The position numbers were made by a program, and so were the translations under genes. From Macrostomum lignano (taxonomy: Eukaryota), in assembly GCA_002269645.1 (NCBI GenBank), contig NIVC01004179.1, forward strand, positions 1 through 56,461: a stretch of DNA of 56,461 bases, read 5' to 3'. The notes under the pieces were generated by a model. The model had not been told where the DNA came from and did not search any database. It saw only the letters and a program-made list of their open reading frames with translations. Shown piece by piece: positions 1-56,461 of the stretch. How positions within the stretch are numbered: the first letter of the stretch is position 1; each line of letters opens with the position of its first letter.

Positions 1-1058
1 ACAGATAGGGGAGGCAAAGAGAGATGCACTGAGAGAGAGTGACAGATAGGGGGAGGCAAAGAGAGATGCCGCACTGAGAAGAGTGACAGATAGGGGAGCA
101 AAGAAGATGCACTGAGAGAGAGTGACAGATAGGGGAGGCAAAGAGAGATGCACTGAGAAGAGTGACAGATAGGGGGAGGCAAAGAGAGATGCACTGAGAG
201 AGAGTGACAGATAGGGGGAGGCAAGAGAGATGCACTGAGAGAGAGTGACAGATAGGGGAGGCAAAGAGAGATGCACCTGAGAGAGAGTGACAGATAGGGG
301 GAGGCAAAGAGAGATCACTGAGAGGAGTGACAGATAGGGGAGGCAAAGAGAGATGCACTGAGAGAGAGTGACAGATAGGAGGCAAAGAGAGATGCACTGA
401 GAGAGAGTGACAGATAGGGGCAAAGAGAGATGCACTGAGAGAGAGTGACAGATAGGGGAGGCAAAGAGAGATGCACTGAGAGAGAGTGACAGATAGGGGA
501 GCAAAGAGAGATGCACTGAGAGAGAGTGACAGATAGGGGAGGCAAAGAGAATGCACTGAGAGAGAGTGACAGATAGGGGAGGCAAAGAGAGATGCACTGA
601 GAGAGAGTGACAGATAGGGGGAGGCAAAGAGAGATGCACTGGAGAGAGAGTGACAGATAGGGGGAGGCAAAGAGAGATGCACTGAGAGAGAGTGACAGAT
701 AGGGGGAGGCAAAGAGAGATGCACTGAGAGAGAGTGACAGATAGGGGGAGGCAAAGAGAGATGCACTGAGAGAGAGTGACAGATAGGGGAGGCAAAGAGA
801 GATGCACTGAGAGAGAGTGACAGATAGGGGGCAAAGAGAGATGCACTGAGAGAGAGTGACAGATAGGGGGAGGCAAAGAGAGATGCACTGAGAGAGAGTG
901 ACAGATAGGGGAGGCAGAGAGATGCACTGAGAGAGTGACAGATGGGGAGACAAGAGAGATGCACTAGAGAGAGTGACAGATAAGGAGGAGAGCAGAAGAG
1001 ATGCACTGAAGAGTGACAGAAGAGAGACGCACTGAGAGAGAGTGACAGATAGGGGAGA
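1..1058. repeat. ~42-bp minisatellite array (ATGCACTGAGAGAGAGTGACAGATAGGGGGAGGCAAAGAGAG), runs off the window start
   Basis: More than 20 tandem copies read directly; variants are mostly 1-nt losses in G-runs and GA-runs. The 315..953 ORF is an artefact of the repeat. Confidence 0.97.
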
Positions 1059-1285
1059 GCTATGATTGGAATTCTTTTATGCTAGAGATCCTGGTTCGAG
1101 TCTTCAGGCAGCGAACTGATGTCGCTAAAGGCGACTTTGCCGTTGCAGTTAGTGGAGCAGAACTTTTTAGACTCATATCCCTGAGTTGGGATGCTGATCC
1201 CATATTCATCAGGCGGGCCAGTGTTGTGCCGAGTCAGTTCGAGTTATCATCAGCGAGACTCAGTCCCTCCATATTTCCCCTCCAG

Positions 1286-1665
1286 CTAAAGTGCAGACGA
1301 TTCCTCTGCAGCCAAGCGACCAGTCAGTCCAATTCCTGAGACAATTCAAAGTGTTTAGCGGCCCGGCAGCTGAGCCCCCCCCCGCCTCATCAGCAATATA
1401 TTATTTCCTCCAATTCCTTTAGCCTTCTTGCCGAAATTTTCTTTCTCGAGCCCCGTCGCCGGCCTCTTCGAATTTGCATTTCGCCTCCTGGCCTTCCATT
1501 CCCAATCCCCCAAACCACCGCCTTCCCGCCTCCCCCCGCGGCGGGTGGCTGCACTTTCAGCCGGCCGTCGGGGAAGCCAGGTGGCGCCATAGAGGGCAAC
1601 AGGACCAAATTCTGGCATTCTGGCGATGGGAGCGCAGCCCCGCCGCCACCGCCACTGCACCCTGA
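1286..1665 (+). CDS. Possible upstream exon of the Neto-like gene (CUB-like fragment), unresolved
   Basis: Pyrimidine-rich acceptor TTTCCCCTCCAG at 1274-1285, then a long open frame containing QYIISSNSFSLLAEIFF, which resembles the late strands of a CUB domain. The donor phase does not join cleanly to the exon at 2521. Confidence 0.25.
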
Positions 1666-1879
1666 AGTAGGAATGTCAGACAGGGGAAACGGGATCTTCT
1701 GCACCTGCTGCGGCGGCCACTCAATAATCCCCTCACAGCCAAGTCCCGGAACTCGGCATTCACGGGCCTGAAGCTTCCGAAACTAAAAAACTGCTTCATC
1801 TGCTGAGAGTCGCTGCTGGGACAGGTTGACTGACTGGGGTCCGGTGGGGGACACGCCTGCACAACATTTCCTTGAAAAC

Positions 1880-2516
1880 TTTCTATTCGATTCGATTCTA
1901 TTCTGTTCTATTCTATACCATTCTATTCTATTCGATTCGATTATATTCTGTTCTGTTCTGTTCTGTTCTACTCTGTTCTATTCTATTCTATTCTGTTCTA
2001 TTCTGTGATATTCTATTCCATTCTATTCTATTCGATTCTATTCTATTCTGTTCTGTTCTGTTCTGTTCTACTCTGTTCTATTTTATTCAGTTCTGTTATA
2101 TTATATTCTATTCTACTCTATTCTATTCTATTCTATTCTATTCTATTCTATTCTATTCTATACTACTCTATTCTATTCTATTCTATTCTATTCTATTCTA
2201 TTCTATTCTATTCTATTCTATTCTATTTTATTCTGTTCTGTTCTGTTCTGTTCTACTCTGTTCAATTTTATTCAGTTCTATTATATTATATATATTCTAC
2301 TCTATTCCATTCTATTCTGTTCTGTTCCATTCTATTCTATTCTATTCGGTTCTATTCTATTCTATTCTATTCTATTCTATTCTATTCTATTCTATTCTAT
2401 TCTATTCTATTCTATTCTATTCTATTCTATTCTATTCTATTCTATTCTATTCTATTCTATTCTATTCTATTCTATTCTATTCTATTCTATTCTATTCTAT
2501 TCTATTCTATTCTATT
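1880..2516. repeat. (TTCTA)n/(TTCTG)n pentanucleotide microsatellite, intronic
   Basis: Direct reading; it ends immediately before the CAG acceptor at 2518-2520. Confidence 0.97.
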
Positions 2517-2520
2517 CCAG

Positions 2521-2663
2521 AATGCCGCCTGGAGCTCCGGCTCCCAGTGGACCGCCAAGAAGTGCTCACAACCAAGCAGTTGAAGGACAAGATTCCTGCC
2601 GGAAATGCGACCACAAAGCCGGTGGACTGCTCCATTGATGCCACCTCACCGGAGGACACAAAG
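2521..2663 (+). CDS. neto: Neto-like gene, internal exon (start of a CUB domain)
   Basis: TTCCAG|AATGC...ACAAAG|GTGCGA, phase 1 to 0; encodes CRLELRLPVDRQEVLTTKQLKDKIPAGNATTKPVDCSIDATSPEDTK and joins in frame to the exon at 5989. Confidence 0.75.
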
Positions 2664-3664
2664 GTGCGAATTTCACCTACCTCTATGGTGCCAACTTTTT
2701 CTATTCTAAATCTACGTACTCTTTCCCACCTCTTCCTTCCCGCTCTCCCAACTTCCCACTCTCACATCCTCCTTCCCACTTTTATTTCACACTACAGCAT
2801 TGACTTCAAAACTTGCCGTTGGTTGGGAATCGGTCACACGGAGGGGAGACTCCTAGCAACTTCAGCTCGCTCTCTCTTCCCCAGGTGACCAGGCGAAGGA
2901 CAGGGGGGGGAGTTCTCACTCTCAGTTTGTTTGCCGATCGTGTCCGCCTTCGCTGCTCCGCCAACGGTGCTTTTAGCCTTTTGCTGTTAATGCATCTCTT
3001 CTGGGGTGCAGCGCAGGCCGCGAGCAGTATTGCTGCTCCTGGGGGGGGGGGGGGGGGGCAGTGAACTCAGATCGGCAGGCCACCAGTGCAAGACCTAACT
3101 CGCCCCCACTCTCTATCTGTCCCTCGCGTCCTGCCCTCCCATTCCCCGTGTTTTCTCAGTTGAGTGACGCCTCTGCGTCGCCAGACTGCGTTGGGGCAGC
3201 AGGAAAAATGAAATATATAAAAATTGAGCTGACTGCCTCGCGCTTGCCAGCCTGGTCGGTCGGTCACTCCGTGCACTGAGCAAAGAGCAAACTTCGAGAT
3301 CTGCTGCTGCTGCTGCTGCTGCCGCCTGTGCCATTCCTCCTGTCCCTGTGGGTTGACACAGGGTGGCTGAGGTGGTCGTGCAGGCTTTTTTTTCTTAGTT
3401 TGAGCCTCCTTCTAAGAGAACAAAAGCCATTCACGGAAGACAATTTGAGAATGCTGATCCCACTGTCTGGTGGCCCCGCCTGGCCTGGGCTGGCCAGGGA
3501 AATTCAAGGCTGCATGCGAAAAAAGGAGGGGAGGGCGACTTTTGCAGACAATTGCCCTGCCGAACTGCTGCAGGCTGACGGCCTGGCTGCCTGTCCGCCC
3601 CTGGCAACTGGCGACTGCTGCTGCACTGCGGGTCAGGCAGTGCTGGCCAGGCCGCCCAGGGACC

Positions 3665-4847
<1,183 letters not shown>

Positions 4848-5988
4848 CAAGCAGAAAAGCAGTCGCAGGAGGCAGAAAGGCAGCAGAGATGCTGAGAGGG
4901 ATGAAGCAAGGATGAATGGCTTTATAAAGAAACTGGAGAAGCCGATAACCTTGAGTCGATGAAAACGGGAAATATGAGGAGATTTTCAACAGGTTTCACA
5001 CCTGCTCACTGATGCCATTGAGGGCAGGGCAAGGGGGCTCTCATCGGCAAGATGAGCAGCCGGATGCGGCAGCCAATTAATTATCCACCCGCGAATGAGC
5101 ACAAGAAGTGGCTATTTCTGTCAATAGGCACCAGTTGGGACAAAAATTGATGGGAGTAAAATATAAATGCTGTGGCTGGGGTCTCCCTCCCCCCCGGCTT
5201 GTCCTGTATCATTCTGAAATTCTGAAAATCAATAATTGATGCATTTTTGCTGATCGCATGCGCTGGGATTTGGCCGAGACCGGAGGTGGGAGACGACGCT
5301 GGCTGGGTGGGAGCAGTTTTGCCCGCAGCTGGCAAGGGCGTGGGGTTGGGAGTAGCGCACTTTTAACAGCGCGCATTAATATTTGCCCGTCTGGGAGCGA
5401 TTAGGGTTTAATTATGCTTAAAAATACTGAGCTGTACAATGCGAGTGACTGGGAGTTGCGGGCAGGCTGGGCAGTCAAGTTCAGATGACTGAAGCACAGT
5501 CTAACAGATGAATCAGAGTCAGAGATGGTCAGTTTTCGATTTAGACAGATGTGAGTCGAACTATGAGTCGGAAGAGTCAGAGACTGTAGAAAAAATAAGA
5601 CTAAAAACACTAGAACTAAATTAGATGTTAAATTGAATACTAAAATAAGCCAGTAAGTGGGCGCAGGGCCCAAACAAGTATATTTATACCATACATTAAC
5701 TTAAGGGGTTTGAATTGCAGATAATAAAGAGAGGGGTGGAGTGCGAGATAGAGTGGCGAGAATGGAGAACCAATCAGAACGCAGCAAGGGAGAGAGAGAT
5801 AAAAATAACAAGATTGAGCTAGACAGAGAGAGAGAAAACGGAGTAAACAGAGACAAGTGAAGGTGAACTAAGAAATGACTAGGAAAGTCGCGACAGAGAC
5901 AGATGAGTCAGAGATGGTCAAGTTTAGATTTAGACAGATGTGAGTCAGATGTGAGTCAGGAGAGTCCAATCCCACCACCTGGCCGCAG

Positions 5989-6238
5989 ATCTTCTTCTCC
6001 CTGGAGAGCATGGTGGTTCGCCGCGACGACGCGTGCGACCTGCACCAGCTGACCTTCTTCGACGGGTTCACCTCCGGCGAGGCAAGAGACGGGCCCAGCG
6101 CCCCCGTCTGCAAATCACTGGAGGAGGCGAACGCCAAGGGCCACCTGTCCACGAAGCGCCGTGTCGTGATCCGAGTGACCTCCCGAGATGCCTACCTGAT
6201 GCCCGATTTTGTTGTGGTGCTCACAGTTGTGCGACTTG
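5989..6238 (+). CDS. neto: Neto-like gene, exon completing the CUB domain
   Basis: GCCGCAG|ATC...CTTG|GTGAGT, phase 0 to 1; encodes IFFSLESMVVRRDDACDLHQLTFFDGFTSG...PVCKS...HLSTKRRVVIRVTS...FVVVLTVV, a CUB Cys/strand pattern. Confidence 0.8.
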
Positions 6239-6351
6239 GTGAGTCTCTGGGCACTTTGCTGAGCGCATCTGTGCACTTTCTCATAATCAGTGCGATTTTG
6301 CATTGTTCGTTGAGACGTTCTCATGGTTGGCATGGAATTTCGTCCTTGGGT

Positions 6352-7215
6352 CCGAGTCAGTTAATACACTCCACGAGTCAGTTAATACACTCCATGAGTC
6401 AGTTAGACACTCCACGAGTCAGTTAATACACTCCACGAGTCAGTTAGACACTCCACGAGTCAGTTAATACACTCCACGAGTCAGTTAGACACTCCACGAG
6501 TCAGTTAATACACTCCACGAGTCAGTTAGACACTCCACGAGTCAGTTAATGCACTTCGCGAGTCAGTTAATACACTCCACGAGTCAGTTAATACACCCGC
6601 GAGTCAGTTAGTCACACCACGAGTCAGTTAATACACTCCACGAGTCAGTTAATACACTCCACGAGTCAGTTAATACACCCCGCGAGTCAGTTAGTCACAC
6701 CACGAGTCAGTTAATACACTCCACGAGTCAGTTAATACACTCCACGAGTCAGTTAATACACCCCGCGAGTCAGTTAGTCACACCACGAGTCAGTTAATAC
6801 ACCCCACGAGTCAGTTAATACACTCCACGAGTCAGTTAGACACTCCACGAGTCAGTTAATGCACTTCGCGAGTCAGTTAATACACTCCACGAGTCAGTTA
6901 AGACACTGCACGAGTCAATTAGACACCCCACGAGTCAATCAGACACTCCACGAGCCAATCAGACACTCCACGAGTCAATCAGACACTCCACGAGTCAATC
7001 AGACACTCCACGAGTCAATCAGACACTCCACGAGTCAATCAGACACTCCACGAGTCAATCAGACACTCCACGAGTCAATCAGACACTCCACGAGTCAATC
7101 AGACACTCCACGAGTCAATCAGACACTGCACGAGTCAGTTAGACACTCTCTGAGAGTTCCGTTAGACATTCCACGAGTTAGTTAGTTAGGACACTCCACA
7201 AGTCAGTTAAGACGC
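6352..7215. repeat. 21-bp minisatellite (CACGAGTCAGTTAATACACTC and variants), intronic
   Basis: About 40 tandem copies; the unit drifts to CACGAGTCAATCAGACACTC toward the 3' end. Confidence 0.96.
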
Positions 7216-8555
7216 TCGCAAGCTTTGCTAAGAAACTGTTAGTTTCTTTTCTACTTCTGGTATCCAACTTTGGTATTTCATCGCTTCCCTGGCCTGCGTG
7301 TCACGGTCGGGTTCTACTAGCTCGTTCCTTCTATTCGATTCTTCCGTAGCGCAGCGTTCGCAGTTTTCCTCTCGCTATTTTTATTCCCAAGACTTCCCCG
7401 GAAGGTGCACCACCTCGACCCTCCCTCGGGGTCGCCGGCATGATCTATGCGTGCACCCGTATCATCCCCCTCGCGCTCTGTTGGGCGCTGCTTAATTGCG
7501 GCGGCGCATCAAAGCTTATTAATAATTAAAACCAGCACAAGCCTCGAGCGAATCGGGACACTGCGCTGCCAGTAGTTATTTATTATTGTTATCCTCAGGG
7601 CGAATTTGGTACGGACTGTTACAGAACTGTTACAACGCGGTTCGGCCGCTGTTCCAAACCATCAAATTGTGCTGCAGCATTGCGGCTCCACCCGACCCTC
7701 GTGGCGGCATTCGCTTTCGCATTCCATTCTCTGCTGCTTTCCAACTTTGCTGCTTCCAGTCTGGCAATGCAACACCCTGCTTGCCAGGCAGAATTCCTGG
7801 TTAACACAGCAACTGTAATTGGCGGCAGACGTGTGTTAGTGCATGGCTCGTCTGACAATATCAAGCGCTGATTGAGGTCACTACTAGCCCGCAGTCAGCC
7901 GGGCCTGTTGAGGTGGGCCGATTCCGAACAGTGCATTTGTGATTGATTTATGGCGCCCCGCAACGCGGACCGGTGCGAAGACTGAGCGGATGGAATTCGC
8001 GTTTTATCGGCTGCCAAATCTGCTTCGTGTCGGGGCTTCGGGAGGCCTCTCCCGGGAGTGGATTTGGCGTAAATCCTGGCAAATTGCCGGACGGAAAGTG
8101 AAAATAAGGGTCCTATCTTAAGTACAAGATGAACCTTCGACTATGTTATCCACATTCAAAAAGGTTTCTTTACCAAGCGTCGTTATCAATTCTGGGAAAT
8201 TTTCTAGGAAATCAGTGCACTGTAACACTGATTAGTACCAAAGTTCAGCGCGCACAGTTGAGTCAGACGCCATGACTAAGGCGCATCATTCCTAGCTGAT
8301 CCCTGCAATACGGGCAAAATGAAATTCGTTACGAACTTGTGAGGGATCTGCCAGACAGCTCCTTTGCTCCTGACCACGGGGGCCTGCCTGCTACAACTGT
8401 TTCCCCCCCCCCACGTCTCTCCCGCTTGATCCGGGCATTCCTGCTTGGATCCCCTAACACTTTACCCCCTGAGTGACAGCTCGTCGGAACCCGCCTCCCG
8501 CCTTGGCGTTGCAGCAAAGTTTCTAATCTACCGTTTAATCCGTTCAACCCGACAG

Positions 8556-8702
8556 GAGTCTGCCAGGAGGCCACCGAGTTCGAGTGCGGCGAGGGGCAGT
8601 GCATCGACTCCCGGTTGGTGTGCAACTCTCACATCAACTGCCCCGACGGCAGGGACGAGGCCAACTGCGCCGAGAAGACCGGCCACGGACACGGCGCTCC
8701 GG
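8556..8702 (+). CDS. neto: Neto-like gene, LDL-receptor class A exon
   Basis: GACAG|GAGTC...CCGG|GTGAGT, phase 1 to 1; encodes VCQEATEFECGEGQCIDSRLVCNSHINCPDGRDEANC, a six-Cys LDLa with the DGxDE motif. Confidence 0.9.
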
Positions 8703-9289
8703 GTGAGTCCAGAGCATCCCGCCTATCTGAGCAATTACAGAGCCCCAACGTCTTCTATAAAACCAGCTGGCTACATCTAGGATTTTAGAGCCAGTTGCTA
8801 TCTGTCTGCTTCTGTGCAGGCAGTAGAAAACATCCGCTGCTGCGTAGCTGCTTCTGTCAGGTTTTTTTCCCCGTCGCTAGCCGCGGGGAGGCGAGAGACA
8901 GACAAAACAGGAGAAGAAAGCCAGATTCTGTCCTGCTTCTAAAAGAAGAGAGAAAAGGCCGGGGGCGCGGGTCCGTCAATCAAGATAAGGCGAAAGTTTA
9001 CCCGGGTCGGCCGCCCTCCACTCCATCTTATCCGATGTTCCGGTATCCGTGCCGTGGGTTTTAGCAGGTAAAGCTGGCTGGCTCAGGGTACTCAGGACTT
9101 CGGCATTACGCACCGATGAAAGGCGGCACTGCGGGCGGCCCGGCACTGCCAGCAACTGCAGTTTGCGCCAAGAGCCACTTTCGCTTGACTGCGGCCAGAA
9201 TCTGTGCGACAGTTTTGTGTCCTTCACCGGGTGCAACATTCCGAACTTAGTGAATGTTTTTAGCCTTGATCAGTAATCTTTTGCTTTTT

Positions 9290-9582
9290 TATTGTTGTCC
9301 AGCGGGCCAAATATCGAGAGAGATGGTAAAGTAAATGCAGATGTGCACCCTGTGTGAGTCTGTGTGATGTGCTTGTGCGTGCATTACTGACTTTCCTGAC
9401 TTTCTAATCGTCACACATGTACACTCTTTGTGCCTTGGAGTTGGCCTTCATGGGTGTGAAGCACATACAACCATCTCGGCCAATTCGGTGCACAAGTCCG
9501 AGATGAAAGTGGCCGCGCACGGAATCGAACCAGGGGTCAGTCAGCGATAGTCAGACGCGTTTGCCGCTGAGCTGCTCTGCGG
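9290..9582 (-). mobile_element. Putative tRNA-derived SINE
   Basis: The minus strand has an A-box-like CAGCTCAGCGG (9564-9574), GCGTCTGACT, and a B-box GGTTCGATTCC (9521-9531), but no intact cloverleaf. The 3' boundary is approximate. Confidence 0.45.
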
Positions 9583-9858
9583 GTGATGATGCTGGTGATG
9601 ATGCTGGTGATGATGCTGGTGATGATGCTGGTGATGATGCTGGTGATGATGCTGGTGATGATGCTGGTGATGATGCTGAGAATGATGTTGGTGATAATGT
9701 TGGTGATGATGCTGGTGATGATGCTGGTGATGATGCTGTTGATGATGCTGAGAATGATGTTGGTGATGATGCTGGTGATGATGCTGGTGATGATGCTGGT
9801 GATGATGCTGGTGATGATGCTGAGAATGATGTTGGTGATGATGTTGAACATGATGCTT
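9583..9858. repeat. 12-bp repeat (GATGATGCTGGT)n, intronic
   Basis: Direct reading. Confidence 0.96.
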
Positions 9859-10015
9859 AACTAAGATCTAATTACTATCTTAATACTTAGGTACCGTGTT
9901 TTTACGACAATGCGGAGATTGAGCAGCGTTATGACCATTTCATTGGTTATGACCACTGTATTGATTGAGAGCAGTTCCATGAGATGACAATGATGGCTCG
10001 CAAATTTCCCCGCAG

Positions 10016-11195
10016 GCGGAGTCGGCGGCGCTGGCATCCCGGAAAGCACAGTGAAGACCACCAGCGACAGGAAAAGCGACGAAATGTCCTACCACCCCAT
10101 CATCCTGGGCTCCATCGGCGCCGGCTTTCTCATCCTCACCATGGCCTGCTGCTGCGTCACCTTCAAGCAGCGTCTCAAGGAGCGTCGCGCGAACCATTGC
10201 TCGGCTGAGCCGGCCGATGCGGCAACGGCGACAGCAGCCAGCGCCGGCCTGTCCCGGGAGCCCTCAGTGCGAGCCGCCACCGCGGGCGGCCCGGACTCGC
10301 CGATGCTGCCGCACCTGACCAGCCTGCACCAGACTGACGGCTTCGGGCCCTACGGCAAGCAGAACGGAGCGGCGCCGCTCAGCGTCCACCAGCTGCAGCA
10401 CCAGGCAATGCCGCAGCCGCAGCCGCAGCCGCCACAGGTGACGCCGTCCCGAGTGCGCGTGGGGAAATTTCTGGATCCGATCGGCGGCAGCTGCGAGCAG
10501 GACTCTCCAATCGTAGAAATCTTCAGCGGCGCGCCCGACTGCCCCAGCCAGCAGCGGCAGCAGCCGCAGTTCGGCTATCGAACTCCGCCGCCAGCAGCGG
10601 CCCGGCGGCTGGCCGGCGGCTTCTCTAAGCAGGAGTCCTCGGACACGGCCGCCTCCTCGTCTGGCGGCGCGGGAAGCAGCAGCTTCGCGGTGCACCCGCA
10701 CTCGACCCACACGTTGCCTCCGCCGCCACCGCCGCCTCCAACGCCTCCACCGCCCCCGATGCCGCTGACGCCCGGCTGCGAGCTTCGGGCTGGCGGCAGC
10801 GGCGGCGGCAGGCGCGGCGTTGTTGGCGACCCCCGGCTGGTGCCGTCCCGGTCGATTCCCGGACACCTGGGCGAGTCGAGTGTCGACTTTGATGAGAGCG
10901 AATCAGCGGACGAGAACTCGGCCGCAGCTGCTGCTCCCGGCCAGCGCCACCCCCGCTACTGGCTCACGAAGCAGCGGTCACAGCCGGGCACTGGGAATAT
11001 CAGCTTCATCACATGCCTCATCAGTATCAGCATCATCATCAGCAGCAGCAACAGCAGTTTGAGATGATGCAGCCTCATAGCCAGTTTCACTATCAGCAGC
11101 AGCAGCAGCAGCAGCCACAGCAGATGATGATCATCCGAAGGACGCCCCCTTCAGGCGGTCAGCAGCGCAAGACCAAGATGGTGTTCCAGGCGTGA
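10016..11195 (+). CDS. neto: Neto-like gene, last exon: transmembrane helix and P/Q/H-rich cytoplasmic tail (one apparent frameshift near 10935-10960)
   Basis: CCCCGCAG|GCGGA acceptor, phase 1; TM segment PIILGSIGAGFLILTMACCCVTF followed by KQRLKERR. The CUB-LDLa-TM order is the Neto/SOL-2/LEV-10 architecture. The as-sequenced frame stops at 11067; the -1 frame reads ...HWEYQLHHMPHQYQHHHQQQQQQFEMM...KTKMVFQA* to 11195. Confidence 0.78.
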
Positions 11196-12311
11196 TGTCT
11201 GCCTCTGTCTCAGTCTCTCTTCTGACTTCAGCGAACAGAAACGAATGCTTCCAAAGTTCACGGGCAGACCTCTCTCTCCTCTCGTTGCAATAGATTTGTT
11301 GCAGCGTCTGAAACCGCTTCATCGCCCAGACTCCCATGTTGGAAAAGTAGGAAAATCTTACACAATTATCGCAAAGTCAGGGCAACCCCGTTTGACCCCC
11401 CCCTCTCGTTTCAGTCAGTCACTCACGCGTGAAAACGGTTGCTTTTGTTAGGAACAAAGAGAATTCAATGCTTGACACGGGGTGGCTTTGCAGACTTTCA
11501 TACGTCTGTCAAACTTTGCGGTTCGTTCATTTTTCATTGTTTCATTTGCCCGTCTGTCTCTGTTGAAGTATCCCATGCGCATTGCAAAGCCACCCAACCC
11601 TCTTGCCACTTGACACAGTGATCGATAATTTCACCCTTGTTGACTTGGAAAATCTCTGAGCACTTTGTTGCTATCTAGCTGCTGCTGTCTTGAGGAATTT
11701 TCTAAGAAAGCACTGAGTAGGCCTTAGTGCAGCTAACTGACCAAAGAACTGAGCGCTGGCTAGTTTCAGCTCATACTAGTAGTTGTCATAAATCACAGGG
11801 CATGACTTACTAGTCTCCCCCCGTGTCCACCCCTATCTGTCAGTCTCTGCATGCTATTAAACTAAAGTCTTCTGAACTCATAAACAGTACGCAATGGAGC
11901 TGCTTGTACTTGTGGCCTTAATGCAAGCAGTGTTTTATATTAAAAATGCAGGTTTCCATGCGCCCGAAGACCCAACCAGCTTGGATAGTAGTATATTTAG
12001 AATTTGTTTCTCCGTGAAATACTCACTAATCATTGCTGTTACCCCCCCCCGAGTTTATCTGATTAAAACAAAACAAAACTTGCTTGAGGACTTGACAGTA
12101 AAATTTTCTTATTTGTTAATCATCTAACTTTGACAATTTGCTCTGATTTTACCATATCAGTAAGGGCTGCGCCTGACAATAGTTAATGCCTAATAAACTG
12201 ATGACAGACCTGTCCAGTGAAAAGAGAATTAAATAACTCGTACTACTACAGTTTGTGATTAATTTTTTTAACTGAAACTTTCGAATTGTCGAAAGGTCAG
12301 TGCCGTGTAGT

Positions 12312-12828
12312 TTGCTAACAGGTGACACCTACAACTGAAGCCAAGGACTATTGCTAACAGGTGACACAACTGAAGCCAAGGACTATTGCTAACAGGTGAC
12401 ACCCGAAACTGAAGCCAAGGACTATTGCGACACCCGAAACTGAAGCCAAGGACTATTGCTAACAGGCGACACACAACTGAAGCCAAGGACTATTGCTAAC
12501 AGGCGACACCCGAAACTGAAGCCAAGGACTATTACTAACAGGTGACACCCAAAGCTGAAGCCAAGGACTATTGCTAACAGGTGACACCCAAAGCTGAAGC
12601 CAAGGACTATTGCTAACAGGTGACACCCAAAGCTGAAGCCAAGGACTATTGCGACACCCGAAACTGAAGCCAAGGACTATTGCTAACAGGTGACACCCGA
12701 AACTGAAGCCAAGGACTATTGCTAACAGGCGACACCCGAAACTGAAGCCAAGGACTATTGCAAACAGGTGACACTACTGAAGCCAAGGACTATTGCTAAC
12801 AGGTGACACCCAAAACTGAAGCCAAGGA
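12312..12828. repeat. 39-bp minisatellite (GCTAACAGGTGACACCCGAAACTGAAGCCAAGGACTATT)
   Basis: About 13 tandem copies with short internal deletions. Confidence 0.96.
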
Positions 12829-13510
12829 CTAATTTTCCAAGGTCCCAAGGAAAATTAAATACATTTTAGAACTGTCTCCAATAACCAGCAACAAGTGAAA
12901 CTTTGAGCATTTCCTGAAGGTTTCTGGCCCGCTTCTCCGGGCAATCGGGAACTGGGAAATTCGCACAGCCACTTGTCCCCGCGTGCCCTCCTCGCCATCA
13001 TGTTTATTGCGGTTTATTTTCGCAAAAAAGGTGAAGACAGGTGCAGCTGAAATATGGGGCTTAGCAAAGAGGTTGGTGGAGGGCGCGTTTGTCATGTCAA
13101 TCAGCAAGGCTTTGACTCTGCTGCCACCTACAAGTGATGCGTGTACTTCTCTTGTTTTCTTATTTGACCGGGGAGGGCCGGCCGGGAACTTCCTTGTCTG
13201 ACGCGAGGCACTTGATAAGCCGGCCTCTCGCATCCCAGAGGCCGGTGGTTTATTCTGTAAACTAGGCAAAACTCTGCTTTGGCTTCGAGCGCATCAACAG
13301 ACAGCAGGTGTGAAACTGCCTGCTTCTCGAGACGCAGCCTCCGAAGCTTCATCGATTGAAAACGCATCTTCAGACAGGCTGAAAATCAACTTTTTTTATT
13401 CCCATATTGGAAGCGCTTCGCTAATATTGAGTAGATAAACTTATTCTGCTACTTGCAGTAAAGTAAGCAGCATTCTTATTGATCAAAGCTATTATAATTA
13501 TAGAACTAAC

Positions 13511-13785
<275 letters not shown>

Positions 13786-14326
13786 TATTGTTGTTATTGT
13801 TGTTGCTGTTTGTTGTTATTGTTGTTGTTATTAATCTTATTGTTGTTGTTGTTGTTGCTGCTGCTGCTGTTATTGTCGTTGCTGTTGTTGTTGTTGTTGT
13901 TGCTGTTGTTGTTGTTGTTTTTGTTGTTGTTGTTGTTTTCGTTATTGTTATTGTTGTTGTTACTATTATTGTTGTTGTTGACTGCGGACCGAGCTCGAAA
14001 TAACCGGACCAGGTACCAAACCCCTACCGCTGACAGAGCCAGCGACAAAGGCTGAGCACAGAGGGCCGGACCGGGCCACATCCACCGCCCCTGAGCCAGG
14101 AGCGGTGACCGATTCCCGGCGCTCTTCGCCGCCCGAAGAACGGGCGTTGCCTCCCCCCCGCGACAAAGACGCGGCGCCGGATAGGGCCTGCTGATTACCC
14201 AGCAGGCTGGGAGTAAATCCCAGGGGGTTACTATTATTGTTGTTGTTGTTGCTACTGCTGCTGCTGTTATTGTCGTTGATGCTGTTACTGTTATTGTTTT
14301 TATTGTTATTGTTGCTGTTGTTATTA
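13786..14326. repeat. Degenerate (GTT/ATT)n microsatellite tracts surrounding a 250-bp GC-rich unique segment (13981-14230)
   Basis: Direct reading. Confidence 0.85.
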
Positions 14327-15527
14327 CACCATTTTACCTCCTATTTTGAACAAAGTCTTGTTCTAAAGAAACAAGCAGAACTTCAATTCAAACACTTTAA
14401 GAAATATCAGCGCTTGCGGAACTTCAATTCAAACAAGTTCCCTTTCTATTGAAACAGACGAACTTCAATTCAGACTGTCTGTGCCCAAAATTGTCCCCGA
14501 ATGACGCGCATGCGCAGATTTGAAATTCAAAAGAAACAAAGTCACATTCTATTACATTCTATTAAGACAAAGGGATAAAACGCAACATATCGACGAACAT
14601 AAGAGTAAAATGAAAAACAGGAACAAGACAGTGTCAGTTGGCCAACTTGAGGCACCTAACCATAAATTGCCTGTCCACCAAGGCAGAGAGGGAAGCATGT
14701 AAACACATGGTTGAACCACTCAGTGCACTTGTCCGCAGAGATGCAGCCAATGGTTCTGTCCACCATGCTGTACAGAATGTCTCGCCGATAGTCCACCATC
14801 GATTGATTCCCAGCTGTCGGAGCGATAAAATTTTGCTGTTTGGCCTTCCAGCAGGAGATTAAGTTCTCCACAGGAGTCAAAATGGTGGTAGGGTGGAAGC
14901 CGCTTGACCTGAATGGAGTCCGGAATCTCGTAGGCTGCTTTTCCGCTCTCCCTGACCTCACAATCGTGTACGCTGTTGACCTCTTGACTCCAAGTTGGCG
15001 CGCCAGTTCCACAAAGTCATCCTCACGATCAGCAGCCCTGATGATACGGTCTCTGTCACTGTTGCTTACAATAGCGTACTTCATATCTTCATCGTGATAT
15101 CTTCATCGAATTCTGGTTCAAATTCACCGATTCCACCTTCTTCCAGCAATTCATCGTCTTCTTCAATCTGATCTTCAGCATTCATATCGTTTCTTATTGC
15201 GCAACGATTGTACAGTTATGCAGTACAGGAAAAACAAAAATTAGATTAATGTACTAAAAATGTACTCGTATCTAAATGTATGTGCAAAAATATCTGTCGA
15301 AATAGAATGTGACTTTGTTTCTTTTGAATTTCAAATCCATGCATGCGCGTCATTCGGGGACAATTTTGGGCACAGACAGTCTGAATTGAAGTTCTTCTGT
15401 TTCAATAGAAAGGGACTTTGTTTGAATTGAAGTTTCGCAAGGGCTGTTATTTGTTAAAGTGTTTGAATTGAAGTTCTGCTTGTTTCTTTTGAACAAGACT
15501 TTGTTCAAAATAGGAGGTAAAATGGTG
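14327..15527 (-). mobile_element. Internally deleted IS630-Tc1-mariner DNA transposon, 1201 bp, with 227-bp TIRs and a TA target-site duplication
   Basis: TA|CACCATTTTACCTCC... at 14327 and ...GGAGGTAAAATGGTG|TA at 15527; imperfect inverted repeats at 14327-14553 and 15301-15527; a transposase remnant lies inside. Confidence 0.93.
14656..15084 (-). pseudogene. Transposase remnant: HTH fused directly to the C-terminal end of the DDE domain
   Basis: The N-terminal DFVELARQLGVKRSTAYTIVRSG is an HTH. A frameshifted QVKRLPPY(S)PF(L)TPVENLISCWK recalls the LPPYSPxLNPIE motif, followed by ISADKCTEWFNHV. The first two catalytic Asp regions are missing. Confidence 0.85.
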
Positions 15528-15967
15528 TATTGTTCTGGCGAAAGCGGTGAGAGGCTGAGAAGAGAGTCCGCCTTGCCTAGCCTGGTCAGCGGTCGTGCAG
15601 AGTCTTCATGTGGATTCGATGGATCTTCGATTCGATCGATTAAATCTTGAGGTTCGGCCAGGCCACGTGAGCAGGACAGCAGGGCTGCTGTGATGCTGTT
15701 TATTTAATATACTAACCAAACTTTCTAACTGAGTGAGAGCAACGCGAATGCGAGCTTATTCTATAATTAACTCGATTCATTTATTTTTAAGTCTGTGGTC
15801 AAACAGACTTCGGTGGCCATCAAAACACATTATAGACTCACTTTCCCGCCCTCTGTCAGTCTATTAATATCGAGAAACCCAGCTTAAGTATCCTAGTTTT
15901 CAGAGTGTACTCATATATATCTGTAATCACCAACCAAGCGAAAGAGTTTGCTTGAATTTTGTCTTCA

Positions 15968-17189
15968 ATGAAAAACGAGCGGGTGGAGAGCGGCCAATAC
16001 ATTGTGTTCCTGGTGTTGGTCGCCCTGTACGCGGCTTGGATTCTGTACATCGCATTGTCCTTTCTAAGCTGGCTGTACTGCACCAATGACTACATTGCCC
16101 AGCTGGACAGGGTTATTGAGCTGCACATCGAGTCGAGCAAGTCGCAGATATCTCTGATGATTGGCGGTCAGTTGACGCGGCTGCTGACGGATCAGCCGGC
16201 ATTAGACCCTGTGATTGGTGCAGAGATGGTCCGGCTGAGCAGCGGCTCCGACCCGAGCGAGCAGAGCAAACGGCGCGTCAGGAAACGACGAAAGGGTCCA
16301 AGTGAAAGGGTGAGTAGAGATTGGAGGCTGGGGGTTGCTCTAGAGGATTAATCCAGAGTCTTAGGTTTCTGGAGATTGATTCGAGGTGTTGCAGTGAGAA
16401 TTGAAGTTCTGAAGTTTGACTTGAGTTGCCTAGAGGGTCACCTGAGGTCTGTAGTTTGACCTGAGCTCTTGATTGTGACCTGAGGTCTGTAGTTTGACCT
16501 GGGCTCTTGATTGTGACCTGAGGTCTGTAGTTTGAACTGAGCTCTTGATTGTGACCTGAGGTCTGTAGTTTGACCTGGGCTCTTGATTGTGACCTGAGGT
16601 CTGTAGTTTGAACTGAGCTCTTGATTGTGACCTGAGGTCTGTAGTTTGACCTTAGCTCTTGATTGTGACCTGAGGTCTGTAGTTTGACCTTAGCTCTTGA
16701 TTGTGACCTGAGGTCTGGATTGTGACCTGAGGTCTGGATTGTGACTTGAAGTTTAGATTGTGACCTGAGGTCTGGATTGTGACCTGAGGTCTGGATTGTG
16801 ACCTGGGGTCTGGATTGTGACCTGAGGTCTAGATTGTGACCTGAGTTCCGGATTGTGACTTTGAGAGTGATAGAATCTGGAGGAAGAGTTGCAGTGGAGA
16901 TTCGAAGACCGGGTGAGGTTCGTTGTTACAAGACTTCGTGCTTCAGTGTAACAGAACCACCGTGTCGCGGTCCGCCTCCTTGCAGACGGCGGCGTCAACC
17001 GTGGGAGACGAGCAGCAGCTGCAGCAGCCCCTCCCAAGGCCGAGCAGCGCCTCTTTTCGGCAGAAAATGCAGCAAATCGAAATGGAAAGAATCAGCAACC
17101 TGTTCGACCTGAGCCAGCCGGTTGGCTCGCTGGATGACAGCTGCTTGAAGGCGACGGTCGCCCAAGAGAGCGAAAAAGCACCACCACCA

Positions 17190-17221
<32 letters not shown>

Positions 17222-17417
17222 GCCACCACCACCGCCACCGCCACCGCCACCACCACCGCCGCCACCGCCGCCTCCAGCACCAACCAGCTCGTCACCCTTT
17301 GATGCAGGAGTTGAAGCTGAACTCGATGACGAAGACGATAAGGAGGACGACAGAGGTCAGACGCGGACGCAAAGACTGCTGTCTAGCAGTGAGTCGAACG
17401 CTGGCGACAAGGCATAG
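15968..17417 (+). CDS. Orphan two-exon gene (15968-16309 + 16947-17417, ~270 aa): N-terminal TM segment, basic patch, 32-Pro run, acidic tail
   Basis: ATG at 15968 is preceded by an in-frame stop; donor GAAAGG|GTGAGT and acceptor CTTCAG|TGTAAC are both phase 0; hydrophobic YIVFLVLVALYAAWILYIALSFLSWLYC. It could be the end of a longer gene. Confidence 0.6.
16440..16860. repeat. Intronic array of 38-bp dimers followed by 19-bp monomers (CCTGAGGTCTGGATTGTGA)
   Basis: Direct reading; the 38-mer is CCTGAGGTCTGTAGTTTGA + CCTGAGCTCTTGATTGTGA. Confidence 0.93.
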
Positions 17418-17969
17418 CGGAACAGAAACCACCGTTTACGCTTTTTCATCTAATAACAGTATGGTAGTTTGTACTTTTGCCACGTTTTTTACTATTGTAT
17501 CATACGCGCGAAAATATTATAATGATTGAAGTTATTGATTATGATAATTAGATAACTGATCAATGCACTATAATGCGTTTGTGTACATTCAGATTCAGAT
17601 TACATGATTATGAAATTAGCTCGTAAATACATTGTAGGAAGCGTTGCGTACTTAGTGGCAGAAGTTGAAAACAATCGAAATTAAAGGAAATCTGGCTGAA
17701 GCAACTTCTGTCAGGGAGCATCGTCGCTTTAACCTGAACATGTGTCACACTTAGCTGATAGGATATTCCAGCTTCAAATAGGGATCTACGAGTACAAATC
17801 GAATGTCAGCTTATCAAAGGAAGTTCAGACAAGTCTATACAGTCATACAAAAGTGTGACTCGTTTAGGTTAAGAACCGGTCCGTCGCACCATGCGGACGT
17901 CCAACTCGTCACACGGATTGCGACAGTTAATTTACACGGTGGACACTCGTACTTTGAACGCAGGGCATG

Positions 17970-18380
17970 TCAAGCAGACTCCGCATAATCCGCACGCGCT
18001 TCATCGATTCCTTTGCGCGCAATTTCGTCCACCTCCAGTAGTTGATGCTGACGTCCAACAGCCAGGCTGAGCAGTGTGCGCTTTGGCGGCTTCGATGCGA
18101 CTGGTTGTTGAGGTGGCGTCTTCGGCTGCGGCGGCGGCGTAGTCGGGGGCGGAGGTTGCGGCGGCTGCGGCTCCCGATGATTCAGCAGCACAGGAGCGGA
18201 GGCGTGGCGCTGAAAACTGGGTTGCAGTCGCAGGTGCCGTAGCTCGGTGGGAAAACTGGACCGGACAGCAGCGCGTCTCCGGATCCGTCAGCGAGTCCCA
18301 CTCTCCAGACAGACATCCGCGTCTTAGTTCGGATGACAGAACAGCAGAACAGTTAAAAGTATCGAGAAAATTGCCCTAAT
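17970..18380 (-). CDS. GC-rich coding-like segment, frame unresolved (possible terminal exon of a minus-strand gene)
   Basis: Two overlapping minus frames stay open (RHASAPVLLNHREPQPPQPPPP...DYAESA* after a TTTTCAG acceptor, and an Ala-rich frame). No recognisable domain. Confidence 0.25.
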
Positions 18381-18989
18381 CCATGATAATGTTTATACGG
18401 CGCATGTGAATTCACTGTTGGTCAGACCTGCTGACAACTGCGATGCGGATTAGCTAGGTGCGCCAAAGTTTCAGTTTGTTTCTGTAGCTCGCGCTCCCCC
18501 TCCCTACTTCTCTCTTTGAGTGCGCCAGCTTTGCTCCAACTAAGAGCAGAGTTCCAATGTTTAACAGCTGTTGCCCGCACTACTGCGCAGGGTTTAGGCA
18601 TTGAATCGGTGTGTGGGGACAGTGAGCTCACGACAGTTGTGCACACAAAAGGGCCCAGTTGCGTTGCGGATTCAAGTACGCCACGTGCGACAGAGTTAGA
18701 AGCGATTGCAATTTTTCGACACCCTTGCACTCGTAGGCATTTGCAGTTCAGCTGACGCACAGTGTGGCTCATGGCAGGCACCCTCCATATTTAGACTTGG
18801 TTGACTTTTACTCCCTTAGTAGCTGACAGTACGTTCCAATGCTACCATTTAATATAAATAATGTCAATGGAATCCAGACAGTTCACATACCAGTTAAGAG
18901 GCCTTAAGCTCCTTTCCAATTTTTTAATAATTGGAAGAGAGGGGTACTAGCTACATGTATCTACATGTATGGGATTCTTTCTATCCAGG

Positions 18990-19545
18990 AATGCTTGCTA
19001 TTTAGGGATGCCTGCTATCTGCAGGATACTTGCTATCCGGGGGATGCTTGCTATCTGGGGGGATGCTTGCTGTCTGGGGGGATGCTTGCTGTCTGGGGGG
19101 ATGCTTGCTGTCTGGGGGGATGCTTGCTGTCTGGGGGGATGCTTGCTGTCTGGGGGGATGCTTGCTGTCTGGGGGGATGCTTGCTGTCTGGGGGGATGCT
19201 TGCTGTCTGGGGGGATACTTGCTGTCTGGTGGGATGCTTGCTATCTGGGGGGGGGGGTGCTTGCTATCTGCAGGATGCTTGCTATCTGCAGGATGCTTGC
19301 TATCTGCAGGATGCTTGCTATCTGCAGGATGCTTGCTATCTGCAGGATGCTTGCTATCTGCAGGATGCTTGCTATCTGCAGGATGCTTGCTATCTGCAGG
19401 ATGCTTGCTATCTGCAGGATGCTTGCTATCTGCAGGATGCTTGCTATCTGCAGGATGCTTGCTATCTGCAGGATGCTTGCTATCTGCAGGATGCTTGCTA
19501 TCTGGGGGGTGCTTGCTTTCTGGGTGGATTCTTGCTGTCTTGGGG
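18990..19545. repeat. Minisatellite: 19-bp units (GGGGGATGCTTGCTGTCTG) switching to 18-bp units (CAGGATGCTTGCTATCTG)
   Basis: Direct reading. The YLQDAC/MLAICR ORFs are artefacts. Confidence 0.96.
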
Positions 19546-20328
19546 ATGTTTTCTATTTAGGAAGATGTCTATTATCTTTTTGAAAGCTTTATTTCGTTGT
19601 CTTTTTGTTACTTTTGGAAAAAAGAGATTCATAGCAAACATCTTTGTCCATGATACATTTACTCGAATAAGGTGATTTATAAACAGAAGAAGGAATTGGT
19701 TCTTAACAAAATGTGCTTTGGATGGATTTGCATGAACTATTTTTGCTCCTTGCTTATTGTTGGGCGCCCCGAAGGGGACACTAGATTGATAGTTTTAATA
19801 ACTCCAAATGTTATTGGAAGCTTTATTAAGAGGATTTTCGGACAGATCAAAAGTACTTTTAGATCAAAATGTGTCAATCTTTTGTTGATCATTCGAGAAG
19901 TCTCATAGAGAAAACTGTAACTCTTTATAATGCTGTCAGCACACGTACAAGCAACCAACATACTTAAAGTATCAGTCTGTATAAAATTTATTTTTTCTAA
20001 TTTGTAACAAGAATGAGCAACTCCATTACCCGCAGTGCAAGGACGATTGAATAAGGAATGCAGATGTGCCATCCACTTAAATCAATTTTTGAGTATTTTT
20101 TTTAAAGTATCATTGACTCTCGTTGGTTATGTCAATGTCAATGTAATAACAATGTAATAACCCATTGACATTTCACCATTGACAATTGACCTGCATTTCT
20201 TACAATTACTACACCTGGCACTGCGGTTATCTAAACAGACATTGAGTAAACTATTAACTACTAATTTGATTTAAAAAATCGCGGCAAAACATTCAACAAA
20301 TCGTTAGTTTTTCATGAAATTGTTTCAC

Positions 20329-23300
20329 TCATTCACGCCTCTCCTCGCGCTTCCGGCGTTCCAGTTCCGCCCAGGCAGCGGCGATGCGCGCTGGGTGAAC
20401 AATTGGCTGCTGCCGCTGTTCGTCGTCCTGATTGATCAGGATCCCCATCAGTTCGTCCGAGTCTCGGAAAAACACTGCCTTCCGTTGCGCGATCCCTGGT
20501 GGAGCTAATGTAATGGGGTAACATTGAGTTTCGATGGGAATACACTTTCTGTTGACCCATCCTGCTTCAAGTTAATGCAAGTTTTTAATTATTAAACTAT
20601 TATTAGAAAAAATATTTCTGCAAAGTTTCTTGGACAAAAACGGAAGAATTTCTCACCATTGTTCATGCTCATAAAAAGAGCAAACTTTGCCACCCAGTAC
20701 TCCAGTGATGCAAGTCTCAATCTATCTTTCATTGGAAGCTGTTGAGCTTCAGTTGGCTGCTTCATCAGTAAGAGAACAATAGGATCCACCCAAAAGATGA
20801 TGGTCTCAATACAGTCTTCCATTTGCACTGAAATTTTCATTTTTAAGTTCCATTTTAACCATCAGACTAAGGTTTTTGTGAAACTCATGCAAACATCCAT
20901 TGACGAGAGACTTACCGCTCTCTCCTTCCTCGCTACCGGCGATGTAGTCGAAGTGCACGGACAGGTACTCATCACGCGGTGCTTGCTCACCTTCCGGCTC
21001 GTCCACGGCATATCGTTTCCGCTTCACTTTGGCGCAGTCTTCACACGGCAAAAGTGGCAGCTCCTGAGATGCTGTGGCAGCCGGATGCTGCGCTGGCTCT
21101 TCTTGTGCGGCCGCCTCCGCCAGCTCGTGAGGGTCTCGGGCGTCAAAGACTTGCCTCATTGCTGCAGGTAGTCCTCCGAGCCCCTCCAGACTCATGGAGC
21201 GCGACAGCCCATACTGGCTGACACTGAGTCCAGACGGGCCAACGCCAAACGCCCAACAGCGAGCTCTACGGGCTGTCGCCTTGGCCTCGAAACTTGCCAC
21301 GGCAGATGGAGAGAAGCTGCCGAGCCCGGCGTCAGTGAAGACAAGCACGTGCCGCTGGCCCGAAGGGTCTCGCAGCAGCAGCTGCAGCAGAGCCGTTAGC
21401 GCAGGCCCATCCGCACTTGCCGCCTGATTCGGATCAGGGGCCTCGCAGTTTGTCACCGAGCCAAGCAGTCGCGCCTTGTCTGCTGGGCTCCAGCCGACGC
21501 CAGCCGTCTTTACGACACTTACTGACTGCGAGAACGTCACGCAGCATGTGGAGACATGCTGGTGGTCCAGAGCCTCTGCTAGCGATACCAGGCTGTGTAG
21601 CAGCATTGGACGCGACGATACAGTGCTAGATGTGAGGGAGACAGCTATGCCTACAGCAATCCTGCGCTCTGTGACTCTGTGCCTTTGTAGCCAGATTTTG
21701 TTGCTAGTGCCATTTGTCATGAACCAGTTCATCAGGCCCCTGATGCTCAGCTTCTTGCCTCTGTTTGCCAGATGGTATCGCATCCGCGAGTGCTGGTTGG
21801 AAACTTGAATACTGCTAATAATCCGGTTGGTGCATGGATCCACTTTCGCCGCTAATTTCTTCCACATTTCATCCGCTGCATGGATTCCGGTGACATCGCT
21901 GAGTTCAGTTAGGTATCGCCGCATTTCGGGCATACTCAGGTTCGCTACTTCACCGGACAGATTTTCGTATTCGTGATATTGCGTCGTTATCTGTTCTTTG
22001 TTTAGCCCAAGGTCGTAGCCTTTATTTTCGCACTCGAGCCACTCTTCCAAAACAACCTGCCGGGGCTCGGGCACGAACTGACCGCATGGGTCTGGCTGGC
22101 TTTGCTCTACTTGGGCATTAGCAGCATTGGTAATAAAGGAAAGTTCTTCAGTCTCGGGGGCAGCAACGAAAGGGTTTTCTGGTCCGCTCCTTTCAATTCT
22201 TCCGTATTTCAGACACCAGTCCTCTTCAATCCACAAGGCGGAGTAAATTTCACCCGAAAACTGTTGCAGAGAATCCTGGAACAGCTGGGAGCCAAAGCCT
22301 CTGTGCTGATCCGTGATTAAAATCACCCACTGGCAGTCCAATATTTTCGAATCAGTTGCTAGGAGTTCGTCTGAATGACAATGCAGTTTGTGAAACACCT
22401 TGCGACAGGTGTGCGGCATCCAGGGGGTGTTAAAGTCTTTGATCGTTGCCGGTACGTTTGCCAGGGACATGAAGCCTTCGTTGCTGATTTGAACGCTTTT
22501 GTCCCCAGTGAGAACGATTTGAACTTTGCAGTTGTGCATTTCGGAATGTCTTACAACTCTGAACACAGCACGAGTGAGTTCATTTTCTTTTCGGCCATTG
22601 TTTTGCTTTTTCCACAGGGAACATTTTGTATCGATTAAAATGGTACCCCTCGTTTCCTTTTTAAGATTTGCATCTTTATGAACTCTTGTTTCCTTACTAA
22701 CGGTGCTGAAGGAAGTCAAATGCTGGACTTGAAACCAATTCGAGGGATCCGCTGTGAAGATAGAAGATTCCTGAGGTGGACGCTGGGCTGGTCTTCTGTA
22801 AGAGCGTCGCGAGTGAATTGGAACGTGTGGGTGAGAGATCTCCACAAAAGTACCTGCTGTACTGGCTTCGTTATCTGAGTCGTCTATTCCAGCACTGAAC
22901 TCTTGCATCCCAACCTCCGGCTCCGCGTCAACGTTCGATCGCGGACTAAACTTCATAACCCGACCGGTTGCTATTTCTGTCGATATATCTCCGCCAACAG
23001 CACCTTCCACTATGCTGGCATCTGACAGATGACCAAGGTGGCCGCTTAATGGATCTGCTATCAGCTGCATCGCTTTCTTCAAAATTGGTTGCTGTCGTAG
23101 AGGCAGCACTGGGTCCTTCTGCAGCTGATGCTGGGTTTCCTTCTTTTTCTATCTTTTGTGCATGCTCTGACATGAAAGTAGAATCTGGCTTGCCCTCAGC
23201 CGTTTCTTCCGGGAACGAATCAGTCGGTATTGTCGCTTCTAGAGCTGCACCAATAGCTTCTGAATTGGCTGTTTCTTCCTGTGCAGAGGCTCCTTTACTC

Positions 23301-26300
23301 GCTTCTGTTGGTTTTGTTTCTTCAGTTGATTCTTCATCAGGTTCTGTCACAGCTTCAGATTCTTCTGCACTCGGAGGTTTCATTTCGCTTTGATCTGTTT
23401 CCCTGCTTTCTTTTCTTTTTTCATCATTGATATCGCTCGTTTGGTTTGTATCACTCGGTGACTTATTTTCGGTATTCTGACCAGCTTGCTTTTCTTTTTC
23501 TATCGGTTCCGAATCGTTTGGTGCGAAATTTCCGTCTTCAGTCTGTAGCTGGTCAGTTTCTGATTCTTCTTGCGAATCTTTTTCGGATTCCACATCGCGA
23601 GAGGTTTCGTTCTTGTTCGTTTTCTCAGAATACGACCCCACTTCTCCTTTCTGTTCTGTTTGCTCGGAACGGGATTCTGCTGCCCCGGCTTCTTCTACTG
23701 GCTGACTCTGTTCGTCACTAGTTTCCAATGGATCACGATTTTGACTGGATTCAACAGATGAAGGGTCACTGTCCTTATGCTCTAAGAGCTCCTCCGCAGA
23801 AGACTCATCCTTGGGTGCCGTCCCGCCAGACTCGCTTCTTTCAGTCCCCGAGCCCGAAGGATCCGCAGACTCTGTCTGGCCAGACCCGCTCTCATTGGTT
23901 CCTGAGCCGGAAGGATCTGTAGACTCTGTCTGTCCAGACCCGCTCTCATTGGTTCCCGAGCCCAGAGGATCTGCAGACTCTGTCTGGCCAGACCCGCTCT
24001 CATTGGTTCCTGAGCCGGAAGGATCTGTAGACTCTGTCTGTCCAGACCCGCTCTTATTGGTTCCCGAGCCCAGAGGATCTGCAGACTCTGTCTGGCCAGA
24101 CCCATAGCCACCAGTCGAGGAGTCTTTTGCCTCCGACTGGCCCATGATTTGCTCGTCGGTCCCCATTGAAGGCGGAGGACTTTCAGTCAGACCGCTCTTC
24201 TCTGCATCAGCAATGGCCTCCTTGGCATTCTGAACTTTGTCCATCCACTTTTTGATTTCTTCTCCTCGCGGTCCAGCCAGGTCACTTTCAGTGGGCTGAG
24301 GATCTGAGCCTCCGCCTTCATCCAGCGAAAATCTATCAGCGTAGCTGTTAGCGATCGCCGACTTTAGCTCCTTTCTTAAATCCTCTTCCTTCGTAGTGGA
24401 GCTGAGAGCAAATCTGAATGCGCCGCTTGCATCTTTGTTGTTGATATTTGCACTATAGGACACAACTGTAGCTGCTTCTGTCCCATCCTCTTTTCCTCCA
24501 GAAATCACCAGTTTTTTCATCGGATTTTCTCACGACTGTCCAGCTCGGTCTCGTTCTCGATTTCCTTCTCGTAGGCATCAATGCCGCAAATTGCCGACTG
24601 AACAAAATCCACCCCTTTTATAATCGCGTGTGTTGCGGCACGAGCAAGCTGCAGAAGTACCTGGCAAAATTGGTAAAAAAGCCACTTGATTCCCGAGTTT
24701 GATTCGACCTTTTCCCTCATATTCCTGATGCTGTCATCCAGCTTTTGCTCCAATTTCTTGAGAAGTTTTCGAACGCTACTGATTATTTCTTTGATTAATT
24801 TCTTTATACTGAACGTGCTGTTCAGTCGGATGTCCCAGTCAAGAAATCTCCGCTGGTTCTCTCGTTCACCAAAGTTTAGCATTACTTCGACGGAAATAAT
24901 TTTGAAGAAAGTGACCTTAAACCGCGCGTAGAAGCACTTTTTGGCGGTGTCTGTCTCTATCTTGGCAGCTACTTCGATAATAAAAAATATGCTCACTTTG
25001 ACGTCCATCAGGAATTTTAGTCCTGTTGCTTTGCTCACAATCAAGTGCAGCTTTGGCCCCGCCTTGCCGTCGGTGCTGCTCACCTCAAGCAGGTCAAGCA
25101 GCTTTAAGGGCTCTACGAGCTCACCTCCGAACTCAATCTTCTTATCTACGCCATGAAAGGTAAAGCCTCCCCATAGGTTAGCGTTCACTCCGAGCCAGTT
25201 GATGGCCGCATCGAATTTGACGCACGGTCCAATCTCATATCTTTCCGTTAAGCCTTCCGGGTTGCCTCCGCCTACGTCTTCCGGTGTTCTGACAGCAGCT
25301 TTTTCAGTCATTTGCAGCTGACAGACGGGAAATTTTATTGACTCCATATTTTCATCGACGGCAAGATAGAGAAAAAACAAATGGTTGAATCCCGGCAGCA
25401 AGAAGTCAACGGTGTTCGTCAAGACTTCATCAACGCCAAGAAGCTTGAAAAGATTGGAAAACCGCAGGGTCTTCTTCTCGTCCTTTTGAAATCGGAAGTA
25501 AGCCCCTACAGGAACGACACGAGTAGGTTTAACCAAATCTTTTTTTCTTGTCATGAATCTAATGCGAAACTCAATGTCGCTCTCGAACAACTTCATGGCA
25601 GCTGCTACTTCAAAGCTTAATGCGTCTGACGGAACGGAAATGGAGAGCTGCATCGAAGCGGAGATCAGTGTTAAAAACTTTAGACCAAAGGGCGTTGGCC
25701 AGGCCAAGTCATTTTCACCGGTTATTTTCAAAGTACCTGAAATTTCTCGCTTTTTGCCACTGCTTTCGATGCTAAGCCTGCCTGAAAACTCAGCTTTGTG
25801 TTTGGCGTTTCCTAAGAATTCGGTGGGAAGATTTATATTCATCTTGGCGTCCAAGAAAAGCTTGATTATTCCTTGAGTCTTCTTTAATAACTTGCCATCT
25901 GCATCAGTCTGCTTTGATGCCTCTTCAGCTGCTTTAATGTGCACGAGTCCCAAGGAGAAGCAGAGCGACACGCAACCAAACAGTTCCACCGAGCCGCACT
26001 CGATGTCCAAACTAAAGCCGCTGCTCACAACGCTAAGACAGCCAGAAAAAGTTTTTCCCGTCAAGCTTAGAAAGTCGTACAGCCAATTCTGTGACATGGT
26101 CGCCTTGAATGACAAGACTGCATATGGTGTTTGTTTAGTTTTCTTCACGCATTCAGTCACGAAAGTTGAATCGTAGTTCATTATTTGCTTCATTTTATCA
26201 GATGCCTCGCTCAGCCTTTCACTGCAAATCTGTTCATTCGCTTTTTTAGAGCGCAGAAGCAGCACGAGCTGTAAGTTGTTGAACACTGGGATAAGCTCGA

Positions 26301-29300
26301 TTGATTCGACCACTTCAAGACCGTGCCAGATTTCGCTGAGTTTCCCTTCGTATACTACGCACACTAAGTAGAAGAATTCTTTTTTCGGGAATCCACCCGT
26401 CATTCCAACCTGAAACCCTTGTGGATTTCTGCAGGCAATCGCAAACTTCTTTTCCTTTAAGTAACTTTCACCGCGGCTCCACTTTCTTTCAGGTTGACCT
26501 CCCCAATCCGAGCAAGGGCGCTGCTGAAGCAGCTGTCCAAGGAATCCTGGTCGACAATGCTGCTGGCTTGCAGCTTGCCGTCGGATTCACCGGCATCTGC
26601 CGTGAGCTTCGGCTGAGACTTCTTCTGAAGTGTCAGCACACCGTTCGGCAGATCCAGCACCATGCCAAGCCGCAGCTTAAACAGGTCAAACAGGCAGAAC
26701 AGCTGAGTGTTCCAAACCTTTCCCGAATCGCCGTCCGCAGGCGCCTGAACGCACGAGCTCCTCCTCGCTCTGTGGCGTCTGATTAGCTTCATTGGTATTC
26801 TTTGCTCTTTCGAGCTTCAACTTTGCTCCAAGGCAAATAATTTTAAAAGGTTTTATCTGGCCCGTAGTCTCACCAATCACTTCTAATTCGAAAGAATCAG
26901 TGTTCTGTCGGGCTGAATCTTGGCTTCAAAATGTAAGAGCTTGAATGTCAGATCAATTTTTTTACTTAGAGATTTAACTTGCCCTCGAGTTTGAATTTCT
27001 CGGCAACAATTGCAGCCAAATCTCCCAGGCTAAAGTCGATCTTTTGTCGAGGAACAACTATGGTCCATGGTTGCTTTATCTCCAGGGGTAGCTCGACCTT
27101 GCAGTCTACGATTCGCAGGTGCTTCACTTCAGGTCTTCCAAGACAAAATGCGAAGTTCAGAGTCGCAAGCTTGAAACTGCTGTCAAACTTTTTATCGCTG
27201 CCCTCTTCGCCATCCGCAGACGCGCCAGCTATTTCTTGCTGTTTCTTTTCAACTCGAATCTTCAAGTCCTCGAGTCGGAGTAAGGTGCAGTTTGGAATTA
27301 GGCAAAGCCGCTGCAGTCCGAGCACAAGCACCCAAACATCGGGTTCCACCGCCTTCGTCCAGCTGAAATGAACTCCAACATCCGAAAGTATCAGGCCAAA
27401 GTCTGGCAAACTTGTCTTTAGCACACGGCCAAAAAGCTCGTTCAGTTTGATGTCTTCCGGAAGCCTTGCAGTGCTGCCGGTTCCGTCAAAAGATTCCGGC
27501 AATTCCAACAGCCAGCACTGGCGACCTTTTTCAGCCGGTCTGTGGAATTTCAGTTTGAGCCTACCCAGTCTAAAATCAGCCAGGGTCAGGTCAGCTGTCA
27601 GCTTGAAGTCAGACGTCGCTGAGTTGGAGTAAGTCCACAAGAAATCGATTTCAACAGATCCCAGCTTCAGTAGACTTGTGAAAGGCAATCTCAGCTCCTT
27701 GATTTTTGCCTCAAGTGTCAGTTTGTGAGTCTGACTGGCGGCGGCTTTGCTTTCTTTACCAGACTCTCCAGCTTCTGATGACCCGGCTTTGATGGAACAG
27801 CTTTCTTGGCTGCTCTTCGATGCTCCAAGCTCTGTCCTGTTCTCGTACCTCACTCTGAGCTTCTCAAATTTCACGAACTTAAGAAGTGGGACGTCAACTA
27901 GACTTGAGTTGATCTTCAGCAGTTCAGCAAAGGGTTTTATTAGTTCCACCAGAGTAAATTGGGCTTCAATATGAGCATTCAATGTGAACTGCATTGAGTC
28001 CTTGTCTCTTTTAACTTCTGACACGTAATCCAGGATAGGCAGAGTCAGGAATCGGATTTTTCCTTTAAGCGAGACCTGAAAGTGCCTGTCCTGATCGAAA
28101 CTGGTTACTTTCATGCTGAATTCCGAATCTGTGAGCTCAATCTTCATCAGGCCTTTCTTCAATTTAATCAAGTCAATTGTCATCGCCAGCTCGCAGGTTT
28201 TCTCTTTGAAGTCTAAATAGCCACTGACGAGCTTGTCAAGATTGGTTCTGACCAGCACTTCTGGTATTGCCTCGGCTGACACTTCGAAATTCTTAGACAC
28301 AAACGTTTGAAGACTGAAAGTTCCTGTACCATTTTGACGCGGCAAGACCTTCAACTCGTTGCTGGATGTCAAAACAAATCTCGAGCCATTGTCTTCACAT
28401 TTTAGTAGAAGCTGACAATCAAGAATGTCGAATACGGCATAGAAAGTGCACTTCGTTGGGCTTTCAGTTCTTATCTGCACACAGAAGGCTTTGCCTGCTA
28501 AGAGCTTTGAGACTCTGAATGAGTAGCTCTTGGTCAGAGTTTCTAGTAAGAATCTCTTTAAGCTGTTGTCGAAATTCCACTCGATATCAACAGCTGTTTC
28601 GGTAAACTGCATTACTGATGGAACACCGTAGTTGGACAGGTCAACACCCCGCCCCATGCATTCTGCCAGCAGGGACACTACGTCAGTACTTGAGTAGTGC
28701 GTTTTCAGATCGCACTGACTGACTGCCCAATGCTGGTCGTTGATGGGGTAGGAGGCGGACAGAGTTGGAGTTTTCAGCTTCGCGCAGTTTCCCAGCTCCA
28801 GAACCATTGACAGACTTGGATAGCGGAGCATTTCGTCAATGAGGGTGTGCACCTCTCCTCTGCTGGTGCTCAGCTCTATTTCTGTAAGAGTCAACATAGG
28901 GCTGAGGCTGACGGGCTTCATATTAAGCATCATTTCTAATTCTTTTGGCTTCGTCCAATCGTTCCACTCCATCGAGTAGTTGCATTTTTCAACCATGACT
29001 CCTCTAGTGGCTTCATTCTCTCGCGACAGCCGGCTCGCTACAAGTACAGAAAGGTCGAACGGCTCAATAGATTTGTCATCGGTTTGTAGCTTCCAACAAG
29101 TTCTTTTTTCTGCATTCCTATCCGCTGTCTGACACTGCAACTTGTTCTCATGCTCACACAGTAGAATGCTGAAGTGTCCTAAGTTCTGTCCGTGCAGAAT
29201 GAGATCTCCCTCAATCAGGCTGCCGCACCATTTCTGATGCGCGGCCTTCCTTCCATGGTTCCGCAACACCATGCTGACTGACCGCAGCACAAGCTGGCTA

Positions 29301-32300
29301 TCAACCTCGGAGTGAATGTCAGAAGAAGCTTTTGCTGTTAACTTTAGTTTCCATTTTGATATGTCAATGCGAATTTCCACTCCGCTGATTGGCACATTCG
29401 GGAACGGCTGCTGCACCTCCAAGTTCATGTCCTTCATTAGCTTGAGCAAGAGGCTTCCTCCATCATCTTTCGCCTGACTGGAAGAACAAAGCGTTAGTTG
29501 CAGCTGCTTGGACTTACCGGCCCCTGTTTCTTGTGCTCGTGTTATTTTTAAATCAAACTCGATGCCTAAAAGCGACAGCAGATCCATCTTTCCTTTTATG
29601 CGCACGACCATGTCCGACGGCTCCTTGCCCTCGATGACCAGCTGGGCCTTGTAAAACTGCATACTCGCTGTGTATTGATTCTGCATCTCGAAGTTGGAGA
29701 TTTGCGCTTCCATGCTGACTTGGCCTGATGAGTCAACCCGAAAGCTCTCCACACGATTGATCTGAGACTTTTCTGACAAGCCTGCCACCTCCTCGTCGGA
29801 GGCTTTGAAGATTTGCTTGATAAACATCCGAAGATTAACGTTTTTAGTTTCCGCTATCTTCGATTGAAACTGAAGTTCGGCGATAATATCCGATGAAACT
29901 CTCGCGAGCTTGATGCCGAACATGCTCAAAACTCCCTTCACCTTGCACTTCCAATGCCCACTCGACTCGTGAAGATGCAGCTCTACTTCCCCTATGCTGA
30001 AAGGAAAATTTCGATTAGGTAGTTCGAGCGCTCGGTTTTCTGGCGCACTTATTATGACTCGCGCATCAGACTGCTGCTCTTTGATTTCCATGCTTTGTAC
30101 CGATAAAGTCAAGACCTGCTTAGCAGAAAACCAACTTATGAAGGCCAGCGACTCAGGGACCTCTTCCAAGCAAAAAGAGATTATGCTAATTATCTTTGTG
30201 CTGCACTCAGCCTCAAAAGGGTCGATTTTTAGCAGCGTTTGCGACATGTCGATTGTTCCTTTAAAAGTACTTTTCTTTTTTGCTTCCTTAACCTGCATCT
30301 TGCCCGTTAGAAAAACAGTTTTCGTGTGTTGAATTTCCAGTTGAACGTCTTCGAAACTGAACAACTTGAAAGCCGGCCATCCATAATTGATTTTTTCATC
30401 GAAAGTCAGCTTAAAGAAGTTCGAGTCTTCAACCGCAGCAATCATAATTCTGTTGCATATTTCTTTTGCTCTTTCGTTCCAATATGGAATTTTGGGGGGC
30501 AGAAAATTTCTGAAAATAAAAACATCGCTCGGTTTCAAGAGTTTGATTTGAAAGAAATCATATCCCGAGGAGTTGGACTGAAGGCTGAGGTCGACCTCAT
30601 TTCCTTTTCTTGTATCTCCTGAGCTAAGCACAGCTTTTAGTTTGGCAGAGAAAACTCGCCTCTCCATATCAATAGAGAGTTTTCCGTGCAGATCCGACAT
30701 CTTTACTTGGATTCCAAGAAACCGATGGCAGTCAGCTGACTCTACAGCAAAACTGATGTTTGCGAAGTCTTTGAGCCGCGGAGTAACAGTTTGTACCGCT
30801 GAGCTACCAATTGAAACTCATTGGTTTTGCTGCTTCCAATTTTGAATCTGGTATTGTGATAACACTCGCTTATTGCTCTAGTTAAATCCAATGGAGAGGT
30901 TGCTACTTCTGTTTGCTCTTTTCCATTGCTAGAAAGATGAACTGGAATGTTTCCCTCGGCAAAGAGACCAATTCTAGCCTTGAATTCCCACATCGGCTTT
31001 CCTTTCTTTACTGTCATACTGAAGTTGCTGTCCGCGAAGTAAACATTTGCACTTTCACCGCTACCGTCTTTAAGCTGGTACTCTATGAGCTCGGGATCCG
31101 AGATAGCAGTAGTTCTGCAGAGGAACTGGTTGAACTTCAATGATTTCACTACACTTGGCCCATCGAAATGTCTCAAAAATTTTGTAGGAACAGCATTCTC
31201 CAAGCTAACACTTCCTTGTTCCAAATGAATATTAACAACAATATTAGACCCACCGAATGAGCAGCAGAATTCCCAACTGAAATTAAGTGCTTCCTTTTCA
31301 TTACTGGTAAGGTCACCGACTACTTTCCACAGGAAGTCTCCAGCCTTATTGTTGCAAAGCAAGTGCCGACACTTCAGTTCACTCTCGAATGGCAAAAGTA
31401 TGTTGGTAATAACAGGATGAAAGTGTTCGGAGTGGGACAGCTTCACTTTTGCATGAGCCTCTGGATCCCTCTGCAGTCGGCTGATGGCACAGCCCATGCT
31501 GCTGGTTACGCTCTGGATTTCATCACCTACAAATTGGACAAGAGCTCTCTCTGCAGACTTTGACTTGCATTTCATTAAGACGATAATATCCATTAGCTTT
31601 CTGTCATGAATTGCCTCAACTTTTTGAACGGATTTTAAATTGAATCTGGGCGAGAGAATTCGTCCAGACATGTAGTACTCCTCTTTGTACTTCAACGACT
31701 TCGACATCATTTCGCCCACCTGACATCTCAGCGTCTCATCAAAAATGTCTTCCATGAGACTCGATGCATCAAGCAGCATTCCATTTTCAATAAAAAATAA
31801 AATGTGTCTCAGATCTCTTGCGGTCACTTGCTCCCTTTTTGCCTTTTCTGACGTTTTAAAATCGTTGATGAGACGTCGAACGATGGAAGCAATTTCGTTG
31901 TTGCATAGAGTTCCATCTCTTAGCGGCGCGAACAGGTCAGGAAAGCAGTCCGTTTGCGGATCCAACTTGGGACAGAAAATCTCAATGCAGCGGTTGCGGA
32001 AAGATTCAGACAGCTGAAAGCTGCTACTTCTACCGATTGTTGCTGTGCAGATGAGAGCAAACCCAGGTTTCGGATCGATTCCGCCCTTCGGTCCGTCAGT
32101 GAGAGCCACTTCATGGACGTACAATCGCTGGCCCGACTCGCCAATGGAATTGAGCCTCTCGATCACCTCTGGTCGCGCGTGGTCAACATTGTCCAGCAGG
32201 ATCCAGTTACCATTCTTCATCGACTTTACTAGAGGCCCGTCAACAAACTGAAAGCTGTTTTTGGAGCCACTGCTGACCGGGGAGAAGCCGCCAATGAGGT

Positions 32301-35300
32301 CGCAGACGTCAGTATCAGCATGAACCGCAACAGTGACCAGCTGCTTGCTGCACCGCCGAGCCAGCTCTGCAACTGCGCTGCTCTTTCCGGAAACTGGAGG
32401 TCCTAGTAGAAGTAAGATTTTACCACTTCCAATCGATTGTTGCAGGAGACGCACGAGTCTGTCGGATGCGTCGCAAGGATTCAGCCTCTGACTTGAGTGT
32501 AAGAAGTCCCCGCGGCTGGTAAAAGCTCTCTTAGCTGTTTCTTCTGGAGACTCGCAAACAGCTAGTTTGCTTATCAGCTCCTGGGTTTCGGAACTACTGG
32601 AAGAACTACATTCGCAGTATACAATACCAAGAGCTTCTTTCACAGTGTTATGCGCGTTCAACAAGCCGACAACCTTTTCTACATCTCTAAGATTGAATTT
32701 ACGATCAAAGTGGCCAGACGGGCATGCGTGATCTTTACAGCTAGCAACCATTTGCCAGTGAAATGAAGCCACTGCTTCAGTATTCGGACCAAATTCATTT
32801 CGAAACTTTTCGATTATTTCTTGCATCTCTTTCTCTCCGATGACGTCCACGCTTACCTCCGTTAGCAGCTTTGACAGAGCTGGCGGCAGCTCCTGGCGTC
32901 CTCCGCCAGAACTTGCCGGGTTCATCGCGCACACAAACTGCAGCTGCAATGCGACATGTTATGGAGAACAGCGTTTTACAGATTACTTTTGACTAAACTT
33001 TCTGTATACAACTAGGAAACCCTAATGATAAATAACTCAATTTTCTATAATTTCAACAGCGTTGTGTCAATTGCTTCTTACCTTTTTCAGGGAATATTCC
33101 TTAGAGTTTACAACCATCTTTATGCCTTTAGGATGCTTCATGATGCCTAAAATAATTTCAGAGAACACTGTCAATCAAGAAAATAACATAAAACGATAAA
33201 ATGTACTTCTATTAAAAGCGATTTGTTCTGCTTACCAATAATTGTGCTCAGAACATTGCTGGGAGCCAAATTAATTTCGTCGAATAAAATAACGGCTCCT
33301 TGATATTCATCGGAACTTTTCGGTTTTCTGCCCGCCATTCGAGCGGAGTCGGCCACTGCTGCCTGCTCCAGAATTGCACCCTCTCTGAATTGAAATGTCA
33401 TTTTGGTAGCCTTAGTTCCCGAATTCGAGTGCGCCGTTGGAACAAATGACCCAAATAGGTCTTCTTGAGAAAGATCACTAGAGCAGGAAATTCTGATGAA
33501 CTTCTTTTTAAGAACCGATTCTGCAAATATCCTCGTGATTTGGGTCTTGCCAACTCCCGGAGGTCCAACGAGGTTGACCACTGATTCAGTGTAATGAGCA
33601 ATTAGCAAGTGGCTAAGTACTTCTTTTGCCCGCCGGGTTACTGTCAGATTCTGACTCACTCTTTGAAACTCCTGTTCTGAGAATAGCGATGCTTCAGACA
33701 GAATTTCGTTTGGACTGTCACTTTGTGGAAATTCCTGCTTCAGGGCGAGACTAAAAGGTGATTTGCAACATTTTGGAGGAATTTTTGCAAATGATGCCAT
33801 GTTGACTAGGCTCTTCACACTCAGAATTCCATTTGAGAGTTTCAAGGCTTCGCTAAGGCCACGGTCGATGTCTTCCGACAAAGAGGAAGGGATTGACGAT
33901 TCTCTGCTCAGGATATCCCGAAAGAAGACTTCAGCCTCGCTGCCTCTGCTCACATCTGTCAGCTGAGGATCTCGCACATGAATCACTGTGTACCGCGACC
34001 TCATTGAGGGCGAGATGTCTTTGTCCGTTGGCAAAGAGATTGTGGCTATTAGCCTAAAGTTCACGCTCAAAGCGATCGGAGCATCAAACTGATGAGGATG
34101 AGTAAAGCTGGGCTCTAACTCGGTCACGCTGTTGAGACACTCAATAACTGCCTGATCAGCAAGGTTAATGTCTCTCAGGAAGGCAATTCCACCGAAGCGA
34201 ATATTTCTCATGATTCCCCTCTCACAGAAAGGAAAAATCTGAGATCCCGATGAGCAAAGGGACAAGTTTTGCAATGTTTCATGCGCGAACGCTGCATCAG
34301 AGAGGAGGCATTGCTGAGGACAGCCGATAAAATCAGCTGAGTGCTGCTTCAGTATGTCGCAAAACTGACTTGACTTGCAGCTCTTCCATCTCTCTACTGC
34401 AGGTGATTGCTTGAATGGGGCTGGTAGTTCGTTTGTAAGTCGATTTCTAAGCTTGGAGCAAGTGCTTTCGAAGTACGATGTGCATTTACTGAAGCTCTTT
34501 GCCTTGCTCGGATACCGCGTCATCAGCAACTGTGCAGCTGGATTGGCGCAAGTCTCTTCGAAGGACTCCGCTGAGTGCGGCTCGATCCCGCCAAACAGAT
34601 CTCGGGTCTCGGTTAGATCCGACATGTACAAAGTAGTCAGTCTGCAAAGCTCAGGAGCACCAAAGTCTACGATTTGAGTCAGGTGGCGCACCATCGTTGC
34701 TTTAAAATTCGTCCGGCCTTCGAGCACCACGGGCTCAGCGAAGTGGAGCGCCAGTGCAAGCTTGCAAAGGCTCAGCTGTTCGCTCCTTATCATGGGCTGC
34801 GGAAGGCTTTTCTGCAGCGCTTTCAGCTTCACAGACACAGTTGCCGACACAGCTACATCTCGAAAGAAAATTTCAAAGAGCCAATCGTTTTCGACGCATT
34901 CAATTTTGCAGTCCAAAACTGCTGCTTGAGGTGGAAATAGGTCCATCAAAACGGCAACGTGTAGCTTCACCTTTTCCAGCCAATTTTCTGCGCTCAAATC
35001 TTCCGTAATTGTGAGTCGCCTCACAAGCTTTAAAAGAGTTCTCAAGGTTGTTAAGTTCGATTGGTTGTGGTGACCCTGCAAATATTTAACAAGCTCTTGG
35101 ATTCGAGTTCTCATCTCCGAGCTTGATAGCTCGCTACTAAAGAGATTTTTTGCCACATTTTTCATGAATGACCTTGCTCCGTGGTATAGTCCTGATAGAC
35201 TTTTTATTTCGCTGCTGGGTTTGTTCTGCTTCATCGAGTCTGCAAAACATGCTACTTTTCCGTAGAGGATGTCGACGATCTCATCGCGAGTGTAATCTGG

Positions 35301-38300
35301 CACCGAGTACTTCACCAGTCTGGCCAGCACAGGTTCTGGAAGGCACTGTCTTCCAACATATTCTGTCGGATTTTGCGTACCCACAAGGCAAACTCCGGGT
35401 GAACATCAAGCCATTGTTGTCGAATCGAGCAACGAAATTTGCTGCCACCGCTCAGAAGAGGCGTCAGATAGCTCGTGACTTCGGGCGATGCCAAATTAAG
35501 CTCGTCCGCAATAAATATGCTTCCTTCTCTCATGGCCTTGCTCAGCGGCCCTTCTTTGAACTTGGCCTTCGTTCCATCAGGCAGATAGCAGCCCATTAGG
35601 TCAGTAACAACTGTGTCCTTGTTGAACAGAAATATAACTGGCCTGGCCGCATAGCCTAAATGATTGCTCACTAGCTTTACAAGCGATGTTTTGCCTACTC
35701 CGGAGTGCCCTTCCAGCAGCACGGGAATCTTCATTCTGAGGAGAACCATTAACAGGCCAGCCAGTTTCTGTCGAGACTCCCCAAGAGTGTACACTGGACT
35801 GTCAAGAATAACATTCTGTGTCCATTCGTGTTTGCATTCTACGGACGACTCAAGCACTAATTCTGCAATGCTTTCAACTACTTGAAACCAGTCATAAAGA
35901 GAATAATTTTTGCCATCTAAAGCGATAGGCTTCTTGGCCAAGTAATTGGTTCCGTTTACGAATTGGGCTATCTTCCCGATCGAGGCGTAAATCAGTTTAC
36001 ATTTTATCGTCGAATCTTGTTCGCGCATCGGCAAGTGACGGAACATCAAGTCCAGAATTCTTCGAGCATTGTTTCTGCTCATTCGATTCGCGATAAAGGA
36101 TTCGACATCCGAGCTCAATATGTTTTCCGGCACGTAAAATATGACGAAACGACTGAGGAACGACTGGGGCAACTCGAATAGTTCGTTCTGACGCTGCTGA
36201 CTGAATGTGGCGAGCACAAAGAAGCTTGGATCAACCGGCACCATCTTGCCGTCAATTAGATAGCGGCGCTCTGGCCCTGTCTCCAATAGTGCGTTCAGAG
36301 ACTCCAAGACTGCCTTTTCTACCAAGTTAATCGACCTGAGTACCAGGCATTTTCCCTCTTTGATAGCTCGAGCTACTGGTCCGTCAACCCATTGGAATAC
36401 GGCTCCTGAATCCTAAAATGCAACATCAAAAATGATGTCAAAGATAAAAAGATAAGGTACTCGTACATGAGTTTTCGAGAGCTACGGTAAATAAATAAGT
36501 ACAAAAGCTCACCTGGGGCTGAAACTGTCCCACAGATCATCAGTTGATGTTTCAGAATGGCAATAGTATTCCTCAAGTTCGATGTTTCTCTTCTTTGCCC
36601 AAATCCAAATGGCGGTGAATTTTCCCGAGAAGCTTTCCCCGACCAGCATGCCGGGCCTCTTCGTGTCATGACAGAGATCAAGATACTCCATAGTGTCGCT
36701 GTAGGTGCTGAGTACTGCCACTTCGCCAATTCTCAGGTCGGATAGATTTTGGGACACCTGCTTGGGTCCGAATTCCATTTGCAAACTTTCTTGAACAAGC
36801 GTATGAGTTTCTTCAGCTTGCGAAGCAGTATTTTCGCTGTGCCGAGAAAAAAGACACATGAGCCGGTTTGTCACTTCCTCGGGCTTAGAATTGATAATAA
36901 TGTCTTGAGCATGCAGCAAATCTCGAAGAGTAACATGCAGTTTATCTTTGAACTTCCTGTAGATTGAAATCAGTTTATCGGCCATTTGAGTATTGCCGTC
37001 TGAGCATCTGCCTTTTAATATTTTTTCGACATCATCATCAGGCAGCTTTGAAAAAGTTAAGCGGACAAAGTGGCTCATAAGAGACTTTGAGAAACGAAGA
37101 CTGTCGAATCCAAAAACAACGACATTCGAATTTTGACAAAGGAAAAGGCGAAAGTTCGGGTGGCGTCGGTAGCACAGACATCCATTCTCCGCATCTGACT
37201 GGCCGGCGATGAGGCTGTCCCGAATTTGCAGCATCCCTGTGTCCAGAACGTCCTCCAAAACCCGCAAAACAGCGTCACTCGCCAGATTGGCCTCGTCCAA
37301 CAGAAGCCAATAGCCGTCCCTGACTGCTCGGGTAAAGATGCCTGGCTCGAACCGGAACTGCGATCCGGATCCCGAACCAGCGAATCGAACACTCCCGAGT
37401 AGGTCTGCCGCGCTGGTGTGTGGTGACAGGGTAAATCGCAGCAGCGGGGCGCCGGAGATGGCAGCGCAATACCGAACTGAGAACGTCTTTCCTGTGGCTG
37501 GTTCGCCTTCAATAAAGACGGGCATGTTGGAGTTGATCAGCAGTAATAGGCGCTCAACATTTTCTTTGGTCCGGTCAGTAAATACGAAGTTCATTGTTTC
37601 GTGGCTCTCAACCGCTTGTTTCATGCTTTCTGAAATTTCCGATGGAACACTTTCTAGACTTTGTCTTGGCAGTCTTATTCGCAAGTGATCGTCGAAGAGC
37701 TCCTCAACTTCTAGCTCTCTATTTTCGTGGATACTCAGAAAGAGCTCCTGTACAAAATAATTTTCTTGAGGTAGCTTTCCTTGGAGTTTCAAATGCTTCG
37801 TAAGCTTCTCGTGGCTGAACTCAGACATCAGAGTATCCATGTACTTTTTGTCACTCCTTTTCCCTGCTTTGATGAATGGCAGAAATCTGTTTTTGTCTTT
37901 ATTTGCTTTAGTTTGTTGTTGCTTTTTCGCAGTCGGCTGTGTAATACCAACAGGTGTGGGTAGCGGTCGACTAGACCTCACGCTCCACCTATTGCTTTTG
38001 CTTTTCTTAGCCACCTGCTGCTCCAGAACAGTCACCTTTTGATCCACTGAGCCTATGATAATGTCAAGACATCGCGCGTCCAACACCTCATCTGGCAAAG
38101 CGACCTCATCGGAATCTTGCTTTAACTTCCGGATCTGAATCACTGACTCTTCGGATGGGTTCACCAAATAGTAGGCGTTCTCGAGAGGATCCGTGGCCAG
38201 CCTTATTGGAGCATCGAGTGCTGCTTCACCGGCCTGAGTGACGTCCCAGTCAACAGACAGAGCAATCACATCGGTCGCGGTTAAGCTGTCGACAATACAG

Positions 38301-39094
38301 CCCTCGGCTTTGAAAATGGCATCGATTCGGTCACTCTGGTGACCAAGCCGGGCGGTGCATAACTTCCAAACCCGCTGATGCAGAACGACCATGCGAAGGA
38401 GAAGCTCATCATTCAAGTTAACAAAGACAGCGCCTTTAACATCCGATCGACAATAGATGGTTGGAGTTTGTTCTTTCAGGGGTACTAGATAGAATTGCAT
38501 TCGGTTCGAACTGTCCTTAGCAAATATTGTGGCGAAATCGGCATTCTCTGAAACCTGATAGTGAAGCACCGATCTCAGGCTCAACTTGTGCTCTAATCGA
38601 AGGTCATGCTGGTCGAAACCAGCTTGATTGTTCTTGTAAACCCTGATTCCAGCCCAGTGGTGAATCAGAGTGCTTTCGGTTACTACAGCAAAAACATCGG
38701 TGCTAAGCCACACTAGCTTTAGCGCTTTCTCAGCCTGCAACGAGTGCACAGCAACGGGAGACCATGGTGAGCTCGAGGCAAAGTCGAATACTAGTACTCG
38801 ATCGGCAGAGTTTCTTCGAACCACAACCGCAAGCCTCGAAGTCGTATCGTTCGGTACGGTGTGAACAATGGCGTCATTGCCACACTCGGGTATGACGAAT
38901 CGGCGAAGCGTGTAAGATTCCGGGTCAAAGACAGTCGTGCAGTTCACTTCAGAGCCCTTCAGTCCCAGAATATCCGGTAAACTGTACGAACTGTGGATAA
39001 CGGCCGAAGTCTTCGTGAAGAACACATCGTGCAGTTTATAGTTCTTGTCAGGACCGACCACGTCAAGTCTGAAGGGGAAGTTATCCCCTTCCAT
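20329..39094 (-). CDS. Giant divergent midasin/Rea1-like AAA+ protein (~6,000 aa): propeller-like N-terminus, 6 AAA modules, beta-rich linker, acidic region, two vWA-like domains, C-terminal extension
   Basis: Exons are 39094-36513, 36412-33236, 33146-33082, 32943-20916, 20827-20657 and 20561-20329, with GT-AG introns of 100, 89, 138, 88 and 95 bp. Phases are compatible, the first junction only after the ~36534 correction. Walker A motifs: GEPATGKT, GESFSGKF, GHSGVGKT, GRTNFKA, GPPGVGKT, GPPVSGKS. The C-terminal RGKKLSIRGLMNWFMTNGTSNKIWLQRHR matches the midasin GKRLNIRKVIPYIAS..KDKIWLRRT pre-MIDAS motif. About 9 single-base frameshifts are needed to join the ORFs. Confidence 0.85.
21140..22655 (-). 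other. Two vWA-like domains (~22655-22200 and ~21670-21140)
   Basis: First domain: TILIDTKCSL...VQIVLTG...WVILITDQ...EIYSALW. Second domain: VGIAVSLTSS...CCVTFS...VLVFTDAG...CWAFGVG. Confidence 0.65.
23850..24105 (-). repeat. Coding tandem repeat, 54-bp unit (SGSGQTES[AT]DP[LS]GSGTNE), ~5 copies, within the acidic region
   Basis: Direct reading in ORF 22946..24520. Confidence 0.93.
31900..37600 (-). other. Six tandem dynein-related (AAA_5/MoxR-like) modules of the giant protein
   Basis: Each module shows Walker A, a DL(L/F/M/I)GxFxP-type motif, a FxFxxGP-type motif, a Walker B position, the LNxxLE-type helix and HPxFRL-type/sensor-1 motifs. Confidence 0.9.
38070..39094 (-). other. N-terminal domain resembling the clathrin heavy-chain terminal beta-propeller
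   Basis: By-eye colinear matches: FPFRL~LPIRF, AVHSL..KLVWLSTDVFAVVTESTLIHHW~KAHTM..[30 protein letters not shown]~IINYRTDAK, RMQFYLV~AMQLYSV. Confidence 0.55.
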
Positions 39095-39280
39095 GCCTGA
39101 GAGCTGGGGAATAAAAGGAGCATTTTCGGGTTTCGCTTCTTGCTGCGCAATTTACGATCAAAATTCTATCAAATCAGAAATTCAGTCAATGCAGCGAAAC
39201 TGTGGAAATGTTAAGAGCCTTATTATCCGAAACTAGAGCTAGTTAATTAATTGATGGGTAAGCAGCAAGATGACTTCACT

Positions 39281-40140
39281 TCATCCCAGGTCACTGCACC
39301 CCATCCCAGGTCACTGCACCCTATTCCAGATCACTGCACTCCATTCCAGATCACTGCACCCCATCCCAGGTCACTGCACCCCATTCCAGATCACTGCACC
39401 CCATCCCAGGTCACTGCACCCCATCCCAGGTCACTGCACCCCATTCCAGATCACTGCACTCCATTCCAGGTCACTGCACTCCATTCCAGGTCACTGCACC
39501 CCATCCCAGATCACTGCACCCCATTCCAGGTCACTGCACCCCATCCCAGGTCACTGCACCCCATCCCAGGTCACTGCACCCCATCCCAGGTCACTGCACC
39601 CCATCCCAGATCACTGCACCCCATTCCAGGTCACTGCACCCCATCCCAGGTCACTGCACCCCATCCCAGGTCACTACACCCCATCCCAGATCACTGCACC
39701 CCATTCCAGGTCACTGCACCCCATCCCAGGTCACTGCACCCCATCCCAGGTCACTGCACCCCATCCCAGATCACTGCACCCCATTCCAGGTCACTGCACC
39801 CCATTCCAGGTCACTGCACCCCATCCCAGGTCACTGCACCCCATCCTAGGTCACTGCACCCCATCCCAGGTCACTGCACCCCATCCCAGGTCACTGCACC
39901 CCATCCCAGATCACTGCACCCCATTCCAGGTCACTGCACCCCATTCCAGGTCACTGCACCCCATCCCAGATCACTGCACCCCATCCCAGTTCACTGCACC
40001 CCAATCTCATGTCACTGCACCCCATCCCAGGTCATGCACCCCCCAGTCACTGCACCCCTCAGGTCACTGCACCTAATCCGTATCACGTTCATCTGCACCC
40101 ACCTTCCATTCTCCAGTCACTCTCAGGTCACTGCACCTAG
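39281..40140. repeat. 20-bp minisatellite (TCACTGCACCCCATCCCAGG and variants) just upstream of the giant gene
   Basis: About 38 tandem copies, degenerating at the right end. Confidence 0.97.
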
Positions 40141-43100
40141 ACATTTCTACGTATCTACGAGCGTATCTATCCCAATAAGCAAACCCACCTAGATCCATTC
40201 TGCAATCTGCAGTCACACCCATATCGAAAGTGCAACCTGCAGACCACTCAGATCCAAGCTGCAAAAATCTCAAACCAGCTTACCTCGGCCTCGACTTATG
40301 ACCAATCTTAGTTGAAGTCTTGGTTGTGTCAGATAAAAGTACTAAATGAATATACCAGTAAATTTATAGAATTTATTAAAAAGTAGGTAAACTGCGTTTG
40401 AGATTGGCAGACTTAATTTTTGTTTTCTTCTATTTCTAAGTTTCTAATCTATGATAGCTAATTTAGTGCAGTAAAATTCCAGACTTTTGTTAATTAAACA
40501 AATTTATATAGGCTGAAGATGGTACCGTTTACCCAGACAGGGGTAGGGGGGCAGTTACGAGTGCATGAAACGTATTCGCTACTTGTGCATGCTGCAGTCT
40601 TTAATGCACAATAGTCTACAACTGCACTGCTATTGTACGGTGCTTCGAGACGCACAGGTGGTGTGTAATTAATCCCAACCTCTAAAGCTGCCGCTGCCCT
40701 GGAAAGAGAGTCTCACCTTGGACTTTACTTTCGTATTCCACTGCAGTACTATAGAAAGGGAACTTTGCTTGGTTATGTTCAAGGTACCAGCAATGAATTT
40801 TGTCATCATTTGAGGGAACTTCATCTTAGATGCTTAAAAGCGTCGGAAAGGCCGTGGAAAAGCCGTGGGAAATCCACGGAAAAGACTTTCTAGAACTTTC
40901 CCGGGGCAAGAATAATTATCAGGCGTGATGTGATACTTCAATGTTATTTAGATTGAAACACTTTGACTTTAGTTAAAGTATATGGTACAGGACTGGCAAC
41001 TACTGACTTCCTCAGTATATGCAATACAATAAACCAATCCCAGACCTTTCCTCGTATCTATCTATCCCAAATTGCAGACCTACATGCATTTAAGCCGATT
41101 GAACCCATCTTCGCTGCATAAGACCTTGCAAAAATACTAAGAATTTAATTTACTAAGAATTTGTCACTTTCAATATCTTTACAAACTGGAATGAGTGGGC
41201 TCAAAATTCTGGACTAATATGTAAAAATATATTTAATAAGCATTCCATAAGTTTCTTTAATCTCAATGGCTTTTGGCAGAGTGTTATTGTGAATTTTCAC
41301 ACGTATATACAACTATGTGTAGAAAAAAAGCAGAAAAACGCTGGCATTGCTACTTAGTAGGCAGTTGACAATCACAACTGCAGATATTTAAGAGGGAAGA
41401 GGAACATGGTAAACCAGCTTTCAATAGCAGTTTAAGTAAGATTTTATTCAAAACAAACTCGATCAGCTGAAAAAGAAGTAGCCCTTTTAGCAGAAAGTAA
41501 AATATGCTTCTCTAACGTCCATTTCATTGAATGTGGTGTCAAATTTCACTTTGCTTCTTCTGTCATTAACGACAGCTACCGGGTAAAATGCCACTCAAGT
41601 TCCAAAGTGGCTAGGATTGCGTCCAGTGCTTTGCAAGGCATCTCTGTTCCAGAAGCAAACCCGAGCAGCGGTCCCACCGGTGAGTTGGTCGCCTCTGATG
41701 AGTCTCGTGAGTCCTCTACTGCACACGGAGTGAAGTCATGGTCATCGATGGTCCTAAAATTGCAATCCTGTTTAAGTAAATGCGTGCAAACTTTTTTGAA
41801 GCAGGGAAAACTATTGAGAAGTATGAGGGGGAGTTTTTTTCGTATTTTTTCGTTTTCTGTTTTTTCTCGTGTTCTATTTGCGACACCAAATGCAACATAA
41901 ATTGTTTATTCGACTATCGTACATCCAGTCTTTCCCGAGACCAATAAATGGGGAATATTTGATGTATCCATCAATTGTCTCTGGTCTGAAGCGGAACTAG
42001 GACGTTAATTTGCTTTATGTTAAACTTCGGGTATCGTTGTGAACTTGTTCACAACCGGTGCAGATAAATGAAATAAACAATTAAACCATAGACTATACTG
42101 CACCAGTGCTCGCAATCTTTCTAAACTACTATTAACAACTTAAATAAGTAGTAACTGTGCACATAGCCTAAGCTAAGGTTGTAAACTTAAACTTGCATTT
42201 GAGTTGGGCGAAAGAAATTAAATGACAGAGTGATAAGTTGAAACCGGAAACGCGAGGAGACTGGAAAGCCTCATCAGCAAAGAAACCAGGCAGGCATTGT
42301 TAATCAGATATTTTGTGCATTCGAATATTTGCACGTCGCAACTATTCTTCATCTATAGGCCTAATCTTCTTTGCATTAGCGCTAGATGCCTTTCTCCGGT
42401 GCTTTCTGGCCTCGCGCTGCTGGAGCAGGGGAGAAGCGCAGACGGGGGCAAACAGTGCCACAGCGAGAGTCCCTCGCCGAATGGTCCGGAAGAGCGTGGC
42501 ACCTCTTTGATGCCCCCAGAGGTACACAGACATCCCATCGCCATCAATTTTGGTTTGGGAGATTAAAGTCAGATCGGAAGTTGTTTAACCAAGTCGCATT
42601 TCCTTAGGCAAATTTCTTCGCCTACTCAGAATGTTTGCACAGGGCTTGGGGCCTCGCCTCCGTTTCTGGGCTGTCAGTTCAACGCTTAACGCGCTTCCTT
42701 GCCAGTAATTCTGTCCTGAATTGGTCTATCTTTGGAGGTGGTCTTTAACTTTCCAAATGAATAAGCTCATGATCAGTAATCACTATAGTTATAATCAGCA
42801 GCTACCCCCCAAACTCACGCTGTGGGTCCATTGGTGATTAGGGACTGCAATCCCGGGATCCCGAAATCCCGGGACAAATATTTTTATTATTTTTGCAAAA
42901 AGTGTTGTAATATGAACATAATTGGGCTCACAATTAGTATATTGATACTGCGCTAATTTCCGTTAATTGACCCACGTCGCGTGGCGCCTTTTTAAACCCC
43001 GCATCACAGATTTATATTTGAAATTTATTCTAATGTATATTTTGTCTCCATAACTAGAGGGAGATACGTGCTATAAAGTTTTTATTATTGAATGACAATC

Positions 43101-44286
43101 GCCAAGAAGAAAGTGAAAAATTGTGCTAAGTTAAGTTGTTAAGGCAGTCAAACATTCAACAGAATTAAATAGGCCTAGTTATACTGCTGTTTTTCTTGGA
43201 AGATACGAACCGATTCTGATTCTGGAATTGGTAATATGAAAAGCCTTAGGGTAGAGCCACGAAATAGGTTACAGAGGGGCTGACCCAAAAAATCGATAAA
43301 CTCACACCCGTCCAACCCCGCACAGGCTTCGTGCGTGGGTATGTACACAAAGATAGCGAATGTACACCCTCACAACTAACTCTATCCTATATACTAAAAA
43401 TGGAATAGTTAGTGTACATGCTTTTAAATTCGTGTCTAAAAAGCTAAAGCCTACCTACGGAGTCCAATATCTGCATCAGGCAGATGACAACTGATTGCCT
43501 GCAGAATGCAAGAAGGCAAGGGGGGACAAAGAACAGAAATTCTCTCCTCCTCCTTTCGTGACTGCAGAAGCGACCGGTCGAAAGCGTGGAGCGGAGGCTG
43601 AGCTGATATTTCTATCTATTCTCTTTGAACACGGCGGGCTGCGTGACCCGCTAGCTGAGAATTTTTCATTATTTCGCTCACTGGCCGCAACAAGGCGTTT
43701 GCGACAAATTTCGTTCGCGTTTGTCCAAAGATTGATTAAGGCGGCTGGGCATTTGCTTTTAATTTTCTGCAACTTGTAGCAGAGTTGCTTCCCGCCCACT
43801 GAGCTTGCCAGAGGAATTGCTTCCCTCTCTCTTTCTCCATCTGCTTTCATCGGGATTAGCGAAGAAACAATTCTTCTTTTTTTGATACAGGAACCACGAT
43901 ATGGAATCATTTGGCGATTTATGGCGCAAAAGCAACACGCGGTGAGGCATTCGCTTTGCCGTAAGAATCGCCGTCCTAACAAAGACACGCGACTCGCTAC
44001 TGTTTCCGTGGTGGAGAGACGCGGAGTAGCGCTTCTCTCCCTCCGACCCGCCCCTGGGGAGCGGCGGCCGTTACTGAAATTGATCGTTTGAAGTTGAAAG
44101 ATTAGCCAATTCGGATGCTGCTATGGTATTAATTAAAACTGTCTTGTCATTAAGAAAGAACAACTTGTCCCGCGCTGAGAAGAAATCGAACACTTGCAGC
44201 ACCCCCGCGGAAACTTCCACTTTATAGAATCGTGTTTTAAAATATGAAATTTTCAATAAAATATCTTGTTTTCTTAATAATCTCTG

Positions 44287-44620
44287 GCTTGACTTACTTG
44301 ACTTAGCTGCAAGGGGGCATCCACCGGCGGATGTAGCGAGGAGGCAGAGGTGACCGCCCATTCCCCGAGCCCCTGGCCACCAATAACTTCCATCGAAGTC
44401 GCTCAGGGGACCCGTCGGTCTCGACTACAGCGGGGTGCTCCTGTGCGGTGGCGAAGAACTCAGCTCGTCCCGTGTCCCTGGGGTACCGGGCGAGCAGCGG
44501 TATGCTCTCGGTCTCGGGCCTGCAAGCGTCAGGGAGAACAGGGTTTGACCCGAGGTGGGTGAGTCTGGCCCTTGGTGAAGACCGGGCAGTGGCCAGATAA
44601 AGTGCTCAGCGTTTTCAATG
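44287..44620 (-). mobile_element. Degenerate RTE-like LINE 3' fragment
   Basis: Minus frames give LSGHC, LFSLTLAGPRPR and ERLRWKLLVA (RTE C-terminal LAGHC / G.R.RG / DR..WR.LV-type motifs), followed by a short (TAAGTCAAG) tandem tail. Confidence 0.45.
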
Positions 44621-46598
44621 CTTAAGAATCTCAATCCAGAGAAGTTTCTCTTCTTGAGACACTCAACTCAAAAATTCGGATTGCTTTGAAAAAATGAAAA
44701 CAAAAAAATCTACCCCTCATAATATGAAACGGCTCTAATGTTGAGTTTGACATACAAATCTGGATTGGCTCATTATCCATAAGAGTTTTCAAACGTGGAT
44801 TTTCAGTAAAAATCGCAACAGCCCAGTCAGCACCTGTTCACCCGCTAAAATTGATATCAGAAAGGTCTATAAGGCAAATCAAGCTTGAAATCTGGACCAT
44901 TAATCAGGATTATATCGACATGGGATAAATATATATGAGAGCTCCATCAGATTTGGTCCCAGTTTGGGAGGCTGGAGAATCTGGGGAGCGGGGATTTAAG
45001 AAAAATGAGCGGGGCCAGTATTTTATAGAAGCTGGCAAAAGAAGACCCCGGGAGCATAGAGGAGAAATCCCATAGCATAATCCCCCCCGCCAAAGCCGAG
45101 TTCAAGTCTTCCACAGTCCGGAGCTGGAGCTGCGCAGCGGAAAAGCGAATTTTTAATGACTTTAATTAGTCTTTAGTCTTCCAGCCCGCTCGGCACAGCG
45201 GCCCGATGAAAGTGAATTATTCAGAGCCTGGAAGATCCCCGTCTCCCTGAAAGACCGAGCTCTCTCTGCCCATCACCCTTCGAATGTTTGCGGTGCCATC
45301 AAACAGGCGGGCCGGAGGCATAACTCACCTGTAATTAACTGATAGGAGGAGGAGAATAGGCCTTCCCACTTTTCATCCCGCCTCGAAAGCTCCATGGGAT
45401 CCGACCCAACCCCCCCCCCAACCGGAGCGGCTGCGGTCTCCCCGGGGAGATTCCGGTTGTAGCTGAGTTATGGCCGCGTTTCCTGACGGCAGCTCGGCCT
45501 TGTCCGGCCATTTCTACTCCAATTCACCTGAGATTGCTCCGGCCGAGGCTGTGAAAGCTAAAGCGGACCAATTTGCCTAATGGCTTATGGAAGCCGAGGC
45601 CATTAGTTATGCAGCCGCGGCACCAGCCGCGGAGCAACAGGGATCGGGCGGGCCGCGGGTGGCGAGTTCCTGCCCTGACAAATCTCTGCACAGTGTGTAG
45701 ATAAAACACACACTTGCTGTATATATCCTTTATAGCTTGTATAGCCCCCCCCCACTTTTAATTCTGAGTAGTGGTGGCCTTTCAGCTAGATCTGGAGCGA
45801 TCGCAATTCACCGCCACTCCCCAATCAAGATCGCACAAAGATTTATTGCTCCGCACAGTCACTCCGCTTCTTTCATGCTCAGATTCAGCTGATCAACCGA
45901 ATTATAACACCTTGCGCCGTCTCTTCTCTTTCAATCTAAAAATAAAAGCAGATTTGTTCAATTCTTCAGACAGAGAGTGTGCAAATATTTATCAACTACA
46001 AGCGTATATTCATAGGTTGGAGATTTCGTTGTGTCAATTTTCTGTCGCGTGGCAGAAGAGCAGTGAGAAAAAAGCAATGAGTTGAGAGGCGCAATCAATT
46101 AGATTGAATTGTCTTCGGGCAAATATATGAGAGCTGCCAATGGGTGTTTGACGATGTTTGACCCGCCTTGGCTCACAGCATGAAATTCAGGCCCCAACAG
46201 TTGGGGTCTCTTTGGTCTCTGTAAAGGAAATATTGATGAGGATTTGGGATTTCTTTGTAGGGGTGTATAGGGAGCGCTCTCGCATTGGCTGGACCGCAGT
46301 CAGACTCCTCCCCCTTAGAGTTTTCCAATTCCAGCTATTCCTCATCTCTGCTCTACCCCTCAGAGCCTGAGCAGCCTCGCATTCTCGCTCCGACACTGGG
46401 GAGAAGCAGAAATTCTTAGGGGGGGGGGAGTTTGAGTCCGCGGGCAGGCCGCGACCAATGGGATCCTGAGCAGGAGCTTTGGGAGGAGCGGAGGCTGGGA
46501 CTCCCATCGGAAATAGCTGCATCACCTGTCGGCTCTCGCATCGAATTTCGACTCGATCGTTCAGGCTCTTCCTTCCTCAACCGCCTCCGGCCTCCAGC

Positions 46599-47821
46599 AT
46601 GACAGCTCCGTACTTTGCCCACTTCGGCCGCAGGCCACCGTGGCTGCAGCAGGGCAGCTTCGGCCGAATTCCGCCTCCGCCGCCTCCGCCGCTGCCGCCG
46701 CCGCCACCGCAGATGTTTCCCAACATCGGTTGCCATCCTTACAATTTCCCACCTGGACTTCATCCGCACGCTTCTGCCGCGCCGTTTCTTGACCCGCTCA
46801 ACATGGTGCACCTGAACTGCTTGATGCAGCAGTCGCTGATGCCGCCGCATCCTCTGCCGTCGCCGCTGCCTCCCCCTCCGCCGCCACCTCCTCTGCAGCG
46901 ACCGCCGCAAGCAACGATGCACGAGTTCTTGAACAGCAAATTGCCTTTGAAGTCACCGCCATCGAATTCGCCGCCGCATCCCCTGCCGCCGCCGCCTCCG
47001 CCACCACCTCCGCCGCCCCCGCCGCCACCGCCACCAAAGTCCCAGGCGGGCCCGAAACGAAAGGCAACTCGTCGAACAGCGGCGCCGAAGGACGGCGACA
47101 ACGACAACAGAAGCCCGGTGAGCGGCACCCTCATTCGCAAGCTGACGGACAAGGACGGTGTCCGTCAATCGGCCGACATCCTCGAGCCGTCAAAGTTCGT
47201 GGCCGTCACGCCGGAGACCAAAGCGCAGCTTGCCAAGATAAAAAATGTGATTGGCGACTTCGACTGCCAGCTGTGCTCGGTGAAGTACCCGGACGCGTTC
47301 CAACTGGCCCAGCACCGCTGCCCGGGCATCGAGCACATCCACTACAAATGCGAGGACTGCGACAAGTCGTTCAACTGCCCGGCCAACCTGGCCAGCCACA
47401 AGCGCTGGCATAAGCCGAAACCGCCGGGCGGCTCGCTGAAGAGATCGAAAGACTCAACGGTTGCAACGGGCAAACCGGCCGAGATCTCAACGCCGCGACA
47501 GTCGAAACCCTATCCGTTCAGAATCGAGGACATTCTGCTTGATTCAGCCAGCTGCAGGCCGGAGGCAAGCGAGGGCGTCAGGACGTTAAGCCGGAAAAGT
47601 TAGAAACGCCGTCAAAAACTGGCGACATCGATGCCAGCGACACCAGCTCCGCCGGTGACAGCTCGATGGATCGCTGCATCTGCGGCTGCCTGCTGACTAA
47701 GCAGGAGCTGGAGGAGCACATGCTGAAGCACCTGATGGAGAAGGCGGCCTCTGTGAAAGCCGAAGCTCTCGAGAGACAGCAGCAGCAGCCGGTGTTCCCG
47801 GAGCCACTGACAGACAATTAA
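46599..47821 (+). CDS. insm: INSM1/Nerfin/EGL-46 family C2H2 zinc-finger transcription factor, single exon (apparent frameshift near 47545-47575)
   Basis: KIKNVIGDFDCQLCSVKYPDAFQLAQHRCPGIEHIHYKCEDCDKSFNCPANLASHKRWHKP is the diagnostic EIN domain. ATG at 46599 is inferred. The as-sequenced stop is at 47603; the -1 frame continues with CICGCLLTKQELEEHMLKH to a stop at 47821. Confidence 0.92.
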
Positions 47822-48439
47822 TTGACTTATTCGTTTACCGATTAGCTTACCGTATCCTACTATCTAGATATGAACAGTTTTGTTATAATCATATAATTTG
47901 GAGTTTCTCGCGCTTTAAGGTTAGTCATGTGGAAAGTTATATTTTGCTGCAGGATGTTTTCAGAATTAAGCAGTTGAGCCAAATTGAGGTCAAATGTTTA
48001 ATTATATGAAATATAGATGTGGTTTCACATCGCATAGCTACGCTCGTATAGCCGCTGAACATCCTCGCGCAGAAATACAACTTTTTACGCGTAAGCGATC
48101 AAAAGTTTAAAGTTTTTGAATTTAAAAAAACTTTGCTTTCTTATACCTTTTGGAGTGTAAATTCATTGAATGATATAAAGCGAAAGTTCCCTCCCTATAG
48201 ATTTTAAAATCTTGCATGTGAAATGTACTTCGTATGCATAAAATGTAACAAATATTACCAATAAATTTTGTTATAACACACTGTTAAACTGTGTTCCTAA
48301 AAGTACGCAATGAATGAAAAGAGTCGATCTGCAAGGTGCAGCAGTGCAATGACAAGTGGCTAAAGGTCGCTACCAGCCGCTGCTGATGAATCTACCAAGG
48401 AGGCCGATGCAGCAGCTGTAGTCCAGCTGCAGGAGAATG

Positions 48440-49230
48440 GACGGCCTGAGCTAACCTTCTTAAAGGATTACCGCCGCTGCAAGACAATGGCATGAACATT
48501 GGGAAACAATGAGACAGGTCGGGTGTTTGCTTACCGTCAATACTTGAGCTTGAGGATCTGAGAGGATCAAATTTCAGTAGCTTTTTTGCGGACGGTGAGT
48601 GAAATGGGATCTGTCTCTGAATTGCATGAGCAGCGAGTGGTGACGGCAGCTGTGCATCGCTCCTGAGCCTTGATCTGCGAATGCCAAAATTTAGCAGCAG
48701 CTAATAACCGACAAAAATGATTGGATGGTAAACTGAATTGTCAGCTCTTTTTCCAAATGTTGGAAACAAATTTATGCTTTTTTTTATGCGTTATAATTTA
48801 CTTGTGCAACTTTACAATTTTACGGGCTGTGAGGCAGCACGTCTCACAACCCCCTCACAGAACTCTGGTTGGGACTCTGTTTCTGTATGTTTGTTTTCTC
48901 AACTATTGTCTCAGGCTCCTGTCAGCAACTCGTGACTGGAACTTCCCCATTAGGAAGCAGACGGCATCCAGACTCTCTTGGATTTGACAGCAAAAATTCG
49001 GCACCATCGTCGGTTCCCCTGCGTGCGCATAAATTTCTGTTGAAATTTTTAAACAAATCCGAAAGACTCAATGTTTGCTCAAAAATCTCAATATTCTTCG
49101 CGTGAATGTCGGGTTGAGTCAGAAATAGCGAAACTACCTGACCAGTTGCCACAATATTGTATAGAATGAGACAGAAATCTCATCAAGAATTCAAAATTGC
49201 AGGTGAATACTAAAGGCCCGATTCAGTTGC
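48440..49230 (-). CDS. Short exon-like segments of an unidentified minus-strand gene (3' part or pseudogene)
   Basis: GT-AG-bounded blocks, e.g. TTTAG|TATTC...GTCAG|GTAGTT, CGCAG|GGGAAC and TTGACG|GTAAGC...TTGCAG, giving VFTCNFEFLMRFLSHSIQYCGNWSGEPTMVPNFCCQIQESLDAVCFLMGKF. No domain recognised. Confidence 0.3.
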
Positions 49231-49533
49231 CAAATATCTTCAACACTCCGTTAGCAAAATTTATTCACAGAAACGAGTAGGTTTCTCTGAGACCTTGAAT
49301 TTTGCCAGGACCCATGTGTGATGTGCAGTGGCTCGATTCTGCATCTGGTATGTAGGGGGATAGTTTGCTAAGCTGCAGGTGAAGTTTTCCCACTTGCTGG
49401 TAGACAGACAATTGATTATGCAATCGCCTGTAAAACTGTGGTGAAGCTGTTTGCTATTTACTGATCCAGGCAGGGGCCATGGATTTTGTGGTGGGGGGAC
49501 AAAGCCAAGAATTCAACATGCACATGTACATGA

Positions 49534-52460
49534 CTAAATTTTGGCACTCATTCTGGCGCCACAGGCACTCCTTTTGGCGCCACAGGTACTCATTTTAGCG
49601 CCGCAGGCACTCATTTTAGCGCCGCAGGCACTCATTTTGGCACCCCAGGCACTCCTTTTAGCGCCGCAGGCACTCATTTTAGCGCCGCGGGCACTCATTT
49701 TGGCACCCCAGGCACTCCTTTTGGCGCCGCAGGCACTCATTTTAGCGCCACAGGCACTGATTTTAGCGCCGCGGGCACTCATTTTGGCACCCCAGGCACT
49801 CCTTTTGGCGCCGCAAGCACTCATTTTAGCGCTGCAGGCACTCATTTTGGCATTCCTTTTAGCGCCGCAGGCACTCATTTTAGCGCTGCAGGCACTCATT
49901 TTGGCATTCCTTTTAGCGCCACTGGCACTCATTTTAGCGCTGCAGGCACTCATTTTAGCACTCCTTTTAGCGCCGCAGGCACTCATTTTAGCGCTGCAGG
50001 CACTCATTTTAGCACTCCTTTTAGCGCCGCAGGCACTCATTTTAGCGCTGCAGGCACTCATTTTGGCATTCCTTTTAGCGCCGCAGGCACTCATTTTAGC
50101 GCCACAGGCACTCATTTTAGCGCCGCAGCCACTCATTTTAGCGTCGCAGGCACTCATTTTAGCGCCGCAGGCACTCATTTTAGCGCCGCAGGCACTCATT
50201 TTAGCGCCGCAGGCACTCCTTTTGGCGCCACGGGCATTCCTTTTAGCGCCGCAGGCACTCATTTTAGCGCCACAGGCACTCCTTTTGGCGCCACAGGTAC
50301 TCATTTTAGCGCCACAGGCACTGATTTTAGCGCCGCGGGCACTCATTTTGGCACCCCAGGCACTCCTTTTAGCGCCGCAGGCACTCATTTTAGCGCCACA
50401 GGCACTGATTTTAGCGCCGCGGGCACTCATTTTGGCACCCCAGGCACTCCTTTTGGCGCCGCAAGCACTCATTTTAGCGCCGCAGGCACTCCTTTTGGCG
50501 CCGCAAGCACTCATTTTAGCGCCGCAGGCACTCCTTTTGGCGCCGCAGGCACTCATTTTAGCGCCGCAGGCACTCATTTTGGCGCCGCAGGCACTCATTT
50601 TAGCGCCGAAGGCACCCATTTTAGCGCCGAAGGCACTCATTTTAGCGCCGCAGGCACTCCTTTAGGCGCCACGGGCATTCATTTTAGCGCCCCAGGCACT
50701 CATTTTAGCGCCGCAGGCACTCATTTTAGCGCCGCAGGCACTCATTTTAGCGCCGCAGGCACTCATTATGGCACCCCAGGCACTCCTTTTGGCGCCGCAG
50801 GCACTCATTTTAGCGCCGCAGGCACTCCTTTTGGCGCCACGGGCATTCCTTTTAGCGCCGCAGGCACTCATTTTAGCGCTGCAGGCACTCATTTTGGCAT
50901 TCCTTTTAGCGCCGCTGGCACTCATTTTAGCGCTGCAGGCACTCATTTTAGCACTCCTTTTAGCGCCGCAGGCACTCATTTTAGCGCTGCAGGCACTCAT
51001 TTTGGCGCCGCAGGCACTCATTTTAGCGCCACAGGCACTCATTTTAGCGCCGCAGCCACTCATTTTAGCGTCGCAGGCACTCATTTTAGCGCCGCAGGCA
51101 CTCATTTTAGCGCCGCAGGCACTCATTTTAGCGCCGCAGGCACTCCTTTTGGCGCCACGGGCATTCCTTTTAGCGCCGCAGGCACTCATTTTAGCGCTGC
51201 AGGCACTCATTTTGGCATTTGAAGCGGCTCGCGTGCGGCGAGATGAAGACCGCTTGTCTTTTAATAAAGTGCTGCGGCTGGGCCTTTTACGGCTCGAGTT
51301 TATTTGGGCCATAGACAGTTTGAGCAGCAGTGGCTGGCTCTGTCAAAAGTACATGTGTCCGCTACACAACTCCCCCCAGAGCCAGACAATGTTGCTCTTG
51401 CATTGTGCTCGTCGGGAGCTCAGCTGCTGTGGCAACGGCTGGGTCGGCTGCGATTACTTTGCCACTAACGCAATGGAAACGACTGGGTTAGAAAAGGGTC
51501 ACCGGCAGTGGATGACCGGGTTGGGGCGTCTAAATTGGTAATGTGAAACTGTTAGTAGCACAGAAATCGAAAGCGTGCAGAGGCTGGCTCGATGGCGGGT
51601 GTTCAGGGACTGTCCAAAAGTGTGAGCACTTTGCTGCTGATAGATCGAGCTGCGAGCCGGTGGCGTTGTGGGCCAGTTGAGGTCATAGACACCAGCATCC
51701 TCGAGGCCGAGGGCAGCGGCAGCAGTGGATGGTTGAGCTGATGATGATGCTGCTGGTACGTATGCCATTGCCATTGTGGTGATCCGTCGGTAGCGTGGTG
51801 GGGCCTGCAGCGCAGAAAAGTGCACCGATGCTTCGTCCGACGTGTCCGCCTGTGCTGCTGGGACAAGGCGTTGCCGAGGTGAGCCGCATCGACGTCGCAG
51901 CGTCGGGTGGGGCGTTGCAAGCAAACTTTGGCAGGCGAGAGCCCCTTACCCGGAGTGCACTGCTCACCTACTGCATAACCGCAGTGACCAGGAATCGGTC
52001 ATGGTCACTTTGATGCGGCTCCAGTCAGAAGCGCTGAGCCGGATTTAGGGATCGAGGTGGACGATGGCTTTGGCTGGACTCGGAAGACCTGGTGGCCGAA
52101 ACTGTGACGAGGCAGCGGGCGAAAAGCTTGAAATACTCAGCTACGGCTGAGTATAGTCGGGCTCACCACTGAAGCGGCTCGCGTGCGGCGAGATGAAGAC
52201 CGCTTGTCTTTTAATAAAGTGCTGCGGCTGGGCCTTTTACGGCTCGAGTTTATTTGGGCCATAGACAGTTTGAGCAGCAGTGGCTGGCTCTGTCAAAAGT
52301 ACATGTGTCCGCTACACATTCCTTTTAGCGCCGCAGGCACTCATTTTAGCGCTGCAGGCACTCATTTTAGCGCCGCAGGCACTCCTTTTGGCGCCGCAGG
52401 CACTCATTTTAGCGCCGCAGGCACTCATTTTAGCGCCACAGGCACTCATTTCGGCGCCGA
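49534..52460. repeat. 21-bp tandem array (GCGCCGCAGGCACTCATTTTA and variants), interrupted at 51220-52316
   Basis: Direct reading. The APQALIL/AKMSACG ORFs are artefacts. Confidence 0.97.
51220..52316 (-). mobile_element. TRIM-like non-autonomous LTR retroelement (1097 bp; two identical 147-bp LTRs)
   Basis: LTRs at 51220-51366 and 52170-52316 with TG...CA ends; 4-bp TSD CATT (51216-19 and 52317-20); minus-strand PBS TGGTGAGCCCGAC (52168-52156); PPT GGGGGGAG (51377-51370); AATAAA within the LTR; no RT or integrase coding in the 803-bp interior. Confidence 0.93.
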
Positions 52461-54919
52461 AAGCGCTATATCTTGGCACCTTGAAGAAAATTTGTTGATT
52501 ACCACAACGACTCACAAGGTGGGGTGGAGGGGACAAAGCATTGGCATGTCCCCCCAAAGCTTTTACTGGGGGGGACATGTCCCCCCTGTCCCCCCGGTGG
52601 CGACGCGCCTGGATCCAACAAACGCGCTATTAAATTGTCTAGGGTTTCTGCACAAGCATCACCGCTAATTCACATAAGCTTGTAGCCGCTTCTGCTGTGT
52701 CGTCTAAAACTTACGAAATTTTTATAAGGAATTCTCTATATAAAACACTTTGAAAAAGAAGGGTCCTGTACAAAAAAGCTCACTACTCCTCTTAGAATGA
52801 AGATTGACAAAAATCGAGTTGTGCATCTTGTAACGGGATTGATTCTGTACAGGATGGCGAAAGACCAGCTTTCTACATTCAATTATAAATTCTGGGGAGC
52901 ACTAGAAAAAACCAGCTTCCAAATATTTTCTGCATGATTTGGCCGGTTTCCCATCCCTAGTTTAAGTAGTCCCTGCTCGGAGAACAATAAAAACCTGTAA
53001 CCAAGGGGCAGCAAGGAAACAGTGCGCAGTCATGAGCAAATTTCTCTAAGCATCGAGCTGATTTCAGAACCATATAGACGCGGGCTCATCAGGCCAGTGC
53101 TCACTTGCATTTTTTAGAAGACGTGTCCTCCGTGAGTTGGTCTCAATTTATTTGAGTCGGACGCGGGGCAGGAGAGCGAAGCAAATAGAAAAGCAGCTGC
53201 AAAGCTGTGGAAAAACTCTGCTGACAGTGGCAACCTGAAGAGAATTTCAATGCAGTGCTGATTATTATTTAAGGCACTCGAGAGGCCGCGTGGCTGCAAA
53301 GTGTGGCTGGCTGACAGGAAAGACGGTCGGGAAGAAAAGATTAACCAGGGTAGGGAGAGACAGCTCGCCTGAGGATGAGAAAAAAAGTTAAACAAGCAAC
53401 TTCGTTCTATTTGGCTCCCAAAAATTTGCTTCTGCCATGCACGAGCCAGCGCCATGGATGCGATGGTCATGGGGACACCTATGGTCTGGGGAAGATAGAG
53501 GGATTATAATCCCTGTGGCTGGAATCTCGGCCGGAACGCGTGATCCGTTCAATAGGGCCTGGCATATCGTGAAAAAAGCTGCAAACTGCGACCGCGTACA
53601 ATTTTTTTAGCAAACTGAAAAGGGCCAGAGACGCCGGGGCTGTAAATTAGACATTTCCTCCCTGCTCAGCCTCAATTCGCAAACAATTCCGCGGGTTGCT
53701 CAAGGCTCCGAGCTAGAAGTTTGAGCGAGCTGTATTTTAGCCTGAAAAGCAAGCGAGGAGGGAGGATGCGAGTCGCCGATAAAAAAGACATCGGTGGATT
53801 AAGATAAAACAAGAAGTGGCGCAGCAATTATCAATGCGGCATCGCTAATTTACTCAGCCTCCTCCCGGCCTGGGTCCGATCTTCTGCTCAAGAAATCCGC
53901 ATCCCTTCCTGCAGCACACGGGCGATGAAATCTAATAGGGACTGCAGGAGGGCATACAGATGGATAATAAATCGCAGCGCTAGCGGTGTCGTCTTATTGG
54001 GCTGGAGTGGATGAGAGCAAATGAGACACCGCAGCAAGCACTTGATAACGGCTAGGTACTAACGGCAATTTGTTTATGCCCAGCATCTTTCGCGAACACC
54101 GGGAGGAACGCAAATAACATGCAGCAAGCTTAGATTTTCCTTGCATCTCAAAAAATGATTTATATATAACCTATTAGCTCGTATATTGGCCCTGATGGAG
54201 TTCTCGAACCCCCCGGAACTGTAAGAAGTCACTTATGTACACAGTAAGAGGGCATATCCTGTGCAACAAATGTTATGATTTGAGTCTTGAAGAGTCCTGC
54301 TGGGCTCATTTTCATTTTTCATTTTCAATGAGAGAGGGGCTCGTTTTCGTGCGGGCGCTATTTTATTTGACTGTCCACCAAAACCAGCACCAAGGGTGAC
54401 GTTTAATTTCAAGGTACGCCACGTCGTTTGGAGGACGCCGATTTCATTTGAGGTGGTACCAGCCGTACTCTATTGTTGTTGTTCTTGCTGCCGCTGCAAT
54501 TGTTGTTGCTGTGTCGTTGTTGGCATAAACTAGAAATTCAATAGTGCATTAAAACTATACAAATCTCGAGATTTTTTTGCGTTTCGCCCAAAAGTTCAGT
54601 TTATAATTTCCAAGAAAAAACGACATGCATTTAATAGCAACAATTTCCTCGAGCATAGTTACGACTCACTTGATGTAATTATCAGCTCGACAGTCGATTG
54701 TCACAATTTGATTCTTTGCACAAACACGAGATACACCGAACAATATTTTCCTCTGCTACTTAGATTCGCTCCAACTATTGAAACCTCAAAGTGCATTCTA
54801 AGCGCTGAACAAAGCAGCCATCGTTGTTCATGAATGCTCTCTCAATATAAACACGAGACCGGCGTCTTTCGTCATCGACTTCCCAAAATTGGAGCAGATC
54901 CATGCTCGAAATGCTAGTC

Positions 54920-54990
54920 TACACCACCAACAAGACTTTGTTCAAAACAGAGGTAAAATGGTGTGTTCAATTCGATCAGACTGGGACAAT
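54920..54990. mobile_element. Relic of the same Tc1/mariner TIR family as 14327-15527
   Basis: AACAAGACTTTGTTCAAAACAGAGGTAAAATGGTG nearly matches the right TIR end at 15492-15527; it is preceded by TACACCA and followed by TTCAATTC and GGGACAATTTTG TIR pieces. Confidence 0.7.
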
Positions 54991-55734
54991 TTTGTTCCTA
55001 AAAAGCAAAGACCCTAGGATATACCATATTCGCCAATTTTAGTATCAATTTTACGCCTCTATTGGCTTCTATTATGGGGGTTGGTTTTCGCTGCTCTGTA
55101 TTGGCCGATGACAAGGTCAATTGTATACTGTCTAGGGTCATCCCCCGTTTATATTTAGCTCGTTTAGTATCGAAATAGAAAGCGTGGGGGGTAGCCTGCT
55201 AACTGATAAAATGCGCGCTCGCGAGCATCAATCGAAGCCAATTCTGCATTCATTCATTCATTCATTCAATCTATGGTTAAGCAAAGTTAGTTATAACTAG
55301 TTATATTCTCTTGCTTGTGAGTTTTGATCATTTTGCGCATTCGCCCAGTCTGTCCGATTCGTTTGATTGTTTCTGGAATCTTGGATTATGATAAACTGTG
55401 ATTGAACTTGTGAATGAACTGGAATGAGTATAGTGCGCCAAGTGATTTATACTTGGTTGGTACATTGACGCGTATTGGATTCATTCATCTGTTTATTGAA
55501 ATATTTAAAATTGGCGCTTTCACATTTTATTCTTCATTCTATGTCTATTTCAACTTTCAAATCCAACGTCTAATTAAATTCTTCGTCTTCCAGTCACTCG
55601 CCACTCTGCCCCCAAAAGCCCCAACCTCCCCCCCCCCCCCAAATCCTCTCGCTCGCTTCGCTTGGCCCCACCACCCAACACTGTACTTTCATTGATCGAT
55701 CGAAACCACTAAACTTCCACGCACGGCGATCTTT

Positions 55735-56035
55735 TAGCCTGTCTAATTAGCTAGCAAACCAATTTGATATCAAACGATGAACGCACAACGGTCCGTTGTA
55801 CGCACACAAGACAACGATGTGCGGTCGTTATTCGCTGTCTGTCTGTCTGTCTGTCTGTCCGTCCGTCCGTCCGTGTACAAACACGTTGCTCTCCACATCC
55901 AATTCCATACTATATAGACGGGCTAGGCTACCACAACGTTGTATTGGCCAACCTTCTCACTATCTATCTCTCTGACCCTCAATGAATTAAATGTGTCAGA
56001 CAGACAGACAGACACAAAAGAAGTGATTGTATTAT
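55735..56035. mobile_element. Possible Helitron/HINE-like non-autonomous fragments with (GTCY)n microsatellites
   Basis: A (TCTG)n(TCCG)n tract at 55835-55872 and an inverted (CAGA)n tract near 55996-56012. Element ends are not defined. Confidence 0.25.
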
Positions 56036-56214
56036 TAATTAACCTTTAGTTAAATTTGAATTCCAGCCACAGCCAACAGATCGACTATTTATTATAAGAG
56101 TTACAACTAATCCAACATCTAATAATCATGGATAATTGGCAACAACTTGACCATTGAACAAGTGAGTATATAAATATATGCCTGTTTATAATAACAGTTG
56201 TAAAGAATCCATAC

Positions 56215-56461
56215 CACTGGTGATGATTGGTGACTGGTGATGTGACTGTGGTGACTGGTGATGTGACTGCATTGACTAGTGATGTGACCGAGTTGATTGG
56301 TGATGTGACCCGACTGACTGGTGATGTGACCGAGTTGACTGGTGATGTGACCCGACTGACTGGTGATGTGACCGACGACTGATGTGATGTGACCGAGTTG
56401 ACTGGTGATGTGACTGACTGACTGGTGATGTGACCATGTTGACTGGTGATGTGACCAGACT
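56215..56461. repeat. Variable ~20-24-bp minisatellite built on GACTGGTGATGTGAC, runs off the window end
   Basis: Direct reading. Confidence 0.92.

Follow-up and report, generated by a model that had tools for sequence, protein, structure and literature searches.

Sequence analysis places a giant Macrostomum lignano gene in a distinct, unnamed midasin-like AAA+ family

Midasin (MDN1/Rea1) is a single chain that begins with an N-terminal domain and six MoxR-class AAA modules and ends with a vWA domain; a very long spacer and then a disordered acidic segment lie in between. In the canonical protein the spacer is an alpha-helical linker of ~1,700 aa (stem, middle and top), and the MIDAS domain of Rea1 holds an acidic residue of the Ytm1 and Rsa4 UBL domains by a metal-bridged grip. 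The bacterial NorQ-NorD and CbbQ-CbbO systems consist of homo-hexamers of one small ATPase and a separate vWA protein. Within the Rea1 ring, AAA2-5 are functional, and AAA1 and AAA6 are without Walker B (PMC6286127). The gene analysed here was found to follow the order of parts of midasin.

The window, a stretch of 56,461 nucleotides, spans the entire contig NIVC01004179.1 of the Macrostomum lignano PacBio assembly GCA_002269645.1. The interval under study was filled by one minus-strand gene, the open segments of which ran from an ATG at 39094 to a stop at 20809-20811; all features given below lie on that strand. The whole supported gene (20809-39094) contained ~5,970 codons, three introns and approximately nine single-base frame breaks, and the concatenated model of 5,970 aa agreed with the midasin-like protein of ~6,000 aa proposed in the initial annotation. 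The 3' limit of 20329 given there was not supported, since the sequence 3' of 20809 showed no match when compared with the relatives. An N-terminal domain of 490 aa was followed by six AAA_5 modules, a middle region of ~2,400 aa and 540 aa of acidic sequence, and the chain closed with a vWA domain. The UniProt models P0044 and P0045 share the start codon at 39094, and P0045 spans the N-terminus to AAA5 as one chain. The public records of the gene were fragments only, labelled "hypothetical" or "AAA_5 domain-containing".

All three introns were true GT..AG introns. Intron 1 (36413-36512, GTGAGC...TTTTAG, 100 nt) lay within AAA2, and its phase was confirmed by P0045, which reads FQPQ and then DSGAVFQW across the junction. 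The AAA5 module was interrupted at 32944-33235 by introns 2 (33147-33235) and 3 (32944-33081), which flank a mini-exon of 65 nt (33082-33146) that encodes (G)IMKHPKGIKMVVNSKEYSLKK; the same mini-exon layout was present in the deep M. lignano paralogue. A typical frame break was located at 35388-35390, between HPEF and LVGTQNP. Further breaks were placed at ~36525-36533, 30745-30817, ~26968 (in an A7 run), ~26900, 26689-26816, 26460-26586, 24520-24529 (in an A6 run) and 22949-23148.

The N-terminal domain (37625-39094, ~490 aa) had no Pfam match at E<=10 and no PDB sequence match at E<=1. Its amphipathicity leaned towards beta structure and not helix (beta moment 1.11 versus alpha 0.85), in which it differs from midasin. 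The domain was conserved in the M. lignano paralogue, the locus of which (L003) showed 32% identity over model residues 1-860, comprising the N-terminal domain and AAA1. The ring followed at 31777-37624 as six tandem AAA_5 (MoxR/midasin-class) modules, with Walker A sites at 37484-37507, 36617-36640 and 35687-35710 for AAA1-AAA3 and at 34695-34718, 33543-33566 and 32380-32403 for AAA4-AAA6. The AAA_5 profile of Pfam matched four gene pieces (E 2e-13 to 1e-24) and the Walker A and B positions of all six modules were located, so the six tandem AAA modules recognised earlier were upheld; the strings then quoted (GPPGVGKT, MNPASSGGGRQELP, GPPVSGKS, WILLDNVD and ERLNS) were all present. The closest PDB relatives of the ring were Mdn1/Rea1, in six stretches with E of 5e-92 to 1e-87, followed by NorQ/CbbQ at ~1e-11 to 1e-10 and also by CobS. 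When the gene pieces were searched with dynein and E3 profiles, AAA_6 and AAA_7 appeared only below the threshold, and Dynein_heavy and RING/E3 gave no match.

Both Walker A and Walker B were intact in AAA1, AAA3 and AAA5. The AAA2 (GESFSGKF / LVLRS) and AAA4 (GRTNFKAT / FLRD) sites were degenerate, and AAA6 kept its Walker A with a D-N Walker B (LLDN). This pattern was identical in four family members: the window gene, its paralogue, and the relatives from Owenia fusiformis and the metagenomic protein P0024.

Where midasin has its helical linker, this protein has the middle region (24526-31776, ~2,400 aa), in which ~200 helical residues behind AAA6 were followed mostly by long amphipathic beta strands. 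No match was found in Pfam (to E<=10), NCBIfam, PADLOC or PDB, nor any sequence match to 28 midasin linkers, and an exhaustive HMMER search of 1.84 billion representatives returned P0015, P0016 and P0017 only. The beta moment of 1.28 exceeded the alpha moment of 0.84, as compared with ~1.0/1.0 for midasin linkers, and the strong period-2 amphipathicity was conserved in the window gene, the paralogue and Owenia. AlphaFold predicted mainly strands, in units of a short helix and five or six long strands, but the confidence was low (mean pLDDT 46.5, pTM 0.34). Taken from sequence periodicity and this model, the middle region is predicted to be an amphipathic beta structure that replaces the helical linker.

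The acidic region (22729-24349; model residues 4791-5330, 540 aa) was rich in Ser, Thr and Gly and is probably disordered. It was composed of 21% D+E and 23% S+T with a net charge of -69, as anticipated by the initial annotation, although midasin reaches ~28-31% D+E. A 54-nt tandem repeat at 23825-24103 encoded SGSGQTES(A/T)DP(L/S)GSGTNE units, and an equivalent acidic region was carried by Owenia.

The C-terminal vWA domain, also named earlier, was recovered by other means than Pfam, which, its vWA models included, gave no match even at E<=10. A MIDAS-like vWA domain was delimited at 21142-21894 by hhalign and hmmsearch against midasin C-termini, by alignment, by AlphaFold and by Foldseek. 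The HMM of midasin C-termini matched this tip domain with E 2.8e-6 (Z=1), and in an alignment of 14 sequences it was colinear end to end with invariant G, IW, F and G columns. Its midasin-type N-terminal extension, RGKKLSIRGLMNWFMTNGTSNKIWLQRHR, was encoded at 21676-21762 and the 'TDAG' strand at 21319-21345. Midasin shares with it the extension pattern (R/T)GK(K/R)L..(9-17 aa)..KIW(L/M)(Q/R)R and a terminal LP...(R)Q(W/V)F. A short conserved motif, (V)HFDYIAGSEEGESG, was encoded near the C-terminus at 20914-20958 and corresponded to LFDYVTASSGDDD in Owenia and ALDYVTSPSEREED in P0024.

The vWA core was modelled with pLDDT 75-89 in the order b1-a1-b2-b3-a2-a3-b4-a4-b5-a5-b6-a6, without templates but from an alignment that included midasin sequences and may have biased it in favour of a MIDAS fold. 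A Foldseek search with this model gave 240 matches in the PDB (E<=1e-3), of which the MDN1/Rea1 MIDAS structures 8ql1, 6qta, 6qt8 and 6qtb ranked first and NorD next; the crystal structures of the midasin MIDAS were thus the closest. The human MDN1 MIDAS (8ql1) matched with E 7e-10 and a target-normalised TM-score of 0.66-0.69. The DDSxSM motif was present in all but 3 of the 28 midasin C-termini checked. At this position the window gene encodes SLTSST; the Owenia and P0024 sequences are ALTQKT and DLTSAQ, respectively. The metal-binding aspartate was considered lost because the DxSxS position (21616-21645) reads SLTSS/TSSTVS. As judged from the alignment and the model, the C-terminal domain is a MIDAS-like fold of the MDN1/Rea1 type without the DxSxS aspartate. 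The domain-wise modelling that had been suggested as a check yielded a MIDAS fold for the tip, but for the middle region only a low-confidence model with no significant match.

The family was composed of the window gene, the deep M. lignano paralogue, a gene of the annelid Owenia fusiformis and three metagenomic proteins (P0024, P0038 and P0040) from eukaryote-like contigs. Its distribution was patchy. The two M. lignano copies shared only 24-38% identity; in the paralogue a ~450-aa unit was amplified approximately fivefold in tandem, and the open reading frame P0015 linked AAA6 to the middle region. Colinearity of the Owenia locus (L001) extended over the ring (model residues 491-2289), the middle region and the C-terminus; the N-terminal domain falls outside this match because the locus begins inside AAA1. 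The unnamed metagenomic P0024 (4,107 aa) showed a strictly diagonal map against the window modules, all six corresponding one-to-one, and shared the Walker pattern, WLLLDEAN in AAA1, LLLDNV in AAA6, the MIDAS-like domain and an FDY/LDY tail motif. It differed from the window gene in a much shorter spacer (~800 aa) without a beta-rich region, in a C-terminal leucine-rich repeat tail, and in lying on a compact contig where gene calls are dense and GC is 56-65%.

A ring phylogeny had also been suggested earlier as a check, and a neighbour-joining tree was built from the AAA1, AAA3 and AAA5 cores (587 columns, 200 bootstraps). It separated these six members from 15 animal, fungal, plant and oomycete MDN1s with 100/100 bootstrap support and thus placed the family outside the MDN1 clade, the tree being unrooted, distance-based and prone to long-branch attraction. 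As a control, plant and fungal MDN1 modules were compared and formed a diagonal of about 120-350 bits (121-348). The window modules scored 25-75 bits when compared with MDN1 and formed no clear diagonal, the best matches of AAA1, AAA2 and AAA4 being off-diagonal. The proposed colinearity of AAA5 and AAA6 with Rea1 held in that these were the best matches, but the scores were weak (38.8 and 64.2 bits).

The window gene resembled Rea1 in an AAA6 without the Walker B glutamate and midasin in a long insert in AAA4. In contrast to Rea1, in which AAA2-5 are active, its AAA1 was intact, and AAA2 and AAA4 were degenerate. The AAA2 module was ~150 aa shorter than that of midasin; judged from these spacings, the regulatory AAA2 H2-alpha bundle would therefore not fit. 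The midasin lid domains of Pfam (AAA_lid_5, AAA_lid_7 and the MDN1 lid; PF17865, PF17867, PF21108) were absent from the window pieces and from P0019, whereas they were present in nearly all full-length canonical matches. The earlier statement that the N-terminus, the linker, the catalytic pattern and the C-terminus all differ from midasin was thereby borne out.

Based on these comparisons, the gene is placed by its sequence as a member of a distinct unnamed family of midasin-like single-chain AAA+ rings, sister to MDN1/Rea1 and not orthologous to it. It was set apart from MDN1 because of the lack of a module match, the tree split, the Walker pattern, the beta middle region and the tip without the aspartate. 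Less probably, the family may be a branch of MDN1 that has evolved fast. In Pfam, NCBIfam, PADLOC, PDB sequences and the literature searched, the architecture noted earlier as undescribed did not correspond to any named family; parts of the gene had already been deposited as hypothetical proteins. The idea of a lineage-specific, rebuilt midasin was not sustained, the family being older, with further members in an annelid and on eukaryote-like metagenomic contigs.

It was proposed that the gene belongs to a separate midasin-sister family working as a midasin-style ATP-driven puller and that its frame breaks are assembly errors, a reading that was judged somewhat probable and of which the mechanism is based entirely on analogy with Rea1. 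If the protein works like Rea1, its six MoxR-class modules, joined covalently, would form a ring. Hydrolysis of ATP would be possible at AAA1, AAA3 and AAA5, alternating with AAA2, AAA4 and AAA6, which could at most bind nucleotide, and would remodel the long tail leaving AAA6. Owing to the flexible acidic stretch, the MIDAS-like domain would be able to contact a ligand and then return to the ring, and a bound protein might thereby be pulled on or dislodged. The 2,400-aa amphipathic beta region, instead of a helical lever, could provide an extended scaffold or an additional surface for binding. Since the tip has lost the DxSxS aspartate, the ligand is probably not captured by a Rea1-style metal-bridged grip, which makes a pre-60S factor an improbable substrate. 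By the same analogy, the ligand is likely to be different from that of midasin and metal-independent, and the substrate is probably other than the ribosome factors.

The frame breaks are most likely long-read consensus errors, because no in-frame stop was found over ~18 kb and ~6,000 codons, some breaks fall in A6/A7 runs, the paralogue locus of the same long-read assembly carries three more, and P0045 is uninterrupted across the breaks at ~36530 and ~35389. It is improbable, yet consistent with nine breaks within 18 kb, that the frameshifts are real and the window copy is a pseudogene, a decaying duplicate or homeologue in a polyploid genome. Long homopolymers account for only some of the sites, and P0045, a near-identical intact version (99.4% identity), could be the functional homeologue. 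However, by our own uncomputed reasoning, neutral decay would be expected to give several stops alongside nine indels; every break involves a single base, and few amino-acid differences from P0045 occur outside the break sites. It was considered very unlikely that the gene is simply the MDN1 of the flatworm itself (the 60S biogenesis factor), obscured by the rapid evolution of flatworm sequences. The domain order is the same and midasin is the best solved relative for ring and tip alike, but the same divergent architecture occurs in Owenia, from an unrelated spiralian phylum, and two such copies with low mutual identity exist in M. lignano. The family excludes every sampled MDN1 at full bootstrap support; moreover, the module diagonal and the lids are missing, the differing Walker pattern is conserved in the family, and the MIDAS aspartate required for UBL binding is gone. 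The earlier conclusion that this is not canonical midasin was accordingly retained.

Two other functions, raised in the initial annotation as action at membranes or coats and as an RNF213-like immune effector, fit parts of the evidence. An unlikely one is a membrane or lipid machine, in which the beta region would be an extended hydrophobic-faced sheet or groove powered or gated by the AAA+ ring, in the likeness of bridge-like lipid-transfer proteins, ApoB or LptD/TamB. The conserved period-2 pattern and the helix-and-strand units agree with it, and LptD and ApoB100 headed the Foldseek list of the middle region, although non-significantly: nothing was obtained at E<=1e-3 from the low-confidence model. 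Ordinary beta-sandwiches fit period-2 patterns as well, a transmembrane helix and a signal peptide were sought and none was found, and the Chorein, VPS13 and AsmA models of Pfam gave no match even at E<=10. Slightly less probable still is an effector of innate immunity or conflict, a giant sensor-ATPase in the spirit of RNF213 or NLRs. Such a role agrees with the leucine-rich repeats at the end of P0024, with fast paralogue divergence within one genome and the amplified ~450-aa unit, and with the patchy distribution; a conflict role has also been proposed for prokaryotic MoxR-vWA systems (PMC7159879). Against it, no E3, nuclease, TIR or protease domain was detected and PADLOC yielded marginal generic AAA matches only. 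Overall, the initial observation was confirmed, and its interpretation was partly supported.

The midasin-style puller may also be viewed more broadly. It is possible, though doubtful as a whole, that the family represents a second ancient and undescribed eukaryotic lineage of single-chain midasin-like motors, lost from most groups, in which live ATP sites alternate with dead ones and the tip is metal-independent. In spiralian animals it would have exchanged the helical lever for the 2,400-aa amphipathic beta structure, and the ATP-driven machine would act on a non-ribosomal target. If this were true, the target could be a membrane/lipid assembly or a pathogen-derived ligand.

RNF213 and the dynein heavy chain, like the window gene, carry six AAA modules per polypeptide in a mix of active and inactive ones. 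The likeness is merely a general one: the PDB matches of the ring included neither a dynein nor an RNF213 chain, and no RING, RZ or other E3 profile was found in the window pieces. The protein VWA8 (KIAA0564) has ~1,900 aa and is without a giant spacer or an acidic region. It was absent from the database matches of the window gene. VWA8 is described as a mitochondrial animal protein whose single chain carries AAA domains related to those of dynein and, at the C-terminus, a vWA domain (PMC8517341). The NorQ-NorD and CbbQ-CbbO systems share with the window gene the AAA_5 module type, NorQ and CbbQ being the next-best solved relatives, and a ring functionally paired with a vWA domain, that of NorD ranking alongside MIDAS in Foldseek. 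The window gene differs from both in that six diverged modules and the vWA domain are combined, with giant insertions, in one eukaryotic chain.

It was concluded that the parts list and part order of the minus-strand gene are those of a midasin-type machine. As proposed in the initial annotation, six AAA modules, an acidic region and a C-terminal vWA domain follow each other in midasin order, as seen from six P-loops, a stretch with a net charge of -69 and a structural model with a vWA core.

The gene was traced as a chain of long open segments on the minus strand, starting with an ATG at 39094 and ending with a stop codon at 20809-20811. Spliceosomal GT..AG junctions were found for three minus-strand introns at 36413-36512, 33147-33235 and 32944-33081, the latter two of which enclose a mini-exon of 65 nt (33082-33146). 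At the remaining junctions two open frames overlapped without an intron signal, therefore these were taken as single-base frame shifts, and joining of the pieces resulted in a 5,970-aa model. The gene end had previously been set at 20329, but a candidate extra C-terminal exon at 20332-20571 was supported by neither the Owenia fusiformis homologue nor the metagenomic relative P0024. A prokaryote-style ORF reading of the region was ruled out by the GT..AG introns, the metazoan zinc-finger neighbour and the microsatellite-rich flanks.

About nine frame breaks were counted in the gene, located on the minus strand at ~36530, ~35389, 30745-30817, ~26968 (within an A7 run), ~26900, 26689-26816, 26460-26586, 24520-24529 (within an A6 run) and 22949-23148. 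Such breaks would be real if the window copy were a decaying homeologue in a polyploid genome. However, no in-frame stop codon was found across the ~18 kb of coding sequence, and the UniProt model P0045, with 99.4% identity to the window model over 1,919 residues, was intact across the first two breaks, reading through ~36530 as ...TDDLVGQFQPQ followed by DSGAVF... and through ~35389 as ...HPEFAFVGTQNP... Moreover, the M. lignano paralogue locus L003 of the same assembly carried three breaks of a similar kind. Decay of the window copy was thus considered improbable, and the most economical reading was that the breaks were consensus indels of the long-read assembly. Homopolymers as the source of every break held in part: clear A6 and A7 runs were present at two sites, and only short runs elsewhere.

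The public annotation of the gene is badly fragmented, comprising one GenBank piece, two UniProt pieces and two Owenia models. The deposited BOX15_Mlig003175g2 ("hypothetical protein", partial, 1,090 aa, M. lignano; 30742-34241 of NIVC01004179.1, the contig of assembly GCA_002269645.1 that the window spans in full) was 100% identical to part of the model; its BOX15 locus tag and accession presumably belong to the PacBio-based Mlig_3_7 assembly. The UniProt fragments A0A1I8JC40 (1,604 aa) and A0A1I8I014 (1,920 aa), each named "AAA_5 domain-containing protein", share the start MEGDNFPF and span the N-terminus to AAA5. The search with the combined N- and C-terminal profile (A4) matched only these fragments from the organism itself. 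Pfam recognized only AAA_5 (dynein-related AAA subfamily) in the gene, in four pieces, and gave no match at E<=10 in the first 500 aa, the ~2,400-aa middle region, the acidic stretch or the last 780 aa.

The P-loops of the ring are at model residues 530, 819, 1095, 1426, 1810 and 2122. Among PDB sequences, the ring was best matched by Mdn1 of S. pombe and Rea1 of S. cerevisiae (E 5e-92 to 1e-87, with six stretches matched), followed by NorQ and CbbQ (about 1e-11 to 1e-10), and neither dynein nor RNF213 chains were among its PDB matches. When plant and fungal MDN1 modules were compared as a control, a clean diagonal of 121-348 bits was obtained, whereas the window modules scored 25-75 bits against the same MDN1s. 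The window AAA1 matched best to AAA3/AAA5 of MDN1, AAA2 to AAA4, and AAA4 to AAA2/AAA4. The proposed colinearity of AAA5 and AAA6 with Rea1/MDN1 was therefore retained only as a marginal diagonal preference, seen likewise for AAA3, while a clear module diagonal was absent for the ring. Judged by these alignments, the ring resembles midasin without one-to-one orthology of the modules. Pfam domains of the midasin lid, present in nearly all full-length canonical matches, were absent from the window gene.

Predicted competent and incompetent ATP sites alternate around the ring, and this alternation is conserved. AAA1, AAA3 and AAA5 carry intact Walker A (GxxxxGK[ST]) and Walker B (hhhhDE) motifs. 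AAA2 is degenerate, with a Walker A of GxxxSGK[F/Y/L/A] and a Walker B without acidic residues (LVLRS / LVLCG / LLLRG), and so is AAA4, where the Walker A lysine is shifted (GPTSFKST type) and the Walker B reads RD / KD / ES. AAA6 has an intact Walker A and a DN / DG Walker B and is predicted to bind, probably without hydrolysis. The pattern was identical in the window, the paralogue, Owenia and P0024. That the degenerate motifs are conserved as well speaks for selection on non-hydrolytic sites. Rea1 has functional AAA2-AAA5 modules, and the Walker B is missing in its AAA1 and AAA6 (PMC6286127). The earlier claim of a catalytic pattern differing from that of midasin was borne out by this comparison, and the altered pattern is a family trait. 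The AAA2 module is also ~150 aa shorter than in MDN1 (276 vs ~430 aa between P-loops) and, going by the spacing only, would be too small to accommodate the regulatory AAA2 H2-alpha bundle.

The middle region between AAA6 and the acidic stretch showed no sequence match to 28 midasin linkers and none to Pfam, NCBIfam or PADLOC, and its profile found nothing among PDB sequences. No significant internal repeats were detected in the window middle region. The hydrophobic moment of the middle regions of the window, Owenia and the paralogue was 1.24-1.29 at the beta period vs 0.77-0.84 at the alpha period, when midasin linkers and rings gave ~1.0 at both. AlphaFold modeling of 1,200 aa from a four-row alignment was of low confidence (mean pLDDT 46.5, pTM 0.34) and returned nearly all antiparallel strands of 8-14 residues with short helices between them. 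A Foldseek search with this low-confidence model gave no match at E<=1e-3, and its non-significant top matches (LptD, ApoB100, VDAC) were generic long beta-meanders. The middle region is beta-rich and amphipathic, unlike the helical linker of Rea1; the linker thus differs from that of midasin, as had been suggested.

The acidic region (model residues 4791-5330) contains 21% D+E and 23% S+T, and Owenia has an equivalent stretch. A 54-nt tandem repeat lies within this region at 23825-24103.

The C-terminus of the window protein was matched by an HMM of 28 midasin C-termini with an E of 2.8e-6 (single-sequence search space), and hhalign against midasin C-termini gave a 44% probability and an E of 2.4e-4. 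A 14-sequence alignment of the tip was colinear through the W...(R/T)GK.L...KIW block, beta-1, the FG strand, the (S/T)D(A/D)G strand and the terminal LP...RQ(W/V)F, with invariant columns G275, I296, W297, F350 and G419. AlphaFold (13 rows including midasin rows, no templates) returned a classical vWA core with a pLDDT of 75-89. The best PDB match of this model, whose alignment included midasin rows, was the human MDN1-MIDAS 8ql1 (E 7e-10, target-normalised TM-score 0.66-0.69); Chaetomium Rea1-MIDAS (6qta, 6qt8, 6qtb) and the NorD vWA domain came further, and then generic vWA domains. It was concluded that the tip is a MIDAS fold without the metal-binding aspartate. Only three of the 28 midasin C-termini lack the DDSxSM motif, and its position is occupied by ALTQKT in Owenia, DLTSAQ in P0024 and SLTSST in the window, the last confirming that the C-terminus differs from that of midasin. 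By this alignment, the metal site is not conserved. A short tail motif, (F/L)DY(I/V)..S with acidic residues after it, is common to the window, Owenia and P0024. Pfam at E<=10, NCBIfam and PADLOC returned nothing for the N-domain or the C-terminus, and the N-domain had no match among PDB sequences.

A word-indexed search with a 4,733-aa query returned canonical midasins only, at ~25% identity; its word prefilter is insensitive, and the true relatives therefore escaped it. The profile A1 search was swamped by midasins via AAA6. When 1,200 aa of the middle region were scanned exhaustively with HMMER against 1.84 billion representatives, only three real relatives were obtained: P0015 (M. lignano BOX15_Mlig028342g1, 2,472 aa, 28% identity), P0016 (Owenia fusiformis CAH1795990.1, 3,952 aa, 24% identity) and P0017, a 688-aa fragment (MEE4247435.1) from a 2.1-kb contig of a "Kangiellaceae bacterium" MAG. 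The contig of P0017 is so short that a mis-binned eukaryotic fragment is likelier than a bacterial gene. In its match to the beta-rich middle region, two blocks of P0017 have exchanged places.

In the Owenia locus (L001, CAIIXF020000010.1:3867251-3912302), a same-strand model of 2,544 aa, which has several AAA_5 domains, lies 48 nt upstream of P0016 (L001 positions 9953-10001). According to tBLASTn, the locus was colinear with model residues 491-2289 (AAA1-6, 32-44% identity), 2661-5005 (middle and acidic regions) and 5399-5858 (C-terminus), hence this architecture is also found in an annelid, where it is spread over two gene models; the annotation probably divides one ~6,500-aa gene into 2,544 and 3,952 aa. 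Long intron-free stretches occur in L001, as in the window gene. The paralogue locus L003 (NIVC01000300.1:238590-266008) showed 32% identity to the model in the N-domain and AAA1 and 38% in AAA2-5, and has the same mini-exon layout in AAA5. At L003 positions 13496-25939 a ~450-aa unit of the middle region (model residues 3563-4056) is present in about five tandem copies, which may reflect genuine amplification of a domain or an artefact of the assembly.

A second profile search scored the metagenomic proteins P0024, P0038 and P0040 at 529, 326 and 293 bits, vs ~200 for canonical midasins. The modules of P0024 (L004, ENA ERZ27287754 k119_962022, positions 8001-20324) matched those of the window along the diagonal with 142, 58, 85, 48+38, 75 and 79+38 bits, vs at most 32 off it. 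P0024 shares the C-terminal domain with the window protein, has only ~800 aa from ring to tip and ends in leucine-rich repeats. Its contig is compact, of 56-65% GC, with one neighbour resembling eukaryotic Cdc48/Msp1-type AAA proteins. P0038 and P0040 are unnamed six-AAA proteins with scores between the window family and MDN1.

A neighbour-joining tree (Kimura distances, AAA1+AAA3+AAA5 cores, 587 columns, 200 bootstraps) was built with 15 MDN1s from animals, fungi, plants and an oomycete. The window, the paralogue, Owenia, P0024, P0038 and P0040 were split from all 15 MDN1s with 100% support in this unrooted, distance-based tree, in which long-branch attraction is possible. Within the family, the window, paralogue and Owenia proteins grouped at 78%. 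The family was not nested among animal MDN1s, the placement which the initial annotation had named as speaking against its paralogue reading.

The flanks of the gene are full of long arrays of mini- and microsatellites, whose periods are 5, 12, 18, 20, 21, 38, 39 and 41 nt and whose copy number reaches 128 (1-1020, 1881-2517, 3666-4839, 6353-7217, 9578-9843, 12312-12831, 16440-16859, 18991-19556, 39282-40073, 49543-51213, 52323-52459 and 56231-56456). An array of 40 copies of 20 nt begins only ~190 nt upstream of the ATG. The arrays yield many spurious long ORFs in all frames. A 377-aa open frame at 46470-47600 on the plus strand, containing a C2H2 zinc finger (Pfam zf-C2H2/zf-met) and tracts rich in proline, looks like an unannotated metazoan transcription-factor gene and by eye resembles the INSM/nerfin type. 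A 148-aa frame at 14659-15102 on the minus strand (...DRIIRAADREDDFVELARQLGVKRSTAYTIVRSGRAEKQPT...) may be a transposon remnant, by eye the helix-turn-helix end of a transposase. The ~340-aa plus-strand frame at 10051-11067 (GC 58%), in which a single hydrophobic stretch (YHPIILGSIGAGFLILTMACCCVTF) precedes a proline/glutamine-rich tail, could encode a single-pass membrane protein.

By analogy with Rea1, the tail would be remodelled by ATP turnover in the ring, while the tip, tethered flexibly through the acidic region, would hold the substrate and transmit force (PMC6286127, PMC11603028). Since the tip would be unable to make the metal-bridged contact used on the UBL domains of Ytm1 and Rsa4, and the family is distinct from MDN1, we think that the target of the window protein is not a pre-60S factor. 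No convincing transmembrane helices or signal peptide were found in the window protein, which points to a soluble intracellular protein. It is speculation that the beta region binds membranes or lipids. Equally speculative is a role of the family in immunity, proposed from the leucine-rich tail of P0024, the fast divergence of the paralogues and the unit amplification.

The window gene was filed as a midasin-like AAA+ mechanoenzyme family. Its deposited fragments are unnamed, this architecture is described by none of the curated profiles, solved structures or literature searched, and that literature contained no article on this gene or on any family of midasin paralogues. M. lignano is transgenic and amenable to RNAi, hence the function of the gene is testable. 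Midasin is regarded as a motor with one gene copy and one purpose, and as the sole dynein relative that retained the ancestral vWA partner. If the present reading is true, a sister family with the same plan, another firing pattern, a non-helical tail and a tip without the metal-bridged grip would mean that the design of midasin has been put to use in a different task. For AAA+ researchers, such a family would provide a natural comparison from which to ask what in Rea1 is mechanically indispensable, how a covalent ring is driven when active sites alternate with inactive ones, and what can be achieved with a beta-rich lever.

What the first reader, a model, noticed from the sequence alone, without database searches (positions are those of the whole stretch)
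24520..31400. A ~2,200-aa beta-strand-rich linker replaces the helical midasin linker
Seen: long runs of alternating hydrophobic/polar residues (e.g. LKLGSVEIDFLWTY, FKLTADLTLADFRLGRLKLKF, WPTPFGLKFLTLISASMQLSISV, GPKLHLIVSKATGLKFLMDVKVSIF), ending in an amphipathic helical block (IKKLIKEIISSVRKLLKKLEQKL). This pattern suggests a repeating beta-groove or sheet like bridge-type lipid-transfer proteins (VPS13/AsmA/TamB-like) or the large uncharacterised microbial proteins with W.xPFG motifs. That family link is unverified recall.
Basis: inference. Interest (0 to 1): 0.72.

Follow-up and report, generated by a model that had tools for sequence, protein, structure and literature searches.

The report
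Beta-strand-rich arm of giant midasin-like ATPase
The flagged stretch really encodes about 2,200 mostly beta-strand residues between the six-AAA+ motor ring and the acidic tail of a roughly 6,000-residue midasin-like flatworm protein from an undescribed family also found in an annelid and a ciliate; its 3D fold and any lipid-transfer role remain unproven.

Summary
Observation confirmed. All five quoted peptides lie on the minus strand inside 24520-31400. Alternating hydrophobic/polar periodicity is far above shuffles (z=10). The AAA+ ring of the same gene and five canonical midasin linkers show the opposite, helical signal.

The window is Macrostomum lignano DNA. It carries one gene of about 18 kb (39094 to 20806, minus strand). 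Its order is a marginally clathrin-like N-terminus, six AAA_5 modules, about 200 helical residues, a beta-rich region of about 2,200 aa containing two modules of about 540 aa, a helical hairpin, an acidic repeat region and a conserved VWA-like C-terminus. About eight frameshifts, mostly single-base losses at homopolymers, look like assembly errors.

The beta region is homologous to Owenia fusiformis (26% identity over about 1,950 aa). The same architecture exists in Paramecium. A full HMMER search of 1.84 billion proteins found only four relatives. No Pfam or PDB sequence match was found, and there was no match to canonical midasin linkers.

The AlphaFold models are low-confidence (pLDDT 37-42) but strand-dominated. 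Foldseek gave nothing significant.

The "beta-rich, non-midasin linker" reading is supported. The VPS13/AsmA/TamB link and a microbial donor are not. The gene is a separate midasin-like paralogue family, not midasin with a swapped linker.

The parts
37800..39094 (-). N-terminal domain of about 430 aa of the giant protein (start ATG at 39094). It is strand-type and marginally similar to the clathrin heavy-chain N-terminal propeller.
   Evidence: A profile of four orthologues (A6) has clathrin heavy chain N-terminal domains as its only coherent PDB hits, E 0.03-0.04, colinear over residues 113-182 vs 98-173. No Pfam hit.
31960..37600 (-). Six tandem AAA+ (AAA_5) modules, with GT..AG introns. Walker A is intact in AAA1 (37507), AAA3 (35710), AAA5 (33566) and AAA6 (32403), and degenerate in AAA2 (36640) and AAA4 (34718).
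   Evidence: Pfam AAA_5 hits at E 1e-13 to 1e-18. Motif coordinates. 99% identity to M. lignano A0A1I8I014.
31401..31959 (-). Helical segment of about 190 aa after AAA6, before the strand-rich region.
   Evidence: AlphaFold DSSP for model 2 residues 1-185: 59% helix, 0% strand, at low confidence.
30742..31400 (-). First ~220 aa of the strand-rich region, still in the reading frame of the AAA part. That frame stops at 30742-30744.
   Evidence: DSSP strands start at model-2 residue 206. Homologous to paralogue P0070, which reads on without a break.
30745..30850 (-). Frame switch of -1 type between the AAA-part frame and the 1244-aa ORF. Probably a single-base assembly deletion.
   Evidence: Paralogue P0070 is colinear across the junction, 33 aa against 98 nt. 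P0070 is an uninterrupted 7.4-kb ORF in its own locus.
26966..30700 (-). 1244-aa ORF forming the core of the strand-rich region. It contains module 1 (about 29980-28393) and most of module 2 (about 28392-26800), an internal duplication of about 540 aa.
   Evidence: hhalign of alignment slices gives up to 97% probability for aa 241-770 vs 770-1300. Homology to Owenia ORF-B at E 1.8e-111.
26404..26965 (-). Continuation of the coding region through four intron-less frame switches. Readable pieces are KKIDLTFKLLHFEAKIQPDRT 26963-26901, EVIGETT... 26883-26809, ...NTQLFCLFDLFKLRLGMVLDL 26711-26649 and YLKEKKFAIA... from 26463.
   Evidence: Colinear with the single ORF of relative P0068. At 26460 the sequence GTTAC stands where GTTTAC is needed.
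24820..26403 (-). Most conserved part of the strand-rich region. It carries the family motif A-W-P-T-P-F-G-L-K-F-L-T at 25704-25669.
   Evidence: 47% identity to P0068 and 28% to Owenia. The motif is conserved in Mac, Owenia and P0068. This is the best-modelled part, pLDDT 60-75 and all strands.
24520..24819 (-). Helical hairpin that ends the region (two long amphipathic helices).
   Evidence: DSSP helices at 983-1017 and 1021-1068 of model 1. Alpha-moment z=5.7. Conserved in Owenia.
22946..24519 (-). Acidic, Ser/Thr/Gly-rich low-complexity region: 21% D+E, with GSGQTES... repeats from a 54/108-nt tandem array at 23825-24103.
   Evidence: Composition; TRF.
20806..23109 (-). C-terminal region with a conserved domain of about 480 aa. 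It has VWA-like motifs (RRIAVGIAVSLTSST 21666-21622; RHVLVFTDAGLGS 21354-21316) but a degenerate DxSxS.
   Evidence: 31% identity to the Owenia C-terminus. The profile hits Paramecium ORF-B at E 1.2e-15. Only a weak PDB hit to the midasin MIDAS domain 6qt8, E 1.2. No Pfam hit.

Best explanation
Window 24520-31400 (minus strand) is genuine coding sequence for the middle region, about 2,200 residues and predominantly beta-strand, of one giant protein of about 6,000 aa in Macrostomum lignano.

The domain order is: a strand-type N-terminal domain, a single-chain ring of six AAA+ modules, about 200 helical residues, the strand-rich region, a helical hairpin, an acidic low-complexity tether and a VWA-like C-terminal domain. 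The strand-rich region was built in part by tandem duplication of modules of about 540 aa.

The protein belongs to an uncharacterised, ancient, patchily distributed paralogue family of midasin, seen in a flatworm, an annelid and a ciliate. The strand-rich region occupies the topological position of the alpha-helical Rea1/Mdn1 linker but is not homologous to it.

Inferred mechanism, by analogy with Rea1/Mdn1: the region is a long semi-rigid arm. It holds the acidic tether and the C-terminal ligand-binding domain at a distance from the ring and transmits ATP-driven ring movements, so that a bound partner is pulled or remodelled.

Shown: coding status, composition, conservation, modularity, position and non-homology to midasin linkers. 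Inferred: the single polypeptide across the frameshifts, the 3D fold, and the force-transmitting role.
For: - Coding and strand-rich.
- Gene architecture: six AAA_5 modules; acidic region; conserved C-terminal domain shared with Owenia and Paramecium.
- Organism and family: 99% identity to M. lignano A0A1I8I014. The next relatives are Owenia (35% identity, 78% coverage) and Paramecium (27%), well ahead of canonical midasins (24-28% over 16-38%).
- Same neighbour in Owenia and Paramecium: a giant Pfam-less ORF directly downstream of the AAA part.
- Homology of the strand-rich region: Owenia E 1.8e-111, 26% identity over about 1,950 aa. Only four relatives in 1.84 billion proteins.
- Internal duplication and module amplification in the paralogue locus.
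- Single polypeptide: paralogue P0070 is one uninterrupted 7.4-kb ORF from AAA6 into the strand-rich region. Relatives read through the window's other frameshifts. Six of eight switches are -1 type, and the switches whose sequence was checked lie at short homopolymer runs.
- Rea1 architecture used for the analogy: PMC6286127.
Against: - AlphaFold confidence is low (mean pLDDT 42 and 37, pTM 0.34 and 0.31; MSAs of 6 and 4 sequences), so the fold is not established. About half of the residues are modelled as coil.
- No evidence bears directly on force transmission.
- The C-terminal domain lacks a canonical DxSxS MIDAS motif and has no significant VWA or MIDAS hit, which weakens the analogy with Rea1.
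- The window copy carries about eight frameshifts and could be a decaying duplicate.
- The frame of the AAA part really does stop at 30742, and an ATG follows at 30700. In Paramecium an in-frame TGA separates the two parts. A two-protein arrangement is therefore not excluded.
Confidence: 0.55

Rival explanations
1. The strand-rich region is a bridge-type lipid-transfer groove, either a repeating beta-groove as in VPS13/ATG2/BLTP or a beta-taco as in AsmA/TamB. In this reading it is fused to an AAA+ ring, and its hydrophobic strand faces line a lipid channel.
For: - Long amphipathic strands with strict alternation.
- Very long all-beta region ending in amphipathic helices.
- The weak Foldseek neighbours of model 1 are curved antiparallel meander sheets such as porins, ushers and VDAC.
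Against: - No Pfam family of the VPS13, ATG2, Apt1, AsmA or TamB groups at E<=10.
- No PDB sequence or profile hit.
- No VPS13, ATG2 or TamB entry among the 50 hits listed for either model, all with TM<=0.35.
- The DSSP string shows meanders of 7 to 11 strands with tight turns, not a regular five-strand-plus-crossover unit.
- There is no N-terminal membrane anchor; the region starts on an AAA+ ring.
- Alternation of hydrophobic and polar residues is equally expected for any solvent-exposed sheet.
Confidence: 0.1
2. The region is a string of independently folded beta domains (sandwiches or barrels). It would act as a passive spacer or as a multivalent binding scaffold, not as a force-transmitting lever.
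For: - Modular build: modules of about 540 aa duplicated in tandem, with variable copy number in the paralogue and permuted order in P0071.
- Low-confidence inter-module regions.
- Fast sequence divergence: Paramecium is not alignable in this part although its ring and C-terminus are.
Against: - No recognisable Ig, FN3, C2 or other beta-domain family.
- Modules of about 540 aa are much larger than usual beta-sandwich domains.
- The ring - arm - acidic tether - terminal domain order is conserved, as in Rea1.
Confidence: 0.2
3. The 'linker' is a separate protein. The AAA motor ends at the stop at 30742, and a second cistron starts at ATG 30700 and encodes the strand-rich region, acidic region and C-terminal domain. 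This would match the annotation in Owenia and Paramecium.
For: - Stop at 30742-30744 and an in-frame ATG at 30700.
- Two adjacent gene models in Owenia and Paramecium, less than 80 nt apart.
- In-frame TGA in Paramecium with no 3n intron across it.
Against: - The break positions are not homologous. The Owenia break lies about 230 aa upstream of the window's, and one extra T in a T4 run repairs it (sequence).
- The window is colinear with the unbroken paralogue ORF across the junction.
- The ORF-B frame is open about 50 codons upstream of the ATG.
- The same gene has about seven other frame switches of the same kind.
Confidence: 0.1
4. The window copy is a pseudogene, a decaying duplicate in the repeat-rich and partly duplicated M. 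lignano genome, so the region no longer makes protein.
For: - About eight frame switches without introns in 18 kb.
- The copy differs by about 1% from annotated protein P0001, so it is another allele or copy.
- The strand-rich ORFs are absent from both protein databases.
Against: - There is no in-frame nonsense codon in about 6,000 codons once the frames are followed.
- Six of eight switches are single-base losses at short homopolymers, as expected for long-read consensus errors.
- Conservation with Owenia is spread over the whole length.
Confidence: 0.15

Closest known systems
Midasin / Rea1 / MDN1
   Same: Single chain with six AAA_5-type AAA+ modules, followed by a very long intervening region, an acidic low-complexity region and a conserved C-terminal domain with VWA-like motifs. 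Total size is 5,000-6,000 aa. Midasins are the nearest named relatives of the ring (PMC6286127).
   Different: - The Rea1 linker (about 1,700 aa) and its N-terminal domain are alpha-helical (PMC6286127). Here the corresponding parts are strand-rich and do not align.
- Ring identity to canonical midasins is only 24-28% over 16-38% of the query.
- Walker A is degenerate in AAA2 and AAA4.
- The MIDAS DxSxS motif is degenerate and no MIDAS or VWA model matches.
Uncharacterised orthologues: Owenia fusiformis (P0003 plus P0069, 2544 + 3952 aa), Paramecium pentaurelia (P0005 plus a downstream ORF of 3531 aa), M. lignano paralogue PAA85953.1 (P0070)
   Same: Same N-terminal domain, ring, strand-rich middle region and C-terminal domain in the same order. 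The strand-rich region is alignable with Owenia and the paralogue (26-29% identity). It shows the same beta-amphipathic signal in Paramecium, z=7.7.
   Different: They are annotated as two genes or as fragments. Module number differs. The Paramecium strand-rich region is not alignable at sequence level, and its low-complexity region is not acidic.
Bridge-like lipid-transfer proteins (VPS13, ATG2, BLTP1-3) and bacterial AsmA/TamB
   Same: Very long, strand-dominated, amphipathic regions ending in amphipathic helices. This is a resemblance at the level of sequence pattern only.
   Different: No sequence, profile or fold match was found. There is no membrane anchor, no regular five-strand repeat, and no bacterial distribution.
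Dynein heavy chain and VWA8 (other multi-AAA_5 proteins)
   Same: Related AAA_5-type modules arranged in one chain. VWA8 also ends in a VWA domain (established knowledge).
   Different: The dynein linker is helical and N-terminal to the ring, and VWA8 is under 2,000 aa with no long strand-rich region (own knowledge, not tested here). Neither appeared by name among the ring hits.

Membership tests
Midasin (MDN1/Rea1) | Six tandem AAA+ (AAA_5) modules in one polypeptide | tested here: met
   Four strong Pfam AAA_5 hits, plus two degenerate modules recognised by motif and by alignment to orthologues.
Midasin (MDN1/Rea1) | Alpha-helical linker of about 1,700 aa (stem, middle, top) homologous to that of Rea1 | tested here: not met
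   Beta-moment z=10 and alpha-moment z=-1.6 here, against alpha z 3.3-6.4 in five canonical linkers. DSSP is strand-dominated. No alignment to 61 midasin/AAA_5 relatives; best E 0.37.
Midasin (MDN1/Rea1) | D/E-rich region after the linker | tested here: met
   Positions 24519-22946: 21% D+E, 33% S+T+G, repeat-based.
Midasin (MDN1/Rea1) | C-terminal MIDAS (VWA) domain with a DxSxS metal site | tested here: inconclusive
   A conserved C-terminal domain with VWA-like strands is present. It has no Pfam hit at E<=10, only E 1.2 to 6qt8, nothing with the profile, and the DxSxS position reads S-L-T-S-S.
Midasin (MDN1/Rea1) | Orthology: closest relatives are canonical midasins over the full ring | tested here: not met
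   The closest relatives are the Owenia, Logan and Paramecium proteins (916-1032 bits, 481 bits). Canonical midasins score <=329 bits over 16-38% of the query.
Repeating beta-groove lipid-transfer proteins (VPS13/ATG2/BLTP) | Match to family models (Chorein_N, VPS13, ATG_C, Apt1 and others) | tested here: not met
   Zero Pfam families at E<=10 for the window and Owenia regions.
Repeating beta-groove lipid-transfer proteins (VPS13/ATG2/BLTP) | Continuous hydrophobic groove built from five-strand repeats | tested here: inconclusive
   Models have pLDDT 37-42. Foldseek found no hit at E<=0.001 and no RBG protein among the 50 hits listed for each model.
AsmA/TamB-like bacterial proteins | AsmA or DUF490 sequence family, bacterial distribution, N-terminal membrane anchor | tested here: not met
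   No Pfam hit. The HMMER scan found relatives only in eukaryote-type sequences, plus one 2.1-kb MAG contig that is probably mis-binned. The bacterial genome scan was negative. The region is preceded by an AAA+ ring, not an anchor.
New midasin-like paralogue family (Macrostomum/Owenia/Paramecium) | Colinear N-terminal domain, six AAA, long strand-rich region and conserved C-terminal domain | tested here: met

The most novel reading that the evidence does not exclude
Most novel reading not excluded: these proteins are a third class of single-chain hexa-AAA+ machines, beside dynein and midasin, and ancient in eukaryotes. Their 2,000-residue all-beta arm would be a lipid- or hydrophobic-cargo-conducting groove, making this an ATP-powered bridge-type transfer protein. 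A weaker version is that the all-beta arm is a new kind of mechanical lever.
Probability: 0.08. Interest if true: 0.9.

Novelty: new variant of a known kind. Interest (0 to 1): 0.55.

Why it matters
In both well-studied single-chain AAA+ ring machines, dynein and midasin, the mechanical element is an alpha-helical linker whose remodelling produces force. This family has a midasin-like ring, acidic tether and terminal domain, but a non-homologous, modular, strand-rich region of about 2,200 residues in the linker position.

That makes it a natural test of whether such motors need a helical lever. It also adds an unstudied branch to the MoxR-dynein-midasin clade. The family is absent from Pfam, and I found no paper describing it. 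It is mis-annotated as two genes or as fragments in three genomes, and it is nearly invisible to sequence search, with four relatives among 1.84 billion proteins.

If the arm turns out to be a groove, it would link AAA+ motors to bulk lipid transfer. If not, it is still a large, conserved, unexplained protein of ciliated organisms.

Tried and rejected
- Word-indexed homology search with the 1244-aa ORF and with the Macrostomum+Owenia alignment gave zero hits. These giant proteins are not in that database.
- Pfam at E<=10 on all strand-rich pieces, the N-terminus and the C-terminus found nothing relevant.
- PDB sequence and profile searches with the 628-aa ORF (24517-26403), A2, A4 and A5 found nothing significant.
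- AlphaFold2 with the only MSAs obtainable (6 and 4 sequences) gave low confidence. Foldseek against PDB on both models gave no hit at E<=0.001. The third Foldseek job, against the viral library, was not used because it would say nothing here.
- The search for related loci with A2 had no conserved stretch to search with. With A1 on bacterial genomes and on metagenomes it found no relative, though the peptide patterns chosen by the tool were not the best motif.
- I considered a conserved bicistronic arrangement, or programmed -1 frameshifting or read-through, at the ring/arm junction, because Macrostomum, Owenia and Paramecium all break there. I rejected it as the main reading. The break positions are not homologous, there is no slippery heptamer in Owenia, a homopolymer repair works in Owenia, and the paralogue ORF is unbroken.
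- I looked for small introns at the 30790 junction and found no GT..AG pair of sensible length and phase.
- Literature searches for a described midasin paralogue, or for a link between beta-groove proteins and midasin, found nothing relevant.

Full report
**What is in the window.** The window behaves like eukaryotic DNA. It has many minisatellites and GT..AG introns of about 100 nt. One very large gene lies on the minus strand from ATG 39094 to about 20806. The AAA part is 99% and 97% identical to two Macrostomum lignano (flatworm) proteins, A0A1I8I014 and A0A1I8JC40, so the organism is M. lignano or a very close copy.

**Gene architecture.** Pfam finds AAA_5 (dynein/midasin-type) domains in four ORF pieces. 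Motif inspection and alignment to orthologues give six modules. Walker A is intact in AAA1, 3, 5 and 6, and degenerate in AAA2 and 4. After AAA6 come, in order:
- about 190 residues modelled as helices;
- the flagged region;
- a 524-aa acidic, Ser/Thr/Gly-rich repeat region (21% D+E; 54/108-nt tandem array at 23825-24103);
- a 767-aa C-terminal piece that contains a conserved domain.

**Checking the observation.** I measured the fraction of 11-residue windows whose hydrophobic moment is dominated by a 170-degree (strand) period.
- In the first 1,900 residues after the junction it is 0.199, against 0.082 +/- 0.012 in shuffles (z=10). The 100-degree (helix) signal is slightly depleted.
- The AAA ring of the same gene gives z=-1.3 for the strand signal and +5.3 for the helix signal.
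- The terminal 120 residues give helix z=5.7.
- Linker segments of five canonical midasins give strand z about -1 and helix z 3.3-6.4. This agrees with the published description of the Rea1 linker as alpha-helical (PMC6286127).

No DNA tandem repeat lies in the region.

**Reading frame.** The region is not a single ORF in the window. Following homology, the frame path on the minus strand is 0, 2, (introns), 1, 0, 2, 1, 2, 1, 0, 1. Eight switches need no intron, and six are of the minus-one type. The ones whose sequence I checked lie at short homopolymers:
- CTG-TGGG where the relative reads CTGGTGGG;
- GCCTTG where it reads GCCTTTG;
- GTTAC where GTTTAC is needed.

The annotated M. lignano proteins read through the first two, and relative P0068 reads through those around 26.4-27.0 kb and 24.5 kb. 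No in-frame nonsense codon appears in about 6,000 codons. I therefore treat the switches as long-read consensus errors (about 70%) rather than decay.

**The ring/arm junction.** This needed more care. The AAA frame stops at 30742 and an ATG follows at 30700. In both Owenia fusiformis and Paramecium pentaurelia the orthologous AAA gene is followed within 80 nt by a second giant gene model without Pfam hits. Several observations argue against a real two-gene arrangement.
- The break positions are not homologous. The Owenia break lies about 230 residues upstream of the window's, and one extra T in a T4 run repairs it.
- The M. lignano paralogue PAA85953.1 (P0070) is an uninterrupted 7.4-kb genomic ORF running from AAA6 into the strand-rich region.
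- The window is colinear with it across the junction, 33 aa against 98 nt.

A single polypeptide of about 6,000 aa is the best reading. The Paramecium in-frame TGA remains unexplained.

**Relatives.** The strand-rich region is clearly homologous to the Owenia downstream ORF: E 1.8e-111, 26% identity over about 1,950 aligned residues. Shared landmarks include A-W-P-T-P-F-G-L-K/R-F-L-T and the terminal helical hairpin. A full HMMER scan of 1.84 billion representative proteins with residues 941-2140 found only four relatives:
- a Logan contig product (47% identity);
- the Owenia protein;
- the divergent M. lignano paralogue (29%);
- a 688-aa fragment on a 2.1-kb contig filed under a Kangiellaceae MAG, most likely a mis-binned animal contig.

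The Paramecium downstream ORF cannot be aligned in the strand-rich part. It does have the same strand periodicity (z=7.7). It also carries the conserved C-terminal domain (profile E 1.2e-15), on top of an orthologous ring and N-terminus. The architecture is therefore old and patchily retained. Nothing points to a bacterial donor: there is no bacterial family in the HMMER scan, and the scans of bacterial genomes and metagenomes were negative.

**Internal structure.** Profile-profile comparison of slices of the Macrostomum/Owenia alignment shows an internal duplication. Residues about 241-770 match about 770-1300 with probabilities up to 97%. These are two modules of about 540 aa, each ending in a C-K-V-E-L-P...W...P-x-Q motif. 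The paralogue locus carries at least four near-identical tandem copies of a unit of about 690 aa, and the MAG fragment has the modules in another order. The arm therefore grows and shrinks by module duplication.

**Fold.** Two AlphaFold2 runs covered the post-AAA6 tail plus residues 1-785, and residues 941-2140, using the only MSAs obtainable. Confidence is low: mean pLDDT 37 and 42, pTM 0.31 and 0.34. The secondary structure is nevertheless consistent.
- The strand-rich part is 30-37% strand and 13-17% helix.
- In blocks with pLDDT >= 50 it has 197 strand against 11 helix residues.
- 40 of 83 strands are 9 residues or longer.
- The run of strands ends in two long helices.

Foldseek against PDB gives no hit at E<=0.001. 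For model 1 the weak neighbours are porins, ushers and VDAC, which are generic curved antiparallel meanders with TM<=0.30. For model 2 the hits are noise. No VPS13, ATG2 or TamB entry appears among the 50 hits listed for either model. Pfam at E<=10 and PDB sequence and profile searches are empty. The fold is undetermined. The bridge-lipid-transfer idea is neither supported nor strictly excluded.

**Flanking domains.** A profile of the N-terminal ~430 aa from four orthologues has clathrin heavy-chain N-terminal propellers as its only coherent PDB hits, but only at E 0.03-0.04. The C-terminal domain has VWA-like strand motifs but a degenerate DxSxS, and only an E 1.2 hit to the Rea1 MIDAS structure 6qt8.

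**Interpretation.** The gene is not midasin with a swapped linker. It belongs to a separate, undescribed midasin-like paralogue family. The ring is only 24-28% identical to canonical midasins over a minority of its length. The N-terminal domain is different and the linker is not homologous.

Because the order ring, long arm, acidic tether, terminal domain mirrors Rea1 (PMC6286127), the most economical mechanism is that the strand-rich region is the arm. It would space the terminal ligand-binding domain from the ring and couple it mechanically. That step is inference, at about 0.4. Coding status, strand richness, conservation, modularity and non-homology to midasin linkers are shown.

The rivals are a lipid-conducting groove (0.1), a passive string of beta domains (0.2), a separate second protein (0.1) and a pseudogene copy (0.15). 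The pseudogene question is independent of the structural ones.

**Verdict.** I rate it as a new variant of a known kind, a midasin-type AAA+ machine with a non-helical, modular arm. Interest is moderate to high (0.55), limited by the low-confidence structure and the lack of any functional data.

Noticed in passing
window 36553, 35390, 30790, 26966, 26890, 26780, 26460, 24520, 23100 (approximate, minus strand): Intron-less frame switches in an otherwise intact 18-kb gene. Six of eight are single-base losses, and those checked lie at short homopolymers. Relatives read through them. They are probably long-read assembly errors, which also explains why the strand-rich ORFs are missing from protein databases.
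   Followed up: partly
L001 17351-17353 (Paramecium pentaurelia CAJJDO010000125.1): A single in-frame TGA separates the AAA-ring ORF from more than 3,254 further codons in the same frame, which encode the strand-rich region and the C-terminal domain. No 3n intron spans it. It could be gene fission, read-through or a base error.
   Followed up: partly
L002 27691-27733 (Owenia fusiformis CAIIXF020000010.1): The two annotated genes (2544 and 3952 aa) overlap in different frames. One extra T in GGCATTTTAATC would join them into one ORF. The strand-rich part and C-terminus form an intron-less ORF of at least 10 kb after an intron-rich AAA part. The window shows the same pattern, with no intron needed from 32949 to 20806.
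   Followed up: partly
window 39094-37800 (-): The N-terminal ~430 aa are marginally similar to the clathrin heavy-chain N-terminal beta-propeller (profile E 0.03-0.04). This differs from the alpha-helical N-terminal domain of Rea1.
   Followed up: partly
window 36640-36617 and 34718-34695 (-): Walker A is degenerate in AAA2 (GESFSGKF) and AAA4 (GRTNFKAT). AAA1, 3, 5 and 6 keep GxxxxGK[T/S].
   Followed up: no
L004 9971-21365 (M. lignano NIVC01000300.1): A divergent paralogue of the whole gene, about 29% identical in the strand-rich part. It carries at least four near-identical tandem copies of a ~690-aa module. This is either a recent amplification or an assembly artefact.
   Followed up: partly
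L003 (GCA_036350755.1 JAZBNS010000684.1, 2.1 kb): A 688-aa relative of the strand-rich region is deposited as a Kangiellaceae bacterium MAG protein. The contig is one open frame, 46% GC, and is most likely a mis-binned eukaryotic fragment.
   Followed up: partly
window 1-1020, 1881-2517, 3666-4839, 6353-7217, 12312-12831, 16440-16859, 18991-19556, 39282-40073, 49543-51213: Dense minisatellite arrays flank the gene. The long ORFs over them are repeat artefacts, including those at 18965-19675 and 39251-40192. The 'DUF6944' hits at 49534-51312 lie on a 21-nt array and are probably artefacts too.
   Followed up: partly
window 46479-47603 (+): ORF with a C2H2 zinc-finger hit (E 5e-6) in a GC-rich stretch. 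It may be a neighbouring gene.
   Followed up: no

Follow-up and report, generated by a model that had tools for sequence, protein, structure and literature searches.

A putative clathrin-terminal-domain-like head fused to a midasin-like AAA ring in the flatworm Macrostomum lignano

The window analysed here covers positions 1 to 56,461 of Macrostomum lignano contig NIVC01004179.1 (assembly GCA_002269645.1). On its minus strand lies a giant gene with GT-AG introns, whose product comprises an N-terminal domain, a linker, a ring of AAA modules and a long tail with a MIDAS-like end (Table 1). The translation of minus-strand positions 39094 to 38070, corresponding to residues 1-341 of the N-terminal domain, begins MEGDNFPFRL, in the reading frame and from the Met given in the initial annotation, which had proposed that a clathrin-like propeller is here fused to an AAA ring. 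Over its first 854 residues the window protein differs by a single substitution from UniRef A0A1I8JC40 (P0001), also from M. lignano, and a second UniRef model, P0003, aligns to the window from 39094 to 33237. An orthologue, P0002, derives from an intronless transcript contig of another species and has the same domain order.

Table 1. Features of the locus, with the basis for each assignment
Feature	Position	Strand	Basis or remark
Minisatellite, 20 bp, 40 copies	39282..40073		190 nt upstream of ATG; outside protein
Giant midasin-like AAA+ gene	39094 to 20806	minus	~18 kb, at least 8 exons
Start codon ATG	39092..39094	minus	First ATG past in-frame TAA at 39154-39152; UniRef P0001 and P0003 begin here
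N-terminal all-β domain, putative seven-bladed propeller, clathrin-terminal-domain-like head	37961..39094	minus	aa 1-378; AF2 strands, Foldseek, conservation
Clathrin-specific sequence signal	38645..39094	minus	aa 1-150; segment tests; AF2 confidence peak; BLASTP and hhalign cover aa 49-145
Linker	37601..37960	minus	aa 379-498; K/Q-rich low-complexity stretch, then predicted helices up to AAA1
Six midasin-type AAA modules	31987..37600	minus	Pfam AAA_5 in four exons; P-loop scan; midasin top in PDB
P-loop GEPATGKT	37484-37507	minus	P-loop scan
P-loop GESFSGKF, degenerate	36617-36640	minus	P-loop scan
Intron 1, 100 nt, GT-AG	36413..36512	minus	cag|gtgagc...ttttag|gattcagg; P0001 reads straight across
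P-loop GHSGVGKT	35687-35710	minus	P-loop scan
P-loop GRTNFKAT, degenerate	34695-34718	minus	P-loop scan
P-loop GPPGVGKT	33543-33566	minus	P-loop scan
P-loop GPPVSGKS	32380-32403	minus	P-loop scan
Post-ring region, ~1,870 aa (~1,900)	24520..30700	minus	No recognisable family
Acidic S/E/G/T-rich region	22949..24520	minus	S 16%, E 14.5%, D 7%; counterpart of midasin D/E-rich stretch
54-nt tandem repeats within acidic region	23825-24103	minus	Tandem repeat search
C-terminal MIDAS/VWA-like domain, degenerate DxSxS, then stop codon	20806..21876	minus	PDB match 6qt8

Does the N-terminal domain truly belong to the same protein as the ring? Were it a small gene in its own right, or a pseudogene fragment derived from clathrin, lying in frame upstream of an AAA gene, the fusion would be an artefact of the gene model. 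The window copy does carry two 1-nt deletions farther downstream (near 36532 and 35385), whether from assembly error or as a decaying paralogue, and may for that reason not be fully functional, which could be taken in that sense. Against this, a single uninterrupted exon of 861 codons, with neither stop nor intron, runs from the N-terminal domain into the first AAA_5 module. The continuity from N-terminus to AAA modules recurs in two independent UniRef models and in the P0002 transcript, and the N-terminal 854 residues, with their one substitution relative to the other copy, are under evident constraint. Such an artefact is thus highly improbable, and we conclude that the fusion of the N-terminal domain to the AAA ring is real. 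The start codon proposed earlier also holds: an in-frame TAA precedes it, the UniRef models share the same Met, and the P0002 transcript has an in-frame stop 45 nt before its corresponding Met.

The ring is of the midasin type, with six AAA modules in one chain. Its closest PDB relatives are midasin chains, with E-values from 7e-84 (6or5) to 1.6e-80 over five to six matched stretches, and four of the six P-loops are canonical. Like midasin (Rea1/MDN1; 6OR5, 6I26, 5JCS), the protein has six AAA_5-type modules followed by a greatly extended tail, then an acidic stretch and, at the C-terminus, a putative MIDAS-like domain that carries a GK+L.I+..I....KIW.+R element. The C-terminal resemblance comes from a weak match (E 0.61) to the midasin MIDAS domain (6QT8), the only PDB match at E<=5, in which the gene reads GKKLSIRGLMNWF..NKIWLQR..IAVSLTSS against GKRLNIKKIIPYI..DKIWMRR..CVDDSSS in midasin; a Pfam search of this region found no VWA domain. 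Unlike midasin, the protein has two degenerate P-loops, has lost the metal-binding Asp of the DxSxS motif, begins with an apparent β-propeller and has a tail with no detectable similarity to the midasin linker. The post-ring region gave no Pfam match at E<=10, and its 1,244-aa exon gave no PDB match at E<=1. With 25-28% identity to the nearest non-flatworm proteins, over about one quarter of the query, the ring is a divergent paralogue and not an orthologue of midasin. A flatworm MDN1 orthologue was considered and rejected, given this low ring identity, the unrelated tail and the predicted all-β N-terminus.

Approximately 378 residues of the N-terminal domain are conserved between the window protein and P0002 (29% identity, E 1.8e-36). 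A full-library phmmer search with the N-terminus matched nothing apart from the M. lignano protein itself and one protein from a Logan transcript. Across 1.84 billion cluster representatives the domain occurs in just two independent sequences; beyond Macrostomum, a single other sampled organism has the gene. Homologous-protein searches gave no match, whether started from the N-terminus or from the two-sequence alignment, and no relatives were found when metagenome contigs and prokaryotic genomes were scanned with that alignment, which is therefore no deeper than two sequences.

Standard HMM searches miss the fold because only these two sequences of the domain exist. For residues 1-448, hmmscan found no Pfam family of any kind at E<=10, and PF01394 (Clathrin_propel), the family against which the initial annotation had suggested a check, was matched at this threshold neither by these residues nor by the orthologue. 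Searches of the PDB by phmmer and hmmsearch, with full and truncated profiles (A1, A2), likewise returned no clathrin at E<=10; a Cas7 match at E 0.43 was dismissed as noise. An HMM-HMM comparison by hhalign paired residues 50-145 with clathrin 50-129 at a probability of just 7%, with P 0.004-0.005, a single-comparison value that is optimistic, as are all such values here, since the clathrin hypothesis came from the same data. Alignments by hhalign in global mode and by Biopython in semi-global mode (free end gaps) were degenerate end-to-end overlaps and were discarded.

In targeted sequence tests, by comparison, the domain has a clathrin-preferring similarity that is specific, collinear and beyond chance. 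The six peptide pairs on which the clathrin proposal had been built proved sound: all the window peptides are present (residues 1-10, 62-78, 100-105, 115-147, 176-190 and 198-204), the clathrin peptides are correct in a copy of the human terminal domain identical to PDB 1c9i_A (1C9I), and the pairs are collinear. Five of the six were recovered in a profile-profile DP alignment made without reference to them, the sixth (RMQFYLV with AMQLYSV) being shifted by 5 residues. This alignment starts at Met1 in all four sequences, and a two-sequence profile (the window protein and P0002) scores z ~6 against the human clathrin terminal domain. Column shuffling gave z-scores against clathrin of 6.3-6.5 (global) and 7.9 (local), with none of 400 shuffles matching the observed score, and the result holds across gap penalties. 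The controls GNB1, WDR5, RACK1, Sec13, RCC1 and reversed clathrin gave z-scores between -1.1 and 1.7, and none of 65 real-protein decoys reached the human clathrin score (z 5.5 global, 5.3 local).

The signal is concentrated in the first 150 residues, where identity to clathrin is 18-26%, compared with ~15-19% overall. In segment tests the N segment scored z 3.4 and the middle block z 8.0, and residues 151-380 stayed at z <=2.1. The shared motifs in this region comprise a φ-P-φ-[RE]-φ element at residues 5-10 (FPF[RE]L in place of LPI[RE]F), DP..RR..(A)DS, the F91 strand, VLVFDF in place of LQIFNI, W[IL]S..VA.VT...H, and H145. When sequences are taken singly, Smith-Waterman alignment with shuffles gives a weak z of 2.4 for the window protein and 4.2 for the orthologue; human clathrin is closer than yeast clathrin, similarity to which is by itself marginal (z 2.2-3.4), and this difference is suggestive of a metazoan origin. 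BLASTP of P0002 against clathrin aligned 96 columns at 27% identity, with RRxxxADS and WISxNxVAxVTxN among them, and gave an E-value of 0.003 that refers to this single pair.

Both AF2 models of the N-terminus are all-β, residues 9 to 376 being predicted to form approximately 30 strands, which is consistent with seven blades of four strands; in the linker, helices are predicted at 416-437 and confidence is low elsewhere. Confidence in the models as a whole is low (pLDDT 41 and 49, pTM 0.37 and 0.45) and is best at residues 70-150, where pLDDT reaches 70-81. In the better model 273 of 448 residues have pLDDT <50, including all those past residue 250, and it could be argued that the N-terminus is some other β-rich or partly disordered extension that resembles clathrin by chance, with the propeller a low-confidence modelling artefact. 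The silence of the database-wide methods and the post hoc nature of the statistics also point this way. Conservation of some 378 residues between two species argues to the contrary, as do a number of strands in keeping with seven blades, the recovery of the same top family from two models, and the failure of every shuffle and decoy to reach the observed score. We regard chance resemblance as improbable.

Foldseek searches of the PDB placed clathrin first. For the two-sequence model, human and yeast clathrin terminal domains fill the first 17 ranks and make up 27 of the first 33 matches, with E-values from 1.3e-7, compared with 2e-6 for the best non-clathrin chain; for the single-sequence model they account for eight of the top nine. 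These E-values rest on local 3Di+AA similarity and so overlap in information with the sequence tests, and AF2 itself may have been biased towards clathrin by weak sequence cues. Despite the top ranks, the global superpositions are poor, with TM 0.29-0.39 and rmsd 12-14 Å. Could the domain then be a propeller that is not kin to clathrin, be it an irregular propeller of unrelated or convergent origin, or a member of another protocoatomer-type family such as RMC1/Bulli? Clathrin might come first simply because no other irregular propeller outside the WD class is as well represented in the PDB. The low TM values fit this explanation, as does the invisibility of clathrin to standard sequence methods. 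With the single-sequence model, Bulli (8c7g_A) takes rank 3 at a nearly equal E-value, and 2gop, DPP-IV/FAP and PON1 follow closely; with the two-sequence model, the list from E 8e-6 onwards includes RMC1/Bulli, WDR91, DDB1 and IFT-A.

The RMC1/Bulli (C18orf8) propeller, from the Mon1-Ccz1 Rab7 GEF complex (8C7G, 9L0D, 8JBE), is indeed among the best structural matches outside clathrin. With the single-sequence model it heads the non-clathrin chains; with the two-sequence model (ranks 29-30) a Chlamydomonas axonemal chain is the only one of these placed above it. It is nevertheless ranked below clathrin, with TM 0.25-0.27, in a comparison by structure alone. The sequence likeness, moreover, singles out clathrin, runs collinear with it from Met1, and is missing in five other propellers and in reversed clathrin; in the better model both human and yeast clathrin stand above every non-clathrin chain; and the orthologue carries the clathrin-like motifs in its BLASTP alignment. 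A propeller without clathrin kinship is, on this evidence, a somewhat unlikely explanation.

We therefore favour, with a probability of roughly 60%, the reading that the protein begins with a strongly diverged, clathrin-terminal-domain-like seven-bladed propeller, fused through a linker to a midasin-like six-AAA ring with a MIDAS-like end. Generic WD40 propellers were not the best matches; the predicted fold is all-β and clathrin terminal domains come top. The clathrin-like propeller of the initial annotation thus stands as regards the targeted sequence tests and the Foldseek ranking, and falls short as regards Pfam, hhalign, model confidence and TM. Both the closed propeller fold and common descent with clathrin are probable, at a grade below that of a family member. 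As in the clathrin terminal domain (1BPO, 1C9I, 9EX5; PF01394), the domain lies at the extreme N-terminus from Met1, is of similar length and is predicted to be all-β. It differs in its low identity, in the lack of a Pfam match and in showing no sequence signal past residue 150. In clathrin the terminal domain leads to an α-zigzag linker and the CHCR leg, whereas here it leads to a K/Q-rich linker and an AAA ring, and the Clathrin and CHCR domains of Pfam were found nowhere in the gene.

The clathrin terminal domain is regarded as a hallmark of the clathrin heavy chain, and peptide recognition in its grooves is textbook adaptor recruitment. Its four peptide sites involve Q89/F91, Q152/I154, W164/L183/Q192 and F9/E11, with Q89, Q152 and Q192 among the residues whose mutation disrupts them (PMC5182127). 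In the DP alignment, which is uncertain past residue 150, the hydrophobic groove residues keep their character in the window protein and orthologue (F91 to F/Y, W164 to F/Y, L183 to L/L). The three glutamines are replaced (Q89 to L/F, Q152 to S/S, Q192 to S/S), as are F9 (L/L) and E11 (V/V), with the same uncertainty past residue 150. Given the loss of these glutamines, any ligand is probably other than a canonical clathrin-box, W-box or arrestin-box peptide. An adaptor-recruiting role for the head, raised in the initial annotation, is putative.

How might such a machine work? The first ~380 residues would fold as a seven-bladed β-propeller, related to the terminal domain of the clathrin heavy chain but much diverged from it, and joined to the ring by the ~120-residue linker encoded in the same exon. 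If the ring works as in midasin and dynein, it may use ATP hydrolysis to move the long tail, the end of which would grip a substrate. The propeller would then serve as a static docking platform, anchoring the machine to a partner or recruiting an adaptor peptide. A more specific proposal is that a flatworm lineage captured the head of an animal clathrin heavy chain onto a midasin-derived six-AAA mechanoenzyme, the grooves docking peptides, possibly from coat- or adaptor-like partners, while the MIDAS-like tail pulls a substrate; we consider this version doubtful. If true, a clathrin terminal domain would for the first time be known from a protein other than clathrin, and the domain would prove to be a portable module. 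The protein would also define a new class of giant mechanoenzyme in which the logic of targeting (propeller) and of pulling (ring and MIDAS-like tail) could each be dissected.

The fusion of a clathrin-like head with a midasin-like ATPase is so far undescribed; our literature search found no paper in which midasin is connected with either the clathrin terminal domain or M. lignano. Its practical reach is limited. More broadly, a recognisable fold can be concealed in the 450-residue 'orphan' N-terminus of a protein whose annotation reads 'AAA_5 domain-containing protein'. The bacterial MoxR-vWA-β-propeller ternary systems (PF20030) similarly bring together a MoxR-class AAA protein, a vWA domain and a β-propeller, and some vWA domains in propeller-containing systems lack the MIDAS aspartates (Kaur et al. 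2020; PMC7159879). Those systems, however, consist of three separate prokaryotic conflict proteins, whereas here a single eukaryotic chain holds all the modules, six of them AAA modules; the gene matches bpMoxR (PF20030) at E 0.026 only, and direct descent is unsupported.

Finally, open reading frames on the plus strand at 39251-40192, just upstream of the gene, were rejected as genes, being spurious products of read-through of the 20-bp minisatellite.

The head of this giant AAA protein most closely resembles the clathrin terminal domain, the N-terminal propeller of the clathrin heavy chain, and we put the probability that it is a diverged homologue at roughly 0.6. The initial annotation had read 38070-39094 as a clathrin terminal-domain-like propeller fused to the AAA ring. 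Of this, the preference for clathrin and the fusion stand, whereas the propeller fold is unproven and the head lacks what normally defines the family: a Pfam match, database-wide significance, the CHCR context and the site residues. It is for this reason described as clathrin-terminal-domain-like, and probably homologous, rather than as a member of the family.

Translation of the minus strand from 39094 begins MEGDNFPFRLDVV... and opens a frame of 861 codons, the first in a series of long minus-strand frames that are connected by short GT-AG introns and extend down to 20806. The start at 39094 is borne out by an in-frame upstream TAA, with no ATG between the two, by both UniRef models, which share this Met as first residue, and by the orthologue transcript, where an in-frame TAG at nt 30-32 lies ahead of the Met at nt 78. 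A pyrimidine tract plus AG (ttttattccccag followed by ctctcaggcATG), ending 9 nt ahead of the ATG, looks by its sequence like a 5' UTR acceptor site, of the 3' splice or trans-splice kind. When the first 448 residues were searched by phmmer against a full library of 1.84 billion cluster representatives, only two proteins matched, so that the domain is known from two lineages only. One, P0001 (UniRef100_A0A1I8JC40, 'AAA_5 domain-containing protein', Macrostomum lignano), differs from the window once (A185S) across the first 854 residues, which places the window in this species. The other is the orthologue P0002 (1,932 aa), encoded on a 6.6-kb intronless contig from sequencing run SRR28338163; it shares 29% identity with the window N-terminus (E 1.8e-36), and its first residue is the corresponding Met. 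The fusion is real, since a single exon holds both the N-terminal domain and AAA1, and the orthologue's transcript has them in the same order. On the orthologue's contig (L001) the sequence continues beyond the 1,932-aa ORF, at 5873-6562, in another frame, called as a 230-aa gene, which points to a frameshift in the assembly and to an orthologue much longer than the called protein.

The clathrin-like peptide parallels reported initially are confirmed: all the window peptides are present in the translation and all the clathrin peptides are correct, the human terminal-domain copy used here being identical to PDB 1c9i_A and the yeast copy to 9s6d_A/9ex5_A. Standard searches were silent. Neither Clathrin_propel (PF01394) nor WD40 nor any other Pfam family was matched at E<=10, whether by aa 1-448 or by the orthologue, and clathrin was absent at E<=10 from phmmer and two profile searches of all PDB sequences. 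In BLASTP against clathrin the window protein gave a sole match, WLSTDVFAVVTESTLIHHWA (E 0.028 for one comparison). The orthologue lies closer: its aa 49-144 match clathrin 49-129 at 27% identity across 96 columns (E 0.003), among them RRxxxADS and WISxNxVAxVTxN. For the two-sequence profile, hhalign gave P 0.004-0.005 and a probability of 7% (aa 50-145 against clathrin 50-129).

Targeted alignment did pick out clathrin. The flatworm profile (to residue 380), aligned by affine-gap dynamic programming with a human and yeast clathrin profile, scored z 6.3-6.5 globally and 7.9 locally, none of 400 column shuffles being as high, and the result was stable under three further gap settings. Human clathrin alone gave z 6.0 and 6.4, and yeast alone 3.0 and 3.4, for global and local alignment; unverified sequences of GNB1, WDR5, RACK1, Sec13 and RCC1, together with reversed clathrin, gave -1.1 to 1.7. 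Against 65 real-protein decoys of 359 aa, taken from the rest of the gene and proteins P0002-P0006, human clathrin was again an outlier (z 5.5 and 5.3; no decoy as high) and yeast marginal (2.2 and 2.4). In the unbiased alignment all four sequences are matched from Met1 onward (FPFRL / FPFEL with LPIRF / LPIEF), and five of the six peptide pairs first proposed are reproduced, but not the sixth. By segment, aa 1-110 scored z 3.4 against clathrin 1-97, aa 111-150 a local z of 8.0 against 98-131, and aa 151-380 at most 2.1; mismatched segment pairs gave -0.3 to 1.4. The window protein is identical to human clathrin at 50/338 positions and the orthologue at 61/326, or at 23/128 and 33/126 within the first 150 residues. 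These are single-target, post-hoc statistics, equivalent to P values between about 1e-4 and 5e-3, a level consistent with the database-wide silence of HMMER.

Both AlphaFold2 models are all-beta, at pLDDT 41 from the single sequence and 48.6 (pTM 0.45; 70-81 over aa 70-150) from the two-sequence alignment. The latter has about 30 strands over aa 9-376, a count that fits seven four-stranded blades, and helices at 416-437. In Foldseek searches of the PDB with this better model, clathrin terminal domains of human/bovine and yeast filled the first 17 places and 27 of the top 33, with E from 1.3e-7 to 1.5e-5; the top non-clathrin match had E 2e-6, with RMC1/Bulli, WDR91, DDB1 and IFT-A from E 8e-6. 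The poorer model placed clathrin in eight of the nine top positions, with Bulli third at a nearly equal E-value. TM-scores are just 0.29-0.39 and rmsd 12-14 Å; the predicted global geometry is untrustworthy, and what the ranking captures is local 3Di+AA similarity. The predictions are thus propeller-like and prefer clathrin over generic propellers, although they do not prove the fold; that the domain is a β-propeller nevertheless seems very likely to us.

What might such a head do? According to PMC5182127, the four sites at which clathrin binds peptides are disrupted by mutations at Q89/F91 (clathrin box), Q152/I154 (W box), W164/L183/Q192 (arrestin box) and F9/E11 (Royle box). In the gap-tested profile alignment, which is uncertain beyond residue 150, the window/orthologue residues are L/F at Q89, F/Y at F91, S/S at Q152, F/Y at W164, L/L at L183, S/S at Q192, L/L at F9 and V/V at E11. 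The groove-lining hydrophobic character is retained and the targeted glutamines are lost, which leads us to propose a platform for docking or recruitment that would not read canonical clathrin-box-type motifs. Binding of adaptor-type peptides in the manner of clathrin is doubtful.

Downstream, Pfam matched AAA_5 in the first four exons, and a motif scan found six P-loops, four canonical (GEPATGKT, GHSGVGKT, GPPGVGKT, GPPVSGKS) and two degenerate (GESFSGKF, GRTNFKAT). Among solved proteins the nearest are midasin/Rea1 (6or5, E 7e-84; 6i26; 5jcs), which match in five to six stretches, followed by NorQ/CbbQ/MoxR-type ATPases. The ring is succeeded by a tail of ~1,870 residues, rich in L/K/S/E/V/F/I, that has no Pfam match at E<=10 and, for its 1,244-aa exon, no PDB match at E<=1; this orphan tail stands in place of midasin's linker. 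Beyond an acidic S/E/G/T/D-rich region with 54-nt tandem repeats, the C-terminal exon has a single PDB match at E<=5, the midasin MIDAS domain 6qt8 (E 0.61), in which GKKLSIRGLMNWF..NKIWLQR..RRIAVGIAVSLTSS is aligned to GKRLNIKKIIPYI..DKIWMRR..RAYQILLCVDDSSS. It keeps the midasin-type GK+L.I..KIW.+R element, but midasin's CVDDSSS corresponds here to IAVSLTSS, in which the Asp of DxSxS that coordinates metal is replaced. The protein thus runs from the N-terminal domain through the six-AAA ring, the long tail and the acidic stretch to the degenerate MIDAS-like end. The AAA_5 matches, six P-loops, closest solved relative and MIDAS-like end together identify the product, as judged from sequence, as a divergent midasin-like paralogue. 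An MDN1 orthologue was rejected: outside flatworms, the best relatives in the big library are midasin-like proteins with 25-28% identity over about a quarter of the query. Ring and tail end are related to midasin's and would work like them: by analogy, the tail would be moved by the ring and would hold substrate at its MIDAS-like end, and the propeller would anchor the machine. MoxR-class AAA, vWA and β-propeller occur together in prokaryotes as three separate proteins, and loss of MIDAS aspartates is also noted for some vWA domains of the propeller-containing systems (PMC7159879); PF20030, from this precedent, was matched in the gene at E 0.026. A literature search found no paper in which midasin is connected either to the clathrin terminal domain or to M. 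lignano.

Compared with the UniRef proteins and with the orthologue, the window copy has two 1-nt deletions, each of which frame-shifts the AAA gene and leaves the N-terminal domain untouched; they may be (long-read) assembly indels or the sign of a decaying paralogous copy.

Coordinates of the gene's features and of other elements in the window
Feature	Position	Strand	Remarks
In-frame stop	39154-39152	-	TAA
Pyrimidine tract + AG	39100-39112	-	
First exon frame	36509..39094	-	
1-nt deletion	near 36532 (~36530-36535)	-	ctg[g]tggg; seven codons upstream of exon-1 donor
First intron	36512..36413	-	cag/gtgagc...ttttag/gat
1-nt deletion	near 35385 (~35383-35387)	-	gcct[t]tgtggg
Orphan tail	24520-30700	-	
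54/108-nt tandem repeat	23825-24103	- (coding)	SGSGQTES(A/T)DP(L/S)GSGTNE
MIDAS-like C-terminal exon	20806-21876	-	
20-bp minisatellite	39282-40073		CATCCCAGGTCACTGCACCC; 40 copies, 92% matches; 190 nt upstream of start codon
Spurious ORFs	39251-40192	+	
Other minisatellite arrays	1795-2600, 3538-4900, 13433-14014, 16354-16916, 49438-51300		periods 5/10/15, 8, 9, 19, 21 nt
Read-through 'ORFs'	1872-2888, 4328-4909, 49534-50640, 50662-51312		last two: weak DUF6944 matches
Inverted repeat, 229 nt	14325-14553 / 15301-15529		95% complementary; arms 747 nt apart
Other ORFs	46479-47603, 18965-19675	+	

Elsewhere in the window, the plus-strand ORFs upstream of the gene were rejected as products of the 20-bp minisatellite, which also causes the strong GC skew there, and four further 'ORFs' as read-through of other arrays. 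The inverted repeat may represent the termini of a small transposable element. The two remaining plus-strand ORFs, one with a single C2H2 zinc finger (E 5e-6) and the other with sub-threshold LED-repeat / left-handed beta-helix matches, may be neighbouring genes or fragments.
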